58,579 nt of DNA from IMG/VR virus record IMGVR_UViG_3300045988_039851. One strand, given 5' to 3'. The stretch comes from a virus. Under the pieces are notes generated by a model. That model was not told where the DNA came from. It ran no database searches and worked only from the letters and a program-made list of their open reading frames with translations. Positions 1 through 58,579 of the stretch are shown in pieces (position 1 is the stretch's first letter; the number at the start of each line of letters is the position of its first letter). A program made the position numbers and the translations under genes.

Positions 1-91
1 CTTTTTTTTGAACAATTCTTGCAGAATAATCTGCGCCAACGATTTCGGCAAGCTCCTTGATTCCGTTTTCGATGCGGTTGTAATCGGTGTA
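1..91. repeat. Terminal direct repeat, copy 1 (identical to 58489-58579); overlap of a circular assembly
   Basis: 91/91 nt identity between window start and end, read directly. Unique length is 58,488 bp. Confidence 0.95.
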
Positions 92-226
92 GCTGAGTGC
101 GCCTTTCATGCCAGCGGCCCATTCTTGCTGCTCCTCTTCTGTCCATGTGCCGGTTCTGGCTTTGACAGCGATTTCTTTTACGCGGTCAATATCCGCTTGT
201 GTGCGGTCTGTAATCCATGTTGCCAT
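1..226 (-). CDS. N-terminal segment of junction-spanning tail-fibre-like protein (continues 58488->57806; 302 aa in total)
   Basis: ATG at 226 follows a GAGGTG RBS. The frame is open to nt 1 and in phase with ORF 57806-58579 through the repeat (226-91=135). Confidence 0.8.
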   Translation of the reverse strand, partial: MATWITDRTQADIDRVKEIAVKARTGTWTEEEQQEWAAGMKGALSYTDYNRIENGIKELAEIVGADYSARIVQKK

Positions 227-235
227 GTAATCACC

Positions 236-2857
236 TCAGCTTTCAAAGATAAGCTTGCCATCTGCGTCGATAGCAAGAGACTTCGGAACGGTAAACGCAG
301 GATGAACAACATTATCGTATTTCATAGGAATTTCGTCATTTGTTGCGTAAGATATTGTTTCCGCGTTGCGAGACACCTCCGAAGATGAACCGTATGATAA
401 GAACGACGTTACAAGCTTGCTAACAATCAATGGGCGCCAATACTTATTATCGGTGGAACTTGTGCCCGCAAGATCTCTGAGCATCTGGAGCGAACCTAAA
501 TATGGAGTTCTAGTCCAAATAGCTCGTCCTCTATTAGAACCCTCGAAGTCAGAAACAAGCATTGTATTCAGAATTTTGGATGCGTTTGGCAACGGGGTTC
601 CTTCGTTATGGGTATAAGTTGGGCTACTCGTCGTCCAGTTCGGCGTATCAGAGCCTTTGCTGTCATATCCAAATTCATGCTCAGAAAGCAAAAAAATACT
701 TCTCGCCATCGTGATCACTTTACTACTACCCGAATTGCAATAAGAATCAGAAAATCCGGGAGTGTAGTAAATCGTAGTCTTATCAATCGTGTTTTTCTGC
801 GCAGAAGTAAAAGCATTGAAATAATCGCTATTAAGCCAAGAATTTACATCACTATTAGCGTATCTAGACCACGAAGAATCCCATGCCATAATAGCGGCGT
901 AATGCTTACGAACCAAAAGCGTACGTCCTGCCCCGTTCAGCTCGCTCTCATAGTCATGCTTGGCGACAATGAACTCCACGACGTTGCTGCCCTCGTCCAT
1001 AAGAACAGTCTCGCCCTCCGGAATATTGGAAAGATAATATTCAGTGGTGAGGAACGAACAGCTGGCAGAATTGCCACCAGCAGAAGCAGTAACGATAGTT
1101 GTGCCGGGGGAGTTCCATTTGACCTGACAGGTGGATTTTCCCTCTGTATTGGTAAGCACATGGAGGGAAACGATGCCTTCTGGAGATGCAGACCAACTGA
1201 TTTTAGGCGAATCTTGGGAGGCAGGGGAGAGAATGGCAGTGATCACTACAGACTGTCCCCACTCGAGTGTCTCGTTGGATTTGTCTACAGTCAAAGACTT
1301 AACATCCGCCATCATATATCCTTCAAGCTTGCCTTTAAAGCACCCATTGTAGGTGTAAGACACATTTGTCAATAACAGAGTTGCGCTGTAATCGAACTGA
1401 TGATGGATTTTCACAAAATCCAAAGCGTCCGTTATGGGACTGGCTCGATATTCCAAAGTAGCTTTGCGCCGATTGGAAAGCACGCTGTAAGATTCCGTAA
1501 GGGCGTTTCGAGACTTTTCAAGCGTAGACTCGGAAAGAAGAGCGTTGCTCAAGCTCTGAGATACGCCACGACCGGAAGGATTTTCAGGGTAAGCGTATGT
1601 TTTGTTCCCAACAGAGGTCGTGACATTAAGAAGGTTTTGTGCGAAAGTGATTTCAGGCCAAGAATAATTGTTGAGAAGAGTGATGTCCTCAACATCCGTA
1701 CCGGAGCCAAATTCATACGCCCGCTTGATAGTGATAACGCCATCTCGCGTCTGATATAGTGCCATGCCCGCTGCGTTGGCTGCAAGCTGCAAAATATCAG
1801 AGTTTTTATACGAAGAGCCATCCGAAGAGATGTCAGCAGAATAATCTTTCAGTTCGTCCGAAATATCGAAGGTGATTTCATCTGCTTCCAACAGCTCCAA
1901 AGCGTCGTAGCACATCTCATAGAGCGTACCGTATTTTCTGCCGGTGTAGGTGGTGGACATCAAGTAAAGAAAGGAATCGCGGGCGGAAAAGCTTGCCTCA
2001 ATACTGTTGGCGGGAACGCTCCACTCCGACAGGAAGAACTTTCCACCATTGACCCACTCGACATTACCATCAATATCCATGCCGTAGCGCACAGAGATGG
2101 GCTGACGTTCGTAAATATACTTGTAGATGCCTTGAGGATTGACAGAATCCCATGTACGGTCGCTATTATCAAGGCTAAACGAAATACTTTCCTGTGAAAG
2201 CTGACCGGAAATCGGGTCACGAGAAGAGGTGTGACGATAGGAAAGGATTTTCGTCTTGTCAAAAATCAGATATTGTCCAATTCTGAACTGTTCAATCCGG
2301 GCCTTGCGATTCGGAATGCACCAATCCAAAACTTCTACTTTAACGGCATCAAACCCGCTCAGCTCAATCTCCACATCGGAGAATGCCGATGCATTCCCTG
2401 TAACGGTGACAGAATTAAGCTCTTGCGTGCCAAGATAAGAAGTGACTTTGAAGCTGGTAGCGTATTCGTTGAAAATAGACGACCAGATAATACTGACGCC
2501 CGGAACGGAAGATTTTACCTCGCTGGCAAACGTGGCAAAGAGAACAGGGGGGTTAGAGGTGCTGAAGATTGTAGAGCTAACGAACCCGGTATTTTCATAT
2601 GGAGCGGAAGCGGGAACAACTTTGCAGCTGCCATCGAGCACACAAAGATTAGGCTCTCCTGTGCCATATTTTACAAAGGAAACCACTCCCGCTTGTGAAA
2701 GAGCATTCGCGTTTGCAAACGCACTCATAGCAGACGTGACAAATTTTGCCTTTTTGTTTACACCCGGCGCAGTGATGCCAACCGTTATCTCGACAAAAGT
2801 TTCGGGCACAAGTGTGTTGTTAAACTTTTGCGTCCATTTGTCGGTAGCTCTTTCCAT
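236..2857 (-). CDS. Tail-tip/baseplate protein with Ig-like domain; probable receptor-binding component
   Basis: 873-aa ORF two genes after the tape measure, with a GAGGTG RBS. It has an Ig-like segment (VVITAILSP..ISWSASPEGIVSL) and a C-terminal FLLSEHEFGY..IWTRTPY motif. Confidence 0.7.
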   Translation of the reverse strand: MERATDKWTQKFNNTLVPETFVEITVGITAPGVNKKAKFVTSAMSAFANANALSQAGVVSFVKYGTGEPNLCVLDGSCKVVPASAPYENTGFVSSTIFSTSNPPVLFATFASEVKSSVPGVSIIWSSIFNEYATSFKVTSYLGTQELNSVTVTGNASAFSDVEIELSGFDAVKVEVLDWCIPNRKARIEQFRIGQYLIFDKTKILSYRHTSSRDPISGQLSQESISFSLDNSDRTWDSVNPQGIYKYIYERQPISVRYGMDIDGNVEWVNGGKFFLSEWSVPANSIEASFSARDSFLYLMSTTYTGRKYGTLYEMCYDALELLEADEITFDISDELKDYSADISSDGSSYKNSDILQLAANAAGMALYQTRDGVITIKRAYEFGSGTDVEDITLLNNYSWPEITFAQNLLNVTTSVGNKTYAYPENPSGRGVSQSLSNALLSESTLEKSRNALTESYSVLSNRRKATLEYRASPITDALDFVKIHHQFDYSATLLLTNVSYTYNGCFKGKLEGYMMADVKSLTVDKSNETLEWGQSVVITAILSPASQDSPKISWSASPEGIVSLHVLTNTEGKSTCQVKWNSPGTTIVTASAGGNSASCSFLTTEYYLSNIPEGETVLMDEGSNVVEFIVAKHDYESELNGAGRTLLVRKHYAAIMAWDSSWSRYANSDVNSWLNSDYFNAFTSAQKNTIDKTTIYYTPGFSDSYCNSGSSKVITMARSIFLLSEHEFGYDSKGSDTPNWTTSSPTYTHNEGTPLPNASKILNTMLVSDFEGSNRGRAIWTRTPYLGSLQMLRDLAGTSSTDNKYWRPLIVSKLVTSFLSYGSSSEVSRNAETISYATNDEIPMKYDNVVHPAFTVPKSLAIDADGKLIFES

Positions 2858-2860
2858 ACA

Positions 2861-3238
2861 TTACACCTCAACAAGAGACAATTTTGCGCCAGTCCACCCC
2901 ATAACACTGCCATTGTTCGGGCTTCTGCGCCACATTCCGGCAGTTCGATCAGAGACATACATCTGCCGCGTCGTATATCCTGCGGTTGCCTGATTGTAAA
3001 ACCGAACAGAGCAGTAAAAATTAGCAGTAAATAGGCTTAAAATGGTGGCCCATTGCTTGGCAGTAAGATAATTCCAAGACATCGTGACTTTTGCTACGTC
3101 ATGCCGCACGACAGCTCCAACGACTTTGCCCTGAACATTTCGTCCGGAGTCTACGATCGTGCTGGTAGTTCCCTCATAAGAGGACGGTTCCGGTAACTCT
3201 ACGCCGTTCACCGTAACCAGTGCAGGAATATTAGCCAT
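2861..3238 (-). CDS. Small tail component (distal-tail position), function unknown
   Basis: 125-aa ORF immediately downstream of the tape measure gene in the same operon. Confidence 0.55.
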   Translation of the reverse strand: MANIPALVTVNGVELPEPSSYEGTTSTIVDSGRNVQGKVVGAVVRHDVAKVTMSWNYLTAKQWATILSLFTANFYCSVRFYNQATAGYTTRQMYVSDRTAGMWRRSPNNGSVMGWTGAKLSLVEV

Positions 3239-3253
3239 CGAAACCGTCCTTTC

Positions 3254-6200
3254 TTAATAAGAGTAGACCTCAGTGCCCATAATGGATACGCCCCGGTCTT
3301 TCTTCACTTTATCAACAGAGGCGGCAATTTGCTTGCCGTCAAGATATACGTTCACGTTCTGTTCTTTCAACAGCTCTTCGCCGTAACGCTGCCAGATGTC
3401 GAGGAATGCATTGTAGCAGCCGTTGTACACAGCATCTCTCATGTCCTCAGAGTTTCCTCCAGCCGCAGAATACGTGCCGCCATAAGAAGAACTGGATGTC
3501 GAGGAATTGTAACTAGAGCTTCCAACGTACTGAGATGTATCGCTGTAACTACTGGTAGGCCGGCCGCCGCCAAGTTTCGATACGATTCCAGCGATTGCAA
3601 CGCCAAGGGTCGCGGCAGCAGCAAGGGCTACGATTCCAGCGGGAAGGCCAAAAATCGTAGCACTGAGGGCGGCACCCACAGCAGAAAGCATTCCCGCCAC
3701 TGCGGTTCCGATGGTGCTTACCAGCCCGGCAAACCCAGCGAAAATTGTCGGAAAAGAGCTGAGCAAGCCGCCAGACAGCGCAGCGCTGATTGCTTTAGCA
3801 GCCGTTGCAAGAGGAGACTTCACGTTTCCGAAAGCCTGCGTAATACCAGAAAGCATCGTCTGGGTTTCAGAAGAAACCTTTCCGAAGTTCTGAGTTAGGC
3901 TGTTCACCAGATTCTTGCCAATGGTAGCAGCTGTGTTCAGCAGAGAAGAAGCTTGGCTTTTCAATTCTTTGCTTAGTCTGCTTACAAGGTCACTTGCAAC
4001 GGACTTGGCGCGTTTACGCTGCTCATCGCCCATAGCACCCCAAATGCCAGCGGCGATCGTAGTGCCGACCGTTTTCCAATCGCCGCTCTGCGCAGCCTGA
4101 ATGAAAGTTTGCACCGTACCGAAGAAGTTGGTCTTGAGGTTGTTATCGAGTTCGGCCCACTTAGAGTCTAGCCCGGAAATGATGCCGTTGACGTAGCTTG
4201 TGCCGCAGTCAATGCCATAGTTCGCCATCTCTTCGCCCTTGAGCTTGGTGGCGTCTACGAGTTTATTCATAGCATCGTTGACGTAACCGAGAGCGCCGGT
4301 GATGCCGTTTGCAAGGCCTTGGTCGATGTAGCTGCCAATCCCTTCAAACCACTTAGAGGGAGAGTGAATATCAAGTTCATCTTGAGCGGTTTTCTTGATT
4401 CCATCGGTCAACTGTTTGGTCGCGTCATTTGACACATTGGTGTTCCCCGTGATGCCCTTCGTGATGCCATCAATAATGTTTTTGCCAACGCTTAACGGAT
4501 TAAACTTAGAAACTTTATCAATTAGCTTTCCGAACCACGTTACAGCGTCTTTGATTCCATTGATTACATCAGCAATCAAGAGAACAAATTTTTCCGCAAA
4601 GTTTCCATTGGCGGCGATGGCAAGGCGGTCTGATTCGTCTACGCCTTTAATAATCCATCCAATGAACACGCCCATGTTGTGGATAACTTGAGCAAGAGAC
4701 GCGATTGCACCTTCAAGAAAATTTCCATTCATCTGGATGTCGAGCATTTCCGTTTCAGAAACGCCATTTTGAATCCATCCGATAAGAATTGCAAAATCAT
4801 TGATAAGATTTCCGAGAGCAGTTATGATGTCTGCCACTGTTTCGGCTGCAATCGTGCCGAAATTCACGAAAGCATCGTGCCAATCAGATTTCAGCTGAAA
4901 TGCTTCTGCTTCGCTTTCGCTGCCAAGACCACGCACGGCGACAGAGACAGCTTCGAAACCAAGAACTGCAAGGCCAGCAACGGGATGCCCGCTAATAGTC
5001 AAACCGATTCCAATAAGCGTCATGACCAAATCGCCCAAATCGAGGTCAAGGTCTTTGACGACTTTTTGAATTGTCTCGAATGCAGTAGAGATTTTCCCCC
5101 GCCATTCCTCAGGAATCAAATTCCAAATCGCTTGACCGAGATTAGAAAGAGCTTCTTTTAGCCATTTGATAGACTCGCCAAGTTTCCCATCAGTCAAAGA
5201 GATATTCCAGCCTTGCGTAAACCCAAGACCCGCAAGGTAAATCAAATCTTTAATACGGGCCAAACCTTGCCGGAAATTTTCGCTGTTTTGATAAAGCTGA
5301 ACAAATCGACCAACGATAAGGGCGACCGTCCCGGCTACTAGAAGCAACTCTGGATTAAGACCACCAACGATTTTGCCGAGCTTGTATGCCCAACCATGAG
5401 TGTCTTTCAACGCAGTAAGAAGCGCATTCCCGATAGCCCATGTGGCAAAACCAGCGCCGATAGCAGCAACAATAGGAGCAAGTTTGCGAAGTTTTTCCTT
5501 GATTTCATCCACAGCGTTGCCGACATAGTTCTTGAACATATCGTAGCCGGACAGGTCTACATCACCCAAAATGTTGCCAGCGGATGCGCCGCCGCCAGAG
5601 CCGGAACTTCCCTGTGTGGGGTCAATGATGTTCAGTTCATCAAAACCCATCGTGTAGTCCTTGAGGGCTTTGGCGGCCTTCTTTGTCGAATCGGCTGTGT
5701 CATCCATCGCGTCACCGATGCCGCCAACGCTGTCAGCGCTCTTGGTGAAATCAGTGAACACGACCTTCACACCCATCAGCTTTGCCACCCATTCAACAAA
5801 CTCTCGAATGAGCTGAACAGCGGCAATCAGCGGGGGCAAAATGGATTTCAGGGCAGGGTAGAGCAGAGAGCCAACAGACTTCGCCAGCATATCCAGCTGA
5901 GCTTTCAGGGTCTTAATCTGGTTCGCAGGGCTTTGGATGGTCTGTGCAAGGTTTCCCTGCACATTGGCAGTCTGCTTCATAATGGTAATGTAACGCAGAA
6001 CCGCCTTATCTGCCTGAGACAGACTAGAAACCTGCTTATTAAAGCCCAAAGCAAGAAGCTCCTGCTGTAAACGCGCCTGAGACAGGTCGATGCCCAAACG
6101 GCGAATAGGCTCAATCTCGCCAGAAATTGCGGAGGACATTGCGGTAAAGGTCTCTGCAACGTCCTTGTTCCAATAGGAACCTTCGTCATAGGCAAGCTGA

Positions 6201-7171
6201 GTCAGGTTCTTGGACAGAACGTATGCCTTGTCGCTGGCCAGACCAAACGAAGTGCCCAAGCTCTGGATGGTAGCCATGTAGGTCATCGCTTTGGTCGGGT
6301 CAACGCCAAGTAAGCCCTGCATCTTGCTAATGAGCGTATCAGCTTCACCGCTCAAATTACCCATAGCATTATGAAACAGGTCTGTTGCTTCGTAAAAGTC
6401 ATTGAACTTGGCAGCAGCGTTGCCAAGATACTCAGCGATAGCTTTCAACGAAACCAGCTTTGCCATGTTCCGCATAAAGCCGTTCATCTGATTGGACAGG
6501 CTGAGGTAGCTCTTGCGTTGCCTTTCGTTGGCAGCGGTCACACGGTTAGCCTGTGTAACCACCTTGCTCAACTGCGAAGGGAGCTTTGCAAACGCGTTGC
6601 CCACCTTGTCAAGCTGAGATGCAAGGGGAGTAATAGCAGTGGAAATCTTCTGGCAAGAACTTGCAAAAGAATCAAGGTCTGTCGATTTTAGCTTGTCGGT
6701 CAGGTCAGGAACCTTTCCAATCGCATTGAAAGCACTACCAAGAGCTTTAAGGCTCGATGCGTCCAGAATGGACAATGGAGCCAAAGCGTTAGTGAGCTGA
6801 GTAATGCTTCCAGACATAGAGTAAAAGTCCACGCCGTTCAGACCAGACACAGCCGCAGGGATCTTCTTGATTGCATTTACGACCGTGTTGATGCTCTTTG
6901 TGCTTGCGGTCGTGTTGACACTGGAAAGCCCGTTCAGAAAGCTGGTGATTTTGTCCAGTCCAGACATTCCGGCGGATGCCTGTTTCAGCGTTGCAATGGA
7001 ACCAGCCAGCTTGTCAAGGCTGTTCACAACCTTCGTGACGTTGCCTTTTGTCCGCAAATTAGAAATGGCGGCAGTAAGCTTGTCGATATTAAGCTCTGCG
7101 CCCTGCGATTCCACAGAAATCTCTACGGATAAGCTCGTAATATCAACATCAGCCATCACTACCACCATCAC
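3254..7171 (-). CDS. Tape measure protein
   Basis: 1305 aa, directly after the G/T chaperone pair, with long helical Ala/Ser/Gly-rich and hydrophobic segments. The start may instead be the ATG at 7156. Confidence 0.9.
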   Translation of the reverse strand: MMVVVMADVDITSLSVEISVESQGAELNIDKLTAAISNLRTKGNVTKVVNSLDKLAGSIATLKQASAGMSGLDKITSFLNGLSSVNTTASTKSINTVVNAIKKIPAAVSGLNGVDFYSMSGSITQLTNALAPLSILDASSLKALGSAFNAIGKVPDLTDKLKSTDLDSFASSCQKISTAITPLASQLDKVGNAFAKLPSQLSKVVTQANRVTAANERQRKSYLSLSNQMNGFMRNMAKLVSLKAIAEYLGNAAAKFNDFYEATDLFHNAMGNLSGEADTLISKMQGLLGVDPTKAMTYMATIQSLGTSFGLASDKAYVLSKNLTQLAYDEGSYWNKDVAETFTAMSSAISGEIEPIRRLGIDLSQARLQQELLALGFNKQVSSLSQADKAVLRYITIMKQTANVQGNLAQTIQSPANQIKTLKAQLDMLAKSVGSLLYPALKSILPPLIAAVQLIREFVEWVAKLMGVKVVFTDFTKSADSVGGIGDAMDDTADSTKKAAKALKDYTMGFDELNIIDPTQGSSGSGGGASAGNILGDVDLSGYDMFKNYVGNAVDEIKEKLRKLAPIVAAIGAGFATWAIGNALLTALKDTHGWAYKLGKIVGGLNPELLLVAGTVALIVGRFVQLYQNSENFRQGLARIKDLIYLAGLGFTQGWNISLTDGKLGESIKWLKEALSNLGQAIWNLIPEEWRGKISTAFETIQKVVKDLDLDLGDLVMTLIGIGLTISGHPVAGLAVLGFEAVSVAVRGLGSESEAEAFQLKSDWHDAFVNFGTIAAETVADIITALGNLINDFAILIGWIQNGVSETEMLDIQMNGNFLEGAIASLAQVIHNMGVFIGWIIKGVDESDRLAIAANGNFAEKFVLLIADVINGIKDAVTWFGKLIDKVSKFNPLSVGKNIIDGITKGITGNTNVSNDATKQLTDGIKKTAQDELDIHSPSKWFEGIGSYIDQGLANGITGALGYVNDAMNKLVDATKLKGEEMANYGIDCGTSYVNGIISGLDSKWAELDNNLKTNFFGTVQTFIQAAQSGDWKTVGTTIAAGIWGAMGDEQRKRAKSVASDLVSRLSKELKSQASSLLNTAATIGKNLVNSLTQNFGKVSSETQTMLSGITQAFGNVKSPLATAAKAISAALSGGLLSSFPTIFAGFAGLVSTIGTAVAGMLSAVGAALSATIFGLPAGIVALAAAATLGVAIAGIVSKLGGGRPTSSYSDTSQYVGSSSYNSSTSSSSYGGTYSAAGGNSEDMRDAVYNGCYNAFLDIWQRYGEELLKEQNVNVYLDGKQIAASVDKVKKDRGVSIMGTEVYSY

Positions 7172-7583
7172 TTTCCATCATAGAGAACATCATTCTCTTG
7201 ATTCGCTCCTGCGCCTCAACTGCGCGTTGGTATTCATACTCGTCTTTCTCCTTTTGGGTAAGGGGAATCGGTCTATCCATGTACTTGATAGGGCTAGACC
7301 CTTTTTTACGGAACATATTGCCAACCGTAGAGGAAAGCGCAGATGCCATGTAAAAGCCGTTTCTCCACGCTTCAGCATTGGCTCTGCGTTCTCGCAGCTC
7401 CTCTGCGTCACGGTAGACTTTCGCCAGCCAGACATCGCCGTGCCAGAACTGGTCGTAGGTCATGCCAATGGAGATGTAATAGGCTTCTACATCGTGGAAT
7501 AGCTTGGAGAAGGAGAATGGCTCTCCCTCTCCGTCTGCTTCCTGAGATTGTGCGGTTACACAATCTCCCACGTTGCGTTTTTT
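7149..7583 (-). CDS. -1 frameshift extension of the tail assembly chaperone (G-T fusion, 7903->7149)
   Basis: After a -1 slip at 7577-7583 the reading KKRNVGDCVTAQSQ.. matches ORF 7149-7571. Confidence 0.7.
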   Translation of the reverse strand, partial: KKRNVGDCVTAQSQEADGEGEPFSFSKLFHDVEAYYISIGMTYDQFWHGDVWLAKVYRDAEELRERRANAEAWRNGFYMASALSSTVGNMFRKKGSSPIKYMDRPIPLTQKEKDEYEYQRAVEAQERIKRMMFSMMESDGGSDG

Positions 7584-7903
7584 GCGGTCTTGTCCTCAGT
7601 GTCAGTTGCCAGCAGGGACTTGGAAGCGTCCATGAACATCTCAAGCAGAATGCCCATCAGGTCTTCCTTCTCCTCGATGTGCTGGAACATCTCGTCCACG
7701 ACCTTGCGCTTGATGCCCTTGTTCCGTGCGATAAACGCGCCGTAGAATAGGGCGCGGGAATTGGACAGCAGGTTGGTCATCTGGGTGTACTGGCCAATCT
7801 GAAAACCTGCGCGTTCGGTGGCTTCCACGCTGTCACGGGTAAAGGTCAGCTCATAAGTGTTCTTACCATCGGGGGAATGAAAGTTGATAACCTTAGCAGC
7901 CAT
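7556..7903 (-). CDS. Tail assembly chaperone (G-like)
   Basis: 115-aa ORF between the major tail and tape measure genes. It ends just after a slippery heptamer. Confidence 0.75.
   Translation of the reverse strand: MAAKVINFHSPDGKNTYELTFTRDSVEATERAGFQIGQYTQMTNLLSNSRALFYGAFIARNKGIKRKVVDEMFQHIEEKEDLMGILLEMFMDASKSLLATDTEDKTAKNATWEIV
7577..7583 (-). promoter_or_regulatory. Programmed -1 frameshift slippery site A_AAA_AAC
   Basis: Minus strand reads GCA AAA AAC in the zero frame, an X_XXY_YYZ heptamer 7 codons before the G stop. Confidence 0.7.
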
Positions 7904-7929
7904 AATAAATGCTCTCCTTTATAAATAGA

Positions 7930-7960
7930 GGCAGAACCAAATCCGTTGTTCAGTTCTGCC
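7930..7960 (-). terminator. Hairpin between the major tail and chaperone genes (possible attenuating terminator)
   Basis: GGCAGAAC..GTTCTGCC 8-bp stem followed on the minus strand by a U-rich CTCTATTTAT. Confidence 0.4.
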
Positions 7961-7987
7961 CGGTTTGATTGATTCGATTTTTGCGGT

Positions 7988-8425
7988 TTAGCCGCCAGTG
8001 ACAGTCAGGGTCTCGCTGAACTCAGGCTTCTTGGTGAAGATGCAGTTGATGGTCATTTCCACAACCTCGTCAACACCAAAGCCGGACAGGCCAACCTGAT
8101 GCATACCCTGCCAAGTGAAGCCGGAGCCGTCCTGCATCTTCAGGGCGTAGTACTTCACGGCGTTGCTATCGGAAGTCTCATCATAGCCAGCTTCCTTGAC
8201 CTTCTTGTAGTCAGTCTTGTTGTAGTTGGCAGTGAAAGACTTGGTGTCGCTCTGGATGATGCCAAAGATGTTGACCTGCATGGGGTCGGACAGGGTAGTT
8301 GCATCCAGAAGGTTCGGTTCGGAGATCAGGTCGGGTACATCCTTAATGTCGCACAGCTTCGTCAGAGCGGTTGCGCTGTCGCCACAATACAGGGTGGTAT
8401 TCAGACCGGAGATAGCAGTACTCAT
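7988..8425 (-). CDS. Major tail protein (putative)
   Basis: 145-aa ORF upstream of the G/T chaperones, the conserved siphovirus gene order. Confidence 0.7.
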   Translation of the reverse strand: MSTAISGLNTTLYCGDSATALTKLCDIKDVPDLISEPNLLDATTLSDPMQVNIFGIIQSDTKSFTANYNKTDYKKVKEAGYDETSDSNAVKYYALKMQDGSGFTWQGMHQVGLSGFGVDEVVEMTINCIFTKKPEFSETLTVTGG

Positions 8426-8440
8426 AGAATGTTTACCTCC

Positions 8441-8842
8441 TTAGTTTCGGTAAATCATTCCGTCCTCTCCGATTGTTGCCCCATAGCTGCAATCAATCCG
8501 ATAGACGGAATTGTTGTACAGCCCATTCAACGGGGCAAACGACTTGCGATAAAATTTAAGCGGTTCAAGAACAGAATCCACGATTCCAACAATGGAGCGT
8601 GCTTCTGCAATGCGCCCGGTATCCTTATTGGAGTAGACACGCACACGCAGGGAAACGGCGGCGTACTTGCTGTAACCAGCAGAATCGATGTGTACAGGAA
8701 GATTGCTGTTTTCCTCTATCTGCACACACGGAAACTTTTTGACGTTGCTGTCATTGATTTCACCAGTGACGAAAATGCCGGGAACTTGCTTTCGCAGTTC
8801 CTTAGCAACAGCCGTGAAGATAGAATTGAAATAATCGATCAA
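8441..8842 (-). CDS. Tail completion/terminator-like protein (by position)
   Basis: 133-aa ORF between the head-tail joining genes and the major tail gene. Confidence 0.5.
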   Translation of the reverse strand: MIDYFNSIFTAVAKELRKQVPGIFVTGEINDSNVKKFPCVQIEENSNLPVHIDSAGYSKYAAVSLRVRVYSNKDTGRIAEARSIVGIVDSVLEPLKFYRKSFAPLNGLYNNSVYRIDCSYGATIGEDGMIYRN

Positions 8843-9360
8843 CTATTCCAAACCTCCCTCCACGTTGCTTCGACTTGAGAAGCCATTTCCTCAACAGCTC
8901 CCCACATAGCCATAGCTGGCTCGTTGCCATCGGTGTAATTCAACTGGCCTTTACCATCTACCTGTTTGACAGGCGTACCGGCATTGCCAGATTCTCCGTA
9001 GTAGTACCACCTGCGGTTTGCGCCTTGCCCTTTTCCATATGAGCCGTGTGCGCCAACACCGGGCGGTAGTTCACCGCCATACCCGTTGTGATGTGCGCCA
9101 GTGCCAAATTCGATAAAGGCAACTGCTTTGCCCTCTGCAACGATGGTACAAGTCTTGTCTTTTTGGTTGATGTGGCATTTCACGTCATTGGAGCCAGCGT
9201 ATTTCGCATTAGCAAAACGCACCTTTGCGACTTCAAGCCCCAACCAAGAAAGACGAAAAGCTAACGCTCTAGCTTTCTTGTTCAGGGTGGTCTTGTACTC
9301 CTGTATCTGACGTTCCGCATCACGAAGTCCGGCATCGCTCAACCTCACTTTAATTTTCAC
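8839..9360 (-). CDS. Head-tail joining protein (HK97 gp10-like position)
   Basis: 173-aa ORF overlapping its neighbours by 4-11 nt in the connector module. Confidence 0.5.
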   Translation of the reverse strand: MKIKVRLSDAGLRDAERQIQEYKTTLNKKARALAFRLSWLGLEVAKVRFANAKYAGSNDVKCHINQKDKTCTIVAEGKAVAFIEFGTGAHHNGYGGELPPGVGAHGSYGKGQGANRRWYYYGESGNAGTPVKQVDGKGQLNYTDGNEPAMAMWGAVEEMASQVEATWREVWNS

Positions 9361-9727
9361 TTGCAGCCACCTCTTTCAGCGCATACAGCGTATCCGTGAT
9401 ATGCTCTGCGACCTTGACCACAATGTAATTGAAGGGCTTTGAAACGTCTGTCTGAAACCAGACACGCGTACCTTCATAAAGCGGTGTGTTGCGCTTTTTG
9501 CTGGACGAACTGACAACATAGCTGTAATCCGTGAATGCTCCAAAAGGGTTTGCTTCCGCAGAACCAGTAGGCGGGCTGACATTCAGCATCAGCTTTGCGG
9601 GGGCACTCCACGATTCGTATGCAGATTCGCCAGTTTCGTCGCCCGATTTGTCCACAACAGGCGTTTTCTCTCCGACCGGGTTTGAATACCACAGAGGGCG
9701 CTTATCCAGCGGGCTTCCATTGAACAT
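9350..9727 (-). CDS. Head closure / head-tail adaptor protein (by position)
   Basis: 125-aa ORF in the connector module. Confidence 0.5.
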   Translation of the reverse strand: MFNGSPLDKRPLWYSNPVGEKTPVVDKSGDETGESAYESWSAPAKLMLNVSPPTGSAEANPFGAFTDYSYVVSSSSKKRNTPLYEGTRVWFQTDVSKPFNYIVVKVAEHITDTLYALKEVAASEN

Positions 9728-10071
9728 CAGCCGATAACACCTACTCTCGGAACCACTTCATTCAGCAGGGACTGCGCCACATCGGAGCTTTCCCACACAC
9801 GAGTAATGCCGTTGTTGGTATAGCTCGTCTGTCCGTTTGCGCCAATGTGGTTATACAGTTCCGCTGCAATGCGTATCTGCAACGACTGATACTGCGAGGG
9901 CAGCTCGTCCGGTCTGTTACCAAATGGGTAGCCCTGCGCAAATATCTTGTCTTTGGCGAAATCAAGCAGCAGGTCGAAGAGTGGGTAGTCCTCGTCCGTG
10001 ATTTCACGGTCAAGTGCAGGGGCAATGTACTGCCCCAGCTTGACTGCCGCTTCGGAATACTGGTCTCCCAT
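9727..10071 (-). CDS. Head-tail connector protein (gp6-like position)
   Basis: 114-aa ORF directly after the capsid gene. Confidence 0.55.
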   Translation of the reverse strand: MGDQYSEAAVKLGQYIAPALDREITDEDYPLFDLLLDFAKDKIFAQGYPFGNRPDELPSQYQSLQIRIAAELYNHIGANGQTSYTNNGITRVWESSDVAQSLLNEVVPRVGVIG

Positions 10072-10091
10072 GCCGCTTTTCTCCTTTCGCC

Positions 10092-11168
10092 TTAGTAAGC
10101 CTTGATGCAGTACACAGCGTCCATGCGCTCAAAGGACGGCAGGACGATTTCAGAAGCAATAATGTCAGTGCTGACAGGATTGGCTTCCTGCTTCGTAGTA
10201 ATGGCAACGCCAGTATTCACAACGGAAACCTGCGCGTTGGAGATACCAGCCATCAGGTCAACCTCTTCCGGGGTTGCAACGTAGTACATATTGCCCAGAG
10301 AACCAGAAGGAGCCAGCACAACATAACCATCAGGCAGATACTTCTCAGCAGCTGCGGTTTCTTCCGGCTTGAACATCTTGTCGTACAGATGGATGCGGAT
10401 GCCGGATGCGCTTTCGACAACAGAACGTGCCTCAGAATCGATAAGAACGGCGGTGGTGGTTTTCATAACCGTCAGGAAACGGTTTTTGACCTCGTCCGCA
10501 GCAATCATCTTGTGGAAGGTGTTCGTATTCATGTAGGCTTCGGCAATGACTTCGCCAGTGTTCGCAAGAACAGTGTTTGCGGCAGTAGTCATCGTGGCGA
10601 TGGGGGTTGCAGTAGTAGGAGCATCCCACTTCTCCTTGGTAGTCAGAGCCTTGTAATTGGACTGCTGCCAAGTGCCATCCGGGTCATAATCATAGACGTA
10701 GCTCACGCCGTTAGATTCGATAGAAATGCCGGGCTTGCCAGTCTTGGGAGCCAGAAGCTGCCATACCATGCGCTCAGGAACGATGCGAGCACCAGTGATA
10801 AGCTGTGCAGTATCGTCGTAGACACGATTGATAACATCTGCCGCAAACTCCTGATTGGTAGCCAAAACAGAAATGATCTTGCGACGGTCGCTCTCGTCGA
10901 TATGCACACCCTCACGGAAGAAGGGCATATTCGTCTCCGTCACCTGAATACCTTTACGGGTACGGAACGTAGCCTTAGTGTCAAATACGCTAGGCTTCAG
11001 CGAAACGCCAACGCCCTTGTGACCGCGAAGCCACTTCAGTTCCATGCTGACCTTCTTGCGGGCAGGGAACAGAGCATCAGAAGCATAGGGCTGCGCATTG
11101 GTCGGGTCATTCGTCCAATAGGCGGCAATCGCAGCGGGGGAGAAGATTTCATTCAGATTCAGTGCCAT
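10092..11168 (-). CDS. Major capsid protein
   Basis: 358 aa, after the scaffold and decoration-like genes. The N-terminus LNLNEIFSPAAIAAYW..DALFP resembles the capsid protein E family (from memory). Confidence 0.8.
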   Translation of the reverse strand: MALNLNEIFSPAAIAAYWTNDPTNAQPYASDALFPARKKVSMELKWLRGHKGVGVSLKPSVFDTKATFRTRKGIQVTETNMPFFREGVHIDESDRRKIISVLATNQEFAADVINRVYDDTAQLITGARIVPERMVWQLLAPKTGKPGISIESNGVSYVYDYDPDGTWQQSNYKALTTKEKWDAPTTATPIATMTTAANTVLANTGEVIAEAYMNTNTFHKMIAADEVKNRFLTVMKTTTAVLIDSEARSVVESASGIRIHLYDKMFKPEETAAAEKYLPDGYVVLAPSGSLGNMYYVATPEEVDLMAGISNAQVSVVNTGVAITTKQEANPVSTDIIASEIVLPSFERMDAVYCIKAY

Positions 11169-11181
11169 AATTTAGTCCTCC

Positions 11182-11556
11182 TTACTCGCTCTTTGCGCCA
11201 ACATCGGTACGGCAGAAAACGGCAGGAACAGCCTTTTTCAGAGCGGCAATATCGTTTGCAGAATAGGTAAAGCCGGACAGCTTTGCTTTGTCCACATCAA
11301 TAACGCCCTGAATCAGCAGTGCGCCATTGCGGTTGACGGCAGGGTCAACAGTGTGCAGCAGAATGCCAATGGCATCGGTAGCTGCATCAGCAGCACTGGT
11401 GCCAGTAGTGGCAGCAGCTTTCAGACCAGTCTTTGCCATAGGATAACCAGCCGGGACAGCATTGGTCTCCTTGACGGTAAAAGGAATGGCAACGTAGGTA
11501 TCAGCAGCCAGAATAGTGCTTTCAGGAGCCGATACCGGAGTATTGGTGTACTTCAT
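11182..11556 (-). CDS. Head decoration-like protein (putative)
   Basis: 124-aa Ala/Thr-rich ORF between the scaffold and capsid genes. Confidence 0.45.
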   Translation of the reverse strand: MKYTNTPVSAPESTILAADTYVAIPFTVKETNAVPAGYPMAKTGLKAAATTGTSAADAATDAIGILLHTVDPAVNRNGALLIQGVIDVDKAKLSGFTYSANDIAALKKAVPAVFCRTDVGAKSE

Positions 11557-11566
11557 GTTTTCCTCC

Positions 11567-12151
11567 TTAATGGAAAGCAGTCATTGCGTCACTCGATGCC
11601 TTGTTTGCGTCTGCGCGCTCCTTCGCAAAGCGTTTAGCAAAGGAAACACCTGCGCTATCTGCGCCGTCACCATTGCCATCCGCACCCGGAGGCGTGGGCA
11701 TACCCTTCAGCAGAGAAGCCTTGTAAGCGGTGTCATGGGCGGTCATAAACTCAGACTGGAACTTAAAGACCTTGTCCATGTCGCCGTCAGCCAGTGCAGA
11801 CGCAGCCTTGTTAGCAAGTTCAGCGTCATAACCCTGTGCAACGAACTTCTCACGGTAAGATACGAGGGTCTTTTCCTTGACGAGGTTTTCCTTGTCGGCA
11901 GTCAAGGCTTCAATCTGTTTCTGCATCTCTGCCAGCTTGTCGGCCTGTTCCTGTGCAGCATTCTCGTCATCGGTACGCTTTGCCTTGAGCTGCTTCTTGT
12001 ACTCAGCAGCTTCGCCATTGGCTTTCGTCACGGCGTTGCGCAGCTTCTCAACCTCTACAGTCAGATCGGGAGCTTTTTCCATAGCAGCAACGATTTCATC
12101 GGCGGTCATGCCCTCTTTGTAGGCATCACCAAGTAACGCTTTGTAGTTCAT
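11567..12151 (-). CDS. Scaffolding protein (putative)
   Basis: Coiled-coil, Lys/Glu/Ala-rich. ATG at 12151 follows an AGGAGG RBS. It lies between the portal and capsid genes. Confidence 0.65.
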   Translation of the reverse strand: MNYKALLGDAYKEGMTADEIVAAMEKAPDLTVEVEKLRNAVTKANGEAAEYKKQLKAKRTDDENAAQEQADKLAEMQKQIEALTADKENLVKEKTLVSYREKFVAQGYDAELANKAASALADGDMDKVFKFQSEFMTAHDTAYKASLLKGMPTPPGADGNGDGADSAGVSFAKRFAKERADANKASSDAMTAFH

Positions 12152-12261
12152 ATTGTTAATTTCCTCCTGCGTTTTTTTACCGTTGCTTCCCTGCAACGCT
12201 GCGAAATTTGTATCCCGGCTTCCCTGCCGGAATATATCAGTCCGCTTATGCGGATTGATTT

Positions 12262-12645
12262 TTAATCGATTCGTTCTCCTACCGCGTTATAAACCGCTTC
12301 TGCGCTTGTGACATCAGGCGCAGAAAAATTTGTAGGGACAAGATAAACCGGAAGCCCATAAAGCTTTGCAGCGTCAGCCTCCACAGTGCAGCCGTTATAC
12401 AGCCACGCATTATCACCGCAAATACCGATGAAATAATCAGCCTGCGAAAGGAGTTCGATGCTCTTGCCAAGATACCAAAGCCCTTCAGTTTTGCACTTAG
12501 GCGGGTTATCTTCGATATAGGTTGGGATAACCTCAAGGCTTTCGCCGTACACTGCTTCGGCAATCTTGTGCAAACGGTCAAATGTCATCCGAATATTTTC
12601 TTCCGACCGATTCTTCATCGGGCAGGAAATAAACAGCTTCTTCAT
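12262..12645 (-). CDS. Nucleoside 2-deoxyribosyltransferase-like (DUF4406-like) protein
   Basis: 127 aa. Pattern MKKLFISCPM..LLSQADYFIGICGDNAW..GCTVEADAAKLYGLPVY resembles that fold family (from memory). Confidence 0.4.
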   Translation of the reverse strand: MKKLFISCPMKNRSEENIRMTFDRLHKIAEAVYGESLEVIPTYIEDNPPKCKTEGLWYLGKSIELLSQADYFIGICGDNAWLYNGCTVEADAAKLYGLPVYLVPTNFSAPDVTSAEAVYNAVGERID

Positions 12646-14144
12646 TTTTGCTCTCCTTCCTTTGCATTAGCCTGTTCTCCAACCATTTTGTCGTTGTCGG
12701 CAATATGGTCTGTGGGCTGTTTCTGCGGCTTCGGTGCTTTCCCATCCTCGCCCAGCTTGCCAGCGGCAATCAGGAACGGCTTGCTCATTTCGTAAGCAGC
12801 CTGCGGGTCGGGGAACAGGCCGGGTGTGGTGAATGCCAACTGTGGGTCAATAGACTGACCGAGCATCTGTGCGAAAATCTGAACCTTGCTTTGCTGGTTA
12901 TCGTACTGGCGGCGTGGAAGTTTGATGTTGATGTCACTTGCCATCAGCTTAGAACCAGCCGTATCACGCAGGATTTTTAGCATCACAGACAGGCTCTGGC
13001 GTTCAGCATACTTGAACATATTCTCGTACTGCTGCGCCCTCGCTTCGGTGTGATTCCAGCCGTTGCGGACGATAACTGCGCCCACGTTGTCAGACGTTGC
13101 GTTCTCGCTACCAGTGGCACTAGGCATGGCAGTCAGGCTGCGGTACACGTTCAACATGGAATCAAGCAAGGTCTGGCTCTGCTGCTGGTCAAGCTCGTTT
13201 GCAATCTGCGATACAGAAGCGGGCAGACCAGAAGTGGATTTCAGGCACATTGCGCCAAGCTCTTTTACTTGGTCGAGAGCATCCTTGTCCACAAGGCAGT
13301 TGGTGAACACCATGATGGACTGGATGAACTGCGCCACGCCGTCCAAACGGTTGCTTTCAAGGTCGTTGATGGCATCCAGCACAGGGATAGCAGGCTCAAA
13401 CAGACCCATGCGCTCCGGGTTCAGCTTGTATTCGACCATCGGCAACATTCCAAGAGAGTGATTCTCAGACTTTGTAACCTTGCCGTTGTCGATTTCAAAG
13501 TACTGGTTTGGCGTATACACGCAAATCAGGTCGTTCAAGTCATTCTGATAATTGCGTGGGATATGCAGCACGTTGGCGATGGGCTTGTGGCCGATGCCGG
13601 AGTTGTAAATCACATACGCCATGTCCGGGTCGGGAACATCCACCAGCAGGGGCGTTTCGTCCGGGTAGTTGCCGTTGTACCCCTTGTCAGGAAGGACAAT
13701 GCGGTATCCCTGTCCACACTCCAACATCCACTGCCAGAGCCGCCGATCGAGCGCGTCCTTGCCCTCATACTGCAAGGCGTTGGACAGGCGGGCAATTTCC
13801 TCACCGTCACCAGTTGCCGTTTCAGACCGCACATAAGAGCAAGGAGTACCGCTCATATAGCCCGTGTAGAAGCCCACGCACTCGTTGGCGTGGTTCTCTA
13901 CAATGCGATTGGTGATTTCAGCGTGGTACTCCTTCGTGCGGTGGAGGACAGGCTGACTACCCAAGTAGTAGTTGTGCAAAAAGCGAATCTCGTTCTTGTT
14001 CAGCAGATGAATAGGTTCTGCCTTGCCCATGACCACTTTTAGCACGTTCTCTCGGTTAATTTCCGTCTCCGGTGTTTCAATCGGTCTACGTCCGGTCAGC
14101 GGCTCATTCAAAAAGCCGCCAACAACCATCTGATACTCAGCCAT
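12642..14144 (-). CDS. Portal protein
   Basis: 500 aa in the terminase-to-scaffold interval. ATG at 14144 follows a GGAAAGGAGG RBS. Confidence 0.85.
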   Translation of the reverse strand: MAEYQMVVGGFLNEPLTGRRPIETPETEINRENVLKVVMGKAEPIHLLNKNEIRFLHNYYLGSQPVLHRTKEYHAEITNRIVENHANECVGFYTGYMSGTPCSYVRSETATGDGEEIARLSNALQYEGKDALDRRLWQWMLECGQGYRIVLPDKGYNGNYPDETPLLVDVPDPDMAYVIYNSGIGHKPIANVLHIPRNYQNDLNDLICVYTPNQYFEIDNGKVTKSENHSLGMLPMVEYKLNPERMGLFEPAIPVLDAINDLESNRLDGVAQFIQSIMVFTNCLVDKDALDQVKELGAMCLKSTSGLPASVSQIANELDQQQSQTLLDSMLNVYRSLTAMPSATGSENATSDNVGAVIVRNGWNHTEARAQQYENMFKYAERQSLSVMLKILRDTAGSKLMASDINIKLPRRQYDNQQSKVQIFAQMLGQSIDPQLAFTTPGLFPDPQAAYEMSKPFLIAAGKLGEDGKAPKPQKQPTDHIADNDKMVGEQANAKEGEQK

Positions 14145-14236
14145 GTGCCCCTCCTTTCCGGCAAAATAAAAAGCGCAGCAAGACAAACCTGTTAAGGTCT
14201 ATCTCACTGCGCTTACAACTGCGCTTCAAAAGCTAT

Positions 14237-14425
14237 TCAGTTTTTAAACTTTGGTACGGAGACCCATGTATCTTTTGGAAGGTTGGAATCTCCAATTGTA
14301 ATCCAATGGCAAAGAGGACACAGAAGGGAGAACTTGCCTTCCACTTCGCCAAGATAACGTCCGCAATCACACGGATTGCCGTTTGCGTCTTTTCGAGGAC
14401 GCTTGCATCTAACTTTCGCTACCAT
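14237..14425 (-). CDS. Small zinc-ribbon protein (Com-like arrangement)
   Basis: 62 aa with Cys at 7, 19, 21, 36 and 39 (CDCG and CPLC motifs). RBS AAAGGAG. Confidence 0.45.
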   Translation of the reverse strand: MVAKVRCKRPRKDANGNPCDCGRYLGEVEGKFSLLCPLCHWITIGDSNLPKDTWVSVPKFKN

Positions 14426-14592
14426 CTGTGCTCCTTTCGTTGAATTTCTGGAAACAGGCTGTTGAGCACAGACCTGTCAGAAGCTACTGGGAAACTGTTC
14501 GCACTTCCAGCCGTGCTATCTCCGCTCAGAGAAAGTCATTGCAGTCTTTACATTCAGTTGTCGGACAGATGTAAACGGGTTAACTGCAATTT

Positions 14593-14669
14593 TGGGTACG
14601 GGGGCTGGATTTGAACCAGCGTCCTCCAGCTTATGAGGCTGGCGAGCTACCGTGCTGCTCTATCCCGCC
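14593..14669 (-). tRNA. tRNA with CAU anticodon (Met / initiator-like, or Ile2 if lysidinylated), CCA encoded
   Basis: Hand-folded cloverleaf: D arm GAGC-AGCACGGTA-GCTC, anticodon arm CCAGC-CTCATAA-GCTGG, T arm GCTGG-TTCAAAT-CCAGC. The acceptor stem has 4 GC pairs, 1 GU pair and 2 mismatches. Confidence 0.75.
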
Positions 14670-14791
14670 ATAAATCCGGCTTGATTGGTTAACCGCTGCT
14701 CTTTGCAATGTCATGTCCAAACATTGCATCGAGAGCCGGGAATAGCGGTGGAGAATTCGGAGAATAAAAAGCCAAGCAAAGAAGATGGTTG

Positions 14792-14872
14792 TGCTGCGTA
14801 ACGGAATCGAACCGTTGCTTGCTAGCCGTGGGGGAGACAGGCCGGCATTCCCCAAACAATTGGAAACGCAAC
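14792..14872 (-). ncRNA. Degenerate tRNA-like element
   Basis: Perfect 7-bp acceptor (GTTGCGT/ACGCAGC) and T arm (AACGG-TTCGATT-CCGTT). The D loop is only 4 nt, and GGGGA..TCCCC closes a 13-nt loop in place of an anticodon arm. Confidence 0.4.
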
Positions 14873-14900
14873 ATATAAAGTCCGGTGAAGGCGAAAGAGT

Positions 14901-15010
14901 GAGAAAACCTCCACCGGTGAAAGGAGGAATATGCTTGTTGACACGCACGCGAGTAAAATGACAAAGCCCCGCGCACAAGCTATTCCTTTAAGGGAAGCTG
15001 CAGAACTTCC
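14901..15010 (-). ncRNA. Candidate small structured RNA upstream of the tRNAs
   Basis: Follows a promoter-like site. Has a long imperfect hairpin (AGGAATAGCTTGT..ACAAGCATATTCCT), then CCTCC..GGAGG and TTTTCTC. Confidence 0.3.
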
Positions 15011-15017
15011 TATGTAC

Positions 15018-15047
15018 ATTATAGGCCTTGTCAAGTGGTGAAATCAA
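15018..15047 (-). promoter_or_regulatory. Promoter-like site TTGATT-18-TATAAT facing the ncRNA/tRNA island
   Basis: Hexamers read on the minus strand, 40 nt downstream of the terL stop. Confidence 0.4.
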
Positions 15048-15086
15048 ATAAATAGACCCAGCGAACACAATATATTGTGTTTTTAA

Positions 15087-16754
15087 TCAAAATGGCCTCT
15101 TGACAGGCTCAATTTTGCTGATTCCGTTATACAATTCATCTGCAAGCTGTGCCAGACTGTCCGGTGCGTCATCGTGCGGAACTTTGCCAAGCTGCGTGAA
15201 CATCGTGACCTGTTCCATGAACGCCTTGTACTCTTTCGACTGGTGCTTCTCGTCAAGGAAATAGAACCGTTTGATGTCCGGCGCATACTGGATGATTCTT
15301 GACAGCTTGCTTTGCCCACTGGGCGCACGTTGGCTGCGGACAGAACAGTGATAGCCCTGTTGCCGGAGCTGGCTGTCTACCACATCACAGTATTCGTCAC
15401 CGCCGTTGTTGGCTTCGCCACGCACCACGTTGATTTTATGCTGAATGATTTTGCCCACAACTTCCGGTCTGGTCACGGTCTTATCGCCGTTATTGAACAC
15501 AAGGTCAGGGATGAACACAGCATCTCCGTACACATAAGCGATAGGACAGGCGGTGAAATCTCCGCCACCCCATGCAATATCCATGACCATGAGTTTGCGA
15601 TCAGGCTCACCATCAGGCAAAACGCCGTTGAAATACCGCAGTTCATCGGCAGGGAACAGCAGACCTTCACGCACATAGGGCTTGCCCATGTACTTTGCCC
15701 ACCATGTTGCATCATCAATGCTGGCTTTCATATCGGCATAGTAGGCATCATCAAAACCAACACCATAGTCATAATTAAAGTTACTGTGTCCGTTCTCATC
15801 CACCGCAGGAATCACCCGGAATCGGTACTTTGGGTTGTCTGCATACTGGTTCTGGATACGCCCCAGAGGGTCAAGCACGTTCCAGCGTGTACCGACCATC
15901 AGCTCTAATGCGCCTTGCTTTTTGCGGTCTTTCAACTGGTTCAGGTAGGCATCGTACTTGTTGTTCAGACGCTCAACGTTCAGGCTTTCCTCCAAGTCCT
16001 CGATCAGGTCATCACTGTACAGAACGCCGCCCTCGCCGATTTCAACAGCACCAGTCAGCGTACCGCCGATTGAGCGGCAAGTCAGGGTTGGGAAGCGCTT
16101 CTTTCGGTTCAGGTCAACGCTTTCGTCCTTTGCGCTTTTGTCCACAAGCTGAACGTCAGGGAAGATTTTACCCCAGTTGTAGGTTACAGGGTCGGTGATG
16201 ATGGACAGCACTTCGCCGTAGAAGCCGTTGGTCAGCTTGTCAGAGTGCCCGCTCATAACCGATGCAACGTCAGGGCGGTTGCCCATCAGCCATGTGATGA
16301 AAAATATACAGAGCGTACTCTTTCCAGTTCTCGGGGGCTGACTTACCCCAAGAAATTCTACACGATGGAAAAACAAGTCCTCTAGGTCACGAACCAACGT
16401 CAAAAGAACCTTTCTTCTCGGCTGATAGAACTTCTTCTCCGGCGCACGGTTCCATTCAAGGTAGATGCAATAGCTATCAAACACATCCCTTGCTTCAAAC
16501 AGGTAAGTTCGGCCGATAATGTCATAGGTCTTCGCTACGTCCTCGCCTGTTTTCATCTTGCCCATCATGGCTGCACAGACAGAGCGCAACTCACCAGAGT
16601 ACTTGTAGGCATCAAACCGCTTGTCTTGCGGCAGGGCATCTCTCAGGTTCACCACCGCCTGAAACCAGTCTTCATAGACCTGTGCTTCGGTCGGATTCTG
16701 CTTTGCATACGCTTTGATGCTGTCAATGATGGCGATACACTGCTTTGGCTGCAT
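15087..16754 (-). CDS. terL: Terminase large subunit
   Basis: 555 aa with Walker A-like GVSQPPRTGKST, Walker B-like VLYSDDLIED and a C-terminal nuclease-like region. Confidence 0.9.
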   Translation of the reverse strand: MQPKQCIAIIDSIKAYAKQNPTEAQVYEDWFQAVVNLRDALPQDKRFDAYKYSGELRSVCAAMMGKMKTGEDVAKTYDIIGRTYLFEARDVFDSYCIYLEWNRAPEKKFYQPRRKVLLTLVRDLEDLFFHRVEFLGVSQPPRTGKSTLCIFFITWLMGNRPDVASVMSGHSDKLTNGFYGEVLSIITDPVTYNWGKIFPDVQLVDKSAKDESVDLNRKKRFPTLTCRSIGGTLTGAVEIGEGGVLYSDDLIEDLEESLNVERLNNKYDAYLNQLKDRKKQGALELMVGTRWNVLDPLGRIQNQYADNPKYRFRVIPAVDENGHSNFNYDYGVGFDDAYYADMKASIDDATWWAKYMGKPYVREGLLFPADELRYFNGVLPDGEPDRKLMVMDIAWGGGDFTACPIAYVYGDAVFIPDLVFNNGDKTVTRPEVVGKIIQHKINVVRGEANNGGDEYCDVVDSQLRQQGYHCSVRSQRAPSGQSKLSRIIQYAPDIKRFYFLDEKHQSKEYKAFMEQVTMFTQLGKVPHDDAPDSLAQLADELYNGISKIEPVKRPF

Positions 16755-16885
16755 AAAAAATAGGCACCCCCTACCTGAAAATGTAAAGAGTGCCTACAAC
16801 TGCACAAAAATCAAATATTCGGTTTTATAATGCTGTTTCGGAAAATTATTTGCTAAAATCCATCTTAATAAATGGGTTGCACAGT

Positions 16886-17047
16886 TTATTTGACTTCTTC
16901 TGCAAGCTGGTTGAGTCTGCGTTTCAGCTCGTCTGCATCGTAGTACAAAGCGTCTGCAACGGCGTTGAGAATATCAGGCTTATCGGTGTAATCGCACAGC
17001 GTTTCAATGAGTTTCAAACTCTGCTCTGACAATTTTACAGTTTTCAT
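16886..17047 (-). CDS. Small hypothetical protein (53 aa)
   Basis: ATG follows an AAAGGAAAAG RBS. Below the ORF-track length cutoff; translated by hand (MKTVKLSEQSLKLIE..). Confidence 0.5.
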   Translation of the reverse strand: MKTVKLSEQSLKLIETLCDYTDKPDILNAVADALYYDADELKRRLNQLAEEVK

Positions 17048-17094
17048 GTCGCTTTTCCTTTCTCATTCGGTTTTATTCTATGTTGCGAGCAATA

Positions 17095-17652
17095 TCACCT
17101 TGCGGCTTTCGCACGGTTTGCGTCATAATCAGCAAACATAGACGCTGCAATCTTCATGGCTTCTTCTATTGTAGGATCCTTGATGAATGCTCTGCATCCA
17201 AACAGAACTCCGCTTGCATTTGTTTTGCTATTTTCTGGAATGATGTAGATTTTTCCGTTTTCGCGTTTGGCAAGCCATGTAGGAGTACTCCTGTATGCTT
17301 CTTCTTTCGCCTTGCGTTCAACTTCCATTTTTCCACGGACTTCCTTGAAAACAACATCAGCTTTCCGCTCTGCATCTTGCTTAGACCACGCATCGACATA
17401 AGCGAACCCTTGACCAATGATAACATTTTTCTCAACGTTATCTAAATGCGATTCACAGCAATCTGCGTCACCATAGGCATAAACCGTATAAGTGAGTGGT
17501 TTTGCCGTCAACTCTTCGGTATCCTCGTATTCTTCAACATCGGCATCGTACATCTCTGCGATTTTCTCCGCACGTCTACGGCTCTCGGTCAAAGTAATGA
17601 TATGATAATCCTCGCATCCACCGCTTGTCACTGCGTAAAGTTTTCTAGCCAT
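17095..17652 (-). CDS. Hypothetical protein
   Basis: 185 aa from the ATG at 17652 (RBS AGGTGA), directly after the recombinase stop. Confidence 0.6.
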   Translation of the reverse strand: MARKLYAVTSGGCEDYHIITLTESRRRAEKIAEMYDADVEEYEDTEELTAKPLTYTVYAYGDADCCESHLDNVEKNVIIGQGFAYVDAWSKQDAERKADVVFKEVRGKMEVERKAKEEAYRSTPTWLAKRENGKIYIIPENSKTNASGVLFGCRAFIKDPTIEEAMKIAASMFADYDANRAKAAR

Positions 17653-17656
17653 ACTT

Positions 17657-18232
17657 TCACCTGTTCTGTTCAGCAATCCGATACCATGTCTGGCGGGTCA
17701 CGCCAAGCTGTTTGGCGGCGTCCGTGACCGTAAGAATACGTTTCTCCACCTGCTCATGGAGAACGTCAAAGAGGTTGCGGTCATACTCCGTTGGTTTGCG
17801 GCCTTCCTTGTAATCGGGGCGCTGACTGGCAATCTTCTTGCCCTCTCTGGTGCGTTCAACAATCATGTCACGCTCAAACTCTGCAAAGGCAAGCATAACA
17901 GTTCGAATGACCTTGCCGGTGGGGGAGTTATTCATAACCCCAATGTTCAGGATGTTCACCGAAACGCCCTTATCAATGAACTGGTCTATCAGTTCAAGAC
18001 CATTCTTAGCGGAACGAGCAATGCGGTCAAGCTTCGCCACGATCAGCGTGTCTCCCGGCTGGATTTCAGCCATCAGCTTGTCCAGTTCAGGTCGATGCAG
18101 CTTTGTGCCGGTGTAAACATCCGAAAAGATTTTCTGTGCGCCGTTGGCTTTCAGAAGTTCCGACTGGGCTTCAAGGCTGTTGCCGTCAATCGCCTGACCA
18201 GCGGAACTGACACGAGCGTAACCGTAGATCAT
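17657..18232 (-). CDS. Small serine recombinase (resolvase/invertase family) with C-terminal HTH
   Basis: 191 aa. N-terminus [13 protein letters not shown] with the catalytic Ser motif; C-terminal [21 protein letters not shown]. Confidence 0.9.
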
Positions 18233-18540
18233 TTTCCCTCACTCGCTTCCTTTGCTTTTCTTGTAAAGTATTCTGTCTTAAACTCATCCAAGCCATCATC
18301 AAGAATATATCTTTCGTTGCAATCTGGGTCAACTGGTTCAAGAACGATGCGATAGCCTAAAAGCCAACAAAATCTTGCCAAAATTCTAACAGTAAGACCA
18401 TCACCTCTTAAACGCTGCGTAACGAAAGAACTAGTTTTTTCTTTCCCACCAATTTCGTGCGCCCAATAAGTCTTGGTTTTGCTTTTATCTCTTTTTTGTT
18501 CCTTTTCTATAAGTTCTCTTACCACTTCATTGCTCTGCAT
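18229..18540 (-). CDS. Putative DNA-binding regulator, first gene of the recombinase operon
   Basis: 103 aa. It overlaps the recombinase start by 4 nt and lies downstream of a promoter carrying two operator boxes. Confidence 0.55.
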
Positions 18541-18566
18541 AAGGCTCCCTCTCTTTCTTTAAGCCA

Positions 18567-18610
18567 ATTATAAACTTTTTAGTGTTCGTTGTCAAGAACT
18601 TTTTAGTGTT
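18567..18610 (-). promoter_or_regulatory. Promoter TTGACA-17-TATAAT with two AACACTAAAAAGT operator boxes
   Basis: -10 at 18567-72 and -35 at 18590-95 (minus strand). Boxes at 18574-86 (in the spacer) and 18598-610. Confidence 0.7.
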
Positions 18611-18773
18611 GCGATTTATTTTTTACTATCAATAGGGTGGTCAAACGGCTGTAAACTTTTTCGTTGCTTTACAAACTGTATACTTGAATAGTAGCCTTAC
18701 GAATTATCGAAAAATAATTTTCAAGTTACTATCACTATGGTAAACTAATCCGTTTACGGAAATGCTATCAAAT

Positions 18774-18789
18774 AACGTAAATTTACGTT
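18774..18789. promoter_or_regulatory. Perfect 16-bp palindrome AACGTAAATTTACGTT (candidate protein-binding site)
   Basis: Read directly. Lies in an AT-rich 300-bp intergenic region with further dyads (ACTTGAA..TTCAAGT, AATTAT..ATAATT). Confidence 0.5.
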
Positions 18790-18840
18790 AGAATGAGTAA
18801 AAACCAGAAATATCTGATGCAGATTATACAAATTGGGCTG

Positions 18841-18869
18841 TTGACAACTATATACCAAGCGTCTATAAT
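18841..18869 (+). promoter_or_regulatory. Consensus promoter TTGACA-17-TATAAT
   Basis: Exact hexamers with a 17-nt spacer. Faces the small ORFs at 19082 and 19371. Confidence 0.7.
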
Positions 18870-19081
18870 CTAAGACAGCAGAACACACGAAGAATCAGCC
18901 AACAACGGCAGATTTATCCTTTGTGGCATAAAAAATAGGCCATCAGCACCACCGACCAAAGTTGCACTGATGACCTATTCCACCACAAAACAGAAGCTGC
19001 GCAACCAAGGGTGCAGTCTCGGTTTCTGTCAATTATTATAGCAGAAGCAAACGACTTCTGCAATAGAAAGGAGCAAAAAAC

Positions 19082-19240
19082 ATGAAATTTCCCACAACAA
19101 CCGAAGAATTTCTGAAAACCCTCGCACACGGCAAAGAGCCGACCAGCGAGGACAGGGAGTATGCAGAAGCACTGAGTAAGCTGTCCGAACTGAACTACCG
19201 GGCGGGGTACGAAGCGGGAACATCCAAAAAGGATAGCTAA
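19082..19240 (+). CDS. Small acidic hypothetical protein (52 aa)
   Basis: ATG follows an AAAGGAG RBS; translated by hand (MKFPTTTEEFLKTLAHGKEPTSEDREYAE..). Confidence 0.55.
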   Translation: MKFPTTTEEFLKTLAHGKEPTSEDREYAEALSKLSELNYRAGYEAGTSKKDS

Positions 19241-19370
19241 GTTTTGTGCAAAATGTAGAAAACGGGAAGATAGTACAGATAGCAGTACTACGGATAGTGT
19301 TTCATACCTTGACTTAGCACAAAACATAGTTATACTAATATCACCAACAATCGAAAGGGGGTGGGCTAAT

Positions 19371-19538
19371 ATGAGCAATCCTTATGCTGAGAGATACAAT
19401 CGCACATTAACTATCAGCTTGACGGAACGCCAGTTTAATCACTTGCAAGACTACTGCATCAAGAACATGGTTTCCTTGTCTTCTGCGCTGCGAGAATCGT
19501 TCTTCTTGCTTCATCCGATGCTTAATGAAAAGAAATGA
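19371..19538 (+). CDS. Small ribbon-helix-helix-like protein (55 aa)
   Basis: RBS GAAAGGGGGTGG. The N-terminus RTLTISLTERQFNHLQDYC fits a CopG/RHH beta-strand plus helix pattern. Confidence 0.5.
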   Translation: MSNPYAERYNRTLTISLTERQFNHLQDYCIKNMVSLSSALRESFFLLHPMLNEKK

Positions 19539-19657
19539 TACGCTCGCTAAAGTTTGGCGACCACAGCGAACGTATCATGTAAACCCTGAGAGAAGCATTC
19601 TCTCGCCGTTATTATAGCAGAAAATTGCTTCTCTCACAAGTGAAAAGGAGCTTTTTA

Positions 19658-20482
19658 ATGCAACTTTCTTTGTCTGAGAACATCAAAATCTTTAACAACG
19701 CCGAGTTTGGCGAAATTCGTGCCGCACTTATTGACAACGAACCGTGGTTTGTGCTGAAAGATGTATGTGTAGCATTTGGAGAAACCAATTATCGACGCGT
19801 TGCCGCCAGATTAGATGATGAAGAAAAGGGTGTGTCACAAATCAACACCCCCGGCGGCACACAAAGCATGACTGTTGTGAATGAAGCTGGGATTTATTCT
19901 GCGTTGTTTGCAATGCAGCCAGAGAAAGCTCGTGGTGTCAATGAGGAATATATTTCCAATAGACAAGAGCAATTAAAGAAATTCAAGCACTGGGTCACTC
20001 ACGAGGTTTTGCCGTCCATCCGCAAGCATGGAATGTACATGACCGACAATCTGTTGGAGACGGCTATTGCCAACCCGGACTTCGTGATCGGTCTAATTCA
20101 GAACATGAAGGCCGAGAAGGAAAAGAGTGCAGCGTTGCAGATGCAGAACAAGCAGCTCTGCGAGAAGAACGAAGAGATGCAGCCTAAGGCGGACTACTTT
20201 GACGACCTCGTGGCGTGGAACGTATCTACCAATTTCCGCTCGACCGCAAAGGAACTGCGTATTCCTGAACGTCTGTTCATCAAGATGCTCATTTCTGACG
20301 GTTATATCTACCGTGACAAGAGCAAGGGTATCCTGCCGAAAGCGGGCAAGGGCGACGGTCTCTTTGCCGTCAAGGAATATTGCAACCAGAAGAACAAGCA
20401 CGGTGGCGTACAGACCAGAGTAACGCCGAAAGGCCGTGAGACATTCCGTCTGCTCTATGCAAGCATTCGTAGAAATGGATAA
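19658..20482 (+). CDS. Antirepressor (BRO-N-like N-terminal domain)
   Basis: ATG at 19658 follows AAAAGGAG. Motif FNNAEFGEIRAALIDNEPWFVLKDVCVAFG. Confidence 0.8.
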   Translation: MQLSLSENIKIFNNAEFGEIRAALIDNEPWFVLKDVCVAFGETNYRRVAARLDDEEKGVSQINTPGGTQSMTVVNEAGIYSALFAMQPEKARGVNEEYISNRQEQLKKFKHWVTHEVLPSIRKHGMYMTDNLLETAIANPDFVIGLIQNMKAEKEKSAALQMQNKQLCEKNEEMQPKADYFDDLVAWNVSTNFRSTAKELRIPERLFIKMLISDGYIYRDKSKGILPKAGKGDGLFAVKEYCNQKNKHGGVQTRVTPKGRETFRLLYASIRRNG

Positions 20483-20554
20483 TTGAGGTTTTTCTGAAAA
20501 ATCCGAAAAACTCACACGGCGGACATTTTTGTCCTTCGTGAAATAGTCCAATAG

Positions 20555-20594
20555 AAAAGCCAGTGGTTAGAGAGCATCTAGCCGCTGGCTTTTT
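20555..20594. terminator. Bidirectional rho-independent terminator
   Basis: AAAAGCCAGtGG..CCgCTGGCTTTTT hairpin between convergent genes. Confidence 0.7.
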
Positions 20595-20605
20595 ATGTTA
20601 TGCGA

Positions 20606-21235
20606 TTATTCCTCTACGAGATCTGCGTACTTGACTTCAATACGAGGAAGTTCATCAGTGGTGCTGGTCAACGCTCTGGTGATTTTTTCAAGCCCGGTGA
20701 ACTCACCATAGACGGTGATAATATCATCGTCCAGAATCTTCACGGCATCTCCACCACGCTTATCCAGCATATAATACTCGTCATCGGCATAGAAGCCGTA
20801 TCCGCTATTGTCCGTGTAGGTTCTCCATGCCTTTTCGCTACCGGAGAAGTTTGCGTCAATAATCTGCGAAACCTTTACCTTGACAACAATCTTAGTTCCT
20901 TCATACTTTTCGGGATAACGGCACAGCTCCTTGTAGTCCACAGTCTGGCACTCTGCCTTGTAATCGTCCTCGCTGATCTCAGGCACAACAGATGCAACGG
21001 AAGAAGCGGTCGATTCACTTGCCTTAGACGTTGCTTTACTGCTGCTTGCAGAACTGTCAGAGCCGCTACCAGAGCCGCCAATGGCAGACAGAACAATCAG
21101 TACGATAATAACGATGAACCACCAACGCTTGTAGATGGGCGGCTTATTCTTACCGCCACACTGAGGGCAGACCTTTGCACTTGCGGCAATCTCTGCTCCA
21201 CAGTGCTTGCACGTTGTCATTTTACTTTTAGCCAT
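20606..21235 (-). CDS. Membrane-anchored zinc-ribbon protein (moron-like)
   Basis: ATG at 21235 follows GGGAGGAA. N-terminal CKHCG..CPQCG, then a TM helix, a Ser-rich linker and a C-terminal domain. Confidence 0.65.
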   Translation of the reverse strand: MAKSKMTTCKHCGAEIAASAKVCPQCGGKNKPPIYKRWWFIVIIVLIVLSAIGGSGSGSDSSASSSKATSKASESTASSVASVVPEISEDDYKAECQTVDYKELCRYPEKYEGTKIVVKVKVSQIIDANFSGSEKAWRTYTDNSGYGFYADDEYYMLDKRGGDAVKILDDDIITVYGEFTGLEKITRALTSTTDELPRIEVKYADLVEE

Positions 21236-21367
21236 TGTAGATTCCTCCCTTTCAAGGCTTGTAAGGCAAGTATAGCACAGAACGCAGACCCTTTGTAGGG
21301 GTCTTTTTGTTTTTGCGGCGGAATTTTTAAGATTGTGCATAGAGAGCAAGATTAAGACTTATGCAAA

Positions 21368-22576
21368 TCACTTCACTTTCTTCATCGGTCTGCCATTAGG
21401 AAGCTGCGGTGACTTGATAGCCTGTTCCCATGTCATTCCTTTCTTCTTCACTCTATAAGTGACGGTAGGGACAAGCAGCCCGTATTGTTCACACCATTCT
21501 GACAAAAATTTTGTTTCTCCATCCATCGTAATTGTCATGCCGTGTTTTTTGTAAAATTCGGGTCTGTTGAACTCGCTTCGTGGACGCTGATTTGTCATCT
21601 GTTCTTTCATTGTCGCCCATCGACAGTTTTCGGGACAGTAATTACCGTCATTGTTAATTCGGTCAATGCTTAACTCGTCACTATATCCATGAGATAATGC
21701 CCAATCTTGAAATGCCTTGTAATCGTCAATCCATTCATCGCAAATAGAAATTCCTCTTGCACCATAATATTTATAAGCAATCGACTTGGGATTATAGCAT
21801 CTCTGGTGCATACCATACCAAATATTAGTGATTCGATGATTTACGCATCCGTATATTTTTGATTCCATCTTTCTTGCAACGCAATTAACGCCGCAAGAAT
21901 TTGCCGTGCCACCTGACAGCTCTACTGCCCGAACATTTTTGATGTTCCCGCAGTCGCACTTACAAGGGAATGTGCGGTTTTTCTTGTTATATGCGCCGAT
22001 GATTTCAAGATGCCCAAATCTGCGACCAATCCAATCTTTGGAATCGTATTTTCCATGATTAAAATTGCAAGGGCATTTTTCGGCAATGCCATCAACTACT
22101 TTCTTCCCAGATCGTTGCGACTTCTTGTGGCATCTAGTGCATTCACAAAGCCAACCATTTCCGCCTAAGATTTCAAGCACTTTCCAAGTGCCAAACACCT
22201 GTCCAACATATTTTTCGTCATGGTATGGGTACAGACGCGAATATGTTTTTTGAGCATCGACTTCTTTTTGTTTTTTTCGGATTTTTTCACGTTCTTCTCT
22301 TGCGGCTGCGATTCTTGCGAGTTTGACCGCTTTGCGTTCTTCTTTCATACAAGCACAATGTCCAGAGTTTTTCCCAGTAACATAATCCTTGCCGTTACGG
22401 GTCGTTCTAATCGCCCCGCAATGAACGCATTTCAACGTCCATATTTGTTTTGCACTATTCCTCATATCATCTGCGGGCTGAACGTCAATAACTTCAAAAT
22501 CTCCATACACTTTTCCGATTCTTTCTTTATAGAATCCATCGCACCATTTTTCAAGAGACCATTCAGATTTTTCCAT
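21368..22576 (-). CDS. HNH endonuclease-like protein with several Cys-rich repeats
   Basis: 402 aa. The C-terminal half has YYGARGISICDEW..SIDRINNDGNYCPENCRWATMKEQ. Confidence 0.7.
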   Translation of the reverse strand: MEKSEWSLEKWCDGFYKERIGKVYGDFEVIDVQPADDMRNSAKQIWTLKCVHCGAIRTTRNGKDYVTGKNSGHCACMKEERKAVKLARIAAAREEREKIRKKQKEVDAQKTYSRLYPYHDEKYVGQVFGTWKVLEILGGNGWLCECTRCHKKSQRSGKKVVDGIAEKCPCNFNHGKYDSKDWIGRRFGHLEIIGAYNKKNRTFPCKCDCGNIKNVRAVELSGGTANSCGVNCVARKMESKIYGCVNHRITNIWYGMHQRCYNPKSIAYKYYGARGISICDEWIDDYKAFQDWALSHGYSDELSIDRINNDGNYCPENCRWATMKEQMTNQRPRSEFNRPEFYKKHGMTITMDGETKFLSEWCEQYGLLVPTVTYRVKKKGMTWEQAIKSPQLPNGRPMKKVK

Positions 22577-22609
22577 GTAATCCTCCTTATATCGTTATTT
22601 TATGATTCT

Positions 22610-22638
22610 ATTATACCACTTTTTTAGTAGAAGTACAA
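22610..22638 (-). promoter_or_regulatory. Promoter TTGTAC-17-TATAAT with an operator-like ACTAAAAAAGTGG in the spacer
   Basis: Hexamers read on the minus strand upstream of the HNH gene. Confidence 0.55.
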
Positions 22639-22897
22639 TGTTTATTACACTATATGTGGGGCTTCTTTTATGTGGCAAGGATGGATGAAGTGTTCACCCA
22701 CCCCACCCCCGGCGCTCCCTATATACCCCGCCGGTGGAGACCCAAGCCCCAGCGCACCCGGAACGCCTGCACATATCAGGAAGCAACACAGGCCGTGCCA
22801 GAATCAGGGCAGACCGTACCGGCGGCGGACGCTGGAGGGCGTGGAGTGCGTCCGAAACTGTGCAGATTTGGACGCAGCGCAACAACGCATAAAAGCA

Positions 22898-22990
22898 AAC
22901 ACTAAAAAGTGTGCAATGTTGCGTGTGCAACTTGACGCGAACACTAAAAAGTGCTATTATAATATCAGAAACAAACGAACACTAAAAAGT
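22898..22990 (+). promoter_or_regulatory. Promoter TTGACG-17-TATTAT with three AACACTAAAAAGT operator boxes
   Basis: Boxes at 22898-910, 22940-52 (in the spacer) and 22978-90. -35 at 22932-37 and -10 at 22955-60. Confidence 0.7.
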
Positions 22991-23023
22991 GTTACACCAC
23001 CACAAAGCAGGAGGCAAACCATT

Positions 23024-23458
23024 ATGAACAATAAAGAGATCGATTATACCGCCCGCCCCATTCCGGGAGATTACGAAGGCCGCAGCCATCGCGCGTGTGT
23101 ATGGTACAACAGAGCCCGCGCCGCGTTTGATCTTGCCACGCTTGACACGCTGACAACCGCCGCAGATAAAGCCGCTGACCGCGTGCCCACTGAGGCATAC
23201 GAAAAAGCAAGAAAGCTCCTTGACAGCGTGCAGCGTTGGGGGCTTGCAGATGTAAGAGCGTGGGAGCTTGACAACGACAGCCGATATTATAACTCCGAGT
23301 GGCTCAAAACCCGACAGGCTCAGCTTGCAAAACGGCGTGTAAAGCTTAACAAAGAGCTTGCAACATACGGCTTGCAGATTGACAGTTACGGCTTGTATCC
23401 TTGCATCCGGGAGATCACCAAGCCGGGCACAGATATGAATTTATTGTACTGGTTTTAA
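23024..23458 (+). CDS. Hypothetical protein
   Basis: ATG at 23024 follows AGGAGG. The upstream part of track ORF 22670-23458 is GC-rich and overlaps the promoter and operators. Confidence 0.65.
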   Translation: MNNKEIDYTARPIPGDYEGRSHRACVWYNRARAAFDLATLDTLTTAADKAADRVPTEAYEKARKLLDSVQRWGLADVRAWELDNDSRYYNSEWLKTRQAQLAKRRVKLNKELATYGLQIDSYGLYPCIREITKPGTDMNLLYWF

Positions 23459-23475
23459 TGGGAGGTGTGCAACGT

Positions 23476-23670
23476 ATGAACAAGCTTGTTTTTGAAGTGA
23501 ACAACGGCAGAAAATTGGAACTTGTGCAGCGGGAGGACAACGGAACGACCCTTATTTGTTCCCTCGATGCACCGGACAACGAGGCATATATAAGCGCTGG
23601 CGACTTTGTGCAGCTGATTAACCTTTACCGCTACTGCAAGCGGTACGATATCAAAAAACGATTGGATTAA
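23476..23670 (+). CDS. Hypothetical protein
   Basis: ATG at 23476 follows GGGAGG. Confidence 0.6.
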   Translation: MNKLVFEVNNGRKLELVQREDNGTTLICSLDAPDNEAYISAGDFVQLINLYRYCKRYDIKKRLD

Positions 23671-23702
23671 CCCCAACGGCAAAAATACGGAGGTATAATA
23701 AA

Positions 23703-23900
23703 ATGACCAGATCGGACGAATTGAACGCAGAAATCAGAAATCAGGCCGTGCACCTATATCCCAAGTGCGCCGGGCTGTTTGAGTTGCCATTGATGGTATA
23801 CACTCAGATTGTAGCGGACAACCTGACCCGCTCCAAGCCGTACCGCTTGAGCGTTGAGCGGTGCAAAAAAATTATTCTGGCAATGCCGGAGTTTGATTGA
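23703..23900 (+). CDS. Hypothetical protein
   Basis: ATG follows ACGGAGG. Confidence 0.6.
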   Translation: MTRSDELNAEIRNQAVHLYPKCAGLFELPLMVYTQIVADNLTRSKPYRLSVERCKKIILAMPEFD

Positions 23901-23915
23901 TGGAGGTTTTACAGT

Positions 23916-24011
23916 ATGATTACTTTGGACTTTACCCAGTGGGCCGCCCTCTGGTATGTGGGCGGCATGATCTCCGGCGCACTCGTTATGATCGCATTTC
24001 TCAACAGCTAA
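23916..24011 (+). CDS. Tiny membrane protein (31 aa)
   Basis: ATG follows TGGAGG; translated by hand (MITLDFTQWAALWYVGGMISGALVMIAFLNS). Confidence 0.45.
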   Translation: MITLDFTQWAALWYVGGMISGALVMIAFLNS

Positions 24012-24027
24012 CAAGGAGGGCTAAAAA

Positions 24028-24291
24028 ATGACGATGTTTGAAGAAAAGGTGAACGCATACCGCGAAAACAAGCGGTTAATTGAAGAGCTTGAAGCGATGA
24101 ACGACGCCGTAAAGGCTGAAATTATTGACATGATGCACGGCGCGCCCGAAATGGTACAAGGCACTGCGAAAGCCATTTACAAGGACGTGCAAAGCGTCCG
24201 GCTTGATAGCAAGCTTTTACATGCAGCGCACCCAGATATTTATGCTGAGTGCAGCAAAAAGACCGTTTACAAACGGTTTAGCGTGGTATAA
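24028..24291 (+). CDS. Hypothetical protein
   Basis: ATG follows AAGGAGGG. Confidence 0.6.
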   Translation: MTMFEEKVNAYRENKRLIEELEAMNDAVKAEIIDMMHGAPEMVQGTAKAIYKDVQSVRLDSKLLHAAHPDIYAECSKKTVYKRFSVV

Positions 24292-24377
24292 GGAGGTGCA
24301 ACAAGTGTCCTGCATCCTGTTTTTATTTTGGTTTTTTAGTGCCTTGTTTAAGGCCAGCAAGTGAGGAGGGCTATATA

Positions 24378-24542
24378 ATGACTACTACCACCATTAAGGG
24401 CATTGACCCCATGACCGGACTGTATATCACCCGATACTATGCGCGCAAAGCCTGCCCCGGTGATTGCGTTGTTGTCAAGGTCTGCGGCGGCTATACCATC
24501 ATGGCCGCAGCTGATTATAACATCTGGCGATGCCAGCGTTGA
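24378..24542 (+). CDS. Hypothetical protein
   Basis: ATG at 24378 follows GAGGAGGG; 54 aa. Confidence 0.55.
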   Translation: MTTTTIKGIDPMTGLYITRYYARKACPGDCVVVKVCGGYTIMAAADYNIWRCQR

Positions 24543-24559
24543 CCCACTTTCCACTTCAA

Positions 24560-24590
24560 CCCCGCCCACGTGGCGGGGCTTTTCTTTTGC
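24560..24590 (+). terminator. Rho-independent terminator ending the 23024-24542 operon
   Basis: CCCCGCCCAC/GTGGCGGGG stem followed by CTTTTCTTTT. Confidence 0.75.
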
Positions 24591-25031
24591 CTTGCATCTG
24601 CTGAGGGTGCAGGGCTTTTATTTTGCCCTGTTGCAATATGCCTAAATACAAGCGTTTACAGAGGCTTTTATATCATCCATGCAGTTATACCGCCAACACC
24701 TCAAAACAGCGCACAGAGCTTTACAGAGGCTTTTCCTGTGATTATACCCGCTCAACCGACCACGATACCAGACCGACAAAAGCGGCTATAATATCGCCCG
24801 TGTAACGTTGGAGCGTATCACAGCGCCTCCAGCACATACCAGATACCAGATACCAGACAGCCGTGCCGGACGCTGTACAGGTCAGCGTAGTTGCCCTATT
24901 ATAATAAGGTATATAAGGGTGCGCCGCAGACCATGCAAGCCCAGCGGGGTTTCGATACTTTCCACGCCCAGCGGCTTGCGATCTGACACCGGTCAGCAGT
25001 CAGGGCGCACCGGCTGGAATAGTTGTAGCCA

Positions 25032-26076
25032 ATAGTCGTAGTTTCTCCGATAAAATAGTCGTGGAATAGTCGTAAAGTCGTCTGACAACTAGCTTTTGAA
25101 AGTCCTATATATCGTATATTAACCAGCAGTTTGCTGATAGTCGTAGAGTAATAGCCGTAGCGTTTTCTTGCGAATCATCGTCAAATAGTCGTGTATTTTT
25201 TGTATGAAATGGTCGTTCGCCTTTTAGAGAAAGAGAGATGCGATAGTCGCTAAGTCGTCCGACCATTCCCAAAATCAATAACTGTCAAGACACCTATCAG
25301 TTTTAATCCTAGTTACATTACCTCAAAATCTTTAACCATCGTACTTATTATAATAGTCGCAGACAATTACTCAATCTTTTTAACTATTATTCCACTGAAA
25401 TAGTCGTACCATCCGATTCGGTTCGTTCTTCTTCGATTTAATTGCCAACAGCCACAATCATATCATATTAATCAACTAGAATTATCCATTCAGCAAATAC
25501 TTCAATACTTTTAACTATCTAATAAAACCATCCAGCTGGTCAGTTGCTTTCAATCTGTAATCAACCGCTCATACCGCCATGCAACATTTCTACATATTCA
25601 ACCTACCACAAAATGAAGTCAATTCTCCATGTGAAATAGTCGCAGACCATCTACCAGTCTGAACCTCACGCCGGTTCTCTCCTACTGTCTGCTCTGCTGG
25701 CTAACGGTATAGTTTTGGAGATAGAGGGTTGTAGGGAGAAAGAACCTTTGTGGAAACATTTGGTTGTCGTTTTCAGTTGTCGCAGTTGTCGCACCATTTT
25801 GGCGTGGGGACATGAAATAGCTTGTCTATTTCATGGAAGGGAGATAGAGAGATAGATAGATAATAATAGGGGGTTATAGGGGGGAAGAAGAAGGAAGGAA
25901 GAGAGGAAGATTGGATGCAAACGCATCACGTGCATCCATTTGCATGCAAACGCATCACGCTTATAGTCGTAGCCATATCAGCCCAAACGACACTCGATCG
26001 AGACGGTTCCCGCTCAAAATCAGACATTGCCGTTTTCTCTCGATAAATAACAAGAGAAAAAAGCGCGGAATAGTCG
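25032..26076 (+). repeat. Dispersed same-strand array of ATAGTCG boxes around an AT-rich core
   Basis: Exact copies start at 25032, 25055, 25066, 25137, 25185, 25243, 25353, 25400, 25636, 25963 and 26070, plus at least 8 one-mismatch copies. Confidence 0.85.
25915..25959 (+). repeat. Two ATGCAAACGCATCACG boxes flanking TGCATCCATTTGCAT
   Basis: 16-mers at 25915-30 and 25944-59. The 15-mer at 25931-45 recurs at 28659-73. Confidence 0.85.
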
Positions 26077-26150
26077 CAGAGGGTAGTTTTACCACCTGAT
26101 ACCATTCCATGCTTTCTGATACAATAGTTCTGTAGCCGCACGAGCTGAGA

Positions 26151-26453
26151 TTAGATATTCTTACTCTCTCTTGCTTTACGCAGACGTTCTGCAAGTGCTG
26201 CACGCTGCTCTTCGCTGATTTCACGGGTGATGGGCGAGCGGAACTTCACAAGACGCTTCGGCATCGAATAGGTCTTGGATTCCTTGCACCGCTTGGCAGA
26301 CAGTTCCTCCATGAACTTGTACGTATCAGGGAACTGCTCACAGAGCTTGTCCAGCTTGCGAATGTAAACCGGGTCTGCTGTGTAGACTTCTGCGGTATCC
26401 TCCGCTGCGTTGAAGGTGATGATGGTTTCACGTTCGATGTTGGTAAGTGCCAT
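26151..26453 (-). CDS. Hypothetical protein (last gene of the early operon)
   Basis: 100-aa ORF with an RBS-like AAGGAGAAAAC. Confidence 0.6.
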   Translation of the reverse strand: MALTNIERETIITFNAAEDTAEVYTADPVYIRKLDKLCEQFPDTYKFMEELSAKRCKESKTYSMPKRLVKFRSPITREISEEQRAALAERLRKARESKNI

Positions 26454-26472
26454 AGTTGTTTTCTCCTTTGCG

Positions 26473-26682
26473 TTATTTTTGGTTGATTTTCTTTTTTGGA
26501 CAAGTTTCTGGCAAATAATCCATGCAAGCTCGGCATGAAATGGTCTTTCGACAAATCATTCGTTCTGCTCGTTCTTTCTCTTCTTGTTCGCGTCTTTGGC
26601 ACTCTCGCTTGTACTCTTCTTCGTGCCGTCTGTATGCATTGGCGATGATGATAGCATGGACAGCAGCCATGTTTGGAACCAT
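26473..26682 (-). CDS. Hypothetical Cys-containing protein
   Basis: 69-aa ORF with RBS AGGAGGAAAAG. Confidence 0.55.
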   Translation of the reverse strand: MVPNMAAVHAIIIANAYRRHEEEYKRECQRREQEEKERAERMICRKTISCRACMDYLPETCPKKKINQK

Positions 26683-26822
26683 AGTCTTTTCCTCCTGTAT
26701 TTTGTGTAGTGAAAAATATTTATGGGGTTCAGACGGTAACTTTATCGCCCAAACCCTGTTATCTGTTTTTCTTGCCTATTCTACTATGGCGATACGAGCG
26801 TAGAAGCGATGTTAGGCTACTA

Positions 26823-27098
26823 TCACTCAATCGCTTCGTATGTTTTCTCGAAAATGTCAGGTTTACACGGGTAGATTTCGCCATTTACGCCACGAATAAT
26901 ATAATCGCCAGTCCTCGCAACCATAGTTCCTTCAAGCGTTTTAATTTCGCACCACGCAGGTCCATCGTAAAACTTTCCGAAGTCATGCGTGATAATATCA
27001 TTGCTACTTACTGCATCCCAGAACCAATCTTCTCCAACAAGCCCTCGTGCATTGAGCTTGAATGCTTCGATAACAACTGGCTTCTTGCGGTATTTCAT
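26823..27098 (-). CDS. Hypothetical phage protein
   Basis: ATG at 27098 follows AGAGGAG, after the dnaB stop. C-terminal motif [25 protein letters not shown]. Confidence 0.6.
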
Positions 27099-27114
27099 GT
27101 TTATTCTCCTCTTA

Positions 27115-28338
27115 TTACATCCACACGCATTCTTTGAATTGCTGTGTTTCCATCTGGAACGTGATGTCAAGCGTCCCCACGTTTCCCTCTTTGTTCTTCT
27201 CAAGCGCAAAGTGATAATGCTCTTCTGGTCTCTTTTGCGTTTTTACTTTCTGCGCCAGCAGGATGATTGCATCTGCGTCCTGCTCGATTTGCCCGGATTC
27301 TCGCAAGTCTGCGGCAGTTGGTGGAATGCCCGCTCTTGCGGTCTCTCGATTGAGCTGTGCAAGTGCTACCACCAGCGTTCCTGTGGACTGTGCGAACTCA
27401 TGCAGTGCCATGCTGATCTCCGTGACGGCACTGTATCGGTCTTTCGCTCCGGCTTGATGGATAAGCTGCAAATAGTCGATGAACGCTACTTTGGCTTGCA
27501 TCCTGATGGACTGCGTTCTAATCCACCCTACGCTCTTACCAGCGGCAGAGCGGACGAACAGCGGATATTTTTTGATAGCTGCCAGCCTGTCAAGTTCTTC
27601 AATGCTGACGGTCTTGTTTTTGACCGTGTGCAGCGGTACGCCTAGCTGGTTTGCGATAATACGGGCATAGAGCGTATCTGGGTCTGTCTCTAGGCTGAAA
27701 TACGCCACTTTGCGTCCGTTCTTGGCTATTTCACAGGCAAGTTGCAGGGACAGAGCAGTCTTACCAGCAGACGGTCTGCCGCCGATCACAACGAAGTTTC
27801 CCGGCACAAGATGCAAGTTGTTATCCAGCACTCTAAGCCCTGTGCTGATATACTCCGGCTTATCATCCAGCTTGCGGATGTAGTTGTCTATGCCATCGCA
27901 CATCGGGATGAAATCGCTTCTCTCGTTGTGCAGGTTGATCGCTTCGCCTAGCTGCTCATAGATGCCTGTCAGGTCTGCATATCTGGTCGAACCATCAACG
28001 ATTTTGAATGCAATCTCTCTGGCTCTGGACAACGCTGCCTGTTCCTTGACGATTCCAGCCCACCCAAGCATCATGTCATGGGTGACGTTACGGATGAACT
28101 CTGCACCAAAGGCATCTAGACATTCACCCATTGCTTTCTTGCAGTTATCGTACCGTCCCATGACTTCTACCGGGTTCCATTTGTCGTTGTGTTCCCAATA
28201 ACCAAGAATGGCAGCGAATGTATCATGCAGTTCAGGGCAGAAATCGTCGATTTTAAGGTCTTGCAGCACATCAGCGTATTCCGAAAACGTGAGGACTGCT
28301 CCCAGCAGGATGTATTGGGTCTGATTTTCAATATTCAC
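27115..28338 (-). CDS. dnaB: Replicative DNA helicase (DnaB family)
   Basis: 407 aa with Walker [15 protein letters not shown] and a DnaB-type C-terminal domain (FIDYLQLI.., IILLAQ). Confidence 0.9.
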
Positions 28339-29003
28339 CGCAGAAAGTCTCCCTCGTCAGGCAATTCAGCCATTGTCTGCTGATAGCCACCATTCCAGTC
28401 CTTCACGTTACGCATCCAGTTCCGTGCAGCGGCTTTCCAGTCCTTCATAGGCGATTTTCCAACCTTCCAGCCATTTGCCGTGAAGTGGTCAACAAACCGC
28501 TCTGCTTCTGATTCCATGTAGCCCTTCTCGGAAAAGTATTCTCTGGCTTGCTCGACAGTCGGTGCTTTGAAGCGTTTTACTTCGTTGGTATTTTTCTTTT
28601 CACATTTTTCTTTTTTATCAAATTCAGATACAGAATCAGATACAGATAAGGCATCGTTTGCATCCATTTGCATATTTTGCATACCAGTGTATGCGTTTGC
28701 ATCATTGGTATGCGTTTGTATGCACTTGCATTTTTCATTCTTCCAACGCTTATTTGCACTTCGTCTGTTTTTCTCGATTCGCTCCTGTCTTTTCTGTGCA
28801 TTCATATCATCAAATGCCTTAACAACTTTCCAGAGCATCCGCATAGCACGGTCGTTGTCGTATGCTGGTTCAAGTCCAGTCTCAACATACTGCGCGTAGT
28901 TGCGGATGAATGCTCCAAATTCCTCGTCTGTAAGCTCATCCATCGCATGAACATGTTCCAACAAAAGAATCATTGATGTTCTCGGCTTGTGTTCCTGCTC
29001 CAT
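28335..29003 (-). CDS. Replication initiator / replisome-organizer-like protein
   Basis: Lies directly upstream of dnaB with a 4-nt overlap. C-terminal motif FKAPTVEQAREYF..FVDHFTANGWKVGKSPMKDWKAAARNW. Contains an internal repeat array. Confidence 0.55.
   Translation of the reverse strand: MEQEHKPRTSMILLLEHVHAMDELTDEEFGAFIRNYAQYVETGLEPAYDNDRAMRMLWKVVKAFDDMNAQKRQERIEKNRRSANKRWKNEKCKCIQTHTNDANAYTGMQNMQMDANDALSVSDSVSEFDKKEKCEKKNTNEVKRFKAPTVEQAREYFSEKGYMESEAERFVDHFTANGWKVGKSPMKDWKAAARNWMRNVKDWNGGYQQTMAELPDEGDFLR
28658..28731 (+). repeat. Phased TTGCAT/TTGTAT boxes inside the replication gene (candidate origin)
   Basis: Boxes start at 28658, 28668, 28677, 28697, 28716 and 28726 (spacings 10, 9, 20, 19, 10). 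The tandem CAGATACAGA x2 lies just upstream. Confidence 0.6.
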
Positions 29004-29005
29004 AT

Positions 29006-29236
29006 TCAGTCCTCTTTGTAGCGTTTGTTCCATGCTTCGATAAGGTCGGCTTTAATTCTTTCTTTATCCTTTTCGGAGCAATCAAACCAATACTCCCCAC
29101 TTTCCATAAAAACACGGCAAGTGCATTTGTTTTCTCCGTGCGCTCTCGAAATAAACATCCATTTCTTTACATCAGTCCCTGTTTCCGCAATAGCCACTTT
29201 CCCACCGCAGAACGGGCATCTCTTGAGTTCTGTCAT
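29006..29236 (-). CDS. Lar-family-like restriction alleviation protein
   Basis: 76 aa with an N-terminal LKRCPFCGGK zinc-ribbon motif (family recalled from memory). Confidence 0.5.
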   Translation of the reverse strand: MTELKRCPFCGGKVAIAETGTDVKKWMFISRAHGENKCTCRVFMESGEYWFDCSEKDKERIKADLIEAWNKRYKED

Positions 29237-29409
29237 TTTCTAAATCCCTCTCTCGTTCTCGTGATTCGCTTATGCACCTTTACAGGCCTTGCGCCTTTGC
29301 CGTAAGCTGGGCGAATATGCTTCGTCTTGATATACCCACAAGGCGGTTTCGGCCCGAAATCAAAAAAGCTCAAGTCCATTACGATGATGCCAAACTTCTT
29401 GTTTGTCAT
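29233..29409 (-). CDS. Hypothetical protein
   Basis: ATG at 29409 follows AGGAGGG. Confidence 0.5.
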   Translation of the reverse strand: MTNKKFGIIVMDLSFFDFGPKPPCGYIKTKHIRPAYGKGARPVKVHKRITRTREGFRK

Positions 29410-29420
29410 GTTTAGCCCTC

Positions 29421-29654
29421 CTATACCATCGGAAACGCCATCCAATGCGTCACCGTCACATCTTTCGGCAGTCTCTCGCCTATCTCATCCCAGAACTGAC
29501 CGTCTGCATAACAGCCAAGAAAGTATGATGTCGGCGAAAACCCTTGCAATATTTTTCCATCTTTATCACGCCACGTTGTCTTAGTCGCAAGCAACAAAGG
29601 CTGCGTCCGCTCTCGTGGCGGTTCGCTTGCCGGATGCCAAAGCGTGTTGCTCAT
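29421..29654 (-). CDS. DUF551-like protein
   Basis: 77 aa with WHPASEPP and a C-terminal VTHWMAFP motif. Confidence 0.55.
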   Translation of the reverse strand: MSNTLWHPASEPPRERTQPLLLATKTTWRDKDGKILQGFSPTSYFLGCYADGQFWDEIGERLPKDVTVTHWMAFPMV

Positions 29655-29941
29655 GACCTATTCTCCATCAAAGAACCACAGTTCGGGCAGTAGTTGTAGC
29701 GGTCTCGGTTGTTTCTCGCATGACAATTACTGCACATGAACCTCGTCTTATCTTCGTCTTGCACAATCCATTCAGCGGTACGCTCTAAGGGTGTCGGGGC
29801 ATCTTCCACAACGTCAATGGCATCGCCAATACCGCAAGCACGGCATCTAACTCCATTGTAGTTCTCGCAGCCATCGCAATATGCTTTCTTGATTCTCTCA
29901 ATAAGTGCGTTTCGTTCAAGGTATTCTGGATAATTAGCCAT
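29651..29941 (-). CDS. Cys-rich hypothetical protein
   Basis: 96 aa with several CxxC pairs. Confidence 0.55.
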   Translation of the reverse strand: MANYPEYLERNALIERIKKAYCDGCENYNGVRCRACGIGDAIDVVEDAPTPLERTAEWIVQDEDKTRFMCSNCHARNNRDRYNYCPNCGSLMENRS

Positions 29942-30113
29942 TGCCTTTCACCTCGATTGTTGGCGCGGTGTCGATGTAATCAAGCACATCGTCTAACGAC
30001 AAACCACCTATTGTTCCATCGTTATACTCCTGAATCCACGCCTCGATGTTTTGACGTAGTTCATTAGCATCAATCGGTCTGACTTCCACTGCCCTTTCTC
30101 CTTTCAATCTCAT
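29934..30113 (-). CDS. Hypothetical protein (start uncertain)
   Basis: In-frame ATG at 30113 of track ORF 29934-30218. It overlaps the upstream gene. Confidence 0.4.
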   Translation of the reverse strand: MRLKGERAVEVRPIDANELRQNIEAWIQEYNDGTIGGLSLDDVLDYIDTAPTIEVKGNG

Positions 30114-30561
30114 TGCAGACCGCCTTATAAAACACATCCCACGTCTCATAGTCACAGGAATCGCCAAAGTCGAACCCTGTCCGTTTTCGTTCTGCAATGT
30201 CGCGTTCAAAGCAGTCAAGCGTCTTGTCCGTTAGTTTCGGCAGGAGCGGTGTGATGTATCTGCATACAAGGCTAGGCATATATGAGCGTCTTCCAAAGCA
30301 GTAGCGGACAGCGCAGTTGCAGACCGCCCCGAAATCGTCATTGGTGGGGTCAATCAGATTTTTAGGTTCGTCATCTTGCAAGTCGGATATGGTGCAGTCA
30401 AGGACGGTTGCGATTCTGAAAAGCCACCTCTCTTTACATTTGCGTTTCCCGCACTCAATAGCCGATATGAAAGCGGCTGTTACACCGATTCTGTTCGCAA
30501 GGTCTTTCTGCTTGACGTGCAGTTCAAGCCTACGCTTCCTGATTTTCTCCCCTGCTGTCAT
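30070..30561 (-). CDS. XRE-family HTH protein with Cys-rich C-terminal domain
   Basis: N-terminus KIRKRRLELHVKQKDLANRIGVTAAFISAIECGKR. Confidence 0.7.
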   Translation of the reverse strand: MTAGEKIRKRRLELHVKQKDLANRIGVTAAFISAIECGKRKCKERWLFRIATVLDCTISDLQDDEPKNLIDPTNDDFGAVCNCAVRYCFGRRSYMPSLVCRYITPLLPKLTDKTLDCFERDIAERKRTGFDFGDSCDYETWDVFYKAVCNEIERRKGSGSQTD

Positions 30562-30563
30562 TT

Positions 30564-30788
30564 TTATACCCCAGCCTTGTACATCGTATATAAGATCACA
30601 AACCCAATCAAAAAAATAAAAATGTGGAGAATTGCATTCGCAAGAACCTTTATCTTTTCATCGGAAATTTCGTTCAACAATATATCCCATATCAAAATTT
30701 TTTCAATGAGATATGCCACCTCACATATAAATGTTCCAACCAGAAAAGAAGCTAAAACCACAATTAACGCATTTCCAAGATTACTCAT
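30564..30788 (-). CDS. Small membrane protein
   Basis: ATG at 30788 (ATGA overlap with the upstream stop, RBS GGAGAGG); two hydrophobic helices. Confidence 0.5.
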   Translation of the reverse strand: MSNLGNALIVVLASFLVGTFICEVAYLIEKILIWDILLNEISDEKIKVLANAILHIFIFLIGFVILYTMYKAGV

Positions 30789-31035
30789 TCTCTTTCCTCT
30801 CCCATTCCTTGCATCCACGTTCGTCCCACACGAAGTCTGCAACGTGTTCTGACTGGTCATTCACGCATACGCCCTCCGGCTCTACGTACCATTTGCAAGA
30901 ACCGCAGGATGGCTCGGATTTGTTCTCACAGGATTCTGCTGTGCATCGGACAGTTTTGCCAGCGGAGAATTGTTTGATGCCCATGCAAGAGCAATGTTCG
31001 GTGGTGCAGTAGAAGTTCATTCGTACTTCCTCCAT
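30781..31035 (-). CDS. Cys-rich hypothetical protein
   Basis: 84 aa in the operon. Confidence 0.5.
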   Translation of the reverse strand: MEEVRMNFYCTTEHCSCMGIKQFSAGKTVRCTAESCENKSEPSCGSCKWYVEPEGVCVNDQSEHVADFVWDERGCKEWERKENE

Positions 31036-31238
31036 CCAATAAAGTCACACAAGCCTATTGTCTGCGGGTCGCATTTATGTGTGAATTTTACGCTCGGTAA
31101 ATTAAACCCTTTTAAGTTATTGCAAACGGTTTCAATGCTAAAAAGTTCGTCAAACGCATTGTCAGGAATTTTCGCATCTTCGGTGCTGTAGATAACCATG
31201 CCGCACTGTTTGCAACGCCATACAGAGCATCTTTTCAT
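31017..31238 (-). CDS. Zinc-finger hypothetical protein
   Basis: 73 aa with CSVWRCKQCG. Confidence 0.5.
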   Translation of the reverse strand: MKRCSVWRCKQCGMVIYSTEDAKIPDNAFDELFSIETVCNNLKGFNLPSVKFTHKCDPQTIGLCDFIGWRKYE

Positions 31239-31438
31239 CTTTTCTGCCCTCTCTTTCCCCTGTTGAACCGCCCGATCACTCGCTTATACTCTGCATAGCA
31301 CTCCGGGCACAGGTCGCCTGTGTCCCTGCGCCATGCCCAGTCCTTAAAGTATTCGTCAGGGTTCATCATCCTGCCGCCCAGAACCGCTCCGCAGCGGTCA
31401 CATACTCGCTTGTGGTAGATTCCTCTGTCAGTTTGCAT
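31235..31438 (-). CDS. Zinc-finger hypothetical protein
   Basis: 67 aa with CDRCG..CPEC. Confidence 0.5.
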   Translation of the reverse strand: MQTDRGIYHKRVCDRCGAVLGGRMMNPDEYFKDWAWRRDTGDLCPECYAEYKRVIGRFNRGKRGQKR

Positions 31439-31449
31439 TAGTCGTCACC

Positions 31450-31779
31450 TCAAACTCTGTCCATGCAATTAGATTTCGGGCAATCGGAACAATCTCCAGT
31501 GCATTTTACTGCTTTATTCCGATATTCTTCCTTATAATATTCTTCCCAGAATGCCCTTTTCTTTTCACGGTCTCGCAGATATGTGTCGAAGTCTCCACGA
31601 CAACGCCTGTATTCCAAAAATTCCTTTCCCCTTTTTCCAAGAGTTCTATATAAATAGTAGACTTTTGAAATCATATCAAGCGTAAGTTTCAAAAAGAAAC
31701 TAGCAGCAAAGAGCATACCAGTGCATCCAGCGACGCAGAACGATACATCCTTTGCGGTTTCGTAGATATTAGCAAACAT
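31450..31779 (-). CDS. Membrane-anchored Cys-containing hypothetical protein
   Basis: 109 aa with an N-terminal hydrophobic helix. Confidence 0.5.
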   Translation of the reverse strand: MFANIYETAKDVSFCVAGCTGMLFAASFFLKLTLDMISKVYYLYRTLGKRGKEFLEYRRCRGDFDTYLRDREKKRAFWEEYYKEEYRNKAVKCTGDCSDCPKSNCMDRV

Positions 31780-32564
31780 TATTTGTCCTCCCCAACGTCC
31801 TTGAACAGAATTTCTTTGTCAGCTTTCCAGTCTTTGATTTTGCACGGAATGTCCGTGCCGGGAACGGTCTTTTTCAGCCCATCCATCTGCCAGACGTTCC
31901 ATGAGATGATAGCAGCCATGTTGCGAACCTTCCCAGCGTCAGGCTCTATGCCGAACAGCCACTTAAAGTTCTCTCGCCATGTCAGGAGCATATTTGCTCT
32001 TGCAAGCAACAGGCTGTCACCTTGCCACTCATAGCCGTATGTAGTCGTCGCTGCGTCCTCTGCCACATCGTGCCATGTCCAGACATTCCAATCAAACCAG
32101 TTGTTTACACATTTCAGTTTGCGGTCAAACAGCCCTTTCCGTCTTGGCACCGGAATCTTTTTGCCTGTTACCGTGTCGTATCGGTTCACAAGGAATGGCG
32201 CTTCTCCGCAGGTGATTTCAAGAACTGTCGAATGGATGTACTTGATAGGCTCTTTCTTCATATCGGGCATCGCACCGTTTTCTTCGCCTATGTCTATCAT
32301 CTTTTCGCAAACCCAAGAAGGAGTGAAAACCTCTGCTTTTGCTTTGGTTCTTTGCTTCTGCTCATCCAAACGCTTGAGAACTCGTGGCACTGGCGGGCAA
32401 TTCTTGATTTGTTCTAACGTGATTTCATCCGTAAATCCTGCGCCTAGTTCAGACGGTGGCTCTGTCGCCCAGATGATGTTTTTGCCGGTAGTACGGTCTT
32501 TAAGCAAGATAAACAGCACCGCTGAAAGAATCGGGTCGGAGAAGTCAACCAACCGTTGTTTCAT
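31779..32564 (-). CDS. DNA-modification (methyltransferase-like) protein, putative
   Basis: ATG at 32564 follows GAGGTGGTGG. Motifs EVFTPSWVCEKM, LEITCGEAPFLVNRYD and YGYEWQGDSLLLARANM. Confidence 0.4.
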   Translation of the reverse strand: MKQRLVDFSDPILSAVLFILLKDRTTGKNIIWATEPPSELGAGFTDEITLEQIKNCPPVPRVLKRLDEQKQRTKAKAEVFTPSWVCEKMIDIGEENGAMPDMKKEPIKYIHSTVLEITCGEAPFLVNRYDTVTGKKIPVPRRKGLFDRKLKCVNNWFDWNVWTWHDVAEDAATTTYGYEWQGDSLLLARANMLLTWRENFKWLFGIEPDAGKVRNMAAIISWNVWQMDGLKKTVPGTDIPCKIKDWKADKEILFKDVGEDK

Positions 32565-33312
32565 TTTCCACCACCTCTCTGTACTCCACGTCAATTCCTT
32601 TCGGCAAAGCCGTCTGGTACTTCTGGGCGAGTTGTTCTGCGCTCTGAGCATCGCCCAACGGCTGTTCAGGCGGCGCAACGGTGACTTCCACGTTGTCACG
32701 CATACCAAAGTAGTTCTTGGCTCGGAAAATCCACTCTGCCGGGTTCTCCTGACCGTACATACCGTTGTACGCCCACATGGACTGCATTTGCAGAATCAGC
32801 TTCAAGATGTACTTCTGCTGCAAGCTGTCGTCACGGCGTTTGCCCGCCATAATCTGCTTCAGGCTCACCCATTCGATGCCAAGCACCAGTGCAATCCATT
32901 CCACCACAGGGGAGATTCTGGCTTCGATGCAAGCGTCAAAGAAGAAGTCAAGACGTTGCTGCACTTCAATCGGGTTGTTCATGTCCACGCTCGGAAGGTC
33001 GCCAAAATACTTGGCTGCAATCATGCCGATGACCTTCTTGTCCTCTTCATCACCGATTCTCGACTGCAAATCGCCTGTATTCAGCATCTTAGACCTCGTG
33101 ATCGCTAGCTCTTGTTGTTCTTTCACCTTTTTACTCACCTGTGAGCGGATAGATTTCCGCTTGTTAAGCATCTGTTGTTTCTTCTTCTCTCGCTCTTTCT
33201 CACGCTTCGCAGCGGCTTCTTCTTTCGCCTTTTGCGCCCGCTTCTCACGCTTTTTCTTCTCAGCTTCGGTCAGTGGCGGTCTGCCACGACCACGCTTCGG
33301 GGGTGTTGCCAT
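32545..33312 (-). CDS. Terminase small subunit-like protein
   Basis: 255 aa with a basic N-terminus. Pattern FFFDACIEARISPVVEWIALVLGIEWVSLKQI..NPAEWIFRAKNYFGMRD resembles the Terminase_2 family (from memory). Confidence 0.55.
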   Translation of the reverse strand: MATPPKRGRGRPPLTEAEKKKREKRAQKAKEEAAAKREKEREKKKQQMLNKRKSIRSQVSKKVKEQQELAITRSKMLNTGDLQSRIGDEEDKKVIGMIAAKYFGDLPSVDMNNPIEVQQRLDFFFDACIEARISPVVEWIALVLGIEWVSLKQIMAGKRRDDSLQQKYILKLILQMQSMWAYNGMYGQENPAEWIFRAKNYFGMRDNVEVTVAPPEQPLGDAQSAEQLAQKYQTALPKGIDVEYREVVENETTVG

Positions 33313-33315
33313 GTA

Positions 33316-33642
33316 TCAGGCCTCCTTGATGGGTTTCCAAACAGGGTATGCGTATGGATGCTGTGCAACGACATTCCACAACCACTTATATGGATAACCT
33401 ACGCAAGCGGACTTTGTGATCGGCCCAGCAATCGCCATCACATAGCCGTTTTCATCTGCATCTTCTTTCTTAGGTGGTTGCTCGAATGTGCTTCTCCACA
33501 AACCCTCAAACCCGATTTCGCTATAAGAGCAGGTTTCAAAATAATGTGTAGCCATCCCAAGCTCTTGCTCAATATCGTCAAGGATGCTCTTGTCATCCTC
33601 GTCCGCTTCGGTTTCAAGAACAAGGTAAATTCGCTTTTTCAT
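33316..33642 (-). CDS. Hypothetical protein
   Basis: 108-aa ORF in the operon. Confidence 0.55.
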   Translation of the reverse strand: MKKRIYLVLETEADEDDKSILDDIEQELGMATHYFETCSYSEIGFEGLWRSTFEQPPKKEDADENGYVMAIAGPITKSACVGYPYKWLWNVVAQHPYAYPVWKPIKEA

Positions 33643-33646
33643 GCTC

Positions 33647-33811
33647 TCACCTCTTCATCTTTGTTTCGATGCTGTCCAGCTTCCGTGCAATCCACCAGAC
33701 GGAACAGCAGTTGTCCAATTGCCGCCACCAAGCGCACTTTTCTTTCTCGCATACGCACCGACCAAGCGGATTGCTGGTCATCTTCATCGGGCAGTAAAGT
33801 TCGTTGTCCAT
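33647..33811 (-). CDS. Small Cys/Trp-rich protein (54 aa)
   Basis: ATG follows GGAGGG; translated by hand (MDNELYCPMKMTSNPLGRCVCEKEKCAWW..). Below the track cutoff. Confidence 0.5.
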   Translation of the reverse strand: MDNELYCPMKMTSNPLGRCVCEKEKCAWWRQLDNCCSVWWIARKLDSIETKMKR

Positions 33812-33817
33812 GATTTT

Positions 33818-34039
33818 TTAGCCCTCCAACTGGAGATGAGCGTTTACCATCTTGACGGGAAAATACTCATCTATCTGCAAAAAATCGCCGTTTTTCAGGT
33901 TGATGCCGCCAGACAACTTGCTTGTCGAAAGTTCCGCGCTGGCTTTCATGAAAATTTCGCCGCTTATTTCAAACACATCTCCACGTTCCAAACTCCCAAA
34001 ATTGGCTTCGTTTCTCTCAATATCACAAATCTTCATCAT
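33818..34039 (-). CDS. Hypothetical protein
   Basis: ATGA start/stop overlap with the upstream gene at 34036-39. Confidence 0.5.
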   Translation of the reverse strand: MMKICDIERNEANFGSLERGDVFEISGEIFMKASAELSTSKLSGGINLKNGDFLQIDEYFPVKMVNAHLQLEG

Positions 34040-34230
34040 TTCCACCCCATCACAACAGCCGTACAAACGGCCAGACACACGTTAATGAACAGCCAGACGA
34101 GCATTGCCTGACGCTCTTCAAACAGGTTGTCTACCGTGTCTTTGATTGTCCGTTCGGACTGAACTACTACCGCCAGCAGGACTAGGCAGACCAGCCAGCG
34201 AGTTGCAAATTCAAACATTGTTACCTCCAT
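34036..34230 (-). CDS. Small membrane protein
   Basis: 64 aa with two hydrophobic segments. Confidence 0.5.
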   Translation of the reverse strand: MEVTMFEFATRWLVCLVLLAVVVQSERTIKDTVDNLFEERQAMLVWLFINVCLAVCTAVVMGWK

Positions 34231-34487
34231 CTAACATCCTCTATGATGTTTGGATTTTCGTGCGATTGAAACTCATATAGACTGCATATGGTTTTCTTTC
34301 CACAAATCGGACAAATAGGAGTTTCCCCATTATCTGCCATCGCAGTTGCAACGCGTGCATCACACACAGAAATTGCAGTATTGCAGAAGTAACAAGTGAA
34401 TGTTGCTCTTTTAATACGGCAAAACTTTGAATTTATTGAAGTGATTTCCGAAATAGCTTCTACCGAAAATATTGCCATCAGCTCCAC
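34221..34487 (-). CDS. Zinc-finger hypothetical protein
   Basis: 88 aa with CPICG and other Cys pairs. Confidence 0.5.
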   Translation of the reverse strand: MELMAIFSVEAISEITSINSKFCRIKRATFTCYFCNTAISVCDARVATAMADNGETPICPICGKKTICSLYEFQSHENPNIIEDVRWR

Positions 34488-34813
34488 CTTTCTCTCAACT
34501 CTTTTTCGACCTGTTCTGACTTTGCGGTGATGTAATCCGCAAACTCGTCAGGGGTCATGTCCTCTTCTTTGAACTTGCCGACCATCTCCCAGTACCTGTC
34601 ACCAATGCGGATGATTTTCTGCACTTGCTCATCGGTCAGGTCTGCATCACACCGAAGGTTCTGAATCAGTGCGCCCCATGTGGCGGCGATGCCATCCAGA
34701 GCCATGCGGAATCCGTACAACTGGTTCTGTCGTGCGATTTTGCGGAGGTTGGTCGGCTTGACCTGTTTGCCACACAGGGGGCAGTTTCCAAATTTATTCA
34801 CCCGACCGCTCAC
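34478..34813 (-). CDS. Hypothetical protein (GTG start)
   Basis: GTGA overlap with the upstream stop at 34810-13 after GGAGAA. Contains a CPLCG motif. Confidence 0.45.
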   Translation of the reverse strand: MSGRVNKFGNCPLCGKQVKPTNLRKIARQNQLYGFRMALDGIAATWGALIQNLRCDADLTDEQVQKIIRIGDRYWEMVGKFKEEDMTPDEFADYITAKSEQVEKELRERWS

Positions 34814-35016
34814 TTCTGTTCTCCTTTCAGCCAGTCGTTCAGCTTTGCCATGCAAGAGGGGCAAAGGTTGAACTCATATTCTTGTGGACAGCCAATGCTC
34901 CTTACAGTCATTTGAATGTTTGAAAGCATCGTGTAATCTTTCAACTTAAATGTTTCTCCGCATCTATCGCACTTGAATGTCTCTTCCATGTCTTTCCACT
35001 CAAACGGATTGTCCAT
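34810..35016 (-). CDS. Zinc-finger hypothetical protein
   Basis: 68 aa with CDRCG..CPSC. Confidence 0.5.
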   Translation of the reverse strand: MDNPFEWKDMEETFKCDRCGETFKLKDYTMLSNIQMTVRSIGCPQEYEFNLCPSCMAKLNDWLKGEQK

Positions 35017-35533
35017 GCTCTCCCTCCAATCTCTTTAGCAGCTCATCCACGTCATACCGCCAATGGACACGCAGCCTTTTTGCCTTGACCTCTATCCCCT
35101 CTTGTTCTGCCCACTGCCAAGGGATACTCTTCCGGCTCTCGTTGTAGCGGAACGCCAGAACCTTGCTGGCAGGGATTGCAAAGGTACGATTGACCGCTCT
35201 GTAATTGACTATCACATGGGCGGTCTGACCGCTATACCCCATTGCATCCACCATGTCAGTGATGTGCTTTTCCTTACGGTATTTGCATTTTGCCTTGTCG
35301 TACTTTCCGAGCACCTTTTCCAGAGGGATAGAGGGCGTTTCTATGGTTTTCAGCTCAAACAGGTGGCTCATCGGGTATCGGTACACAAGGAAGTCGCAGA
35401 TGTTGTCGATGGAAAAGGACAGGTTCTCGTTGCCGCCGTAGTAGGTGGCAGCACTGTCTTTCAGACGGTAGCACCACGCATCGGATGGAACGGATGCCTT
35501 GAAGTCTGCTTCAAACTGTTTGCCGGTGTTCAT
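35000..35533 (-). CDS. RecU-like Holliday junction resolvase
   Basis: 177 aa with an N-terminal GKQFEADF and a nuclease-like CDFLVYRYPMSHLFELKT motif. Confidence 0.6.
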   Translation of the reverse strand: MNTGKQFEADFKASVPSDAWCYRLKDSAATYYGGNENLSFSIDNICDFLVYRYPMSHLFELKTIETPSIPLEKVLGKYDKAKCKYRKEKHITDMVDAMGYSGQTAHVIVNYRAVNRTFAIPASKVLAFRYNESRKSIPWQWAEQEGIEVKAKRLRVHWRYDVDELLKRLEGEHGQSV

Positions 35534-35721
35534 TCGTTGCCCTCGATTTCTTTGGCTTCTCTGATACGCAGTCGGAGAAGTTCGCTATTTGCATATCGCA
35601 GTTGCCAGCTACCAAACCAGCCTTTGTGAACAAGTTTTCCATCGCAGTAAACAAACTCCTGCTTCATCAATTTATCAAGCGAAATGATGTAAACGCCCGG
35701 CTTATACTTTCTTTTGCTCAT
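35530..35721 (-). CDS. Hypothetical protein
   Basis: 63-aa ORF with a 4-nt overlap. Confidence 0.5.
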   Translation of the reverse strand: MSKRKYKPGVYIISLDKLMKQEFVYCDGKLVHKGWFGSWQLRYANSELLRLRIREAKEIEGNE

Positions 35722-35739
35722 CCTCGTTCACCTCTAAGC

Positions 35740-36015
35740 TCACGGAATATGAGTTGCTTTGTCAACGGGCTTTTCCATTTCCTTCATAATCCGCTTATGT
35801 TCTTCCACTGTCATGTTGTTCGGGTAGAATCGCTTGTCCACCAGTTCAAACGGTTGCATATAGTGGTCAAGAACATCTCGTGCTTCTTTTCGTGCTTTTT
35901 CTGCACACATTTCGATGTATTCATCTTCGGTCATGTTGTAATCGGCAATGCAATCTACAACCGAAGAAAACCTGCACAACAGGCCATTAGGCTGTCTTGC
36001 AATAAAAGCTCCCAT
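35740..36015 (-). CDS. Hypothetical protein
   Basis: 91-aa ORF. Confidence 0.5.
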   Translation of the reverse strand: MGAFIARQPNGLLCRFSSVVDCIADYNMTEDEYIEMCAEKARKEARDVLDHYMQPFELVDKRFYPNNMTVEEHKRIMKEMEKPVDKATHIP

Positions 36016-36231
36016 TTATCTTTCACCTCTAAATTCGCTTCCGAGAAACCGTTTCTTGCCTTTTTCCCGGTGCTTGTCCTCATAATCACGGTGGTACACG
36101 CTCTGGCTGTGGTTCAGCTCATACACGAATGCCTTGCGCTCCTCGAAGTCTTTCTTCTCTGCCTTGTACTTCTCGCAGGTGTCGTGACAGGCTTGGTGGC
36201 GCGATGTGCAGTTGAGGCAACAGGTAATCAT
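36016..36231 (-). CDS. Cys-rich hypothetical protein
   Basis: 71-aa ORF. Confidence 0.5.
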   Translation of the reverse strand: MITCCLNCTSRHQACHDTCEKYKAEKKDFEERKAFVYELNHSQSVYHRDYEDKHREKGKKRFLGSEFRGER

Positions 36232-36284
36232 CTTTCCAAACGCCCGTCCAGCCAGATAGCGCAGCTCTTATATAAGGTAGGCGG

Positions 36285-36584
36285 TCAGTCTGCTTGTGGG
36301 AATCTTTTCAATTCTTCTTTCAAGCATATATTGTCGCTAATATCCAGTGTTCCGTCGTTACTGCTTGTGAGAAAATCGAGAAGAGCTTCCCTCGCTCGGC
36401 ATCTGTCTAAAACGTCATCAACGCACTCTCCGTTGTATTCGCCAATGCAGAAAAGTTCATTTTCGCAATCGCTCATTTTGACCGTAATGCAAGACGAGAA
36501 ATCTTCTTTTAGTTTGGGAAAAATAATTCTCGTAATTGCATCTGCGTTGAGGTAGCACCCATTGGTAGTCCGAATCAGTTTCAT
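36285..36584 (-). CDS. Hypothetical protein
   Basis: 99-aa ORF. Confidence 0.5.
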   Translation of the reverse strand: MKLIRTTNGCYLNADAITRIIFPKLKEDFSSCITVKMSDCENELFCIGEYNGECVDDVLDRCRAREALLDFLTSSNDGTLDISDNICLKEELKRFPQAD

Positions 36585-36628
36585 TCTTTTATCTCTTCTT
36601 CTTGAAATATTACGTTGATTCGCTATTT

Positions 36629-37192
36629 TCAGAACGGTAAATCATCTGTGTTGCCCTCAATTACGGCGAAATCGCCAGTATCAGGAGCGGAGCCAGACCC
36701 GCCAGCCAGCGTTTTCTTTGGCCTGACCTCATAATCGCCGGAACGAATCTTGTCCACGCTGGTAAAGCGGTCAACGACCAGCTTTGTTTTGATGTTGCCA
36801 TCGTTGCCCATGTACTCTTCCTCACGAAGAACCACGCCGACCAGCTTGCCACGCAGGGTCTTTTCATCGTTGTTGAACTTATAGCCGGGATTGGACTGCT
36901 CCACAGCGGTGATAAATCCCTTGAAGAACGGCAGCGCCTTTTCCTTGTAGCTCTTGATGGTCTTGCCGCCCCATGCCCATTCGCCCGGATTCAGCTTGCC
37001 ACGCTCGATGAGGGAAGCAGTCTGCTCACGCCAGTAACCCTTGAACTCGCCCTCTGCGACTTCCCACTCGATGTTCAGGCGCTCCTTTGCGGGTTCGTCC
37101 GTTGACTTGCAGATACCGGCAACATAGCCGCCAACAGGCAGGTCGCGGCGTTCGGTGGCTTCCTGCACGTCATTCCAGTTGATGTTCTTCAT
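36629..37192 (-). CDS. DUF669-like (SSB-like partner of Sak4-type ATPases) protein
   Basis: 187 aa directly downstream of the AAA ATPase, with an acidic C-terminal tail ending DDLPF. Confidence 0.55.
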   Translation of the reverse strand: MKNINWNDVQEATERRDLPVGGYVAGICKSTDEPAKERLNIEWEVAEGEFKGYWREQTASLIERGKLNPGEWAWGGKTIKSYKEKALPFFKGFITAVEQSNPGYKFNNDEKTLRGKLVGVVLREEEYMGNDGNIKTKLVVDRFTSVDKIRSGDYEVRPKKTLAGGSGSAPDTGDFAVIEGNTDDLPF

Positions 37193-37195
37193 CTG

Positions 37196-37828
37196 TTACT
37201 CTCCTTTGTTATCCGGCTGAACCGGGATGTTGTAATACTCACGAATGGTCTTGTCTACGGCAGCGAGGTCGTTCTCGATTAGCGCATCGTTAAACATCCC
37301 AAGAGGGGTTTTCACGGTGTCCATCCCATCATTGCGAGTGCTGAACAGGTATCGCCCATCCTGTACAACGGTTTTCAGGACGATGGTGAAGTACCCCTCC
37401 ACGCAGACCTTCTCGTCCAGCAGCTTGCCGATGGTCTTGAACTTCTCGCCACCGTCTCCGTCACGCTCGCTGTGTCCGAAAAAGTAGACCACCACATCGT
37501 CCGGCAGCTCCTTTGCCCGCATCAGCAGAGCGTTGAAGTTGGCTGCCATGTCGGTGAACTTCTGGTATCCGGCGACCTTTGCGTTCCGCATGAACTCGCC
37601 GGTCATAAGATAGGTGACATCGTCAATGACGATTGACTTACGCTTGGTGCTGTGGATTGCAGCGTCAATCTTGCCGTAGTCGTTGGTGATATAAGTTTTC
37701 ATGTTGCTGCGGAACGGCAGCGGCTTTCCAAGCACGTTGATAATCGCAACCTGTTCCGGGTCAAAGTTCCGAAGCGAAGCGGATTTACCGCTGCCGGAGT
37801 GACCGTAGACCATTACTAATACTGCCAT
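37196..37828 (-). CDS. AAA_24 / Sak4-like recombination ATPase
   Basis: Walker A VYGHSGSGKSAS at the N-terminus; Walker B-like SIVIDDVTY. Confidence 0.7.
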   Translation of the reverse strand: MAVLVMVYGHSGSGKSASLRNFDPEQVAIINVLGKPLPFRSNMKTYITNDYGKIDAAIHSTKRKSIVIDDVTYLMTGEFMRNAKVAGYQKFTDMAANFNALLMRAKELPDDVVVYFFGHSERDGDGGEKFKTIGKLLDEKVCVEGYFTIVLKTVVQDGRYLFSTRNDGMDTVKTPLGMFNDALIENDLAAVDKTIREYYNIPVQPDNKGE

Positions 37829-37897
37829 TTTTCTTTCCTTTCTTCGGCTTCATTAGGCTTCATTGTTCTTACTTTGGCTTAATATGGCTGTGCAAAA

Positions 37898-38092
37898 TCA
37901 ACCAGCCATCAGTTCTGCCAACTGTGCACGGAGGTCTTTCAGTTCTGCTTCCCTGTCCTCGATTTCAGACTGCAAGTCCTCAATCTCAGCCAGCCGGTCA
38001 GCTTCTTTTGCCTTCGCCACCTGCTCGTTGGTCATAAAGTACACGCCGTCCTCCGGCTCTGTCACGCCACCAAATCTGTCAAGGCTAATCAT
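37898..38092 (-). CDS. Small coiled-coil protein
   Basis: ATG at 38092 follows AGAGAGGA (M50 of track ORF 37898-38239). Confidence 0.45.
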   Translation of the reverse strand: MISLDRFGGVTEPEDGVYFMTNEQVAKAKEADRLAEIEDLQSEIEDREAELKDLRAQLAELMAG

Positions 38093-38279
38093 CTTTTGGC
38101 CGTCCTCTCTTTCGCTCCTCTTTGATTTGCAACGCACTGTACCACTGGTCTTTGTCAATTTCGATGGTAGACCACCGATGGTTACAGGCAAGACACTTTT
38201 TCCTGCGAACGATGCTGTCGTGGTCAGACCGGCTATCAACCGTTGTGATGTTGTCGCTACCGCACATCGGGCATTTCAT
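38085..38279 (-). CDS. Zinc-ribbon protein (NrdR-N-terminal-like)
   Basis: MKCPMCGSDNITTVDSR..KCLACNHRW. ATGA overlap with the upstream stop. Confidence 0.5.
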   Translation of the reverse strand: MKCPMCGSDNITTVDSRSDHDSIVRRKKCLACNHRWSTIEIDKDQWYSALQIKEERKRGRPKDD

Positions 38280-38551
38280 CGTGCATCCCTCCACTCGCTG
38301 GTGTGGTGAGGAATGCGTTTTACTTTGCGATTTTCCTGTTCAATACGTTCATTTTCAGAGCTGACCCCAATGGCACACAAGACGAGTGCTGCGGCGAGGA
38401 AGCTACACGAAAGGAAAACGTATCCAAACATTGCTACTGTGCTCTGACTTTTCTGGATTGCATCGCCGCATCCTACCGAAAAGATTGCTAACGCGATTCC
38501 AAGCGTACAAAGGACATTAGCTTTCAGGCTTTTCACTCTTATTACCTCCAA
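38276..38551 (-). CDS. Membrane protein
   Basis: 91 aa with two or three hydrophobic helices. Confidence 0.5.
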   Translation of the reverse strand: MEVIRVKSLKANVLCTLGIALAIFSVGCGDAIQKSQSTVAMFGYVFLSCSFLAAALVLCAIGVSSENERIEQENRKVKRIPHHTSEWRDAR

Positions 38552-38726
38552 AACTCAGTATCCATGCCGTAGCCATCGCCACAGACGCCGCGATGATTCC
38601 ACGGGCAGCTGATGCACCTACCAGAATTCCGATGTGATGCACCATCCAGAAGTTCAACAGAAATACCGCCAAAACCACCGCCAGTGCTATGCCCCACATC
38701 AGGGCAACTTCAATAAATGCTTTCAT
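38517..38726 (-). CDS. Membrane protein
   Basis: ATG at 38726 follows AAAGGAG. Confidence 0.5.
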   Translation of the reverse strand: MKAFIEVALMWGIALAVVLAVFLLNFWMVHHIGILVGASAARGIIAASVAMATAWILSFGGNKSEKPES

Positions 38727-38750
38727 CTTGTCTCCTTTCGTTTTTCGCCA

Positions 38751-39042
38751 TTGCAAATCACGGCTATACCATGCTTTGCCTTTGCTTTTCTGCTCCTAGC
38801 TGCTCAATGCCTTAGCCTATCGTTTCTATTCTTTGCCATTGCTTATCAAAGCTACGCCTTGCATCCATAGCCTTTGCTGCGCCGCTCGTGTCGGTTCCAT
38901 GCGATTCCATTGCTCGTCTGAGCCTTGCTCCGCCATGCCTTTGCAGATCCAATCAAATCAGCGCATCGCCGTTGCCGCTCAAGTCGCTTCGTCTCCAAGC
39001 GTTGCCTTAGCATTTCTGAGCCAATCGTCACTATTCCGTTGC
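38751..39042 (+). repeat. ORF-free tract with 13 same-strand TTGC-core boxes (CCATTGC, GCCTTTGC, GCCTTGC, CGTTGCC)
   Basis: TTGC starts at 38751, 38776, 38782, 38833, 38839, 38859, 38874, 38910, 38925, 38941, 38972, 39002 and 39039. Confidence 0.7.
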
Positions 39043-39085
39043 CGTTCCACACCTAGTGCAGCACAGCCTTACCCTGCCATAGCGG

Positions 39086-39709
39086 TTAATTGAGGATTTC
39101 GTAGGTATAACGGCCTTTGCCGCTGTTGCGCCACTGACCGATGCCACGCAGAGCACCGTAGTCCAGCCACTCACGCACGACCTTCTCGTGAGAATCGTCC
39201 AGAAGAACGATTTCAAACTCGCAAGTCGAGCCAGCGGGAATCTGCTCGCTGTTGGCAAGGCTTACACGTTCACCCTGTGCAGTCTGGGCGCGGAGAGGGC
39301 GCTGGCACTCGGTAATCTCACCGTTCACATGAATGGGAATCATGCGGGGCTGAACGAAAATCAGACCATCAATGACCTTCTTGTAGGCCGTCAACTTGCC
39401 GCTTTCGTTCACGGCCTTCTTCTTGCCAGTTTCGGTTTTGCCACCGATACGACCCAGCATACCGCAAGAATCCTTGAAGAAGCCCTTGATTTGGTAGTCA
39501 TACAGGATGGGTTTGCCGTTCTCGTTGCGAGGGAACACGGTCATGCCCTTATCTGCCACAGCATCAGCGCCAAGAGCAGCAACTTCGTCCTCGATAGTGC
39601 TTGCGTCCGGGGACTTGCTGGCAATGAACTCTCGCGCAATGTTCTGGTTGCTAGGCCAAGTGCCGAGAACCGCTTCGGTGAATGTGATTCTGACTTTGAT
39701 TTTTTTCAT
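39086..39709 (-). CDS. Hypothetical protein with RAMP-like motifs
   Basis: 207 aa with GKPILYDYQIKGFFKD and a C-terminal Gly-rich GIGQWRNSGKGRY. Confidence 0.6.
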   Translation of the reverse strand: MKKIKVRITFTEAVLGTWPSNQNIAREFIASKSPDASTIEDEVAALGADAVADKGMTVFPRNENGKPILYDYQIKGFFKDSCGMLGRIGGKTETGKKKAVNESGKLTAYKKVIDGLIFVQPRMIPIHVNGEITECQRPLRAQTAQGERVSLANSEQIPAGSTCEFEIVLLDDSHEKVVREWLDYGALRGIGQWRNSGKGRYTYEILN

Positions 39710-39899
39710 TTTTGCTCACTCTTTCTTTCTCGATATGTTCCAGTCTTAAAGATTCACGCTTTTGCCAGCGCTTCTTCCACGGACTGCTTTTGTTGAAGTT
39801 GCTTATTGCTTTCTTCATCGTTTGCCATCCTCCGCTTGCGTTGGATGTGTTCCAGCCGCTCTTTCTCCCGGATGTGCCAGTGGATTTCACGTTGGCCAT
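39651..39899 (-). CDS. Very basic Trp-containing ORF (doubtful)
   Basis: 82 aa. It starts 5 nt after the upstream stop without a clear RBS and overlaps the next gene by 59 nt. Confidence 0.3.
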   Translation of the reverse strand: MANVKSTGTSGRKSGWNTSNASGGWQTMKKAISNFNKSSPWKKRWQKRESLRLEHIEKERVSKNEKNQSQNHIHRSGSRHLA

Positions 39900-39904
39900 A
39901 ATAC

Positions 39905-40345
39905 TTACCGTTCATCAGGAGGGCCTACCTTTCCCTGTGCAAGCAAAGTACTGTAATGGCCGTAGCTTATTCCAAGCTCTTTTGCTTTATCGTTCATCTG
40001 TTTGATGGTGTACTTTGGCTTAGGCTTTTCTTGTGTCTGGTTTCCTTCCGGTCTGGCCTTGCGGGTGGGAGACTTGATATAATCCGAATGTTCTTTCCAC
40101 CACTTGGCCATCTGCCTACGCTTTACTATATTTGCGCATTTTTGGTGATATTTTTGATGCTCATACAGCTTGCGCATTGGCTTTTTACACCACTCGCAAG
40201 GAACGACGCCATATGGAGCGCGTCGCGCTGCTTGGTTTTCCTTTTTAACTAATATTGCGCATTCTTTGCAATACCGTTTTGTCTTGATGACTTCGCCGAG
40301 AGGCACTCCGCAGCGTTCGCAGCTCTTAACCTCCATCTGACTCAC
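39905..40345 (-). CDS. Zinc-finger hypothetical protein
   Basis: 146 aa with CERCG..CKEC and CEWC..HQKC. Confidence 0.55.
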   Translation of the reverse strand: MSQMEVKSCERCGVPLGEVIKTKRYCKECAILVKKENQAARRAPYGVVPCEWCKKPMRKLYEHQKYHQKCANIVKRRQMAKWWKEHSDYIKSPTRKARPEGNQTQEKPKPKYTIKQMNDKAKELGISYGHYSTLLAQGKVGPPDER

Positions 40346-40571
40346 TTGCCTTTCTCAAGACTCTTTCGTTGTGTTCGGAAAAGCACTGGTCGAGAAACTG
40401 GATGAACTTTGCGATTTTCTCTGCGTCTTCCGGAGTACAACCGTTCTCCACAAAGCGCCTTACCGATTGCTCACGCTTAAAGTCCGAGTAGCTCTTGGCC
40501 GCAACGTCGATGGCGAACTTGGCTTCTTCCGGGTATTCAAGGTCTACCTTTAAGGTGATAATCTGTTCCAT
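40326..40571 (-). CDS. Hypothetical protein
   Basis: 81-aa ORF. Confidence 0.5.
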   Translation of the reverse strand: MEQIITLKVDLEYPEEAKFAIDVAAKSYSDFKREQSVRRFVENGCTPEDAEKIAKFIQFLDQCFSEHNERVLRKASESDGG

Positions 40572-40573
40572 GT

Positions 40574-41332
40574 TCAGCCCTCCGCTTTCTGGTTCTTCTC
40601 TACTTTCAAGAAGGGGTTTACAAAGTAGACTTGGCCGCGACCGGAAATCTTCGGAGTGCGGTTGATAGAAATGTGGTCGCTGTGCTGAATCGTGGTCTCT
40701 TTGATTTCAAACAGCCCCATCTCCATACTCCGCTGTGTAGGCAAGTTGTAATCGCTACGTTTCGGGTCTTTGATGAGATAGCCATTCCGGCGTAGCCAGT
40801 CAAACAAGCGGTTCTGACCGATGTTAATGCCGTTCTGAGATAGCAACTTTGCCATTTCACCAACCAAAATGCTCTTTTTGCTAGCACTCACGGCATCTGC
40901 AAAAAGCGCTTTCGGTTTCATGGTTTCAATCTGCTTGTCCTTCTGTTCCAGTTCCTCATGCGCTGCGATCAGTGCAGTTGCAAGGAGTTGCGACCGGGTA
41001 AGCTGCGGCTTTTCGGCCAGCTTCTTTTCCATTTCGTTGAACGCTGCAATGTACTTCAGTTTCCATTCGAGAGCAGCCTTGCCATTGAAGCCCATTGCCA
41101 ACAGTGTAAAGCCGTCACGGTTCATCAGATACATGGGGTAGCTCTGGCCGTTCTGCTCATGGACGTACTCGGTCTTGTAGAACATGGGGGTGTCCCCATT
41201 TTTGGGGAGACCCCTCATAATGTCTTCGATGTCACGCATCACATGGTCATGACGCTTCTCAAAGCTCTCTGCAATCTGACGGCTGGAAACCACAGGCTCG
41301 CCATTCTGCATAGATAAGATAATGTCGTTCAT
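40574..41332 (-). CDS. Rha-family phage regulatory protein / antirepressor-like
   Basis: N-terminus VVSSRQIAESFEKRHDHVMRDIEDI. Confidence 0.75.
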   Translation of the reverse strand: MNDIILSMQNGEPVVSSRQIAESFEKRHDHVMRDIEDIMRGLPKNGDTPMFYKTEYVHEQNGQSYPMYLMNRDGFTLLAMGFNGKAALEWKLKYIAAFNEMEKKLAEKPQLTRSQLLATALIAAHEELEQKDKQIETMKPKALFADAVSASKKSILVGEMAKLLSQNGINIGQNRLFDWLRRNGYLIKDPKRSDYNLPTQRSMEMGLFEIKETTIQHSDHISINRTPKISGRGQVYFVNPFLKVEKNQKAEG

Positions 41333-41352
41333 TTTTAACCCTTTCTTATGAT

Positions 41353-41580
41353 TTACTGCTTATCTCTTACAAGAAGAGCATCCACCGACACGCGGAAGTA
41401 ATCAGCGACTTTCACAAGCTGTCGAACGCTCGGCCCATTTGCGGAGCGTTCCCACTTGCCCAGTGCGCCGTTGCTCAAACCAGCAGCTACTTCCAAGTCA
41501 GTACGAGACAGACCATGCAACTTGCGAAACTCGTCGATTTTAGAAAGATTCACTAGCCATTCTCCTTTCTGGGCTTGCAT
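41353..41580 (-). CDS. Cro-like XRE HTH regulator (first gene of the early operon)
   Basis: 75 aa with LHGLSRTDLEVAAGLSNGALGKWE. Divergent from the 41781 HTH gene. Confidence 0.75.
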   Translation of the reverse strand: MQAQKGEWLVNLSKIDEFRKLHGLSRTDLEVAAGLSNGALGKWERSANGPSVRQLVKVADYFRVSVDALLVRDKQ

Positions 41581-41780
41581 TTTACTAGAAAATATGCTAC
41601 TATGTAGTTGCGAGGTACAAAGTGAACATTTTCCAGCGACTTCCCGATAGATTTTTCAGGGGTCTTGGTTTTTGTTTGCCCTGTGCTTCATATTATACTA
41701 GCCAAGTGGCTATTTTTCAATAGTCAATCTTCAATTCCGTGAACATTTGGCTATTTGCACAAAAAGAGAGGTCTTTTTCT

Positions 41781-42101
41781 ATGCGCAATGTGGAGCGAGC
41801 TAAGAAAATCGCTGCCAATAAAGGTGTGAATATATCCTTTGTGTGCAGAGAAATCGGAAAAAGCAGGGGTTATATCTCTCAAATGCTGACTACCGACAGA
41901 GATTTTCCAGATGAAATGCTTTTGCCAGTAGCCAACACACTAGGTGTTACGGTTGAGGAACTCACTGGCGTCCAAAAAGAAAACCCGCCCCAGCAGCCGC
42001 AAAGTGAAGTCGATGCAGCAGTGGAGCGGATTAGAAAAAAACTTGAATCTATGCCGAAGGAACAGCGTGAAGCGCTGATGAACTTAATCGAGAAGATGTG
42101 A
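41781..42101 (+). CDS. XRE-family HTH repressor-like protein
   Basis: ATG at 41781 follows AGAGAGG. Motif KGVNISFVCREIGKSRGYISQM. Confidence 0.7.
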   Translation: MRNVERAKKIAANKGVNISFVCREIGKSRGYISQMLTTDRDFPDEMLLPVANTLGVTVEELTGVQKENPPQQPQSEVDAAVERIRKKLESMPKEQREALMNLIEKM

Positions 42102-42120
42102 CGTTCATGCCCGGTAAAAT

Positions 42121-42168
42121 AAAAACCCCTTGTGCCGGGCTGGTGTAGCTCTGCGCAAGGGGTTTTCT
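42121..42168. terminator. Bidirectional rho-independent terminator
   Basis: AAAAACCCCTTG..CAAGGGGTTTT between convergent genes. Confidence 0.75.
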
Positions 42169-42169
42169 G

Positions 42170-42271
42170 TTACTTTAGGTCTAGCGCTTGTTCTGCTACT
42201 GGAATCTTTTCTGGGTGTTCCAGCAACCATGTGATAAACTGGTCAATCTTGGCTCTTTCCTGCTCGCTCAT
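42170..42271 (-). CDS. Tiny hypothetical protein (33 aa)
   Basis: ATG follows GGGAGGATA; translated by hand (MSEQERAKIDQFITWLLEHPEK..). Confidence 0.4.
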   Translation of the reverse strand: MSEQERAKIDQFITWLLEHPEKIPVAEQALDLK

Positions 42272-42473
42272 TGTGGCATATCCTCCCGATCAGTAAGTGC
42301 GGATGTTTGTTTGAGTCCATTTTACATCATTTTATTGTAAGTTCAAGGTATTTTTAACAACTAGTTGGAAAATAGTGCAAAAATGCTCAATTTTCTGTGC
42401 ATCCACAACTTCCGTCTGGAAACCCATGAGCGTTTAAGTCAAAAGGGACAGCGCCTATCCATCTTTCCTCCAA

Positions 42474-42680
42474 TCACAGCTCTACGAGCTGTCCGTCAAT
42501 GTTTTCGATGCTATCTGCCGGGTCTCGTCCATCGTCTAAGGCGGCTGCGGCACGTTCTAGGATGCCTTTCGCTTCGAGGTAAGCATCTTTATCAGCTTCG
42601 TACCCCGAAAGGCTCAGGACAAGCTCCAGCGTCCGTCTGCGAGCGTATGGGATAATCAGAGTATCTACAGTTCGGTTCAT
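42474..42680 (-). CDS. Hypothetical protein (68 aa), second gene of a two-gene cassette
   Basis: ATG at 42680 in a TAATG overlap with the upstream 36-aa ORF. Confidence 0.5.
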   Translation of the reverse strand: MNRTVDTLIIPYARRRTLELVLSLSGYEADKDAYLEAKGILERAAAALDDGRDPADSIENIDGQLVEL

Positions 42681-42790
42681 TAGCTTTCCTCCCACGGTTC
42701 AGGTGTGTGTGGCTTCCCATCGGGAACGCTGGCAGGCATTCCGTCGATGATTAGCATACGTTCATGGTTCCAGATTACAGTTTCTTTCAT
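42680..42790 (-). CDS. Tiny hypothetical protein (36 aa), first gene of a two-gene cassette
   Basis: ATG follows AGAAAGGAAA; translated by hand (MKETVIWNHERMLIIDGMPASVPDGKPHTPEPWEES). Confidence 0.4.
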   Translation of the reverse strand: MKETVIWNHERMLIIDGMPASVPDGKPHTPEPWEES

Positions 42791-42843
42791 TTTGCATTTC
42801 CTTTCTCTTTGGAAATTTTTGACAATACAGTTATACCACATCT

Positions 42844-42864
42844 CGCTGTTTCAATGAAACAGCG
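42844..42864. promoter_or_regulatory. Perfect 21-bp palindrome CGCTGTTTCAATGAAACAGCG (operator candidate)
   Basis: Read directly in the divergent intergenic region. A half-site TTGTTTCAC lies about 15 bp downstream. Confidence 0.6.
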
Positions 42865-42952
42865 AATTTTTTTAATTATTGTTTCACATTTTGAACAATA
42901 TATCAGTTAAATTTCTTTGATTTTATATCATTTTGTCGAAAGAGGGGTATTT

Positions 42953-43546
42953 ATGGATGATTATAGGATACGAGTGGCAAAAGCGTTAGAGATGGCAAGA
43001 GCAGAATCCGGACTTAGCCAACAGAAGCTTGCAGACAAAATGGGTATAGGCCGAACATCCATTTTTCGTTACGAGCAAGGGACAATGACCCCAGATGCTC
43101 CTACTATCATAAAGTGGTTCGTGTGCTGCGGTGTTGCGGCCAAACCGTACATAGACACCTGTTTGCATCCCGGATTATTGGAAAGTCTGGCTGGCGATGC
43201 CAGCACCGAGAGAAAGAGAGATACGCTGATAGAGCATATCAAAGAAGCCCATCCGCAAGAAATCGACCTGCTGTGCTATCTGATCTACGGCAATCACGGC
43301 TCAGATTACCTTGCCGTTCTGTGCGAAATGGTAGCCAACCTTCACACGACTTTGCGTGATCGTGTGTCCGTCTGCCGCACCGTCACAGGACATTATGAGA
43401 TGGCACAGGCCACCAAAACCGACCCAGACCCAGACGGAACACAGCCTAATATGCAGATTTTATATCAGGCACAGGACTGTGGGGAAGCTTCGGCCATGAA
43501 GCGAAACGATTCTTATACCATCAACGAAGAAAACATTTTGCGCTGA
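42953..43546 (+). CDS. XRE-family HTH regulator with a C-terminal domain
   Basis: ATG at 42953 follows AGAGGGG. Motif SGLSQQKLADKMGIGRTSIFRYEQG. Confidence 0.7.
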   Translation: MDDYRIRVAKALEMARAESGLSQQKLADKMGIGRTSIFRYEQGTMTPDAPTIIKWFVCCGVAAKPYIDTCLHPGLLESLAGDASTERKRDTLIEHIKEAHPQEIDLLCYLIYGNHGSDYLAVLCEMVANLHTTLRDRVSVCRTVTGHYEMAQATKTDPDPDGTQPNMQILYQAQDCGEASAMKRNDSYTINEENILR

Positions 43547-43587
43547 TTGTCGAATTATCGAAGTTTTTACGGTATACAGGGGGACGT

Positions 43588-43605
43588 GTTCCACTTTTTG
43601 TACAC
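43588..43605 (-). repeat. Inverted copy of the Rep iteron
   Basis: The reverse complement reads GTGTACAAAAAGTGGAAC. Confidence 0.75.
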
Positions 43606-43759
43606 AATAGACCTGTTATAAATATAGTTTTGGGTTGTCATTTTGTCCCCCATAGAATCGTAAATAGTGGATTTTTGCGGATGTAATTAACGAACTCGCG
43701 TGAAATTTTCGTTCACCAAAGGGTGACTTGTCAATTCGTCCCCTATTGGTGTGATTGCA

Positions 43760-43776
43760 CTCCATTTTCTGTACAC
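43760..43776 (-). repeat. Inverted copy of the Rep iteron (degenerate)
   Basis: The reverse complement reads GTGTACAGAAAATGGAG. Confidence 0.65.
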
Positions 43777-43913
43777 GATAGAACCGTCAGGTAGGTTATA
43801 GGGCTTGATGGACGTTTCTTATTCAGCAAAAGAAGTTGTCGTTTTCCACAATCTGCCCGTTGAAGAAAAGAAATTGTTGAAAATGTATCGTCGTCACTAT
43901 TTGATGATGATTA

Positions 43914-43948
43914 TTTATCTCTTGTTTATCTCTTGTTTATATATATAG
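43914..43948. repeat. AT-rich tandem TTTATCTCTTG x2 plus TATATATA (candidate unwinding element)
   Basis: Read directly, immediately upstream of the iterons. A DnaA-box-like TTTTCCACA lies at 43842-50. Confidence 0.55.
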
Positions 43949-43955
43949 TAAGAAC

Positions 43956-44058
43956 GTGTACAAAAAGTGGAGCATTGTGTACATAAAGTGGAGGAACGTG
44001 TACAAGAAGTGGAGGGTATCGTGTACAAAAAGTGGAGCATCGTGTACAGAATGTGGAA
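43956..44058 (+). repeat. Five direct iterons GTGTACAnnAnGTGGAG (plasmid-type origin)
   Basis: Iterons start at 43956, 43977, 43998, 44021 and 44042 (spacings 21, 21, 23, 21). Confidence 0.85.
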
Positions 44059-44080
44059 GTCGATTGTTAAAAAAATAATT

Positions 44081-44122
44081 GTGTACAGAATCATTGACGT
44101 GTACACGATACAGTGGTATAAT
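44081..44122 (+). promoter_or_regulatory. rep promoter region with two partial iterons and a TATAAT
   Basis: GTGTAC at 44081 and 44099; TATAAT at 44117-22, 25 nt upstream of the rep ATG. Confidence 0.55.
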
Positions 44123-44147
44123 AGGGTAGAAGAAATGAGGTGATGCA

Positions 44148-45245
44148 ATGCCAGAATTGACAGGAAACAATCTTGTCGAAAAGAGCAAGGCATTGGTTTG
44201 GGCGAAGTTTACGGACTACACAGCAGGCGAGCTTCGGCTGCTTGAGGTCTATCTGAGCCGTATCAATCCGAGAGACCCAGAAAGCTCTAACGTGTCGTTT
44301 ACGCTGGCTGAATATTGCAAGCTGCTGGATTTGAAGCTCAATTCAAAGAACTTGAAGTCGCAAGTTAAGCACTTTTTGGGCAACGTGGTTTCAGTACCAC
44401 TGAATACAGATGGAACGGAATATGTGATGTATCCACTGTTCACAAAGGCAGAGGTTAAGTTCAATCGGGAATCCTTGTCCTATGATGTTTCAATTAACTG
44501 CAATCCTGACTTACGGCCTGTGTTCTTCGATATTGCAAGAAGCGGCTACGTCAAATATCGCCTGCGCTATACGATTGGGATGAAACAGCAAGCATCTATT
44601 CTGATGTACAGCATGATTCGAGATTGGATGAATCGCTCTCTAACATCGAACAAGATTGGTTTGAAGCAGCTGCGTGACCACTTGGGGGCAAACGATGCAA
44701 GTTATGACGATTTCCGGGCTTTGCGCCGCAGAGTTCTTGAACCAGCAGTGGAAGAGATCAGCAATGTTTCAGACATTGTCGTTGACTTTGAAAAGATTTG
44801 CACAGGGCGAAAGGTAGTAGCAGTTGAGTTTCGATTCGGGTACAAATCCAAGCAGCCCGTCATAGATGCCGATTCTAGCGAGGTTGATTGTGAGACGGCT
44901 AATTCCAAGCCGGAAATCAAAAAAGCCGCCAGAAAACCCTGCACAAGCGGATATGAGGATTTCGACTGGTCTGTGTGTGACGAGCTAGAAAAGCAAGACT
45001 GCATTGACGTGGCGAAGGTAGTTGAGAAGTGGATGAAGAAAGAGCATCCTGAAATCAAGCTGCCGAGACGCAGAGAAGCGGTTTATGAGACGGTGAAAGC
45101 CGCATACAATGACATCTTGTCTTTGGACAGGTCTCCGTTCCCTGACAGACCCGTTGGCTATCTGATTAGAAGCGTGGACAAGGCAGGTATCGTAGACAGG
45201 TATATGCCAGCGTTCTATTCCATTGAAGCACTTAGCAGCAAATAA
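44148..45245 (+). CDS. repB: Plasmid replication initiator (Rep_3/RepB-like)
   Basis: 365 aa with N-terminus NNLVEKSKALVWAKFTDYTAGELRLLEVYLSRINPRDP. It immediately follows its iterons. Confidence 0.75.
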   Translation: MPELTGNNLVEKSKALVWAKFTDYTAGELRLLEVYLSRINPRDPESSNVSFTLAEYCKLLDLKLNSKNLKSQVKHFLGNVVSVPLNTDGTEYVMYPLFTKAEVKFNRESLSYDVSINCNPDLRPVFFDIARSGYVKYRLRYTIGMKQQASILMYSMIRDWMNRSLTSNKIGLKQLRDHLGANDASYDDFRALRRRVLEPAVEEISNVSDIVVDFEKICTGRKVVAVEFRFGYKSKQPVIDADSSEVDCETANSKPEIKKAARKPCTSGYEDFDWSVCDELEKQDCIDVAKVVEKWMKKEHPEIKLPRRREAVYETVKAAYNDILSLDRSPFPDRPVGYLIRSVDKAGIVDRYMPAFYSIEALSSK

Positions 45246-45260
45246 AGAAAGGATGATAAA

Positions 45261-45512
45261 ATGGCAAAAGTTCAAAGTTCCGTTTTGTACAGAGAAGTGG
45301 CGAAATTGCGAAACGACTTCGATTGTAACAGAGTTGAGTTTTTCACCGTTGGGGACGGAATTGATACGCCAATTCATGTAATGGTCGGTTCTCGCGGGCA
45401 CGGCACTGTAGAACCAGACGAAGCGATTGAGGAAGGAAAGGCGCTAATTGAAGCTGGTAAGGCAGCAAAAAAATTTAAGTACAATGGTTATTTTGTAATG
45501 TGGGGAGAATAA
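45261..45512 (+). CDS. Hypothetical protein
   Basis: 83-aa ORF between rep and parA. Confidence 0.55.
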   Translation: MAKVQSSVLYREVAKLRNDFDCNRVEFFTVGDGIDTPIHVMVGSRGHGTVEPDEAIEEGKALIEAGKAAKKFKYNGYFVMWGE

Positions 45513-45514
45513 AA

Positions 45515-46285
45515 ATGGCAAAAATTATAGCTGTCGCCAACCAGAAAGGCGGCGCAGGAAAGACCACCACAAGCACCTGTCTGGCTGGTGCGTTACAGTT
45601 GCTTGGCAAGAAAGTCCTGCTGGTGGACTGCGATGCCCAGTGCAACGCAACGGATACTTACGGCGCACAGACAGAGGACGTATGTACCCTGTTTGACGTG
45701 ATGACCCGGCAAGGCACGGCCGAAGAAGGAATCCAGCACTGTGAAGCTGGTGACATTCTGCCATCCGACAGCGCATTGAAGGACATTGACGAGCAGCTTG
45801 TCCGGGACATTGGCAAGAACTTCCGGCTGCGAGAAGCCCTTGAAAGCGTATCCGAGCAGTACGATTATATTGTGCTGGACACTCCCCCGCAGCTTGGTCT
45901 TGCGCTTGTGAACGCACTGATCGCCGCCAACAGCATTATCGTTCCCATCACAGCAGACCGATACGCACTGGCTGGTTTGAGCCAGCTTTCGCAGACCATC
46001 GGCGATGTTCGCAGATATTTCAATCCGACTTTGAAGATTGAAGGATTGCTTCTGAACCAGTACAAGAGCCGTGAGAACCTGTCCAAAGAGGTTGTGGAGC
46101 AGCTTCCTGTGATTGCACAGAGTATGGGAACAACCCTGCTGGACGTGAAGATTAGACCGTCTATGGGCGTTCGCAAGGCGCAGGCAGAGCGGCACAGCCT
46201 GTTTAGCGGCGACACGGCAAAGAGTACCAGCGCAGAGGATTTCAAAGAGCTGGCAAAGAAGATTGTGGAAGGAGAAGAAAAATGA
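45515..46285 (+). CDS. parA: ParA/Soj-type partition ATPase
   Basis: MAKIIAVANQKGGAGKTTTS deviant Walker A; ATG follows GGGGAG. Confidence 0.9.
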   Translation: MAKIIAVANQKGGAGKTTTSTCLAGALQLLGKKVLLVDCDAQCNATDTYGAQTEDVCTLFDVMTRQGTAEEGIQHCEAGDILPSDSALKDIDEQLVRDIGKNFRLREALESVSEQYDYIVLDTPPQLGLALVNALIAANSIIVPITADRYALAGLSQLSQTIGDVRRYFNPTLKIEGLLLNQYKSRENLSKEVVEQLPVIAQSMGTTLLDVKIRPSMGVRKAQAERHSLFSGDTAKSTSAEDFKELAKKIVEGEEK

Positions 46286-46713
46286 AATTGATTGACGCAG
46301 AACCGCTTGAAAAAAAATTCAAAGGATGGATAGAACAAATCAAGAAAGAATATCCGTTCGGGAAAATAGAAGATATTGATGGAGTGGAATCGTGCCTTGC
46401 TGAGCTGGAAGATGCGCCAGCTATTAGCTTGGATGAGCTTACAGATAGCGATAGGTGGATCAGTGTTTCAGATAGACTTCCAGAAAGGTGCAAGACCCCA
46501 TGCCCTCGTGGAAACAATCCTGATTTTAGCAATGTAAGCGAAACCGTATGGATTTGCACGCAGGAAGGGTATACGATGGAAGGTAAGTTGGAGGGCAATT
46601 CTTGGTTTGATGATATGGGGCAGTGCCTTTCAGACTATTTTGAAGATATGGCAGGTCATCATGTCACGCATTGGATGCCTCTGCCTAAGCCGCCAAAGGA
46701 GGATGTAGAATGA
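46282..46713 (+). CDS. DUF551-like protein
   Basis: 143 aa with WISVSDRLPE and a C-terminal VTHWMPLPKPPKE. Overlaps parA by 4 nt. Confidence 0.55.
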   Translation: MKLIDAEPLEKKFKGWIEQIKKEYPFGKIEDIDGVESCLAELEDAPAISLDELTDSDRWISVSDRLPERCKTPCPRGNNPDFSNVSETVWICTQEGYTMEGKLEGNSWFDDMGQCLSDYFEDMAGHHVTHWMPLPKPPKEDVE

Positions 46714-47282
46714 AATCAACCAGCAAAAAATCCTCAGGTCTGCTTGGCGGGTTTGATTTTCAGCCTATTTTTTTGGAACCTGTGTTAAGCCGAAGTGAGT
46801 CAAAGGAAGAAGAAGTAAGCCAAGCAAAGCCGAACGAAGCCGAACAAGCACAGATTAAGCCCAGTGAAGCCACAGACAGCCATGCACGGCCTAATGAAGC
46901 ACAGTTAAGCAGTATTAAGCCGAAGCAAGCCAAAGACAGCGAAACACAGCCAAACAATGCCGTAGTAAGCGAAAGTAAGCCAAAAAAGCTGAAACAGGCG
47001 AAGGAAGTTCAACGCCTTATCGAACAAGGCGATGTTCCCGGCGCACTAGCCGAAGCTGGCCTGACAAAGAAAAAAATCCCGATGCCAGAATCGCATCAGG
47101 GCGTTGCAAGCGGAGACGGCAAGCGTTCCAAGCGCATTACCATCCTTATGAGCGAGGAAGAGCGCAAGTATATCAACCGTGAAGCAAGGCGACACGGCAT
47201 GACGATTGGACAGTTCGTGTACGCTCTGGCGGTTGCGGCAGCAGAGGGAAAGATTGAATTGGAGGACTTCTTGGAGGATTGA
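46710..47282 (+). CDS. Ribbon-helix-helix protein (ParG/MobC-like) with six 10-aa repeats
   Basis: C-terminus KRITILMSEEERKYINREARRHGMTIGQFVYALA; repeats S-x-x-K-P-x-E-A-x-x. Confidence 0.65.
   Translation: MKSTSKKSSGLLGGFDFQPIFLEPVLSRSESKEEEVSQAKPNEAEQAQIKPSEATDSHARPNEAQLSSIKPKQAKDSETQPNNAVVSESKPKKLKQAKEVQRLIEQGDVPGALAEAGLTKKKIPMPESHQGVASGDGKRSKRITILMSEEERKYINREARRHGMTIGQFVYALAVAAAEGKIELEDFLED
46818..46997 (+). repeat. Six tandem 30-bp units, each of three 10-bp AGC-phased subunits
   Basis: 14 of 17 consecutive 10-bp windows (46811-46980) end in AGC, and 2 more end in GGC/TGC. Confidence 0.85.
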
Positions 47283-47314
47283 CGATAAAAGTTAAGGTTT
47301 AGAAAGGATTTGCT

Positions 47315-47572
47315 ATGACTTACGGAGAAATGAACAACTATATCACCCATATTAGTGACAATGACTTGGTTGCGTTGTGCAAGAGCGTTTACGAGTTCAA
47401 GAATGGAAACGGAGTGTTGGAGCCCACTTCGACACTCAAGATTTTATCAGAAAATTTACAGTTTCCCGATGTGAGAGCGTTGGAATATGCCATTACGGAA
47501 GAAGCGCATAAACGATACGGTCAAATTGTTTTACTTCTTATGAAAGACGCTCCGGCGCATTATTTGAAATAA
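47315..47572 (+). CDS. Hypothetical protein
   Basis: 85-aa ORF with RBS AGAAAGGA. Confidence 0.55.
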   Translation: MTYGEMNNYITHISDNDLVALCKSVYEFKNGNGVLEPTSTLKILSENLQFPDVRALEYAITEEAHKRYGQIVLLLMKDAPAHYLK

Positions 47573-47612
47573 CAATAAGAGCTGAGATTTCTGAATCTTT
47601 TGGAAGACTGAT

Positions 47613-47768
47613 ATGACGAAACAAGAGCAAGTTGCAAGAATTGCAAAATACTACACAACCTTCCACCTTTTTGGAGATTGGTACCTTGTTCGGCGTTGGG
47701 CTAGACACTGCCATAGTTGGAAGCGGTTCATTCCATTGTATATGCTAATGCACATTAAAGAAGAATAA
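47613..47768 (+). CDS. Small hypothetical protein (51 aa)
   Basis: ATG follows GGAAG; translated by hand (MTKQEQVARIAKYYTTFHLFGDWYL..). Confidence 0.4.
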   Translation: MTKQEQVARIAKYYTTFHLFGDWYLVRRWARHCHSWKRFIPLYMLMHIKEE

Positions 47769-47778
47769 TCTATGTGAG

Positions 47779-48198
47779 ATGAGAAAAATGCGTACATACA
47801 AGCCACGCAAGCACAGAAGCAAAGAGGAACAAGCTAAAATCAACGCAGAGGTAGCAAAACGTAAAGCAAAACTGGCTGAAAAGTACAATACTGACACGCA
47901 GTATTACAAGGGTATTCCTGTTGAGCTGATTGTAAGAGAGGACTACGGTTGCTACAAAGCAAAGCGTTTCAAAATCAATGGGATCAATCAAAACGTGTGG
48001 ATTCCAAACTGCTATCTTGAAGATGACGGAACAATCAAGGCGAATGTGAACATTGATTTTGTATTCCGTAAGTCTGTAAACCAGTTAAACAAAGCTGGAA
48101 TCACGCAAGCGATTATTGGTATCAAACGTAAAATGCCGGAAGCAGATGTGCCGAATCTCAAAAGCGCAATGCAAAAAATCGGAGATACAGGAACTTGA
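47779..48198 (+). CDS. Hypothetical basic protein
   Basis: 139-aa ORF. Confidence 0.55.
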   Translation: MRKMRTYKPRKHRSKEEQAKINAEVAKRKAKLAEKYNTDTQYYKGIPVELIVREDYGCYKAKRFKINGINQNVWIPNCYLEDDGTIKANVNIDFVFRKSVNQLNKAGITQAIIGIKRKMPEADVPNLKSAMQKIGDTGT

Positions 48199-48209
48199 TA
48201 AAGCACAAA

Positions 48210-48240
48210 CCCCTGTGTAGCCGCAATGACCGCACAGGGG
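48210..48240 (+). other. Hairpin CCCCTGTG..CACAGGGG (left arm shared with the 48735 hairpin)
   Basis: 8-bp stem, no U-run, followed by the RBS of the next gene. Confidence 0.5.
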
Positions 48241-48253
48241 AGAAAGGAAACAC

Positions 48254-48724
48254 ATGGGACAAAAAGTGTTAGGGCACTACGAATCACACTGGTATCTCAA
48301 TGGGACAGGCGGTGACATATACGAAGGTAAGATGGTCTTTCGGGATAAAGATTGGCGTATAAGATATATGCCAAACCAATGCGTTGAAACCTATTATTTT
48401 AGATTAAAGAAAATAAAAGATGATTTTAAGAGCAAAGGGCAAAAAGAAGGAAATTATAAAAACATTGCATGGATAAAATTTTCCGAATTGAATTGGTTTG
48501 AACGAAGAAAGCGTCCAGATTGGTTTAAGGTTCAATTTCTTTCAAATGGACTTGATAGTCCAAAAACACAATGGTATACAGTCCACGATTTGTCTGGTAT
48601 CGAAGAAAAGAAGCATTGGGTTGAGGAAAAACGCCAATACACAATGAAAGAACTTTCAGAGAGAATGCCAGCAGAAGATTTTATCGAGTATATGAAAGAT
48701 AGAGGAATAACGACAATCCGATAA
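48254..48724 (+). CDS. Hypothetical protein
   Basis: 156-aa ORF with RBS AGAAAGGAAA. Confidence 0.6.
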   Translation: MGQKVLGHYESHWYLNGTGGDIYEGKMVFRDKDWRIRYMPNQCVETYYFRLKKIKDDFKSKGQKEGNYKNIAWIKFSELNWFERRKRPDWFKVQFLSNGLDSPKTQWYTVHDLSGIEEKKHWVEEKRQYTMKELSERMPAEDFIEYMKDRGITTIR

Positions 48725-48734
48725 GCGAAAAACA

Positions 48735-48766
48735 CCCCTGCGTAGCCATTAGTGGTTACACAGGGG
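48735..48766. terminator. Hairpin between convergent genes (bidirectional terminator candidate)
   Basis: CCCCTGCGTAGCC..GGTTACACAGGGG, pairing at 11 of 13 positions. Confidence 0.55.
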
Positions 48767-48773
48767 TTCTGCT

Positions 48774-49412
48774 TTACTTATCAGCAATGCAATCCCAGTA
48801 GAGATACGCCTTGCCATCTGCGGCATCCGCGTCCTCAAGGAACGCTTTTGCCATGTCAGCGTAGAAGCCCGGAGTATCAACGGACTGGCGCTTTGCGACC
48901 TGACAATAATCTGAGTACATCATGTTCATGACAGCCCAGAAATCGTTCGGGTCACAGGTGATATTGCGCTGTTTGGCAACGTCCTGCGTCTGTTCCAGCG
49001 TCCAGTGACAACCCTTCGTGCCGTCAGCATTCACCATGCTGTCACACCATTCCTCCGCTTCATCGTGAGTGAGGTGCTGACGCGGCATCTTGATGGAACG
49101 ACTGTCTGCACCGCCAAGTTCGTACTGCCCAGACCGCTTGTCCCAGTCGCCGTTCTGCGAGAAGCCGATTTGCGGCATTTTGCGCCCATACTCAACGTCA
49201 GGGTAGCGGGGGATAGGGTAAGGGTCGATGTAGCGGTTTTCCTCCTGCGGATAGTATGGATAGCGGTCGTTGCCACCTTCCAGCTTACGCAGACGGCGTT
49301 CCATCTCACGCTCCCTGCGGTCACGCTCTTCCTCAAGGCGGTCACGTTCCGGCTCACGGTCTTTGTCGTGGTCACGGAGCATCATCATGCGGCGAAAATT
49401 GTTCTTGCCCAT
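48774..49412 (-). CDS. Cargo-island protein 5: charged Arg/Glu/Asp N-terminus, Pro/Tyr-rich middle, conserved-looking C-terminal domain
   Basis: 212 aa with RBS GAGGAGG. C-terminus HWTLEQTQDVAKQ..MNMMYSDYCQVAK. Confidence 0.65.
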   Translation of the reverse strand: MGKNNFRRMMMLRDHDKDREPERDRLEEERDRREREMERRLRKLEGGNDRYPYYPQEENRYIDPYPIPRYPDVEYGRKMPQIGFSQNGDWDKRSGQYELGGADSRSIKMPRQHLTHDEAEEWCDSMVNADGTKGCHWTLEQTQDVAKQRNITCDPNDFWAVMNMMYSDYCQVAKRQSVDTPGFYADMAKAFLEDADAADGKAYLYWDCIADK

Positions 49413-49425
49413 AATCTATACCTCC

Positions 49426-49797
49426 TCAAGAAATGGACGCGGGCGCACCGGCGTGGGAACGGCAGAAGCAGCCAAGATATTTGAACGTGCTGGTGCCGGT
49501 CGCAGACGTTACAACGCGGGTAGCATAGCGGGTGCGGGTGTGGATGCTTTCAGCGGTTGCCTGAGCGCAGTTGCAGTCGGTCAGGGGGTATGCGGTAGTT
49601 CCTGCACCGATGGTGATGACCACAGGGGCGTTGATGGTGGTCGTGTCCGGCAAAGCCTGAGCAATGACCAGACAATATTTTTCTCCCGCTGCGTAAGAGC
49701 CAGCAGGGATATTGATGGTCAGCGTGTCGTTGGCGAACGTAACAGACTGGCTCAAGACCAGATGGGGGCAGAGTTTGCAGCTTGTTTTGCAAGCCAT
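49426..49797 (-). CDS. Cargo-island protein 4: 123-aa Cys-rich beta-rich protein
   Basis: RBS AGGAGGAAAA. 8 Cys: N-terminal CKTSCKLC, central DCNC, C-terminal GCFC. Confidence 0.65.
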   Translation of the reverse strand: MACKTSCKLCPHLVLSQSVTFANDTLTINIPAGSYAAGEKYCLVIAQALPDTTTINAPVVITIGAGTTAYPLTDCNCAQATAESIHTRTRYATRVVTSATGTSTFKYLGCFCRSHAGAPASIS

Positions 49798-49811
49798 AAT
49801 GTTTTCCTCCT

Positions 49812-49848
49812 AAAAAATCAGGGGCAGAGGTGTCTTACCCCTGCCCCG
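49812..49848 (-). terminator. Rho-independent terminator after the 290-aa gene
   Basis: Minus strand reads GGGGCAG..CTGCCCC followed by TGATTTTTT. Confidence 0.7.
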
Positions 49849-49882
49849 ATGGTTCACCCGGTGTTATCGGGGAGTGTGTTGG

Positions 49883-50755
49883 TTAGCAGCAGCCGCAGCA
49901 GTTCACGCCCACGTTGGGGTTTGCCACCTGATAAGCGGGAATCGGACGAGGATTCACACGGTTCAGGATGGTATCAGTCTGCCGAGACATCACGGTGGTC
50001 AGAAGCGCATTCTGCCGATCCTGAGAAGCCGCGAACTTCAGGCTCTGGTTCTCGGCGGTCAGAGTGGCAATCTTGTCCTGCGTGAAGTAGTCCATCATGC
50101 TGCGGAAGTTGGCGTTGCAGTTGTCCACGATGGCACGGGCGTTGTCTGCGATAGCCTGACGGGTAGCGCAGTCCTCCGTTGCGATGGTGTACTTCAGATC
50201 GCCGATCAGCTGCTTGTTCTCGCAGCAGCAAGATGCCAGCTGCGTGGCAAGTGCGGTCTGACCTGCCTGCCGTGCGTTGCCCTCCTGCATGATGGCAAGG
50301 CTGATGGCATTGTCGCCGTTGGACACGCTGCGTTCCAGACCGTTCACCAGCTGTGCGTTCTGGTAGCCAAGCTGACAGATGGCACTGTTCACGCCCGCAA
50401 AGCCGTTCGCAATGTTGGCGTTGATGCCATTGATCTGTGCCAGCTGGTCATAGCCAAGAGAGCAGATACCGCTCTGGATGCCAGCCAGAGAGCGGGAGGT
50501 GTCCTGCTGGTAGAAGCCCTCAGACAGAGCCGCACGGGTGTCTGCACCGCCCTGACCGGTTGCGCCAGTGCCGACCAGATAGGGGATGTAAGCGTTCATG
50601 CCGTTGTCGCCGCCGTTCCGGCCATAGCCGTTCGTGCCCCAGCCGAAGATGATAGCGAGGATAATAACAGCCCAAAGACCCTCGTTGCCGAAGAATCCGC
50701 CGTTGTTATTGCCGCCGTCCTGCCCAGCCAGATAGCCAGTTGCAAAATCGTCCAT
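49883..50755 (-). CDS. Cargo-island protein 3: Gly/Asn-rich N-terminus with one TM helix, Gln/Asn/Ala-rich body, C-terminal CCGCC
   Basis: 290 aa with RBS AAAGGAG. Has GGFFGNEGLWAVIILAIIFGWG, an internal SCCCEN, and ends VNCCGCC. Confidence 0.7.
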   Translation of the reverse strand: MDDFATGYLAGQDGGNNNGGFFGNEGLWAVIILAIIFGWGTNGYGRNGGDNGMNAYIPYLVGTGATGQGGADTRAALSEGFYQQDTSRSLAGIQSGICSLGYDQLAQINGINANIANGFAGVNSAICQLGYQNAQLVNGLERSVSNGDNAISLAIMQEGNARQAGQTALATQLASCCCENKQLIGDLKYTIATEDCATRQAIADNARAIVDNCNANFRSMMDYFTQDKIATLTAENQSLKFAASQDRQNALLTTVMSRQTDTILNRVNPRPIPAYQVANPNVGVNCCGCC

Positions 50756-50877
50756 AACAAAACTCCTTTCAGTTTTGCGTTATGCTATCCCATCGCCGTA
50801 TGCGATGGGCGAAGCCAAACAAATGCGGTTTTTGTCAAGTCCGCAAAACTGAGAAGCGTTTCGCTTAGAGGAATGCG

Positions 50878-51129
50878 TTATCGGGGCAGCGTCAAATTTA
50901 GGACGCTTGCCAGCTGGTTCAGGTCGATACCGCGCTCTTTGGCGAGGTTCTGCGCCATCGTTCGGAGCTGTGCTTCGTTTTTGCCCTGAATCAGGTTCAA
51001 ACCTTGCATGATAGGAGCATTCTGCCCGCTTAACTGCTGGATAAGCCCCATCGGGTTCTGCCCGGCACGAGCCAGATTTGCAAGCTGCATGATAGGGCTG
51101 TGAGTAATCATATCAATCGGAGAGGGCAT
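50878..51129 (-). CDS. Cargo-island protein 2 (83 aa, Gln/Asn/Leu-rich)
   Basis: RBS AAAGGAGAA. Confidence 0.6.
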   Translation of the reverse strand: MPSPIDMITHSPIMQLANLARAGQNPMGLIQQLSGQNAPIMQGLNLIQGKNEAQLRTMAQNLAKERGIDLNQLASVLNLTLPR

Positions 51130-51132
51130 CGC

Positions 51133-51651
51133 TTATTCTCCTTTCTTTGCGGTGGCAGCGGGCTTCGAAAAGCTCTTCTGCCACTTTTCCAGTTCATCCA
51201 GCCGGTGGACGAGGGCGTTGTACTGCTCAATAGGCACATACTGCTGTGTCGGTGTAGCGGTCTGCTGTGCCTGTTGTGCTTGCATCTGCCTCCACGCTTC
51301 CGGGCTGTAAAACTCTAACACGTCAGATTCACAAGTGTTTGGGTTCAGACGTTTGCAGTAGATGACACCACTACGCAAATCCGGGCAATACGTCCATCTT
51401 CCATACAGATCAGATGGAATTGCCAAAAACTCCTCTCTGCTGGAAACAGGTCTGCCAAGCAACCAACCGCCGTCCTGTGCCGACTGCTGAACAGGCTGCT
51501 GCCCATTCATCGGCTGCGGACGCTGCGGTTGTGCCTGTTGCATCTGCGTGTTGGGCAGGGGAGTGGCAAGCCCAACTGTGCCCATGCCACCGTAAGGATT
51601 GACAGGCTGCTGTGGAACGTAGGGCGCTCCGGGTGCCGGATAATAGCTCAT
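51133..51651 (-). CDS. Cargo-island protein 1: Pro/Gln-rich N-terminus, Cys-containing C-terminal domain
   Basis: ATG at 51651 follows AAGGAGGG. Sequence begins MSYYPAPGAPYVPQQPVNPYGG. Confidence 0.65.
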   Translation of the reverse strand: MSYYPAPGAPYVPQQPVNPYGGMGTVGLATPLPNTQMQQAQPQRPQPMNGQQPVQQSAQDGGWLLGRPVSSREEFLAIPSDLYGRWTYCPDLRSGVIYCKRLNPNTCESDVLEFYSPEAWRQMQAQQAQQTATPTQQYVPIEQYNALVHRLDELEKWQKSFSKPAATAKKGE

Positions 51652-51724
51652 AAAACATCCCTCCTTGTGCATCCAGTGTACTGCATCGGCAAAAAGCAAG
51701 AGACAACAAAGGCACAACGAAGGA

Positions 51725-51768
51725 CAAAAAAGAAAAGCGCCCACACGGAAAAATCCGCATGAGCGCTT
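51725..51768 (-). terminator. Leader terminator/attenuator upstream of the cargo island
   Basis: Minus strand: AAGCGC..GCGCTT stem with an inner GCGG/CCGT helix, then TTTTCTTTTTT. It ends about 75 nt before the ATG at 51651. Confidence 0.55.
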
Positions 51769-51854
51769 AACTGTTAAGGGCCTCACATTGGAAGCGAAAA
51801 TAAAATATCACATTTTGACTTGCAAGACAAGAATTTCGGCAAAACTAGTGCGAA

Positions 51855-51930
51855 TAAAACAAAAATCCCCCACTTTGCCTACAACGTACCCCGCGTGGAA
51901 CGCAGGGCTTCGACAAAGCAGGGGATTTTA
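51855..51930 (-). terminator. Long rho-independent terminator after the sigma-like gene
   Basis: Minus strand: AAAATCCCC..GGGGGATTTTTGTTTT with an inner CCCTGCG/CGCGGGG helix. Confidence 0.65.
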
Positions 51931-52209
51931 CTCAAAAATTTTTGTGATGCCTTTCAGCCGGTAGCCTACCGCCGTCCGACTGTAATGTGTCTGTGCTGCA
52001 ATATCCGGCAGCGGGAGCCGCTCCACGTACCGTAAAAGAGCTATCTTTCGGTCTACCCTCCCAAGCGGTGCGTTTTTGATGGCTGCGGTCATCTGCTGTC
52101 GGTCAAGTCCTTGCAGCGCAGCGGGCAGCACTACGCGAGCCGCCGCCACGGGCAGCACCGAGCCAAAAAGGCTGCGGTAACTGTCCTGCGTTGCGTACCA
52201 TTTTGCCAA
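51928..52209 (-). CDS. Sigma-70 region-4-like HTH protein (late-activator-like), TTG start in the track
   Basis: Motif RVDRKIALLRYVERLPLPDIAAQTHYSRTAVGYRLKG. There is no clear RBS at the TTG. Confidence 0.45.
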   Translation of the reverse strand: MAKWYATQDSYRSLFGSVLPVAAARVVLPAALQGLDRQQMTAAIKNAPLGRVDRKIALLRYVERLPLPDIAAQTHYSRTAVGYRLKGITKIFE

Positions 52210-52321
52210 TGCTGGCGAAACGGTGACATTTTGTCACCATTTTCGTAATGTCACGAAATTGCTCTTGTGCGGCGTACATTTTGTTGGTGTCAACAAAATG
52301 CTCGTATGTAGTGCTTGCCAT
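52103..52321 (-). CDS. ORF with a strong RBS overlapping the sigma-like ORF in another frame
   Basis: ATG at 52321 follows AAGGAGG. Only about the first 35 codons look protein-like, and the ORF contains three dyads. Confidence 0.3.
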   Translation of the reverse strand: MASTTYEHFVDTNKMYAAQEQFRDITKMVTKCHRFASIGKMVRNAGQLPQPFWLGAARGGGSRSAARCAART

Positions 52322-52331
52322 GATAACCTCC

Positions 52332-52670
52332 TTACTGCTTTTGCAATGCCTTCCGCATCTGGTCGAAGAAAAATTGAATGACCTTGCTCATGGTTTCCTC
52401 GGTGATAGCCCAGCTGACCAGCTTGCCCCATCGGCTATTGTCCAGATAGTGGCGCAGCATCTTGACGCACCACGCCTTGCGTTCTGCGCCGCGCTTGGTG
52501 CCCTGAATCTCCCGCTCTGCCTGAGTGATAAGGTTGAGCACCAGATTTTTGACTGCCGCGCCATAGCCCAGACGGATGCCGCCGATGGCGTAGAAGACGA
52601 GTCCGCCCAGCATCAGGATGACGGCCACAGGAACAGGAATGATGCTCAAAATTTCATTGATTGCTTCCAT
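52332..52670 (-). CDS. Holin-like membrane protein
   Basis: 112 aa with an N-terminal TM segment ILSIIPVPVAVILMLGGLVFYAIGG. Lies downstream of the endolysin. Confidence 0.55.
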   Translation of the reverse strand: MEAINEILSIIPVPVAVILMLGGLVFYAIGGIRLGYGAAVKNLVLNLITQAEREIQGTKRGAERKAWCVKMLRHYLDNSRWGKLVSWAITEETMSKVIQFFFDQMRKALQKQ

Positions 52671-53043
52671 GATTGGTAACTCCTTTCAAAAGATAATTGT
52701 CGATGCTAGCCTTGCTTTTCTGCATCCCTTCGTGATTGTCCCCGGAGAGCTGAGCGTCCAGCAGATTTCGCACACCATCAAGGGCCAAGCAAATCTCTTC
52801 GTCGATCGCGTCGAAGCGGGTGAGGTCGCGTTTTAAGGCCGCTGCGTGCTGAGACGAAATGCTTTCGACTGCGCCCAGCCGTTGCTCGATAGCGTCAAGC
52901 CGCTGGTTTTGCGCGGCGTCGGGTGCCTGCGCCTTTTTGATATACTTGTGGATGATGTCCAGCACCTTGTCCAGCGTGACCGCTCCTGCACACACGCTGC
53001 CAACAACCCCCAGCACCCACAAAAGAGCCTGCTCTTTAGTCAT
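52654..53043 (-). CDS. Membrane-anchored lysis-associated protein (holin/spanin-like position)
   Basis: 129 aa with an N-terminal TM segment LLWVLGVVGSVCAGAV, then a coiled coil. Overlaps the endolysin stop by 4 nt. Confidence 0.45.
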   Translation of the reverse strand: MTKEQALLWVLGVVGSVCAGAVTLDKVLDIIHKYIKKAQAPDAAQNQRLDAIEQRLGAVESISSQHAAALKRDLTRFDAIDEEICLALDGVRNLLDAQLSGDNHEGMQKSKASIDNYLLKGVTNHGSNQ

Positions 53044-53840
53044 GCGCCCTCCCGGAGACGGGTCAGACCCTTCTTTCTGATGATACGGGGGTAGTTGAGG
53101 GTGGTCACGTTGAGGTCTACGTTGCCGGAGATGCCCGGCACGCTGCCCTTGCTGGTGTGCTGGTGCGCATTGTACTTAAAGCTCACTTTGGGGGCCTTTC
53201 CGGTGTAATCGGCCAGCCAGACGTCGTAAGGCTTGAGCGCTGCGCCGCCCATATAAAGGCGGGAGTTGGCAAAACTGGTATAGGTGTAGAGCTGAGCGTA
53301 AAAGCCCATCGCCTCGATACGAGCCAGTGCATAAGCCGTCAGGTCGGTGAGGGCCTGCTTGCCCAGTTGCTTGAACTTATTGTCCTCTACGTCTACAGCC
53401 ACCGGAAGGGTCAGCTCTTTCCCCCGCAGAGCTTCGGACAGAAGGGCCAGCTCCTTATCTGCACCGGTGCGGCTGATGGCGTAGGTGTAGTAGTAGACGC
53501 CCACGTCCAGCCCAGCAGCCCGGGCGTTGCGGTAGTTATCCTCAAAGGTTGGGTCGATATACAGGCCGTCTGCCCGCTTGGAGAACTTTTTGTTGGTGGA
53601 TACCGTCTTGAGCATGACGCCCTTGTAGCCAGCCGCTTTGACCTTGCGCCAGCCGTCGAGGGTGATTTTGCCCTGATACCGGCTCACGTCGATGTACCGG
53701 TAGGGCGGATCGCCCTCCCAGCCGGGAGGAGCGGAGGCTTTGGTGTCCACGGTGGACGCCTTAGGAGAGGCATCTGCGGAGGGATGGGAAGGGCCAAAAA
53801 TGCCCGCGAGAAGGTTGCTCAAAAACTCAAGAAAGCTCAT
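53040..53840 (-). CDS. Endolysin, GH25 muramidase-like
   Basis: Motifs YIDVSRYQGKITLDGWRKVKAAGYKGVMLK and AAGLDVGVYYYTYA. Confidence 0.8.
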   Translation of the reverse strand: MSFLEFLSNLLAGIFGPSHPSADASPKASTVDTKASAPPGWEGDPPYRYIDVSRYQGKITLDGWRKVKAAGYKGVMLKTVSTNKKFSKRADGLYIDPTFEDNYRNARAAGLDVGVYYYTYAISRTGADKELALLSEALRGKELTLPVAVDVEDNKFKQLGKQALTDLTAYALARIEAMGFYAQLYTYTSFANSRLYMGGAALKPYDVWLADYTGKAPKVSFKYNAHQHTSKGSVPGISGNVDLNVTTLNYPRIIRKKGLTRLREGA

Positions 53841-53856
53841 ACAACCACGTCCTTCC

Positions 53857-54060
53857 TCAGGCGTTGCTTTCGCCTACGATTTCCTCAAACCCGCTCTTGA
53901 TGAGAATGCCCTTCACCTTCGGCTTCAGCAGACGAGGGCAGCGCTCATACAGAGCCTTTGCCTCCTCCACAGTCTCAGCGGACATGATCTCCTGTGCCCA
54001 TAACATAGCCATCATAAGTACCATCCTTTCGATTTTTTGTGTGATTTTATGCATAGACAA
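53857..54060 (-). CDS. Small XkdX-like tail/lysis-adjacent protein
   Basis: 67 aa between the fibre and lysis genes. Confidence 0.45.
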   Translation of the reverse strand: MSMHKITQKIERMVLMMAMLWAQEIMSAETVEEAKALYERCPRLLKPKVKGILIKSGFEEIVGESNA

Positions 54061-54379
54061 TCTCCGACATTTCCATCAGACATTGTGTAAGCATCTCGTT
54101 CTTTCCCTGAAGCTCTGCGATTTTCTCGGCGTCAGTCTTCTCGACAGGCTCCGCCCAATCCAGATACTTTTCGGGAGCAGCCGTGACCTTTTCGAGGTCG
54201 ATTTTGCTCTCATCAGCCACGATTTCCCGGTAGTCGCACTCCCACACCTGCTGCGCAGGCTGCGATTCGTCATACTGCCGCTCCGTCCACTGGCCGTTGA
54301 CACAGATAAAGATATACAGCGTATGGCCGTCACGTACAGACCGGGCGGCGGGCTGCTCTGCATCGAAACTTGCTTTCAT
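54047..54379 (-). CDS. Hypothetical tail-fibre-adjacent protein
   Basis: ATG at 54379 follows AAAGGAG; 110 aa. Confidence 0.5.
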   Translation of the reverse strand: MKASFDAEQPAARSVRDGHTLYIFICVNGQWTERQYDESQPAQQVWECDYREIVADESKIDLEKVTAAPEKYLDWAEPVEKTDAEKIAELQGKNEMLTQCLMEMSEIVYA

Positions 54380-54480
54380 GTGCAACAACTCCTTTCGTTT
54401 TATAGCTGTCTCATGCCGCCTTGCTTTCAGTGGGGCTTCCCCCCTCTGCCGCAAGCGGCATTCACCCCCGGCGCAAGGTG

Positions 54481-56703
54481 TCAATCGGCGGCCAAGAAAT
54501 TCCAGTACCCGCCCCCAAGCGCGGACCAGCAATACACATACGAAGCGCCAGCAATCGACCAGTACCCGAGACCCCCGCCTTGCAAGTATTCGCGCAGGGT
54601 GTTCTTGCTTGCGTTTCCACCACCATAGACGCGGTCGCCGACACCTGTTTTATCTCCGGAGCCTCGCGTTGCGGGCCATGTTACGCAGGTCTCGGGGTCA
54701 AAGCCGATGTCTCCAATCCACCAGTCGTCCGCGGGAAAGTTGCCGACCTTTTTATACTTCGCCAGAATCTCCGCATCAGTCTTGGCATGCGCTATGCCAG
54801 CAGGACAGACATATACGTCCTTGCCGTTGCTGTCGTCAAAGGCGAGCGCCATATCGCTGATCGTTTCATGGCCGCCCACGGCGTACTCGATGCCCTGCAC
54901 GCGATAGGGGTGCTTAAAATCCGTATTGCTGCCGGGACTGCCATCATGGTGGCCGATGACCGCGTCCGTTGTGCCGCTATGCCAGTGCATCGTAGACAGA
55001 GTGATAGGTGCGTTCAGGGTGTCAGACAAGGAGACGGGCATGGTATCAAAAGCGTCGCAGTCCAGATACACAGCACTGGTCGTATCATCGATGGGTTCAA
55101 TCTTGAGAATTTCGGCTTCGTCTGCATACTGATGGATAGTCGAAAAACCACGGTCATTATTGACAGTGCCGTCGCTGCCCTTAAAACCGTATCCAACAGA
55201 AACCCGGCTCCCAACCAGCAAGCTTTTTGCCTGCGCCGCTGTGACAGGGAAGTAGGTCAGCTTCTCGCTTCGCTGTACAGCCGCGGGATACTGGAAATCA
55301 TAGCCCGTGCATCCTGCGTACTTTTCCTGACTGGACTTCACAGCGCACTTGATGGAATTGAACAGAATTTGCCACGTGGCTCTCTCGCCGCCTGCGCCCT
55401 TATAGCCAGCGCCCTTCTTACCATAGTCTGTAATCAGGCTGTTATACGACTGGTTGCGTGCCGGAACGAGGTCGTACACGCTTCGCAGCAACCCATCCTC
55501 GCCCACGCCACTGAAGAACTTCGAGTGAATGACGTAGGGATATACGGTGTCGCCAGACTTGGCAGCGGCCCACGGGGTAAATCCGTCTCGCGGGGAGTCA
55601 GTGATAGACCACAGGATATAATCCGGGTCGCTGTCGTCCCACTTGACATAAGGAGTCATCTGGATGACGCCAACGTCCACAGTACCAGTCTTGCGGTAAT
55701 TGTCGCTCAGATGCTCGATAGCGGTGGGGTAGGCGTGGCCGGAGGAGTCTCTCCTGTAATTGCAGTTGTACCACTTGAAAAGAGGAATGTCGGCATAATC
55801 ATCACGACCCTCGATGGTGTCGGTAGACGGCTCACACACAAGGCCCGCGTTGTCGTCCAGCTTCTCGCAGTTGACGGTGGGGTTCGTGGCAAAGCGTGGG
55901 ATTTTTACGGTGTAGACCTTTCCAGTGCGGGGGAGCTTAAAGAGCACGTCAACGGCAATATCAATGGCGCTCGCGGTGGGGATGCCAAAGTCCAGCACAG
56001 CATTGTGCTCATCGCCGGAGTTTGTGACGGTCGGAGCGGCACCAGCGTCAAGACCGGTCACAGTACCGACCGCAATGGTGGCAGCAGGGCCAGTCTCACC
56101 GGTGTCTCCTTTTTCGCCCCTGTCACCCTTTTCGCCTTTAAAATTACCACTGGCGATGCCGTCTTTCAGCTCCTGCAAGCTGTCGGAGGCCTGTTGGGCG
56201 CTTGTAGACGCATTACCTGCACTGGTGGCAGCTTCATTGGCTGCGGTCTTTGCGGCTTCTGTGGCGGAATTTACCTGCTCAACGGCTTTGTCCCGGGCAG
56301 CATTGACGGCCTGCGTAGCGGTAGACTGCGTATCGGTCACGGCCTTTACTGCTGCGCTCTTAGCCGCTTCTACGTCGTTGAGGGCGCTGGCCTTGGCCGT
56401 ATCCACCGCAGCGGTCGCGGACGTCTGCTTGACTGCCACAGCCTCCAGCGCATCGGATTTCGCAGAGTCGATTTTGTCCAGCGCGTCAGTGCGGACTTCT
56501 TCGGTCTGCTGCCGGGCGGTTTCAGCCCGGGCCGCTGCGGTTTCAGCATTATCCCGGGCGGTTCCTGCCTGCTGTGCGGCCTGTTCCGAAGCGACGCGGT
56601 TCGCTTCCTGCTCCTTGACCCACTGCTCTTCCGTGCCGGTATACCCGTACTTGACGGCGATCGCGTAGGCACTGTATGGGCCGATTTTCGTTTTCTTGCT
56701 CAT
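54481..56703 (-). CDS. Tail fibre with Ala-rich coiled coil and a short collagen-like segment
   Basis: 740 aa with GEKGDRGEKGDTGETGP and long A/T/S/E heptad-like repeats. Confidence 0.8.
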   Translation of the reverse strand: MSKKTKIGPYSAYAIAVKYGYTGTEEQWVKEQEANRVASEQAAQQAGTARDNAETAAARAETARQQTEEVRTDALDKIDSAKSDALEAVAVKQTSATAAVDTAKASALNDVEAAKSAAVKAVTDTQSTATQAVNAARDKAVEQVNSATEAAKTAANEAATSAGNASTSAQQASDSLQELKDGIASGNFKGEKGDRGEKGDTGETGPAATIAVGTVTGLDAGAAPTVTNSGDEHNAVLDFGIPTASAIDIAVDVLFKLPRTGKVYTVKIPRFATNPTVNCEKLDDNAGLVCEPSTDTIEGRDDYADIPLFKWYNCNYRRDSSGHAYPTAIEHLSDNYRKTGTVDVGVIQMTPYVKWDDSDPDYILWSITDSPRDGFTPWAAAKSGDTVYPYVIHSKFFSGVGEDGLLRSVYDLVPARNQSYNSLITDYGKKGAGYKGAGGERATWQILFNSIKCAVKSSQEKYAGCTGYDFQYPAAVQRSEKLTYFPVTAAQAKSLLVGSRVSVGYGFKGSDGTVNNDRGFSTIHQYADEAEILKIEPIDDTTSAVYLDCDAFDTMPVSLSDTLNAPITLSTMHWHSGTTDAVIGHHDGSPGSNTDFKHPYRVQGIEYAVGGHETISDMALAFDDSNGKDVYVCPAGIAHAKTDAEILAKYKKVGNFPADDWWIGDIGFDPETCVTWPATRGSGDKTGVGDRVYGGGNASKNTLREYLQGGGLGYWSIAGASYVYCWSALGGGYWNFLAAD

Positions 56704-57431
56704 TTATATACCGCCTCCAAATTGCCCTGACCGTCATCCTGCAAGGTGACGTCATCGGTCAGGTTATCTGATACCACAAGCGACAGAGTGCCGCTGTTGT
56801 CATCGTCTTCCAGATACAAAAAGCCTTTGTTCTCTGCTGCCTGTGCGGCAAGCTCTGCCTGACGAGTGGCTTCGGCGGCGCTGGTAGCGGAGGACCGGGC
56901 GTTTTTCTCGGCGTTCTCCGCGCTTACCAATGCCGACGCCGCGCTCGCTGCCGCTTCATCGGCAGATGTTATTGCCCGCTCTGCCGCGTCCAGCGCTTCC
57001 GTTTTGGACTGCTCCGCCGATGCTGCCGATTCCTTCACGGCATCCACAAAAGCCTGCCATGCGGGTGTTCCCGGTTCCGGCTCTGTGCCGTCCTCCGTGC
57101 CGGAGTTTGCGGCCACCCTGTAGCGCAGGTCAGCGCTGGTCACGGTCTTGGTGCCGTCGCTGCCCTCAAAGGTGATGCAGCCATTGCCGGGCTGTGCGGT
57201 CACGCTGGCAGGTACATCCACATAGCCGTCCACAACCAGCGAGGAAAGCGGGTCTTTGCCGTCCGGGACGTGCCAGAAGCAGCGGATAGCCAGCCCTTCC
57301 CACTCACCGGAAGCGGTGACAGCAAGGCGGTACACGCCTCGGTTCTTAGTGTAGCCGAAGCGCAGCATCTGCTCATAGCCTGCCAGCTTTGCAGCGCCGT
57401 TGGAGGCAAGAGATACGCTAAGTTCGATCAT
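56700..57431 (-). CDS. Tail fibre/baseplate-associated protein with an Ala-rich coiled coil
   Basis: 243 aa with a 4-nt overlap to the next gene. Confidence 0.6.
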   Translation of the reverse strand: MIELSVSLASNGAAKLAGYEQMLRFGYTKNRGVYRLAVTASGEWEGLAIRCFWHVPDGKDPLSSLVVDGYVDVPASVTAQPGNGCITFEGSDGTKTVTSADLRYRVAANSGTEDGTEPEPGTPAWQAFVDAVKESAASAEQSKTEALDAAERAITSADEAAASAASALVSAENAEKNARSSATSAAEATRQAELAAQAAENKGFLYLEDDDNSGTLSLVVSDNLTDDVTLQDDGQGNLEAVYK

Positions 57432-57446
57432 AAGCGCGCTCCTCTC

Positions 57447-57806
57447 TTATGCGGTATAAGGCTCGCCGGTGACGTTTTCGTACTCCGCAGCAGTCAAGCG
57501 CTGACGCTCCACCAGCAGTTTGACCATGTCTTTGTTCCAGTGGCCAGCGGTGTATGCGTCCTTGGGGGTGACGCTGCTTTCGATGGGCACGCCATCAAGA
57601 AGACACAGATACTCCATCAGTGAGGCGGTTTTTGCGGTGTCGGCATCGTTGTTTAGAAAAAGAGAATTGAACGTATCCGCGTTCATTGGCGTGCCTTCAA
57701 CGATAGGCTTGTCGTTACGGACGAGAGTGACAACCTCTGATGTGCCATCAGATTTTATCATAGTCCAACGCCCGGGATATTTTGCCTTTCGGTCAACAAA
57801 GCGCAT
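57447..57806 (-). CDS. Tail-associated hypothetical protein
   Basis: 119-aa ORF. Confidence 0.55.
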   Translation of the reverse strand: MRFVDRKAKYPGRWTMIKSDGTSEVVTLVRNDKPIVEGTPMNADTFNSLFLNNDADTAKTASLMEYLCLLDGVPIESSVTPKDAYTAGHWNKDMVKLLVERQRLTAAEYENVTGEPYTA

Positions 57807-58579
57807 TAGGGTTCACCTCCACATATAAGCTCAGAACAATAGATTAAATGGTCTTTAGCCATCGCTTCAATATCAAACAAAACCTTTTCCAATTGATTGA
57901 CAATCGAAAAACGATAGCTGAAGCTTCCCGGCGTTTCAGGGGTGGAACTTTTTCCGCTGCATTTTGAACGAATGGAGGATATGTTGCTCAGCCATCTAGT
58001 GCAGTCATCAGTAGTCAAGTAGTCATCTACACCCCAGACTGCTTCCGTAGACTCAATGACCGTAGCAGTGCCAGAGAAGAGAATCTTGCTGTCTCCATCG
58101 TAGTAAGCGCTAGCGTTGGTGACGTCGATAAAATCGTTCTCCACCACCCACCCGGGTTCCACCGAAGGCGGATAGAAGTTGTTGACGGCGGACATATACA
58201 GCTGATACTCCACGCCCTTTTCGAGTGGAAGGTCTCCCATGTCAAGGGTCACGTCGTTGTAGCCCCGGATAAGCTCCAGTGAGAGATCCACCAGTCGGGT
58301 TTGGTCAGCCGCCTTGCGCAAGATGGCCCGGCTTTTTCCGGCCACAAACCCCTTGATGCGGAAGGACATCGAGTGGAGCAACAAACCGGACTTTTTGGCG
58401 GTCAGCGGCACAAAGAACTCGGCGTGGGAGGGGTAGGCGTCCCACGATGGGATATCGCCGTTTTGGTTTCTCGCTGTAACAACTTCTACTTTTTTTTGAA
58501 CAATTCTTGCAGAATAATCTGCGCCAACGATTTCGGCAAGCTCCTTGATTCCGTTTTCGATGCGGTTGTAATCGGTGTA
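57806..58579 (-). CDS. C-terminal segment of the junction-spanning tail-fibre-like gene (start codon at 226)
   Basis: The frame stays open upstream of the track Met at 58411 to the window end, and continues in phase into 1-226. Confidence 0.8.
   Translation of the reverse strand, partial: YTDYNRIENGIKELAEIVGADYSARIVQKKVEVVTARNQNGDIPSWDAYPSHAEFFVPLTAKKSGLLLHSMSFRIKGFVAGKSRAILRKAADQTRLVDLSLELIRGYNDVTLDMGDLPLEKGVEYQLYMSAVNNFYPPSVEPGWVVENDFIDVTNASAYYDGDSKILFSGTATVIESTEAVWGVDDYLTTDDCTRWLSNISSIRSKCSGKSSTPETPGSFSYRFSIVNQLEKVLFDIEAMAKDHLIYCSELICGGEP
58489..58579. repeat. Terminal direct repeat, copy 2 (identical to 1-91)
   Basis: 91/91 nt identity, read directly. Confidence 0.95.

Follow-up and report, generated by a model that had tools for sequence, protein, structure and literature searches.

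What occupies the space between the terminase gene (terL) and the portal gene of a phage when gene callers leave that space empty? The question is raised by a 58,579-nt stretch of viral DNA (IMG/VR record IMGVR_UViG_3300045988_039851), which as a whole is called the window here. In it, the terminase-portal gap, at 15086-14426 on the minus strand, is densely structured and holds no conserved ORF. A first-pass annotation, made from the letters of the sequence, had described the gap as an ORF-free RNA island, and the minus-strand features that it named are all present. The term ORF-free needs qualifying: a conserved ORF is indeed lacking, but mechanical ORFs of up to 115 aa do occur. Those on the sense strand were considered as genes and rejected for want of conservation; the mechanical ORFs differ in length and frame between near-identical relatives.

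The limits of the island have to be redrawn as well, since the unit runs on past 14426 to ∼14171 and takes in the conserved leader, the small ORF behind it and a terminator that is strong. The minus strand from ∼15047 to 14171 is a self-contained accessory cassette between terL and portal. As read from the aligned sequences, this cassette is a fixed series of RNA modules with covarying helices, followed by a cysteine-rich ORF. Across ∼280 loci, the order is fixed: promoter, M1, M2, an exposed CUCCUUUC tract, M2b and M3 in the 5' half, and then M4, a tRNA slot (M5), M6, M7, the cysteine-rich ORF and a terminator in the 3' half.

Who carries it? The ∼280 related loci all belong to one human-gut phage-plasmid lineage and have the same layout, and the 0.9-kb cassette is in every junction-spanning copy examined. 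Contigs of the lineage number at least 594 in IMG/VR and at least 119 in metagenomes. The cassette is absent from the nearest other phages: in relatives with 51-62% TerL identity, the island is missing and other small inserts lie at that junction. The nearest cultured relative is Clostridium phage Maintenon, with 52% TerL identity; otherwise there are metagenomes only. The phage has the look of a phage-plasmid, with a host probably among the Bacillota. Within the lineage, the modules swap as cassettes between otherwise near-identical phages, with order and folds retained, and in one natural deletion (L154), M4 is lost along with the tRNA, the clean excision running from one acceptor 3' strand to the other.

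Is the conserved entity RNA, and from which strand is it read? The covariance analysis proposed in the first-pass annotation was carried out on the relatives, with a positive outcome: overall, 95-99.8% of the stem positions are paired, versus 21-50% in controls with the partners slid. These compensatory changes are drawn from a single phage lineage, and many that look independent therefore share descent or the recombination of a few alleles. The RNA is assigned to the minus strand because there G·U pairs far exceed A·C pairs (83:15, 47:2 for M4, and 44:2). The same counts weigh against the idea that the island acts as DNA, as a packaging site, attachment site or operator cluster, or that its plus strand encodes a small protein. 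The island does adjoin terL, it contains a perfect palindrome, and a strong ribosome-binding site, GAAAGGAGG (RBS GGAGG), precedes a plus-strand ORF of 36 aa (14931-15041). However, G·U is tolerated on the minus strand only, which points to RNA, the palindrome is missing from several alleles, and the ORF was rejected as a gene, as its frame shifts or the ORF itself is missing in close relatives. We find this idea scarcely credible.

The palindrome in question, AACACAATATATTGTGTT, lies directly 3' of the terL stop codon (TGA, 15089-15087), at 15064-15081, with no strand assigned. It is perfect over its 18 nt, as annotated, and is its sole copy in the window; the L005, L016 and L007 allele types have unrelated sequence in its place. 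It is outside the conserved core; it may form a hairpin at the 3' end of the terL mRNA or serve as an operator.

The cassette begins with a sigma-70-like consensus match on the minus strand (15018-15047), with a -35 TTGATT, an 18-nt spacer and a -10 TATAAT, which had been noticed as promoter-like and is the sole such site within 14000-15400. The arrangement is kept, at equal distance to M1, in alleles otherwise ∼40-50% identical; divergent alleles have TTGATT-17-TACAAT, or TTGACT-18-TATAAT with TGG upstream. The site is predicted to act as a promoter. At the other end, the terminator scan gave an intrinsic terminator on the minus strand (14171-14214), a 20-bp stem followed by UUUUAUUUU, ∼90% conserved in relatives; the portal start, ATG 14144, lies beyond this terminator, which closes the unit.

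The promoter is followed by three hairpins. M1 (14993-15010, minus), identified by folding and alignment, is a 5'-proximal 7-bp hairpin, GGAAGUU/AGCUUCC, that forms in all allele types, including L007, where GGAGU/ACUCC is a compensatory version. M2 (14925-14987, minus) corresponds to the long hairpin of the first-pass annotation. It is interrupted and has a conserved AU-rich apical loop, UUUUGUCAUUUU[U]AC. Its MFE structure is alike in most of the types tested (W, L022, L008, L036, L066, L016 and L024); L007 has a long hairpin with a different loop, and in L005 the outer stem, GGUAUU/AAUACC, is visible by eye in the alignment only. The inner stem has compensatory variants (GCGAG/CUCGC, GCAAG/CUUGC and AUGAG/CUCAU).

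M2b (14882-14917, minus), found by covariation, is a 10-11-bp hairpin, CCGGUGGAGG/CCUUCACCGG, with a pyrimidine-rich loop; in the window its arms are CCGGTGGAGG/CCTTCACCGG, and its 3' end is ∼9 nt ahead of M3. At least 10 different arm sequences occur, all complementary, and all 68 distinct sequences fold (mean MFE -17.7 versus -6.3 for shuffles). M2b also settles a point on which the annotation was misled. The transcript had been thought to reach a terminator-like end, CCTCC/GGAGG plus U, within this part of the island. Such an end is present in this sequence but not conserved, and it is rejected because GGAGG sits in the covarying 10-bp hairpin M2b. In GAAGG variants, the upstream CCUCC is unchanged, while a downstream CCUUC pairs perfectly; the CCUCC/GGAGG hairpin is missing in the L005, L007, L024 and L036 types, and the terminator scan listed nothing at 14924-14900.

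Between M2 and M2b, in every allele type, the tract CUCCUUUC is exposed (14919-14926, minus). Of the 68 distinct versions, nearly all keep it; CUUCUUUC or CCUCUUUU stands in its place in a few. It matches the anti-Shine-Dalgarno end of Bacillota 16S rRNA, and it is complementary to the ribosome-binding site of the small ORF, GAAAGGAG. Any function of the tract is putative. Are there targets in trans? A duplex scan of the 5' RNA against 55 start regions gave scores no better than shuffled controls. In the trans-target search, the complement of the M2 loop, AAAAUGACAAAA, had 22 sites versus 11 expected, an enrichment that is discounted because it mostly reflects likeness to generic start regions; the complement of the M3 loop showed no enrichment.

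The next module, M3 (14792-14872, minus), gives substance to what had been called a degenerate tRNA-like element. It is an 81-nt tRNA-shaped RNA, defined by covariation and by a covariance model, R1. Its acceptor stem is an invariant 7 bp, GUUGCGU/ACGCAGC, plus A73, with no encoded CCA. The D stem has 4 bp and a GG-containing loop, and the T stem has 5 bp and a UUCGAUU/UUCAAAC loop. The "anticodon" arm departs from the 5-bp stem, 7-nt loop and conserved anticodon of a canonical tRNA: it has an 8-bp stem and a ∼12-nt C-rich loop (CUCCCCC). Default ARAGORN and the Rfam tRNA model do not detect M3, and relaxed ARAGORN calls it Asp, Thr, Gln, Ile or Gly, varying by allele. Every one of the 82 island loci searched with model R1 contains it, at 62-118 bits, and a sequence pattern for M3 matches most of ∼200 further loci. 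Pairing holds in 94.8% of alignment cells versus 34-50% with the partners slid, and nine pairs change on both sides; identity to the window copy is only 57-64% in alleles where compensatory changes keep every arm.

Where did M3 come from? Its acceptor stem is one pair away from that of the type-B tRNA, and R1 cross-matches the type-B tRNA at ∼35 bits, a likeness that clearly points to a duplicate of that tRNA as its source. Such a descent would suit a more prosaic account of the island, namely, an ordinary tRNA gene amid a decaying tRNA array, with M3 a pseudogene and the remainder neutral spacer; phage tRNA clusters often include pseudo-tRNAs. Against it, compensatory changes keep every arm of M3, M3 persists in all the loci searched with R1 and in most of the others, and M4, M2b and M7 covary without being tRNA-like, M7 moreover evolving more slowly than synonymous sites. 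This account is already disfavored, and we regard it as decidedly improbable.

M3 is followed by a variable pyrimidine-rich spacer, UUCUCC...CCUCCA (14750-14791, minus), 38-93% identical between alleles, in which no conserved fold was seen across them. Then comes M4 (14675-14749, minus), a 75-nt pseudoknotted RNA revealed by covariation, which bears out the suggestion that the sequence between the tRNA-like element and the tRNA is structured. Its stem a pairs ACCGCU (14749-14744) with AGCGGU (14697-14692), and its stem b, which crosses stem a, pairs CCCGGCU (14740-14734) with AGCCGGA (14681-14675); hairpin c/d (14733-14699) has a G-A/A-A internal loop. M4 is paired in 99.5% of cells versus 26-44% when slid, with seven pairs changing on both sides; stem b contributes a single varying pair, 23:93, which in 276 loci is CG, UA or AU with zero mismatches. 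M4 had no Rfam match (window at E≤10; six divergent alleles at E≤1), and no paralogous copy of M4, or of M7, lies elsewhere in the window.

The topology of M4 brings to mind a self-cleaving ribozyme, descended from the theta ribozymes of the HDV-like kind, by which the precursor would process itself. Theta ribozymes, like the island, are found in gut Caudoviricetes beside tRNA(CAU), and more than 70% of them adjoin tRNA-Met, suppressor tRNA or tRNA-Leu (PMC10879173). M4 has the same nested pseudoknot order, P1-P2-P3-P1'-P2', and similar element lengths (supplement of PMC10879173): stem c, of 3 bp, lies between the crossing stems a and b, and the sizes are P1 6 nt, J1/2 3 nt, P2 7 nt, P3 3 bp, P1', a ∼10-nt junction and P2'. 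The differences are nevertheless many. A theta ribozyme would be expected to begin with G1 within 5 nt of a tRNA 3' end and to have a short L3 that forms P1.1; M4 is 5' of the tRNA, 42 nt separate its start from M3, P1 opens with A or C, and a ∼30-nt hairpin replaces the L3/P1.1 motif. The catalytic C would be expected at the start of J4/2. The sole candidate, a junction C close to P2' in column 87 of alignment A4, varies between C, T (U in the RNA) and G, and the L005 type has a junction without any C. A descriptor scan found no canonical HDV-like fold in the island, which also gave no HDV-family Rfam match. We give the ribozyme very little credence.

The slot that follows, M5 (14593-14669, minus), holds in the window a tRNA(CAU), "type A". 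ARAGORN calls it tRNA-Met (CAU) and the Rfam tRNA model scores it at 49.3 bits against a cut-off of 29, in agreement with the first reading of the sequence. It folds as a cloverleaf whose anticodon loop has 7 nt; CCA is encoded, and G1 is mismatched with A72. It is either an elongator Met or an Ile2-type tRNA; some type-C alleles of the slot carry UAU, and AUA makes up 14 of the 376 Ile codons of the phage. At least seven different cassettes occupy the slot across loci. Some 85% of slots hold an ordinary tRNA(CAU), so that selection may there act mainly on plain tRNA supply. About 10% of loci have GAAA, UACG or a 3-nt loop in place of the anticodon loop; among 181 slots classified, nine have the 3-nt loop, seven the GAAA tetraloop, two an extended arm and one the UACG tetraloop. 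The tRNA would usually decode AUG or AUA, and decoding does not appear to be the conserved requirement.

M6 (14517-14590, minus), exchanged along with the tRNA cassette, was delineated by MFE folding and per-pair counts. It comprises a small 6-7-bp hairpin and the nested hairpin already noted in the first-pass annotation (14590-14538), AUUGCAGU.../...ACUGCAAU around UUUACAU/AUGUAAA. Many of its pairs are G·U, compensatory variants exist (UCGCAGUC/GACUGUGA and ACCGCAGCC/GGCUGCGG), and at pair 14529:14522, 25 rows have CG and 24 have UA. This region 3' of the tRNA has a 7-9-bp P1-like stem, then GG, with CC in the loop; as a candidate theta/HDV-like ribozyme it was rejected, the would-be P2 strand being deleted in L046, L049 and L066.

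The last RNA module, M7 (14426-14516, minus), is a near-invariant leader in which covariation supports two pseudoknots. P1 pairs 14516-14513 with 14504-14501, P2 pairs 14511-14507 with 14490-14486, the P3 hairpin pairs 14477-14468 with 14462-14454, and P4 pairs 14485-14483 with loop bases 14467-14465; a single-stranded tail then leads to the Shine-Dalgarno sequence GAAAGGAG at 14438-14431. Pairing reaches 99.8% versus 21-39% when slid. In 279 loci, P1 and P4 have a single varying pair apiece (AU/GC 146/10 and 148/13, respectively, with no mismatch in P4), and P2 shows UA/CG 136/22 plus GU, AU and GC at 23:48. An alternative pairing, CUGGAA/UUCCAG, was discarded, as it shows no compensation when P2 changes. 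M7 has no Rfam match, and it was found only in this phage group among the more than 120 viral and at least 119 metagenome matches listed, so that rare occurrences elsewhere may have escaped.

The ORF downstream (14237-14425, minus) encodes a 62-aa product; its cysteines, four or five in number, follow the pattern C-x12-C-x-C ... C-x2-C, according to translations from 75 loci. Its length ranges from 60 to 62 aa, and its two allele families have the motif RYLGEV(E/D)G in common. The product is probably a zinc ribbon. It has no Pfam, PHROG or PDB match, and its homologues are confined to this phage group. A relation to the Mu Com-type zinc-finger activator was dismissed: BLASTP gave no alignment with the Com sequence used, and only the cysteine pattern is comparable.

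Might the whole island, then, and above all M7, be a long structured 5' UTR controlling the small ORF and perhaps portal read-through, as a riboswitch, protein-binding operator or attenuator in which the tRNA is merely embedded? M7 abuts the Shine-Dalgarno sequence, it exceeds synonymous sites in conservation (82-98% versus 77-93% at terL third codon positions), and it is identical ahead of two very different small-ORF alleles. Its GCUUCU (14484-14479) is able to pair with the Shine-Dalgarno region, competing with P4, and RNAalifold predicts the closing stem; the strong terminator between the small ORF and portal also speaks for this possibility. On the other hand, it leaves M1-M4 unexplained: these lie 170-580 nt upstream, beyond a tRNA that is to be excised, and are exchanged independently of M7, and no riboswitch or leader family matches. 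We therefore rate the 5' UTR as an unlikely, if serious, contender for the island as a whole. A leader role for M7 itself is compatible with the explanation that we prefer.

That explanation, to which we give somewhat better than even chances, is an autonomous accessory unit whose transcript would be cut by RNase P and RNase Z at its tRNA-shaped modules. How would it work? One precursor would be made from the cassette's own promoter, and transcription of terL probably reads through into it as well. M3 and M5, with their tRNA shape, would serve as punctuation, RNase P cutting their 5' ends and RNase Z or exonucleases trimming their 3' ends. Indirect support comes from an intact acceptor/T-arm minihelix, from the U at -1 and the G at +1 that M3 and M5 share, and from the lack of CCA in M3; it is the shape of M3 that leads one to expect both nucleases to cut it. 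A first product would be a ∼140-nt 5' RNA (M1-M2-M2b) with exposed CU-rich, anti-Shine-Dalgarno-like tracts, and the further products the 81-nt tRNA mimic, a ∼120-nt RNA with pseudoknot M4, and the tRNA. The remaining mRNA would begin with hairpin M6, and its translation would be governed by M7. It is a guess that the released RNAs control translation by pairing with Shine-Dalgarno regions and that M7 is a protein or ligand site. The "novel processed ncRNA array" that had been offered as a fallback comes close to this explanation. A bolder and far more doubtful proposal is a phage-plasmid RNA operon, in which anticodon-less tRNA mimics would be processing or stability scaffolds for new functional RNAs, at least one of M4, with its HDV-like topology, and M7, kept more constant than synonymous sites, would be a new class of ribozyme or of regulator sensing a ligand or protein, and the CU-rich 5' RNA and the C-rich M3 loop would reprogram translation via Shine-Dalgarno regions of host or phage.

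Why should this matter? The phage lineage is among the commoner ones in human-gut assemblies, and automatic annotation leaves the cassette blank. At least three RNA families would be added: the extended-arm tRNA mimic, the pseudoknotted M4 and M7 with its double pseudoknot. One and the same slot has a tetraloop in some loci where others have an anticodon loop, which suggests that selection keeps tRNA shape rather than decoding, and this bears on the interpretation of "phage tRNA genes" and on phage use of host tRNA-processing enzymes. Should the cassette do no more than supply a tRNA and provide a leader, the finding would be a curiosity, albeit a well-documented one.

How does the cassette compare with known systems? 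GOLLD and ROOL are phage-borne RNAs of several hundred nucleotides said to adjoin tRNA genes, and the island resembles them in its phage location, its ∼660 nt and its tRNA neighbor. The first-pass annotation had therefore called for a covariance-model search. With such kinship, the island would be one large ornate RNA, a single 600-nt fold around the tRNA. Rfam finds tRNA only, both in the window (searched whole at the gathering score, and over 14100-15400 at E≤10) and in six divergent alleles (E≤1). Moreover, every covariation-supported helix is local to one module, and the modules recombine and are exchanged independently, L154 doing without M4 and the tRNA. The single fold is already largely refuted, and its chances are very small. 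The Rfam searches also gave no match to Y RNA-like (YrlA), T-box or known riboswitch models, and the tmRNA model gave a 17-nt T-arm match only (E=1.5); no Ro/TROVE, CCA-adding or RNA-ligase domain was present among the 30 ORFs scanned.

Other systems offer closer parallels in organization. In the tRNA cluster of phage T4, tRNAs are co-transcribed with the stable "species 1 and 2" RNAs, and the enzymes of the host, RNase P and those for 3' processing, cut the precursor where its tRNA shapes end. The cassette is likewise a phage unit mixing a tRNA with small structured RNAs. It differs in having no sequence relationship to the T4 cluster, a single tRNA, an anticodon-less mimic, two pseudoknotted modules, a terminal protein gene and its own terminator, and in its place inside the structural operon. 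Non-decoding tRNA shapes recruit RNase P and RNase Z in the TMERs of murine gammaherpesvirus 68, which join tRNA-like elements to pre-miRNA hairpins, and in MALAT1/mascRNA. Those systems are eukaryotic, whereas the processing of the island is predicted, and pseudoknots and long hairpins rather than miRNA precursors flank its tRNA shapes.

For function, a lead is given by the C-rich small RNAs of Bacillota of the RsaE/RoxS type, which pair with Shine-Dalgarno sequences. The island, too, has unpaired C/U-rich tracts in loops and linkers (CUCCUUUC, CUCUUUC, CUCCCCC and CCUCCA); it differs in lacking an Rfam match and in a target prediction no better than chance, and the likeness is a lead only. 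Lastly, phage morons are promoter-gene-terminator cassettes inserted in late operons. The cassette has the same design, with a predicted promoter and terminator and a place between conserved late genes; it is absent from relatives, and its junction, as with morons, carries other inserts in other phages. Unlike that of morons, its cargo is mostly RNA and not protein.

Between the terminase gene terL and the portal gene lies a genuine, conserved RNA cassette made up of several modules, encoded on the minus strand, to which its coordinates refer unless a plus is given. All of the features described in the first-pass annotation were found there at the positions originally assigned. After the terL stop codon, read in the sequence as TGA (15089-15087), comes the palindrome AACACAATATATTGTGTT (15081-15064), which occurs once in the window, and then TTGATT-18-TATAAT (15047-15018), the sole promoter-like site within 14000-15400. 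This predicted promoter is retained in alleles that are ∼40-50% identical around the -35 and -10 elements, as TTGATT-17-TACAAT or as TTGACT-18-TATAAT with an upstream TGG. At the other end, a small ORF (14425-14237; 60-62 aa, 4 or 5 cysteines) occurs as two divergent allele families, and a search for similarity of its product to anything known found none. An intrinsic terminator with a 20-bp stem (14214-14171) closes the unit directly before the portal gene, inside the "late operon", and consequently portal expression must need read-through or antitermination. The portal gene itself starts at ATG 14144, with the ribosome-binding site GGAAAGGAGGGG; the start in the ORF list, TTG 14186, is wrong. 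The cassette is thus an autonomous accessory unit, running from promoter to terminator, and its cargo is mostly structured RNA. The label "ORF-free" was too strong, since mechanical ORFs of up to 115 aa exist. Their lengths and frames vary among near-identical relatives on both strands, and gene callers left the gap empty in public assemblies.

Is this RNA a relative of the large phage RNAs GOLLD and ROOL, as had been suggested? To the extent that covariance models can show it, both are excluded, because the tRNA alone is recovered: neither the window nor six divergent island alleles gave a match to them. In the region 14100-15400 no credible Rfam match other than the tRNA appeared at E≤10, and inside the six alleles only the tRNA matched at E≤1; in one of these loci, L024, ctRNA_pT181 matched weakly (E=0.63), but ∼3.7 kb upstream of the island. 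With the gathering score applied to the entire window, the only result besides the tRNA was a DUF3800-VIII RNA far from the island (51864-51927, minus). This motif is full-length and scores 82 bits, the cut-off being 40; the ORF downstream of it (51133-51786, minus) has no Pfam match at E≤0.001. Fragments of the island may already be present in the IMG/VR catalogues of candidate structured RNAs (PMC10690425).

The cassette opens with three hairpins. M1 (15010-14993) and M2 (14987-14925) are common to most allele types; the long M2 hairpin with its AU-rich loop formed in seven of nine sequences folded, its inner stem has compensatory changes among alleles, and its apical loop, UUUUGUCAUUUU(U)AC, is kept in all allele types but L007. 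The tract CUCCUUUC (14926-14919) lies 3' of M2 in every allele type. It is followed by M2b (14917-14882), a hairpin of 10-11 bp found in 68/68 distinct sequences, whose arms take at least 10 different sequences, all complementary. The GGAGG that had been paired with an upstream CCTCC as a "terminator-like end" belongs to M2b. Where it varies to GAAGG, the upstream CCTCC is unaltered and pairing with a downstream CCTTC is perfect, so the proposed end is not the conserved structure.

Further along lie a tRNA-shaped RNA, M3 (14872-14792), and two pseudoknotted modules. M4 (14749-14675) has the crossing stems ACCGCU/AGCGGU and CCCGGCU/AGCCGGR with a hairpin between them. M7 (14516-14426) is an H-type pseudoknot (P1/P2) with a hairpin, P3, on its 3' side; the P3 loop forms P4 by pairing with the three bases immediately 3' of P2. 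The Shine-Dalgarno sequence GAAAGGAG (14438-14431) is 3' of the structure. Covariation in homologous phages bears these modules out: pairing reaches 94.8% in M3, 99.5% in M4 and 99.8% in M7, versus 34-50%, 26-44% and 21-39%, respectively, when stem partners are slid. In the M4 pseudoknot stem, across 276 loci, one pair is CG, UA or AU with zero mismatch, and in M7, across 279 loci, double changes of the AU/GC type occur in each of P1, P2 and P4, where mismatches are few or absent. As all sequences come from one phage lineage, with about five to seven allele types per module, such compensatory changes (nine pairs altered on both sides in M3, seven in M4) amount to a limited number of independent events. 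The ratio of G·U to A·C pairs is 83:15, 47:2 and 44:2 in the three modules tested; an A·C would be a G·U on the other strand, and thus the selected structures are those of the minus-strand RNA.

HDV-like theta ribozymes flank tRNA-Met genes in gut phages, and M4 is like them in strand order and stem lengths (PMC10879173). Its identification as one was rejected: M4 is without a conserved catalytic cytosine, G1 and the L3/P1.1 motif, and it sits 5' of the tRNA, which is the wrong side.

The degenerate tRNA-like element proposed earlier is confirmed in M3, a covarying tRNA shape with no consistent anticodon. R1, a covariance model built from it, matches in 82/82 island loci searched and, weakly, also the commonest tRNA of the adjoining slot, the two acceptor stems differing by one base pair. 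Neither the acceptor stem nor the discriminator base of M3 varies, save at one position that differs in two distinct sequences. Its "anticodon" arm is a covarying 8-bp stem with a loop of ∼12 nt, mostly C-rich, in which relaxed ARAGORN reads another anticodon in each allele. In the slot itself, M5 (14669-14593), both ARAGORN and Rfam place a single tRNA(CAU), as anticipated; it is of type A, found in 8 of 181 classified loci, compared with 124 for type B (a canonical CAU tRNA) and 22 for type C, some alleles of which carry UAU in place of CAU. AUA makes up just 14/376 Ile codons in the phage. Elsewhere among the 181, the anticodon loop has 3 nt in nine loci, is a GAAA tetraloop in seven and a UACG tetraloop in one, and two have an extended anticodon arm (examples of altered slots: L024:6086-6163, L005:6080-6158, L056:6081-6174, and L160 near 365-460). 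In ∼10% of relatives the slot is occupied by tRNA-shaped RNAs of these altered kinds. The nested hairpin noted beside the tRNA is present as M6 (14590-14517), together with a small hairpin. Each of the two covaries and is exchanged with the tRNA cassette.

When the window is compared with ten relatives, identity at terL third codon positions is 77-93%; in the same pairs, island modules go from 100% down to 25-50%. This is wholesale cassette replacement rather than gradual drift. Module order and approximate length stay constant, the rare exceptions being a deletion in L154 and a 19-nt duplication in L041. The leader, M7 (82-98%), equals or exceeds synonymous-site identity in most comparisons, which indicates purifying selection on it. 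The M7 motif occurs twice in the 115-kb contig IMGVR_UViG_3300045988_050806 (L120, L136), which may be a concatemer or assembly duplicate of a 57-kb genome.

Who carries the cassette? A TerL search gave at least 593 IMG/VR contigs (55-60 kb; 98-100% aa identity), the majority of them from human-gut samples; a search for the island pattern matched >119 human-gut metagenome contigs, and the island is present as well in two faecal GenBank contigs that lack annotation. No isolate genome was found among the carriers in the matches listed. Among the matches listed, the three nearest other phages compared are without it: a prophage in a Bacillota MAG (TerL identity 62%), a faecal contig (51%), where the portal ORF comes ∼140 nt after terL, and Clostridium phage Maintenon from [Clostridium] innocuum (52%), the closest cultured relative among those matches. 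Two of the three have a different small insert at this junction, a hot spot for accessory inserts: a reverse-strand 220-aa ORF in the MAG (L083:5736-6398) and a 46-aa ORF in Maintenon (L085:5433-5573). In some relatives with the island, an additional gene of 121 aa separates the small ORF from the portal gene (L406:4033-4398), and Maintenon carries genes for tRNA-Trp and tRNA-Gln in the terS-terL interval (L085:2795-2943). As for the phage itself, the window uses the standard genetic code and encodes antirepressors, a Rep3-type initiator with ParA, DnaB and a GH25 lysin (44148-46285, plus; 27115-28338 and 53040-53840, minus); no integrase was seen among 30 ORFs scanned. It has the look of a complete ∼58.6-kb phage-plasmid with a Gram-positive host.

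How might such a cassette work? The favoured reading is that RNase P and RNase Z would cleave its precursor at both tRNA-shaped modules. Cleavage would release a 5' RNA whose CU-rich tracts are exposed, a tRNA mimic, the M4 RNA and the tRNA, and would leave an mRNA with the M6 hairpin at its 5' end, under M7 control. This reading fits the intact acceptor/T-arm minihelices of M3 and M5, each having U at position -1 and G at position +1, and selection on the shape of these modules, not their anticodon. It also fits the natural deletion in L154 (∼11.2-11.9 kb, minus strand of the locus), which removed M4 and the tRNA exactly between the 3' acceptor strands, joining that of M3 directly to the tRNA 3' end, ...CACCAAAA. 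A search for pairing targets of these predicted RNAs gave scores no better than chance. The complement of the M2 apical loop, AAAAUGACAAAA, occurs with ≤2 mismatches at 22 sites in the window against 11 expected (14955-14966, plus, and 21 others), several at gene starts (e.g., 30553-30564, 39701-39712, 45258-45269); this excess is probably a generic A-rich start context.

We class the cassette among phage tRNA-linked stable-RNA operons, with at least three RNA motifs that have no described family. The tRNA cluster of T4 contains additional stable RNAs, and the arrangement here would work likewise; it is similar, too, to tRNA-like punctuation, known from viruses in the TMERs of MHV68 and from cells in mascRNA.

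Follow-up and report, generated by a model that had tools for sequence, protein, structure and literature searches.

The window, by which we mean the whole stretch of 58,579 nucleotides analysed here, was assembled as a circle of 58,488 bp with an overlap of 91 bp; its relevant features are collected in Table 1. Between the plus-strand operon that stops at 24542 and the minus-strand operon whose last gene is 26151-26453, flanks that the first-pass annotation had placed correctly, lies a tract which was described as non-coding, and this description is borne out: the ten ORFs of 43-75 aa that it contains are each intact in at most six of 19 aligned relatives. A scan of 23500-27000 against Rfam gave sub-threshold matches only, every one of them on terminators, and matched no family; a sequence search of the tract against plasmids was also without a match. 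The sole tRNA of the window is found far from the tract.

Table 1. Features of the window relevant to the repeat tract 24543-26150
Feature	Position	Strand	Remarks
Portal gene	12642-14186		SPP1_portal match
terL, large terminase	15087-16754	-	Terminase-T7_RNaseH-like match (weak); 52% identical to annotated TerL of phage Maintenon
Small serine recombinase (resolvase/invertase)	17657-18232	-	PF00239
Two intrinsic terminators	24560-24615	+	Stems 24560-24578 and 24589-24615, T run after each; close the plus-strand operon
Dense box cluster	25019-25258	+	12 boxes per 240 bp; proposed core TerS recognition array
Exact ATAGTCG in dense cluster	25032, 25055, 25066, 25137, 25185, 25243	+	
Variant boxes in dense cluster	25019, 25074, 25151, 25174, 25209, 25252	+	ATAGTTG, AAAGTCG, ATAGCCG, ATCATCG, ATGGTCG, TAAGTCG, respectively
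Variable AT-rich spacer	25263-25580	.	"Core" of the first-pass annotation; scattered boxes 25353, 25400
Conserved segment with box 25636	25581-25760	+	Conservation 0.88-0.96; in all relatives
Replication-cassette-linked segment	25761-26012	+	Three GTTGTCG, hairpin 25811-25835, purine tract 25840-25910, two TTGSATGCAAACGCATCACG, box 25963
3' flanking segment of gene 26151-26453, conserved, includes box 26070	26013-26150	+	Conservation 0.83-0.95
DnaB-like helicase	27115-28338	-	Mosaic replication cassette between terS and array
DUF6291 protein	28335-29033	-	Mosaic replication cassette between terS and array
terS, P22 gp3 / GP3_package type small terminase	32545-33312	-	Proposed box binder; homologue profiles, fold match, Maintenon homology
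Rep_3 plasmid-origin iterons (five, 21-23 bp, CGTGTACAAAAAGTGGAG)	43955-44057	+	Upstream of rep; unrelated to ATAGTCG
rep (Rep_3)	44148-45245		Rep/ParA block at 44-47 kb

The heptamer ATAGTCG occurs 13 times in the window, against a mean of 3.7 (sd 1.8, maximum 9) in dinucleotide-preserving shuffles. Eleven exact copies, all on the plus strand, had been reported in the tract, and we recovered the same 11 positions from 25032 to 26070 (the last copy ends at 26076), so that in our asymmetry test 11 of 11 exact boxes share one strand; five of them, at 25353, 25400, 25636, 25963 and 26070, lie outside the dense cluster. A single isolated copy elsewhere, at 27472, had been noticed too; it is present, but there is a second one at 55136. 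The account of the near copies needed more correction, since those at 25074, 25151 and 25209 do differ from the heptamer by one mismatch on the plus strand, while 25174, 25252 and the three GTTGTCG have two mismatches, and ATAGTTG at 25019 had been overlooked; just these four (25019, 25074, 25151 and 25209) are true one-mismatch copies on the plus strand among the near copies. Window-wide, copies with one mismatch are not enriched (124 found, 109 +/- 11 expected). The extended form of the box is (A)ATAGTCG(T/C)AG, which replaces the one proposed earlier, and box spacing shows a weak and broad peak of helical periodicity at 10.75-12 bp, the favoured spacings being 7, 9, 11 and 13 bp.

Concerning conservation, the dense cluster has column values of 0.86-0.91 over 20 aligned relatives and was found in all relatives at 77-92% identity, independently of the DnaB allele. 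The AT-rich core with CTTTTAAC boxes exists as the first-pass annotation had described it, but among relatives it shows the lowest conservation of the whole tract (0.23-0.78 per 30-nt bin), and many of them align there only in part. The conserved segment that follows holds a highly conserved island at 25683-25745 (CTGCTGGCTAACGGTATAG..GGAGATAGAGGGTTGTAGGG), also found in L253, a distant cousin with 37% TerS identity; the island motif GGGTTRTAGGG was not found in diverged arrays. The next segment, 25761-26012, occurs in every one of the 15 relatives with a DnaB 94-99% identical to that of the window and is missing from all 17 that have the DnaB type of 49-50% identity, as well as from L001 (DnaB 88%), the single exception. 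The 3' flank 26013-26150 was detected only where relatives carry the 100-aa gene, two such relatives being without a detected match. The right-hand part of the tract, 25761-26150, would be a piece of a mosaic replication cassette.

A second origin was one of the roles suggested for the tract, and the boxes could be read as iterons of a lytic origin to which the DUF6291 protein binds as replisome organizer, loading DnaB at the AT-rich core. The tract does lie directly downstream of the DnaB/DUF6291 module and combines an AT-rich stretch with one-strand repeats; moreover, since 25761-26012 comes and goes with the DnaB allele (with the exception of L001), part of the tract may be origin-related. 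However, DnaB/DUF6291 alleles are exchanged among relatives while boxes and TerS stay unchanged: the boxes are kept in the 17 relatives with a DnaB of 49-50% identity, in which the DUF6291 protein is divergent or undetected, and the TerS of these same relatives is 94-99% identical where the locus reaches terS (68% in L106). In addition, the poorly conserved spacer offers no conserved AT-rich unwinding element, the boxes of diverged phages abut terS rather than replication genes, and the cumulative GC skew has no inflection at 25 kb, its minimum being at 41-42 kb, near the Rep_3 iterons. The proposal of a second origin is thus unsupported, and we regard lytic-origin iterons as very improbable. 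Nor is the array the Rep_3 origin, because the iterons of the latter differ in sequence and sit 18 kb away. The boxes are independent of both the Rep_3 and the DnaB modules.

Arrays of AGTCG boxes are instead tightly associated with terS, in constant orientation, across diverged phages. A motif-only scan of viral contigs returned at least 120 loci; among the matches listed, homology to the tract was seen for 55 and not for 65. In 33 of these 65 non-homologous loci, among the matches listed, a homologue of ORF 32545-33312 (21-48% aa identity) stands directly beside the array, and the same 33, again among the matches listed, carry four or more CGACT on the coding strand of terS and no more than one on the other strand. 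No gene family besides TerS is a constant neighbour of the arrays. Arrays were also found in 26 of 49 terS loci taken from bacterial genomes without regard to the motif, the boxes being always on the terS coding strand; compact arrays occur, for instance, in a prophage of Flavonifractor sp. An92 (L217), a cultured host. The density of CGACT over the first 200 bp past the terS stop is 17.3 per kb, with a background of 0.2-1.9 per kb and 0.3-0.8 per kb on the opposite strand. When 53 distinct arrays were compared, the median number of boxes in the densest cluster was 8 (IQR 6.5-10) over 140 bp, and the median start of that cluster lay at -23 bp relative to the terS stop. Diverged arrays have at most 2 boxes on the opposite strand, the median being 0, and the orientation of the boxes relative to terS is identical in every case, window included. 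A cousin with a TerS 37% identical shares both the layout of the window and its boxes.

The flavour of the box (TAT, TTT or TCT) follows TerS relatedness, with 19 of 26 nearest-neighbour pairs in agreement against 10.1 +/- 2.9 after shuffling, although this link could be explained by co-inheritance of adjacent DNA. A comparison by eye of the helix-turn-helix residues of TerS with box flavour gave nothing convincing beyond clade-level concordance. One locus, L210, carries a different box, GCAGAAAGC, at the same position.

By homology, ORF 32545-33312 is a TerS of the P22 gp3 / GP3_package family. The protein of the window itself falls below threshold in profile searches, and the family assignment comes via its homologues, 13 of 18 of which match PF16677 (best E 1.4e-13) and 11 of 18 phrog_606, "terminase small subunit"; when compared with it by phmmer, distant homologues for which a PF16677 domain had been precomputed gave E-values of 2.5e-36 to 4.3e-9, and the annotated TerS of phage Maintenon is a homologue as well. 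Its AlphaFold2 model (pLDDT 77) matches P22 gp3 (3p9a, six chains) with a probability of 0.44-0.75, a target TM-score of 0.40-0.58 and an rmsd of 3.2-3.8 at a weak Foldseek E; the only coherent fold matches are 3p9a, the best meaningful one, and 2ao9, both at weak E-values (1.5-6). A comparison of TerS with a phage collection returned nothing but unannotated close relatives. The lineage is abundant, comprising at least 587 viral contigs with a TerS that matches the pattern scan, and the best 80 of these are 97-100% identical. ORF 17095-17676 was considered as a second TerS beside TerL and rejected, as it has no Pfam, PHROG or profile similarity; beside TerL no rival TerS candidate was found. 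A PDB sequence search with TerL gave no match. The first-pass annotation had drawn no link between the boxes and the gene at 32545-33312.

From these comparisons we consider it likely, with a probability of roughly 0.65, that the boxes are a TerS recognition array and the cis-acting packaging signal of this 58.5-kb gut phage-plasmid. The earlier interpretation is supported in part: the idea of one-strand boxes as a protein-loading platform holds in general, and among its four candidate roles the evidence favours the TerS pac region. We infer that TerS binds the boxes, and likewise the site of the TerL cut and the type of DNA end. A ring-shaped TerS oligomer would bind the head-to-tail boxes, chiefly those of the dense cluster; direct repeats suit a ring because its subunits are related by rotation, and a single box orientation would give the TerS complex a polarity. 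TerS rings have 8-11 subunits and wrap about 100 bp (PMC4737164), which a median of 8 boxes over 140 bp fits. The complex would then recruit TerL, which would cut nearby and start packaging, the cut leading either to a headful series or to short terminal repeats.

The cultured relative Maintenon offers an independent position for the ends. Its virion termini have been published as "DTR Short (478 bp), 27,277" (PMC10197239 Table 2) and its terS occupies 26723-27472 of the record (ON453900), so that, assuming record coordinates, the ends fall at the terS 3' end plus 282 bp downstream. Maintenon itself has no AGTCG boxes, just two copies of TTTGTTAGCTTATA. Contig ends could not serve the same purpose, since the positions of terS and array vary among contigs of 55-60 kb and headful packaging, terminal repeats and a plasmid form are indistinguishable from them.

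The array of the window stands at a distance of 6.4 kb from terS and of 8.3 kb from terL; in the window and its close family, terS and array do not adjoin but are 4.3-7.2 kb apart. Most phages with this TerS family have the array at the terS stop codon, while in the lineage of the window a mosaic replication cassette of 4-7 kb may have been inserted between terS and its array, as the synteny suggests. Most likely the element is of a known kind, and what is new here is its clear many-box form and its separation from its terS gene.

Several observations count against the packaging reading. The array stands 6.4 kb off terS and spans 1 kb including the dispersed boxes, longer than compact arrays; no AGTCG array was found within 5 kb in 21 of 47 full-length terS homologue loci; Maintenon is without AGTCG boxes; and helical periodicity is weak. 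Also, L056, an unrelated 9.8-kb contig with no TerS homologue, has 36 ATAGTCG boxes on both strands, including palindromes. Finally, the isolated DNA-binding domain of SF6 TerS has little sequence specificity and P22 gp3 has an occluded helix-turn-helix-like motif (PMC4737164).

Since the strand that carries the boxes is always the sense strand for the upstream operon, both here and in other loci, it is formally possible that the boxes act as RNA, or else as sites of a regulator other than TerS; examples would be CGACUAU repeats in the 3' UTR of terS or of an early operon that sequester an RNA-binding protein, or operators of an early-to-late switch. The weak helical phasing would agree with this, as would L056, which uses ATAGTCG in another context and with the palindromes typical of dimeric regulators. 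However, Rfam gave no match, no candidate gene for an RNA-binding protein or a regulator is a constant neighbour, the sole constant partner is TerS, a DNA-recognition protein, and the virion ends of a relative would map to the array position (PMC10197239). We hold such a function to be improbable.

It is quite unlikely, too, that TerS binds the boxes with no role in packaging, for its own autoregulation or titration in the plasmid (lysogenic) state, or that they form a res-like site for the recombinase 17657-18232. In favour of this, the array of the window is unlinked from terS and unusually long, and a serine recombinase occurs in 19 of 41 array-bearing loci; in other phages it often separates terL from the terS array. 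Resolution sites, however, are made of inverted-repeat subsites, which 8-18 direct heptamers do not resemble, and the recombinase is missing from more than half of the array-bearing loci and 2-3 kb off where present. A decoy, for its part, would leave unexplained both the array at the terS stop codon across phages and the Maintenon terminus.

A centromere, or a copy-control array working by handcuffing or titration, had been suggested for the Rep/ParA block. As a phage-plasmid the element encodes Rep_3 and ParA, the latter with a partner protein at 46282-47282; a search beside parA gave no obvious centromere-like repeat set, and centromeres recognised by ribbon-helix-helix proteins typically consist of short direct repeats. 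However, Rep_3 has five iterons of its own beside rep, of unrelated sequence and with inverted copies also beside the gene; the rep and par genes are 18-19 kb from the array (parA 19 kb); and in many phages and integrated prophages the boxes adjoin terS, not rep or par, no Rep_3 or ParA homologue being found in any fetched locus. The suggestion is left unsupported and we find it hardly credible.

How a small terminase selects viral DNA is a long-standing question, and the pac sites known so far are few and idiosyncratic and show weak sequence specificity in vitro. Here the box is short and sharply defined, it is repeated about 8-10 times, near the number of subunits in a TerS ring, and it keeps one orientation in many diverged gut phages and prophages. 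With such a box, TerS-DNA structures, packageable vectors for Clostridia, and predictions of where packaging sites and transduction hot spots lie in gut metagenomes become directly testable. The lineage of the window adds that a swappable replication cassette can unlink a recognition site from terS. A further, rather unlikely, proposal is that AGTCG arrays form a "packaging code" common to gut Clostridia phages of a large clade, each TerS subunit taking one box, and that the array was captured here beside a lytic origin (25761-26012). If this were true, a single control region of 1.6 kb would physically link TerS loading to the initiation of replication, and any DNA carrying the boxes (satellites, plasmids, chromosomal pseudo-sites) could be cross-packaged by unrelated phages.

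A literature search on the ATAGTCG motif and on repeats downstream of terS found nothing relevant, but other packaging sites can be compared with the array. In the pac of SPP1/SF6 (pacL-pacC-pacR, with the direct repeats boxA, boxB and boxC), bound by the G1P TerS ring, sets of direct repeats also lie beside terS, and are thought to be bound by a ring whose helix-turn-helix domains are about one DNA turn apart and which wraps about 100 bp (PMC4737164). SPP1, however, has few repeats, in pairs, at the terS promoter and 5' end, whereas here 8-18 copies of one short box lie at the terS 3' end or, in the window, 6.4 kb away, and the TerS belongs to the P22 gp3 (PF16677) family, unlike G1P. The pac of phage P1 consists of seven TGATC(A/G) hexamers in two clusters that flank the cut and are bound by PacA, so that there too many copies of a very short box form the terminase recognition site; the P1 boxes differ in being Dam-methylated, inside pacA and only seven within 162 bp, and no sequence or protein homology is known.

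Lambda cosB (R1-R3, bound by gpNu1) and P22 pac (AAGATTTATCTG inside gene 3) are likewise TerS recognition sites in or next to terminase genes, and P22 gp3 is a predicted structural relative of the TerS of the window. Lambda, however, has three 16-bp sites and an IHF site, and P22 one asymmetric site (PMC11226127); neither has a multi-copy array or shares sequence with ATAGTCG. A likeness to P22 pac through AAGTCG was considered and dropped, the functional core of that site being AAGATTTATCTG (PMC11226127). The direct repeats beside an AT-rich stretch also recall Rep_3 iteron plasmid origins, but the Rep_3 iterons of this element are 21-23 bp long, regularly spaced, adjoining rep and of another sequence.

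Phage T7 has SRL/SRR arrays, in which about 12 heptamers resembling CCTAAAG follow one another every 13 bp right next to its terminal repeat of 160 bp, and our check of the T7 sequence located a one-strand heptamer array at nt 175-341. To our knowledge, the function of these arrays is not settled. T7 differs from the window in its motif, its regular spacing of 13 bp and its TerS; it should be noted, however, that it too has roughly a dozen one-strand heptamers at a genome end with short direct terminal repeats, that Maintenon has a short repeat as well (PMC10197239), and that the TerL of the window gives a weak match to a T7-type nuclease domain.

We counted 13 copies of the heptamer ATAGTCG across the window, against 3.7 +/- 1.8 (maximum 9) in dinucleotide-preserving shuffles; its one-mismatch copies show no window-wide enrichment. 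The 11 copies of the non-coding tract (24543-26150) all lie on the plus strand, between 25032 and 26070, and every position listed in the first-pass annotation was exact on recount; the extended box reads (A)ATAGTCG(T/C)AG. The isolated copy reported outside the tract, at 27472, is present, but it is accompanied by a second one at 55136. The list of one-mismatch copies was only partly correct: the true ones on the plus strand of the tract are 25019, 25074 (previously given with its start shifted by one), 25151 and 25209, the last two as reported, while 25174, 25252 and the three GTTGTCG copies have two mismatches. The tract is indeed flanked by convergent operons, the plus-strand one stopping at 24542, with two intrinsic terminators directly past its stop, and the minus-strand one finishing with the gene at 26151-26453. 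It is non-coding, as had been proposed: its ten ORFs (43-75 aa) are each intact in at most 6 of 19 aligned relatives, and no Rfam family matched within it. Elsewhere in the window, CAGCGACTT, a minus-strand box of the AAGTCG type, is present twice, at 41403-41411 and 41634-41642, in the divergent early regulatory region of an antirepressor gene and a helix-turn-helix gene; this pair could be due to chance.

The first 91 bases of the window (1-91) are identical to the last 91 (58489-58579), and the window is accordingly a circularised assembly, with a genome of 58,488 bp. Since head-tail-packaging genes and a Rep_3/ParA module are encoded together, the element is a phage-plasmid. At least 587 viral contigs encode a relative of its TerS, the best 80 of them in a pattern scan being 97-100% identical, and in human gut data the phage-plasmid is found very frequently. 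The region 49000-58579 has a G+C of 0.55-0.60, against 0.41-0.53 in the rest of the window; its genes are on the minus strand, with one DUF7841 protein and scarce family matches, and by position it is the tail module continuing over the circle junction. The terminase is split in an unusual way, terS lying 15.8 kb away from terL among early and replication genes; the distance is still 2-3 kb in compact-array relatives and in Clostridium phage Maintenon. The small serine recombinase could serve multimer resolution of the plasmid form or inversion of a DNA segment, and 19 of 41 diverged phages have a homologue of it in the interval from the terS array to terL.

Features of the phage-plasmid genome and anatomy of its non-coding tract (the latter from an alignment of 20 relatives)
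Feature	Coordinates	Strand	Remarks
Portal	12642-14186	-	head-tail-packaging module
TerL	15087-16754	-	head-tail-packaging module
Serine recombinase, small (resolvase/invertase)	17657-18232	-	PF00239; just upstream of terL
GC-rich spacer	24543-25017		moderately conserved
Dense cluster	25019-25258		12 boxes; well conserved
AT-rich core	25263-25580		lowest conservation in the tract
Conserved segment	25581-25760		box 25636 and island 25683-25745, the island also in distant cousin L253
DnaB-linked segment	25761-26012		three GTTGTCG, hairpin (25811-25835, perfect 10-bp stem), purine tract (~70 nt), two 20-bp direct repeats, box 25963
3' end segment	26013-26150		only in relatives with the neighbouring 100-aa gene
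DnaB	27115-28338	-	early and replication module
DUF6291 protein	28335-29033	-	early and replication module
Iterons, inverted copies	43587-43609, 43760-43780		upstream copies of CGTGTACAAAAAGTGGAG
AT-rich stretch	43900-43950		precedes the five iterons
Iterons	43955-44057		five CGTGTACAAAAAGTGGAG, 21-23 bp
Iterons, partial copies	44078-44110		just ahead of rep
Rep_3 initiator	44148-45245	+	module shared with helix-turn-helix regulators
ParA	45500-46285	+	same module as Rep_3

The array had been suggested to be a copy-control or centromere array for the Rep/ParA block. However, Rep_3 has a classical plasmid origin of its own (43587-44110), whose iterons have no sequence in common with ATAGTCG, and we therefore rejected the array as a Rep_3, copy-control or centromere array. 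The cumulative GC skew has its minimum at 41-42 kb, beside the Rep_3 origin, and no inflection at 25 kb. A second origin, also suggested previously, is not favoured by comparison with relatives, because the boxes are unchanged across 17 of them that carry another type of DnaB (just 49-50% identical) and a DUF6291 protein that is divergent or undetected. These 17 retain the dense box cluster with 77-91% identity across 85-100% of its length, and their TerS, where the locus extends that far, is 94-99% identical (68% in one relative, L106). The DnaB-linked segment behaves differently: it is found in all 15 relatives sharing the window's type of DnaB (94-99% identical), and is missing from all 17 of the 49-50% type and from L001, a relative whose DnaB is 88% identical. 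The segment is part of the replication cassette; it may be origin-related, as a candidate lytic origin. The AT-rich core said to be bracketed by boxes does exist, but it is the least conserved part of the tract. A G-rich element, GGGTT(A/G)TAGGG, lies on the plus strand at 25726 and 25871, inside conserved or purine-rich stretches, and recurs, reverse-complemented, in L253 (15600-15860); a search around arrays in unrelated phages did not find it.

A motif-only search of viral contigs, requiring three ATAGTCG boxes with 4-30 nt between neighbours and using no protein information, yielded at least 120 loci. Among the matches listed, 55 are homologues of the tract that have kept the boxes, and 65 have no nucleotide similarity to it, many of them with 8-18 boxes on one strand. 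A comparison of all window ORFs with these non-homologous loci revealed shared packaging and head proteins, together with ORF 32545-33312, whose homologues directly adjoin the arrays. When the threshold was relaxed, such a homologue was present in 33 of these 65 non-homologous loci among the matches listed, and each of the 33 carries at least four CGACT on the coding strand and at most one on the other (-200 to +700 of the stop codon); most of the rest are truncated at the array or consist of simple tandem repeats. No other gene family was found as a constant neighbour of the arrays. Homologues of an 87-aa protein (24028-24291, phrog_434/1956) lie 1-2 kb from arrays in about 12 unrelated phages, mostly in the orientation opposite to that of the window. 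One 9.8-kb viral contig from another environment (L056) has 36 ATAGTCG boxes on both strands (6250-8140, 9527-9693), in intergenic DNA that is AT-rich and partly as palindromes (ATAGTCGCGACTAT); a TerL-like gene is present, a homologue of the window TerS was not found, and it appears to be a separate system with the same heptamer. Contigs of the window family (such as L101, L112, L039, L028 and L055) are often about half-length (29-32 kb), and several end 0-2.5 kb from the tract, the boxes of L101 beginning 51 bp from the contig start; these could be assembly breaks at a mosaic junction or physical DNA ends.

ORF 32545-33312 itself falls under the Pfam and PHROG thresholds, while 13 of 18 homologues match PF16677 (GP3_package) and 11 of 18 match phrog_606 'terminase small subunit'. 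Its AlphaFold2 model has a pLDDT of 77 (>90 across the helix-turn-helix region), and the only coherent structural matches, with weak Foldseek E-values, are the P22 gp3 nonamer (3p9a) and 2ao9. The independently annotated TerS of Maintenon is homologous to it (26% identity, E 1e-6), and no alternative TerS candidate was found adjoining TerL.

Within the window lineage terS and the array are apart, by 6.4 kb in the window and 4.3-7.2 kb in relatives, and the genes between them (small ORFs, helix-turn-helix, zinc-ribbon and DUF6291 proteins, DnaB and others) are mosaic. L253, a 58.7-kb contig with a TerS 37% identical, keeps the same order of terS, small genes, DUF6291 and DnaB, after which comes a non-coding tract of 1.8 kb, where the terS strand carries nine exact copies of CGACTAT. 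Since boxes and TerS are conserved despite the DnaB exchange, and the layout is the same in L253, the boxes track TerS and not the replication module.

Protein similarity alone was also used to collect 49 terS loci from bacterial assemblies (one genome per species), mainly of Oscillospiraceae, Ruminococcus, Lachnospiraceae and other Clostridia, plus a few Bacteroidota. An array of the core CGACT (reverse complement of AGTCG) is present on the terS strand in 26 of them, in the flavours CGACTAT, CGACTTT and CGACTCT; at 21 of 47 full-length terS homologue loci no AGTCG array was found within 5 kb. The mean density of CGACT across all loci reaches 17.3 per kb within 200 bp past the terS stop and 4.8 in the final 200 bp of terS, compared with 0.2-1.9 elsewhere and 0.3-0.8 on the opposite strand. 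The densest cluster, measured in 53 distinct arrays, comprises 8 boxes at the median (mode 8, IQR 6.5-10) in 140 bp and starts at a median of -23 from the stop; in one minimal array (L083), five GATAGTCGCTYG boxes spaced by 11, 11, 22 and 13 bp abut the stop codon. The profile of 478 boxes is approximately GA(T/A)AGTCG(C/T)T, with preferred spacings of 7, 9, 11 and 13 bp and a weak helical periodicity. At one locus (L210, 4245-4300) at least six tandem copies of another box, GCAGAAAGC(C), run from the terS stop to the contig end, and L231 and L204 have two or three weaker copies in the same place; this looks like a motif switch with unchanged architecture. Box class and flavour both group according to TerS relatedness: nearest neighbours agree in box class in 29 of 47 pairs (shuffles 20.3 +/- 3.9) and in flavour in 19 of 26 (10.1 +/- 2.9), to which co-inheritance of adjacent DNA could contribute.

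Maintenon (ON453900, 57,045 bp, host [Clostridium] innocuum), whose TerL is 52% identical to that of the window, carries its terS 2.65 kb upstream of terL, at record coordinates 26723-27472. Its virion reads gave 'DTR Short (478 bp) 27,277' with PhageTermVirome (PMC10197239, Table 2), in a study where every prophage was extracted at its exact coordinates and annotated. If 27,277 is a position in the extracted sequence, as we assumed, the terminal repeat starts 195 bp before the terS stop and spans the 282 bp downstream, which is the place of the box array in other phages. Maintenon has there one pair of 14-bp direct repeats, and no AGTCG boxes were found at its terS end. Together with a weak match of the window TerL to the T7-type terminase nuclease domain, this gives reason to consider short terminal repeats seriously for the window phage, in place of headful packaging.

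The ATAGTCG array is probably a TerS packaging-recognition array (a probability of roughly 0.65); among the roles first suggested, it is thus the TerS pac region that is retained, and not the second origin or the copy-control or centromere array. TerS rings are built from 8-11 subunits whose DNA-binding elements, at the periphery, lie about one turn of DNA from each other, and about 100 bp of DNA is thought to wrap around the ring (PMC4737164). Since the subunits are related by rotation, head-to-tail sites are expected, and 8-10 direct boxes over about 140 bp in one orientation fit such a ring. TerS would bind the boxes, set the polarity of packaging and recruit TerL, which would then cut close by. 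The dispersed boxes (25353-26076) may serve to lengthen or loop this complex, or they may be remnants.

Our literature search found no published description of such a terS-linked AGTCG array. As a terminase recognition site it would belong to a known category. Its closest analogues are the SPP1 pac boxes, likewise direct repeats beside terS, but few and at the terS 5' end; the P1 pac hexamers, a multi-copy short-box terminase site with a different motif; and the T7 arrays, with about 12 CCTAAAG heptamers beside the terminal repeat (confirmed in the T7 sequence). Window-type arrays differ from all three in motif, copy number, position at the terS 3' end, TerS family and breadth of distribution, and in the window lineage also because the array is physically separated from terS.

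Follow-up and report, generated by a model that had tools for sequence, protein, structure and literature searches.

How does a complete tailed-phage genome that also carries a plasmid-type replication and partition block persist in its host? The question is raised by the locus at 43.5-47.3 kb of the window (the whole stretch of DNA analysed here, 58,579 nucleotides), a classical iteron replicon with partition genes, for which a sequence-only reading had proposed a phage-plasmid. The window was a circular (or terminally redundant) assembly with an exact 91-bp direct terminal repeat and 58,488 bp of unique sequence; a circular assembly is equally expected from virion DNA or from an excised circle. 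The full virion and lysis modules claimed for this circle were present: packaging, virion and lysis genes (terminase, portal, capsid, tape measure, endolysin) were all recognised by PHROGs.

1-91, no strand: terminal direct repeat, identical to 58489-58579
3254-16754, minus strand: virion module (PHROGs), with the four genes that follow
3254-7168, minus strand: tape measure
10092-11168, minus strand: major head protein
12642-14144, minus strand: portal
15087-16754, minus strand: TerL
27115-29003, minus strand: phage-type replication pair, a DUF6291 protein (28335-29003) followed by a DnaB-like helicase (27115-28338)
53040-53840, minus strand: endolysin (PHROGs; GH25 in relatives)

The phage is probably temperate and siphovirus-like, with a Firmicute of the human gut as host. 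Of the two replication systems described beforehand, iteron-Rep and an organizer plus DnaB, the iteron-Rep unit and the DnaB-like helicase stood, but the label "organizer" is unproven, the gene 5' of the helicase having DUF6291 as its sole match. The accessory regions were mosaic in GC content (42-47% in some segments versus 55-57% at 49-58 kb), as might be found in a plasmid with a captured, now defective prophage that no longer forms infectious particles. This explanation is highly improbable: the phage modules were all intact with long ORFs, genome size was tightly held at 53-63 kb in many samples, the structural module was conserved among variants with differing Rep proteins, and related fragments from human faecal samples had been deposited as "Bacteriophage sp.".

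Genes for a lysogeny switch and one recombinase were encoded outside the replication block:

17657-18232, minus strand: small serine recombinase, 191 aa (Resolvase E 2e-36; catalytic motif YARVSSAGQ)
41353-41553, minus strand: Cro-like HTH_3 protein, 66 aa, heading the leftward early operon
41781-42101, plus strand: 106-aa gene in the CI position, divergent (weak HTH_3, E 4.7e-4)
42953-43546, plus strand: HTH_3 regulator, 197 aa, with an RstR-like N-terminus, directly 5' of the origin

The Cro-like gene had a promoter-like TTGAAA-17-TATAAT at 41720-41692. In relatives, the CI-position slot held a 109-aa HTH_19/HTH_26 allele, and in some of them the 197-aa regulator was swapped for an unrelated 168-aa gene. 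Two antirepressors were also encoded in the window. No tyrosine or large serine integrase was found among all ORFs of at least 95 aa in the six frames of the window; to this extent the earlier statement that no integrase is present held, but the small serine recombinase had been overlooked. The latter, the second gene in the packaging (late) operon and thus apart from the maintenance genes, had an N-terminal catalytic domain and a C-terminal HTH, as in resolvases/invertases, but not the large C-terminal domain that serine integrases have. It is possibly a multimer resolvase; a res site for it was not found. The lack of an integrase, together with a complete unit for plasmid-style replication and partition, makes persistence as a free plasmid most likely. 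The presence of a serine recombinase could nevertheless suit an integrative temperate phage, entering the chromosome or another mobile element through this enzyme or through an integrase of the host or a neighbour, with rep-par as a captured fragment or a transient; the resolvase/invertase type of the protein argues against it, as do data on the replicon and the relatives given below.

The origin and the initiator gene were organised as follows:

43590-43605, minus strand: inverted iteron A'1, 16/16 identity to the direct iterons
43635-43650, minus strand: inverted site B'1, GGGGACAAAATGACAA, foreign iteron type
43728-43743, minus strand: inverted site B'2, GGGGACGAATTGACAA, foreign iteron type
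43761-43776, minus strand: inverted iteron A'2, one mismatch
43842-43850, plus strand: DnaA-box-like TTTTCCACA, one mismatch to the DnaA box TTATCCACA
43914-43950, no strand: AT-rich region, 11-bp repeat TTTATCTCTTG 2.5 times (43914-43940), then TATATATA
43956-44057, plus strand: five direct iterons GTGTACAnnnnGTGGA(G), 21-23 bp, spacing 21/21/23/21 bp
44081-44122, plus strand: rep promoter region, TTGACG-17-TATAAT at 44094-44122
44148-45245, plus strand: Rep initiator, 365 aa (Pfam Rep3_N, WH1, E 1.7e-17; Rep3_C, WH2, E 1.2e-15)

The sequence-only reading had listed five direct and two inverted iterons, two partial iterons in the rep promoter, an AT-rich tandem repeat, a DnaA-box-like site and a Rep_3-type initiator, and all of these were borne out. 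The iteron motif GTGTACANNANGTGGA (up to one mismatch) occurred 7 times in the whole window, always at the origin locus, versus a chance expectation of 0.07, and 7 occurrences were reached in none of 100 shuffles. The fifth direct iteron ended in GTGGAA instead of GTGGAG. A'1 is a candidate copy-control (handcuffing) site. B'1 and B'2 matched the iteron type of a Rep clade of about 65% identity and not that of the window's own Rep, and the upstream inverted iterons, own-type and foreign-type alike, were kept in all lineages; the foreign-type sites, though conserved, have no role in the model proposed below. The DnaA-like 9-mer was not significant alone (about 12 expected by arithmetic in 58 kb), but 69 of the 79 distinct related origins had a DnaA box (up to one mismatch) at this position, and the box was a perfect consensus in a Rep clade whose iterons have no sequence in common with it. 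The CTTGTTTA repeats of the AT-rich region, probably the DNA-unwinding element, were retained across all cassette types. The rep promoter agreed with the consensus at 11 of its 12 positions, carried an extended TG and was overlapped by a half-iteron GTGTACA (44081-87) and a perfect palindrome GTGTACAC (44099-44106), which probably serve as Rep-dimer operator. The GC-skew minimum near 42-43 kb fell at the gene-strand switch and so adds little.

Rep had a C-terminal extension of about 100 aa beyond WH1/WH2 and weak NCBIfam matches to RepM and RepE. Its homologues were found in 621 PLSDB plasmids versus only 6 phage records (best plasmid match 36% identity over 62% of the protein, in a 6.9-kb plasmid of Mediterraneibacter gnavus); at the nucleotide level, the window had no PLSDB match. 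Across 95 related loci, Rep clade correlated with iteron type, of which there were at least four: GTGTACAnnnnGTGGA iterons in the Rep clades at 85-100% identity and most of the class at about 50%, GGGGGACnnnnTGACAAG iterons in the clade at about 65%, and two more types in L097 and L067. The operator in the rep promoter changed in step with the iterons. Rep types A and B shared about 55% identity over residues 1-255, but 95-100% over residues 265-365. The family changes its replication specificity by exchanging a cassette made of the iterons and the WH1/WH2 DNA-binding half of rep, while the partition module stays nearly constant; covariation of Rep and iterons across the family indicates a replicon under active selection.

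Downstream of rep, the partition region contained:

45261-45512, plus strand: 83-aa ORF, no family match, missing or replaced in relatives
45515-46285, plus strand: ParA ATPase, 256 aa (AAA_31 E 6e-54), deviant Walker A KGGAGKTT, type Ib, Soj-like
46282-46713, plus strand: DUF551 gene, a variable slot (88-143 aa, different genes in relatives; absent in L164)
46710-47282, plus strand: 190-aa RHH-like protein, residues 1-89 disordered, two helices, C-terminal RHH-like domain (about 141-178)
46781-46990, no strand: array within the RHH gene of about 20 degenerate 10-bp units in tandem, C-R-A-A-N-N-A-A-G-C

ParA, whose deviant Walker A had been correctly noted from the sequence, was without an N-terminal HTH and, in the 80 best-matching IMG/VR relatives out of more than 560, was at least 96% identical. 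What lies between rep and parA, and between parA and the RHH gene, varied; the RHH gene was the sole constant companion of parA, though here a passenger gene stands between them. The 83-aa and DUF551 genes, considered as components of the system, were rejected as variable passengers across relatives. The RHH protein named in the sequence-only reading was upheld in part: the AlphaFold model placed two helices after a strand-like stretch (RITILM) and the top Foldseek matches were all RHH proteins, but these had E > 1 and the Pfam NikA-like match was sub-threshold (25.4 bits versus a 27-bit cut-off). It is probably the centromere-binding protein and conserved partner of ParA. The lag-10 autocorrelation of the 10-bp array (0.57) was the maximum of the window (genome mean 0.257 ± 0.039). 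Among 89 distinct sequences the array varied with period 10 (p = 0.0002) and not with period 3 (p = 0.15), whereas the flanking coding parts varied with period 3 (p <= 0.002) and not with period 10, indicating a constrained DNA site. One relative was missing exactly six units, and the residues encoded by the array were predicted to be disordered. The array is probably the centromere, as judged from these repeat patterns.

The more than 560 IMG/VR relatives were almost all on 53-63-kb contigs (56 of the best 80). An identical Rep protein was encoded in 129 assembly-collection blocks, for the most part from bulk metagenomes; none of these fell into a size class above 200 kb, and among the matches listed the ten longest contigs were 54.9-60.4 kb. 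Four contigs were longer than one genome (90,437 and 76,952 bp in IMG/VR, 91,670 bp in ENA, 74,434 bp in NCBI), and in one of 80,637 bp the sequence beyond the RHH side held a tyrosine integrase and Tn916-like genes; such contigs would be expected from an integrative phage. In L164 the phage sequence ends right behind the RHH_1 gene, and genes for an integrase, sigma70_r4, HTH_16, an ABC transporter and a two-component system come next, which would also suit integration. However, the L164 integrase is the last gene of a Tn916-like element, and another contig, as long as the whole phage (56,953 bp), ends 139 bp inside this same element, so that the junctions fit a Tn916-like element inserted into the phage-plasmid. 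Since hundreds of contigs were genome-sized, most of them bulk-metagenomic, and Rep-iteron covariation and array constraint show a block under selection, integration is unlikely.

Another alternative is a non-lysogenic or carrier-state phage, in which the Rep_3/iteron unit would be the main lytic origin and ParA would aid a transient episome without a stable plasmid prophage. Certain phages do replicate lytically with iteron-binding initiators, lambda O being one. We regard this as very unlikely, given the divergent Cro-like/CI-position pair with its extra HTH regulator and two antirepressors, the separate initiator-slot gene and DnaB-like helicase, arranged as in the integrative phage Maintenon, and the shared transcription direction of rep-par and the genes on the repressor side, which runs against that of the early lytic operon; moreover, active partition and copy-control sites would seem sensible only for low-copy inheritance.

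We therefore consider it likely that the window is a temperate-phage genome without an integration module, which lysogens pass on as a circular plasmid of low copy number. The computational tests of this phage-plasmid reading all agreed with its predictions, and support comes from gene content, contig sizes of relatives, comparison with Maintenon, the plasmid-borne Rep family and Rep-iteron covariation; judged from the genome and its relatives, plasmid maintenance is the most likely mode of persistence. In the mechanism proposed, whose binding steps are all inferred from known systems, Rep_3 monomers would bind the five direct iterons and, with host DnaA at 43842-50, melt the AT-rich 11-bp repeats, starting theta replication. 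Rep dimers on the palindromic half-iteron would repress the rep-parA-RHH operon, and the own-type inverted iterons may handcuff the origin iterons, limiting copy number. The RHH domain of the 190-aa protein would coat the array found in the 5' half of the protein's gene, while the disordered N-terminal part of the protein would stimulate ParA, segregating copies over the nucleoid; a possible task for the small serine recombinase is the resolution of plasmid dimers. Induction would involve the Cro/CI-type switch (41.3-42.1 kb) and the two antirepressors; replication in the lytic phase would then fall to the separate DUF6291-DnaB module, and the late operon would package the DNA.

The closest cultured phage was Clostridium phage Maintenon (ON453900.1, host [Clostridium] innocuum, 57 kb), with a TerL 52% identical. 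The two genomes are alike in size and in the order of their modules (lysogeny, Cro, antirepressor, recombination, initiator plus DnaB, packaging, head, tail), but Maintenon has an integrase and a LexA-like repressor and no rep/par, whereas the same map position here is occupied by repressor-ori-rep-par without integrase.

The likeness to P1, N15 and SSU5 drawn by the sequence-only reading holds functionally but not by homology, no records of these phages being among the Rep or TerL matches. The P1 plasmid prophage has oriR/incC iterons, repA, incA control iterons, parA-parB-parS and Cre-lox. Like P1, the window would be a tailed temperate phage maintained as a low-copy plasmid, with an iteron-dependent initiator beside the origin, a second iteron set for copy control, active ParA partition and a site-specific recombinase that could resolve dimers; unlike P1, it has a Rep_3-family Rep, an RHH partner for type Ib ParA (HTH ParB in P1), a serine recombinase and a Firmicute host. 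Burkholderia phage KS14, one of the six phage records with a Rep_3-type match, reportedly persists as a plasmid, but is a P2-like myovirus of a proteobacterium with 26% identity over a third of Rep.

With Rep_3 iteron plasmids (F RepE/ori2, R6K pi, pPS10 RepA) the locus shares the WH1+WH2 initiator, the order DnaA box, AT-rich repeats, direct iterons of about 22 bp and rep, and a rep promoter with an inverted half-iteron as operator; it differs in the extra C-terminal domain of Rep, in being phage-borne and in the conserved upstream inverted iterons of foreign specificity. The partition module resembles type Ib pCXC100 ParA/ParB (PMC3074162) and TP228 ParF/ParG-parH (PMC3130281) in its small ParA without HTH and in a partner whose N-terminal half is flexible and whose RHH is C-terminal. 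The pCXC100 ParB, which has a C-terminal RHH domain, binds nine unspaced 9-bp repeats (PMC3074162), versus about 20 units of 10 bp in the candidate centromere, both being unspaced short direct repeats; unlike in those systems, the array lies within the gene of the binding protein and not 5' of parA, and parA and its partner gene have a passenger between them in this genome.

Known phage-plasmids share clusters with about 6% of gut vOTUs, largely those of Firmicutes and Actinobacteria (bioRxiv 10.1101/2025.02.07.636470; PMC7969092; PMC13221032). The reference elements of these surveys (the B. thuringiensis 25-kb linear element, phi6423, CP51 and the C. atypicum 48-kb element) showed no relationship by TerL or Rep in database searches, but the window falls in the same general class as the putative gut-Firmicute phage-plasmids surveyed there: the phage-plasmid lifestyle was already known, whereas the common gut family to which this genome belongs had not previously been described.

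The window has an exact direct repeat of 91 bp at both ends and is therefore a circular (or terminally redundant) assembly with 58,488 unique bp; its G+C content is 49%. PHROGs matches included the large terminase, portal, major head protein, tape measure (1,304 aa), endolysin and a DnaB-like helicase, and the virion, packaging and lysis gene set is complete on one replicon. The same replicon encodes plasmid-type replication and partition proteins (Rep3_N + Rep3_C and ParA), as the sequence-only reading had proposed, a combination expected of a phage-plasmid sensu Pfeifer et al. 2021 (PMC7969092). Pfam also identified two antirepressors (Rha/ANT and Bro-N/ANT), an AAA_24 protein, a RecU-like protein, a Cro-like HTH_3 protein (66 aa) divergent from a weak-HTH gene of 106 aa, and an HTH_3 regulator (197 aa) directly upstream of the origin.

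Several accessory features were recorded outside the replication and partition block. A tRNA-Met (CAU) gene was located between the portal and terminase genes (14593-14669, minus strand), and a DUF3800-VIII RNA motif (51864-51927, minus strand; strong Rfam match, 82 bits vs. a gathering score of 40.2) was found within a gene-free gap of about 450 bp, between a 172-aa gene and the lysis-side genes, which was kept in relatives. The early operon contained a type II DNA methyltransferase (31779-32708, minus strand; PADLOC MTase_II, E 9e-66), in a slot occupied by different DNA_methylase genes in relatives; PADLOC detected nothing else among ten accessory proteins. A low-GC island encoded an HNH-endonuclease-like protein (402 aa) and a zinc-ribbon protein (21368-22576 and 20606-21349, respectively, both minus strand), neither of which matched a PADLOC defence model. 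The G+C content was 42-47% in the accessory, switch and origin regions (17000-27000 and 41000-49000) vs. 53-57% on the tail-fibre/lysis side (49000-58000), a jump that suggests modules of mosaic origin. The tail-fibre region was the break point of several assemblies, and in one relative (L167, 18646-19842) a reverse-transcriptase gene with a faint RVT_1 match adjoined the tail-fibre genes and was possibly part of a diversity-generating retroelement.

The features of the origin, replication and partition block are as follows.

Features of the origin, replication and partition block, in window coordinates.
43590-43605: inverted site A', an inverted copy of GTGTACANNANGTGGA
43635-43650: inverted site B'
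43728-43743: inverted site B'
43761-43776: inverted site A', an inverted copy of GTGTACANNANGTGGA
43914-43940: AT-rich 11-bp repeat, TTTATCTCTTG x 2.5 (Tandem Repeats Finder)
43956-44057: five direct copies of GTGTACANNANGTGGA, spaced 21/21/23/21 bp
44081-44087: half-iteron GTGTACA, overlapping the rep promoter
44094-44122: TTGACG-17-TATAAT, the best sigma-70-like promoter of the region
44099-44106: perfect palindrome GTGTACAC, overlapping the rep promoter
rep: 365 aa, Pfam Rep3_N + Rep3_C
ORF downstream of rep: 83 aa, no family match
parA: 256 aa, AAA_31 (E 6e-54), Walker A KGGAGKTT
DUF551 gene: between parA and the 190-aa gene
190-aa gene: sub-threshold NikA-like/TacA match in the C-terminus
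46781-46990: about 20 consecutive degenerate 10-bp units (C-R-A-A-N-N-A-A-G-C), in the 5' half of the 190-aa gene

All coordinates of the sequence-only reading were correct, and its iterons were confirmed: the motif GTGTACANNANGTGGA (at most one mismatch) occurred seven times in the window, exclusively in this region, against a chance expectation of 0.07, and Tandem Repeats Finder recovered the 21-bp iteron array. DnaA box, AT-rich repeats, iterons and rep are arranged as in F ori2 or pPS10. The WH1 and WH2 domains of Rep were well above their cut-offs (PF01051, 64.6 bits vs. 22.4; PF21205, 58 bits vs. 21.1).

Relatives of Rep were mostly plasmid-borne. In tblastn searches, Rep matched 621 PLSDB plasmids vs. 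no more than six phage records, namely uncultured gut fragments, Burkholderia phage KS14 and a relative; the top PLSDB match was a 6.9-kb plasmid of Mediterraneibacter gnavus (36% identity). In a large protein collection, homologues about 40% identical were mostly encoded on 2-7-kb contigs, and those 50-100% identical on 57-62-kb contigs. The nearest Reps in species-representative genomes (at most 39% identity) came from metagenome-assembled genomes of Faecalibacterium, Anaerotignum, Acutalibacteraceae, Lachnospiraceae and Oscillospiraceae. A nucleotide search of PLSDB with the rep-par block gave no match, and neither Rep nor the 190-aa protein had a sequence match in the PDB.

The origins of 95 related loci were compared in classes of Rep identity to the window (~85-100%, 65% and 50%). 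In the ~85-100% class, each of the 32 loci carried 4-5 tandem GTGTACAnnnnGTGGA iterons (type A). Tandem GGGGGACnnnnTGACAAG iterons (type B) took their place in the ~65% class, in every one of its 45 loci, and the ~50% class mostly had type A iterons again. Two loci from IMG/VR, with Reps about 50% identical to that of the window, had other iterons in the 640 bp preceding rep: GGTACGAGATGTGCAT (L097) and AGGTATACAAAATCTGCA (L067). The operator at the rep promoter changed together with the iterons (GGGGGAC...GTCCCCC in type B vs. GTGTACAC). Judged by covariation alone, each Rep would have a specificity matched to its own iteron sequence; the covariation of Rep clade and iterons further argues that the replicon is probably functional and under selection. 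Type A and type B Reps were ~55% identical over residues 1-255 (WH1/WH2) and 95-100% identical over residues 265-365, and the exchanged unit was therefore defined as the iterons together with the half of rep that encodes the DNA-binding part; specificity would thus change by swapping this cassette.

Other elements of the origin were common to the different types. A DnaA box (at most one mismatch) was present at a conserved distance in 69 of the 79 distinct origins, and the CTTGTTTA repeats of the AT-rich element were retained in all iteron types. Type B origins had a perfect DnaA box, TTATCCACA, with which their iterons share nothing; the DnaA box is thus more than a half-iteron.

The four inverted sites upstream of the origin were kept in the order A', B', B', A' in all lineages, whatever their own iteron type; A' is of the window's own type and B' of a foreign type.

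Variability of the inverted sites and of the spacers between them.
Type-A genomes (25 distinct sequences): A' 0.010 and 0.007; B' 0.028 and 0.016; spacer 0.069
Type-B genomes (39 distinct sequences): A' 0.053 and 0.162; B' 0.098 and 0.085; spacer 0.299

In type-B genomes the sites were less variable than the spacers (Mann-Whitney p = 1e-7, for positions that are not independent of one another). P1 incA and F incC control copy number by handcuffing, and by analogy the own-type inverted sites fit a putative role in copy control of this kind. The foreign-type sites may be decoys affecting related co-resident elements, or sites for another protein. The upstream region of L067 had, besides the A' and B' sites, inverted copies of this relative's own iteron type.

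The partition module was nearly constant. The 80 best matches among more than 560 IMG/VR relatives all had a ParA with 96% identity or more, the closest solved relatives of ParA were ParA/Soj, and its small size, deviant Walker A motif and lack of an N-terminal DNA-binding domain would place it in type Ib. The intervening genes, from rep to parA and from parA to the 190-aa gene, varied or were missing across genomes and were therefore considered passengers; the 83-aa ORF, absent or replaced in relatives, was discarded as a partition component. The 190-aa gene (170 aa in one lineage) was present in every relative compared, and the ribbon-helix-helix (RHH) gene formed 819 protein clusters at 90% identity. 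In the window it is not directly downstream of parA, the DUF551 gene being interposed; relatives had different genes in this slot, and the two genes were adjacent only in two relatives (L164 and L165). parA and the RHH gene appear to share one operon: start and stop codons overlap, and the sole promoter-like site reported from rep to the RHH gene is a weak 9/12 match inside parA.

The RHH assignment of the 190-aa protein was below the usual thresholds. Its NikA-like match reached 25.4 bits (cut-off 27 bits), and the top Foldseek matches (CopG, Arc, AtaR and NikA) all had E > 1, without statistical significance. The AlphaFold model had disordered residues 1-89 followed by two helices, and a C-terminus (RITILM, helix 149-161, helix 166-178; pLDDT 75-86) of RHH topology.

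The 10-bp array in the 5' half of this gene was the strongest such periodicity of the window (lag-10 autocorrelation 0.57 vs. 0.257 +/- 0.039 genome-wide), and all TAAGC spacings in it were multiples of 10. Among 89 distinct family sequences, array variability had a period of 10 (p = 0.0002), not of 3 (p = 0.15), and one lineage lacked exactly six units (60 bp); the flanking coding parts had a period of 3 (p <= 0.002), not of 10. Because its variability is phased by 10 and not by 3, the array is under constraint at the level of DNA and not of protein. In pCXC100, the closest precedent, the type Ib ParB combines an N-terminal half sensitive to protease with a C-terminal RHH domain, and binds cooperatively to nine unspaced 9-bp repeats (PMC3074162). 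By this analogy we infer that the array is a candidate centromere, in the unusual position of lying within the coding sequence of the gene for its putative binding protein.

The absence of an integrase, also claimed from the sequence, was borne out: a Pfam or PHROGs scan of every ORF of at least 95 aa in six frames found neither a tyrosine integrase nor a large serine integrase, and no gene of protelomerase size was present among these ORFs. The only recombinase was a 191-aa serine enzyme of resolvase/invertase type (17657-18232, minus strand; PF00239, Resolvase, E 2e-36; YARVSSAGQ motif), with a weak excisionase-type HTH at residues 167-191 (TIGR01764, E 4.5e-4, below the cut-off). Its domain composition, a catalytic N-terminal domain and a C-terminal HTH, is that expected of a small serine recombinase. 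The gene is the second of an operon running into the terminase, a position conserved in relatives. No cognate res or inversion site was found, the sole nearby repeats being at 18572-18610 and 22898-22992. Those inverted repeats (~18.6 and 22.9 kb) were rejected as inversion sites, being located inside two outward promoters, where they separate the -35 from the -10 box, and the segment between them had a single orientation in all relatives seen.

These repeats contained five copies of AACACTAAAAAGT(K) (0.57 expected), at 18572-18610 (minus strand) and 22898-22992 (plus strand). Two of the copies, one from the left pair and the middle one of the right-hand three, each occupy the spacer from the -35 to the -10 box of a consensus promoter that faces outward; the left promoter drives the operon of the 103-aa gene, the recombinase and the terminase, and the right one the gene at 23024-23458. 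The layout resembles the operators of one regulator, as in lambda OL/OR, flanking a 4.3-kb low-GC accessory island.

A second replication system, also proposed in the sequence-only reading, is plausible. The DnaB-like helicase gene (27115-28338) is preceded by a gene for a DUF6291 protein, with overlapping start and stop codons, and Clostridium phage Maintenon, the closest cultured phage, has the same arrangement ("replication initiation protein + DnaB-like helicase"). The two helicases are just 27% identical, and the DUF6291 protein has no similarity to the annotated initiator of Maintenon, so that the label "organizer" for this protein derives from gene position alone. The 12-mer ATGCAAACGCAT occurred four times (0.68 expected), twice in an intergenic gap at 25.9 kb (25915-25955) and twice inside the DUF6291 gene (28691-28721), which hints at lytic replication origins at these clusters. 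Two relatives (L031 and L033) had a RepA_N gene whose position, downstream of the helicase, corresponds to ~26.0-26.7 kb in window coordinates.

Contig sizes were examined for traces of integration. The exact Rep occurred in 129 blocks of the assembly collection, none with a contig longer than 200 kb; the ten longest exact-Rep contigs among the matches listed measured 54.9-60.4 kb and came mostly from bulk gut metagenomes. Diverged Reps and the serine recombinase gave the same pattern. Among the 80 best of the more than 560 IMG/VR contigs, 56 were 53-63 kb long, 23 were shorter and one was 90.4 kb. Maintenon (TerL 52% identical) has the same module order as the window, with an integrase and a LexA-like repressor where the window has the rep-par block. 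Contig sizes and this comparison support a putative extrachromosomal prophage.

Longer contigs among relatives measured 74.4, 77.0, 80.6, 90.4 and 91.7 kb. The five records are JAKSHC010000899.1 from NCBI (74.4 kb), ERZ4567069 NODE_899 and ERZ28577782 scaffold_127 from ENA (80.6 and 91.7 kb), and the IMG/VR pair IMGVR_UViG_3300029742_000285 and IMGVR_UViG_3300029211_000009. In L164 (ENA ERZ4567069 NODE_899, 80,637 bp), the 190-aa gene is followed by a small RHH_1 gene, just past which phage homology ends, and the stretch beyond the par region (10864-20573) encodes a tyrosine integrase, a 78-aa gene, HTH_16, sigma70_r4, an ABC transporter, a histidine kinase/LytTR pair and HTH_17; it is the right end of a Tn916-like element, whose top plasmid-database match was Monoglobus pectinilyticus. 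Such an element next to the point where phage homology ends could be a chromosomal neighbour of the phage sequence, a reading that we do not favour; L165, which is as long as a complete phage genome (56,953 bp), stops 139 bp inside this element (10861-10999), and we read the element of L164 as a probable transposon inserted in the phage-plasmid. The 91,670-bp scaffold is not a simple identical concatemer, since an exact copy of its DUF7841 gene occurs in it only once. The variable tail-fibre region is where both ~90-kb contigs end, and they may possibly be strain-chimeric over-assemblies.

The strong Shine-Dalgarno sites and sigma-70-type promoters of the window, the relatives of Rep and TerL and the Tn916-like element adjoining L164 point to a probable Firmicute host. 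The C-terminal half of the DUF7841 protein (48774-49412, minus strand) was 91% identical to RefSeq WP_440486375.1, labelled Segatella hominis and located on a 9-kb contig of GCA_051969975.1; this hint was set aside as weak, being opposed by the Shine-Dalgarno sites, the promoters and the Firmicute relatives.

Three aspects go beyond routine annotation: the switching of Rep and iterons as a cassette, the conservation of foreign iterons and an intragenic centromere candidate. That they would jointly describe a very common human-gut phage-plasmid lineage, with swaps of Rep/iteron cassettes, foreign inverted iterons acting as decoys (titrating or handcuffing the Rep of co-resident or incoming relatives) and a centromere inside the gene of its own binding protein, seems to us rather unlikely as a whole. 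If the decoy reading were true, it would be a plasmid-level form of superinfection interference. With more than 560 IMG/VR contigs, the family is abundant, and it offers a compact natural experiment, with a near-constant partition module, at least four interchangeable Rep/iteron specificities and conserved putative sites for foreign Reps. Should the 3.7-kb block replicate alone, vectors for gut Clostridia could be built on it as a low-copy backbone that already comes with compatibility groups. Lifestyle prediction from the integrase would misclassify the whole family.

In surveys, ~6% of gut vOTUs cluster with phage-plasmids and thousands of IMG/VR genomes look phage-plasmid-like. We found no cultured representative of the window's family, no PLSDB nucleotide match, and no relation of its Rep or TerL to the reference elements named in gut phage-plasmid surveys. 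P1, N15 and SSU5 were absent among the matches listed in tblastn searches of the phage collection with Rep and TerL and, by homology of its replication and virion genes, the window would fall outside these three groups. The phage-plasmid lifestyle of P1, N15 and SSU5 is already known, and the Rep/TerL lineage of the window would be a new one within that kind.
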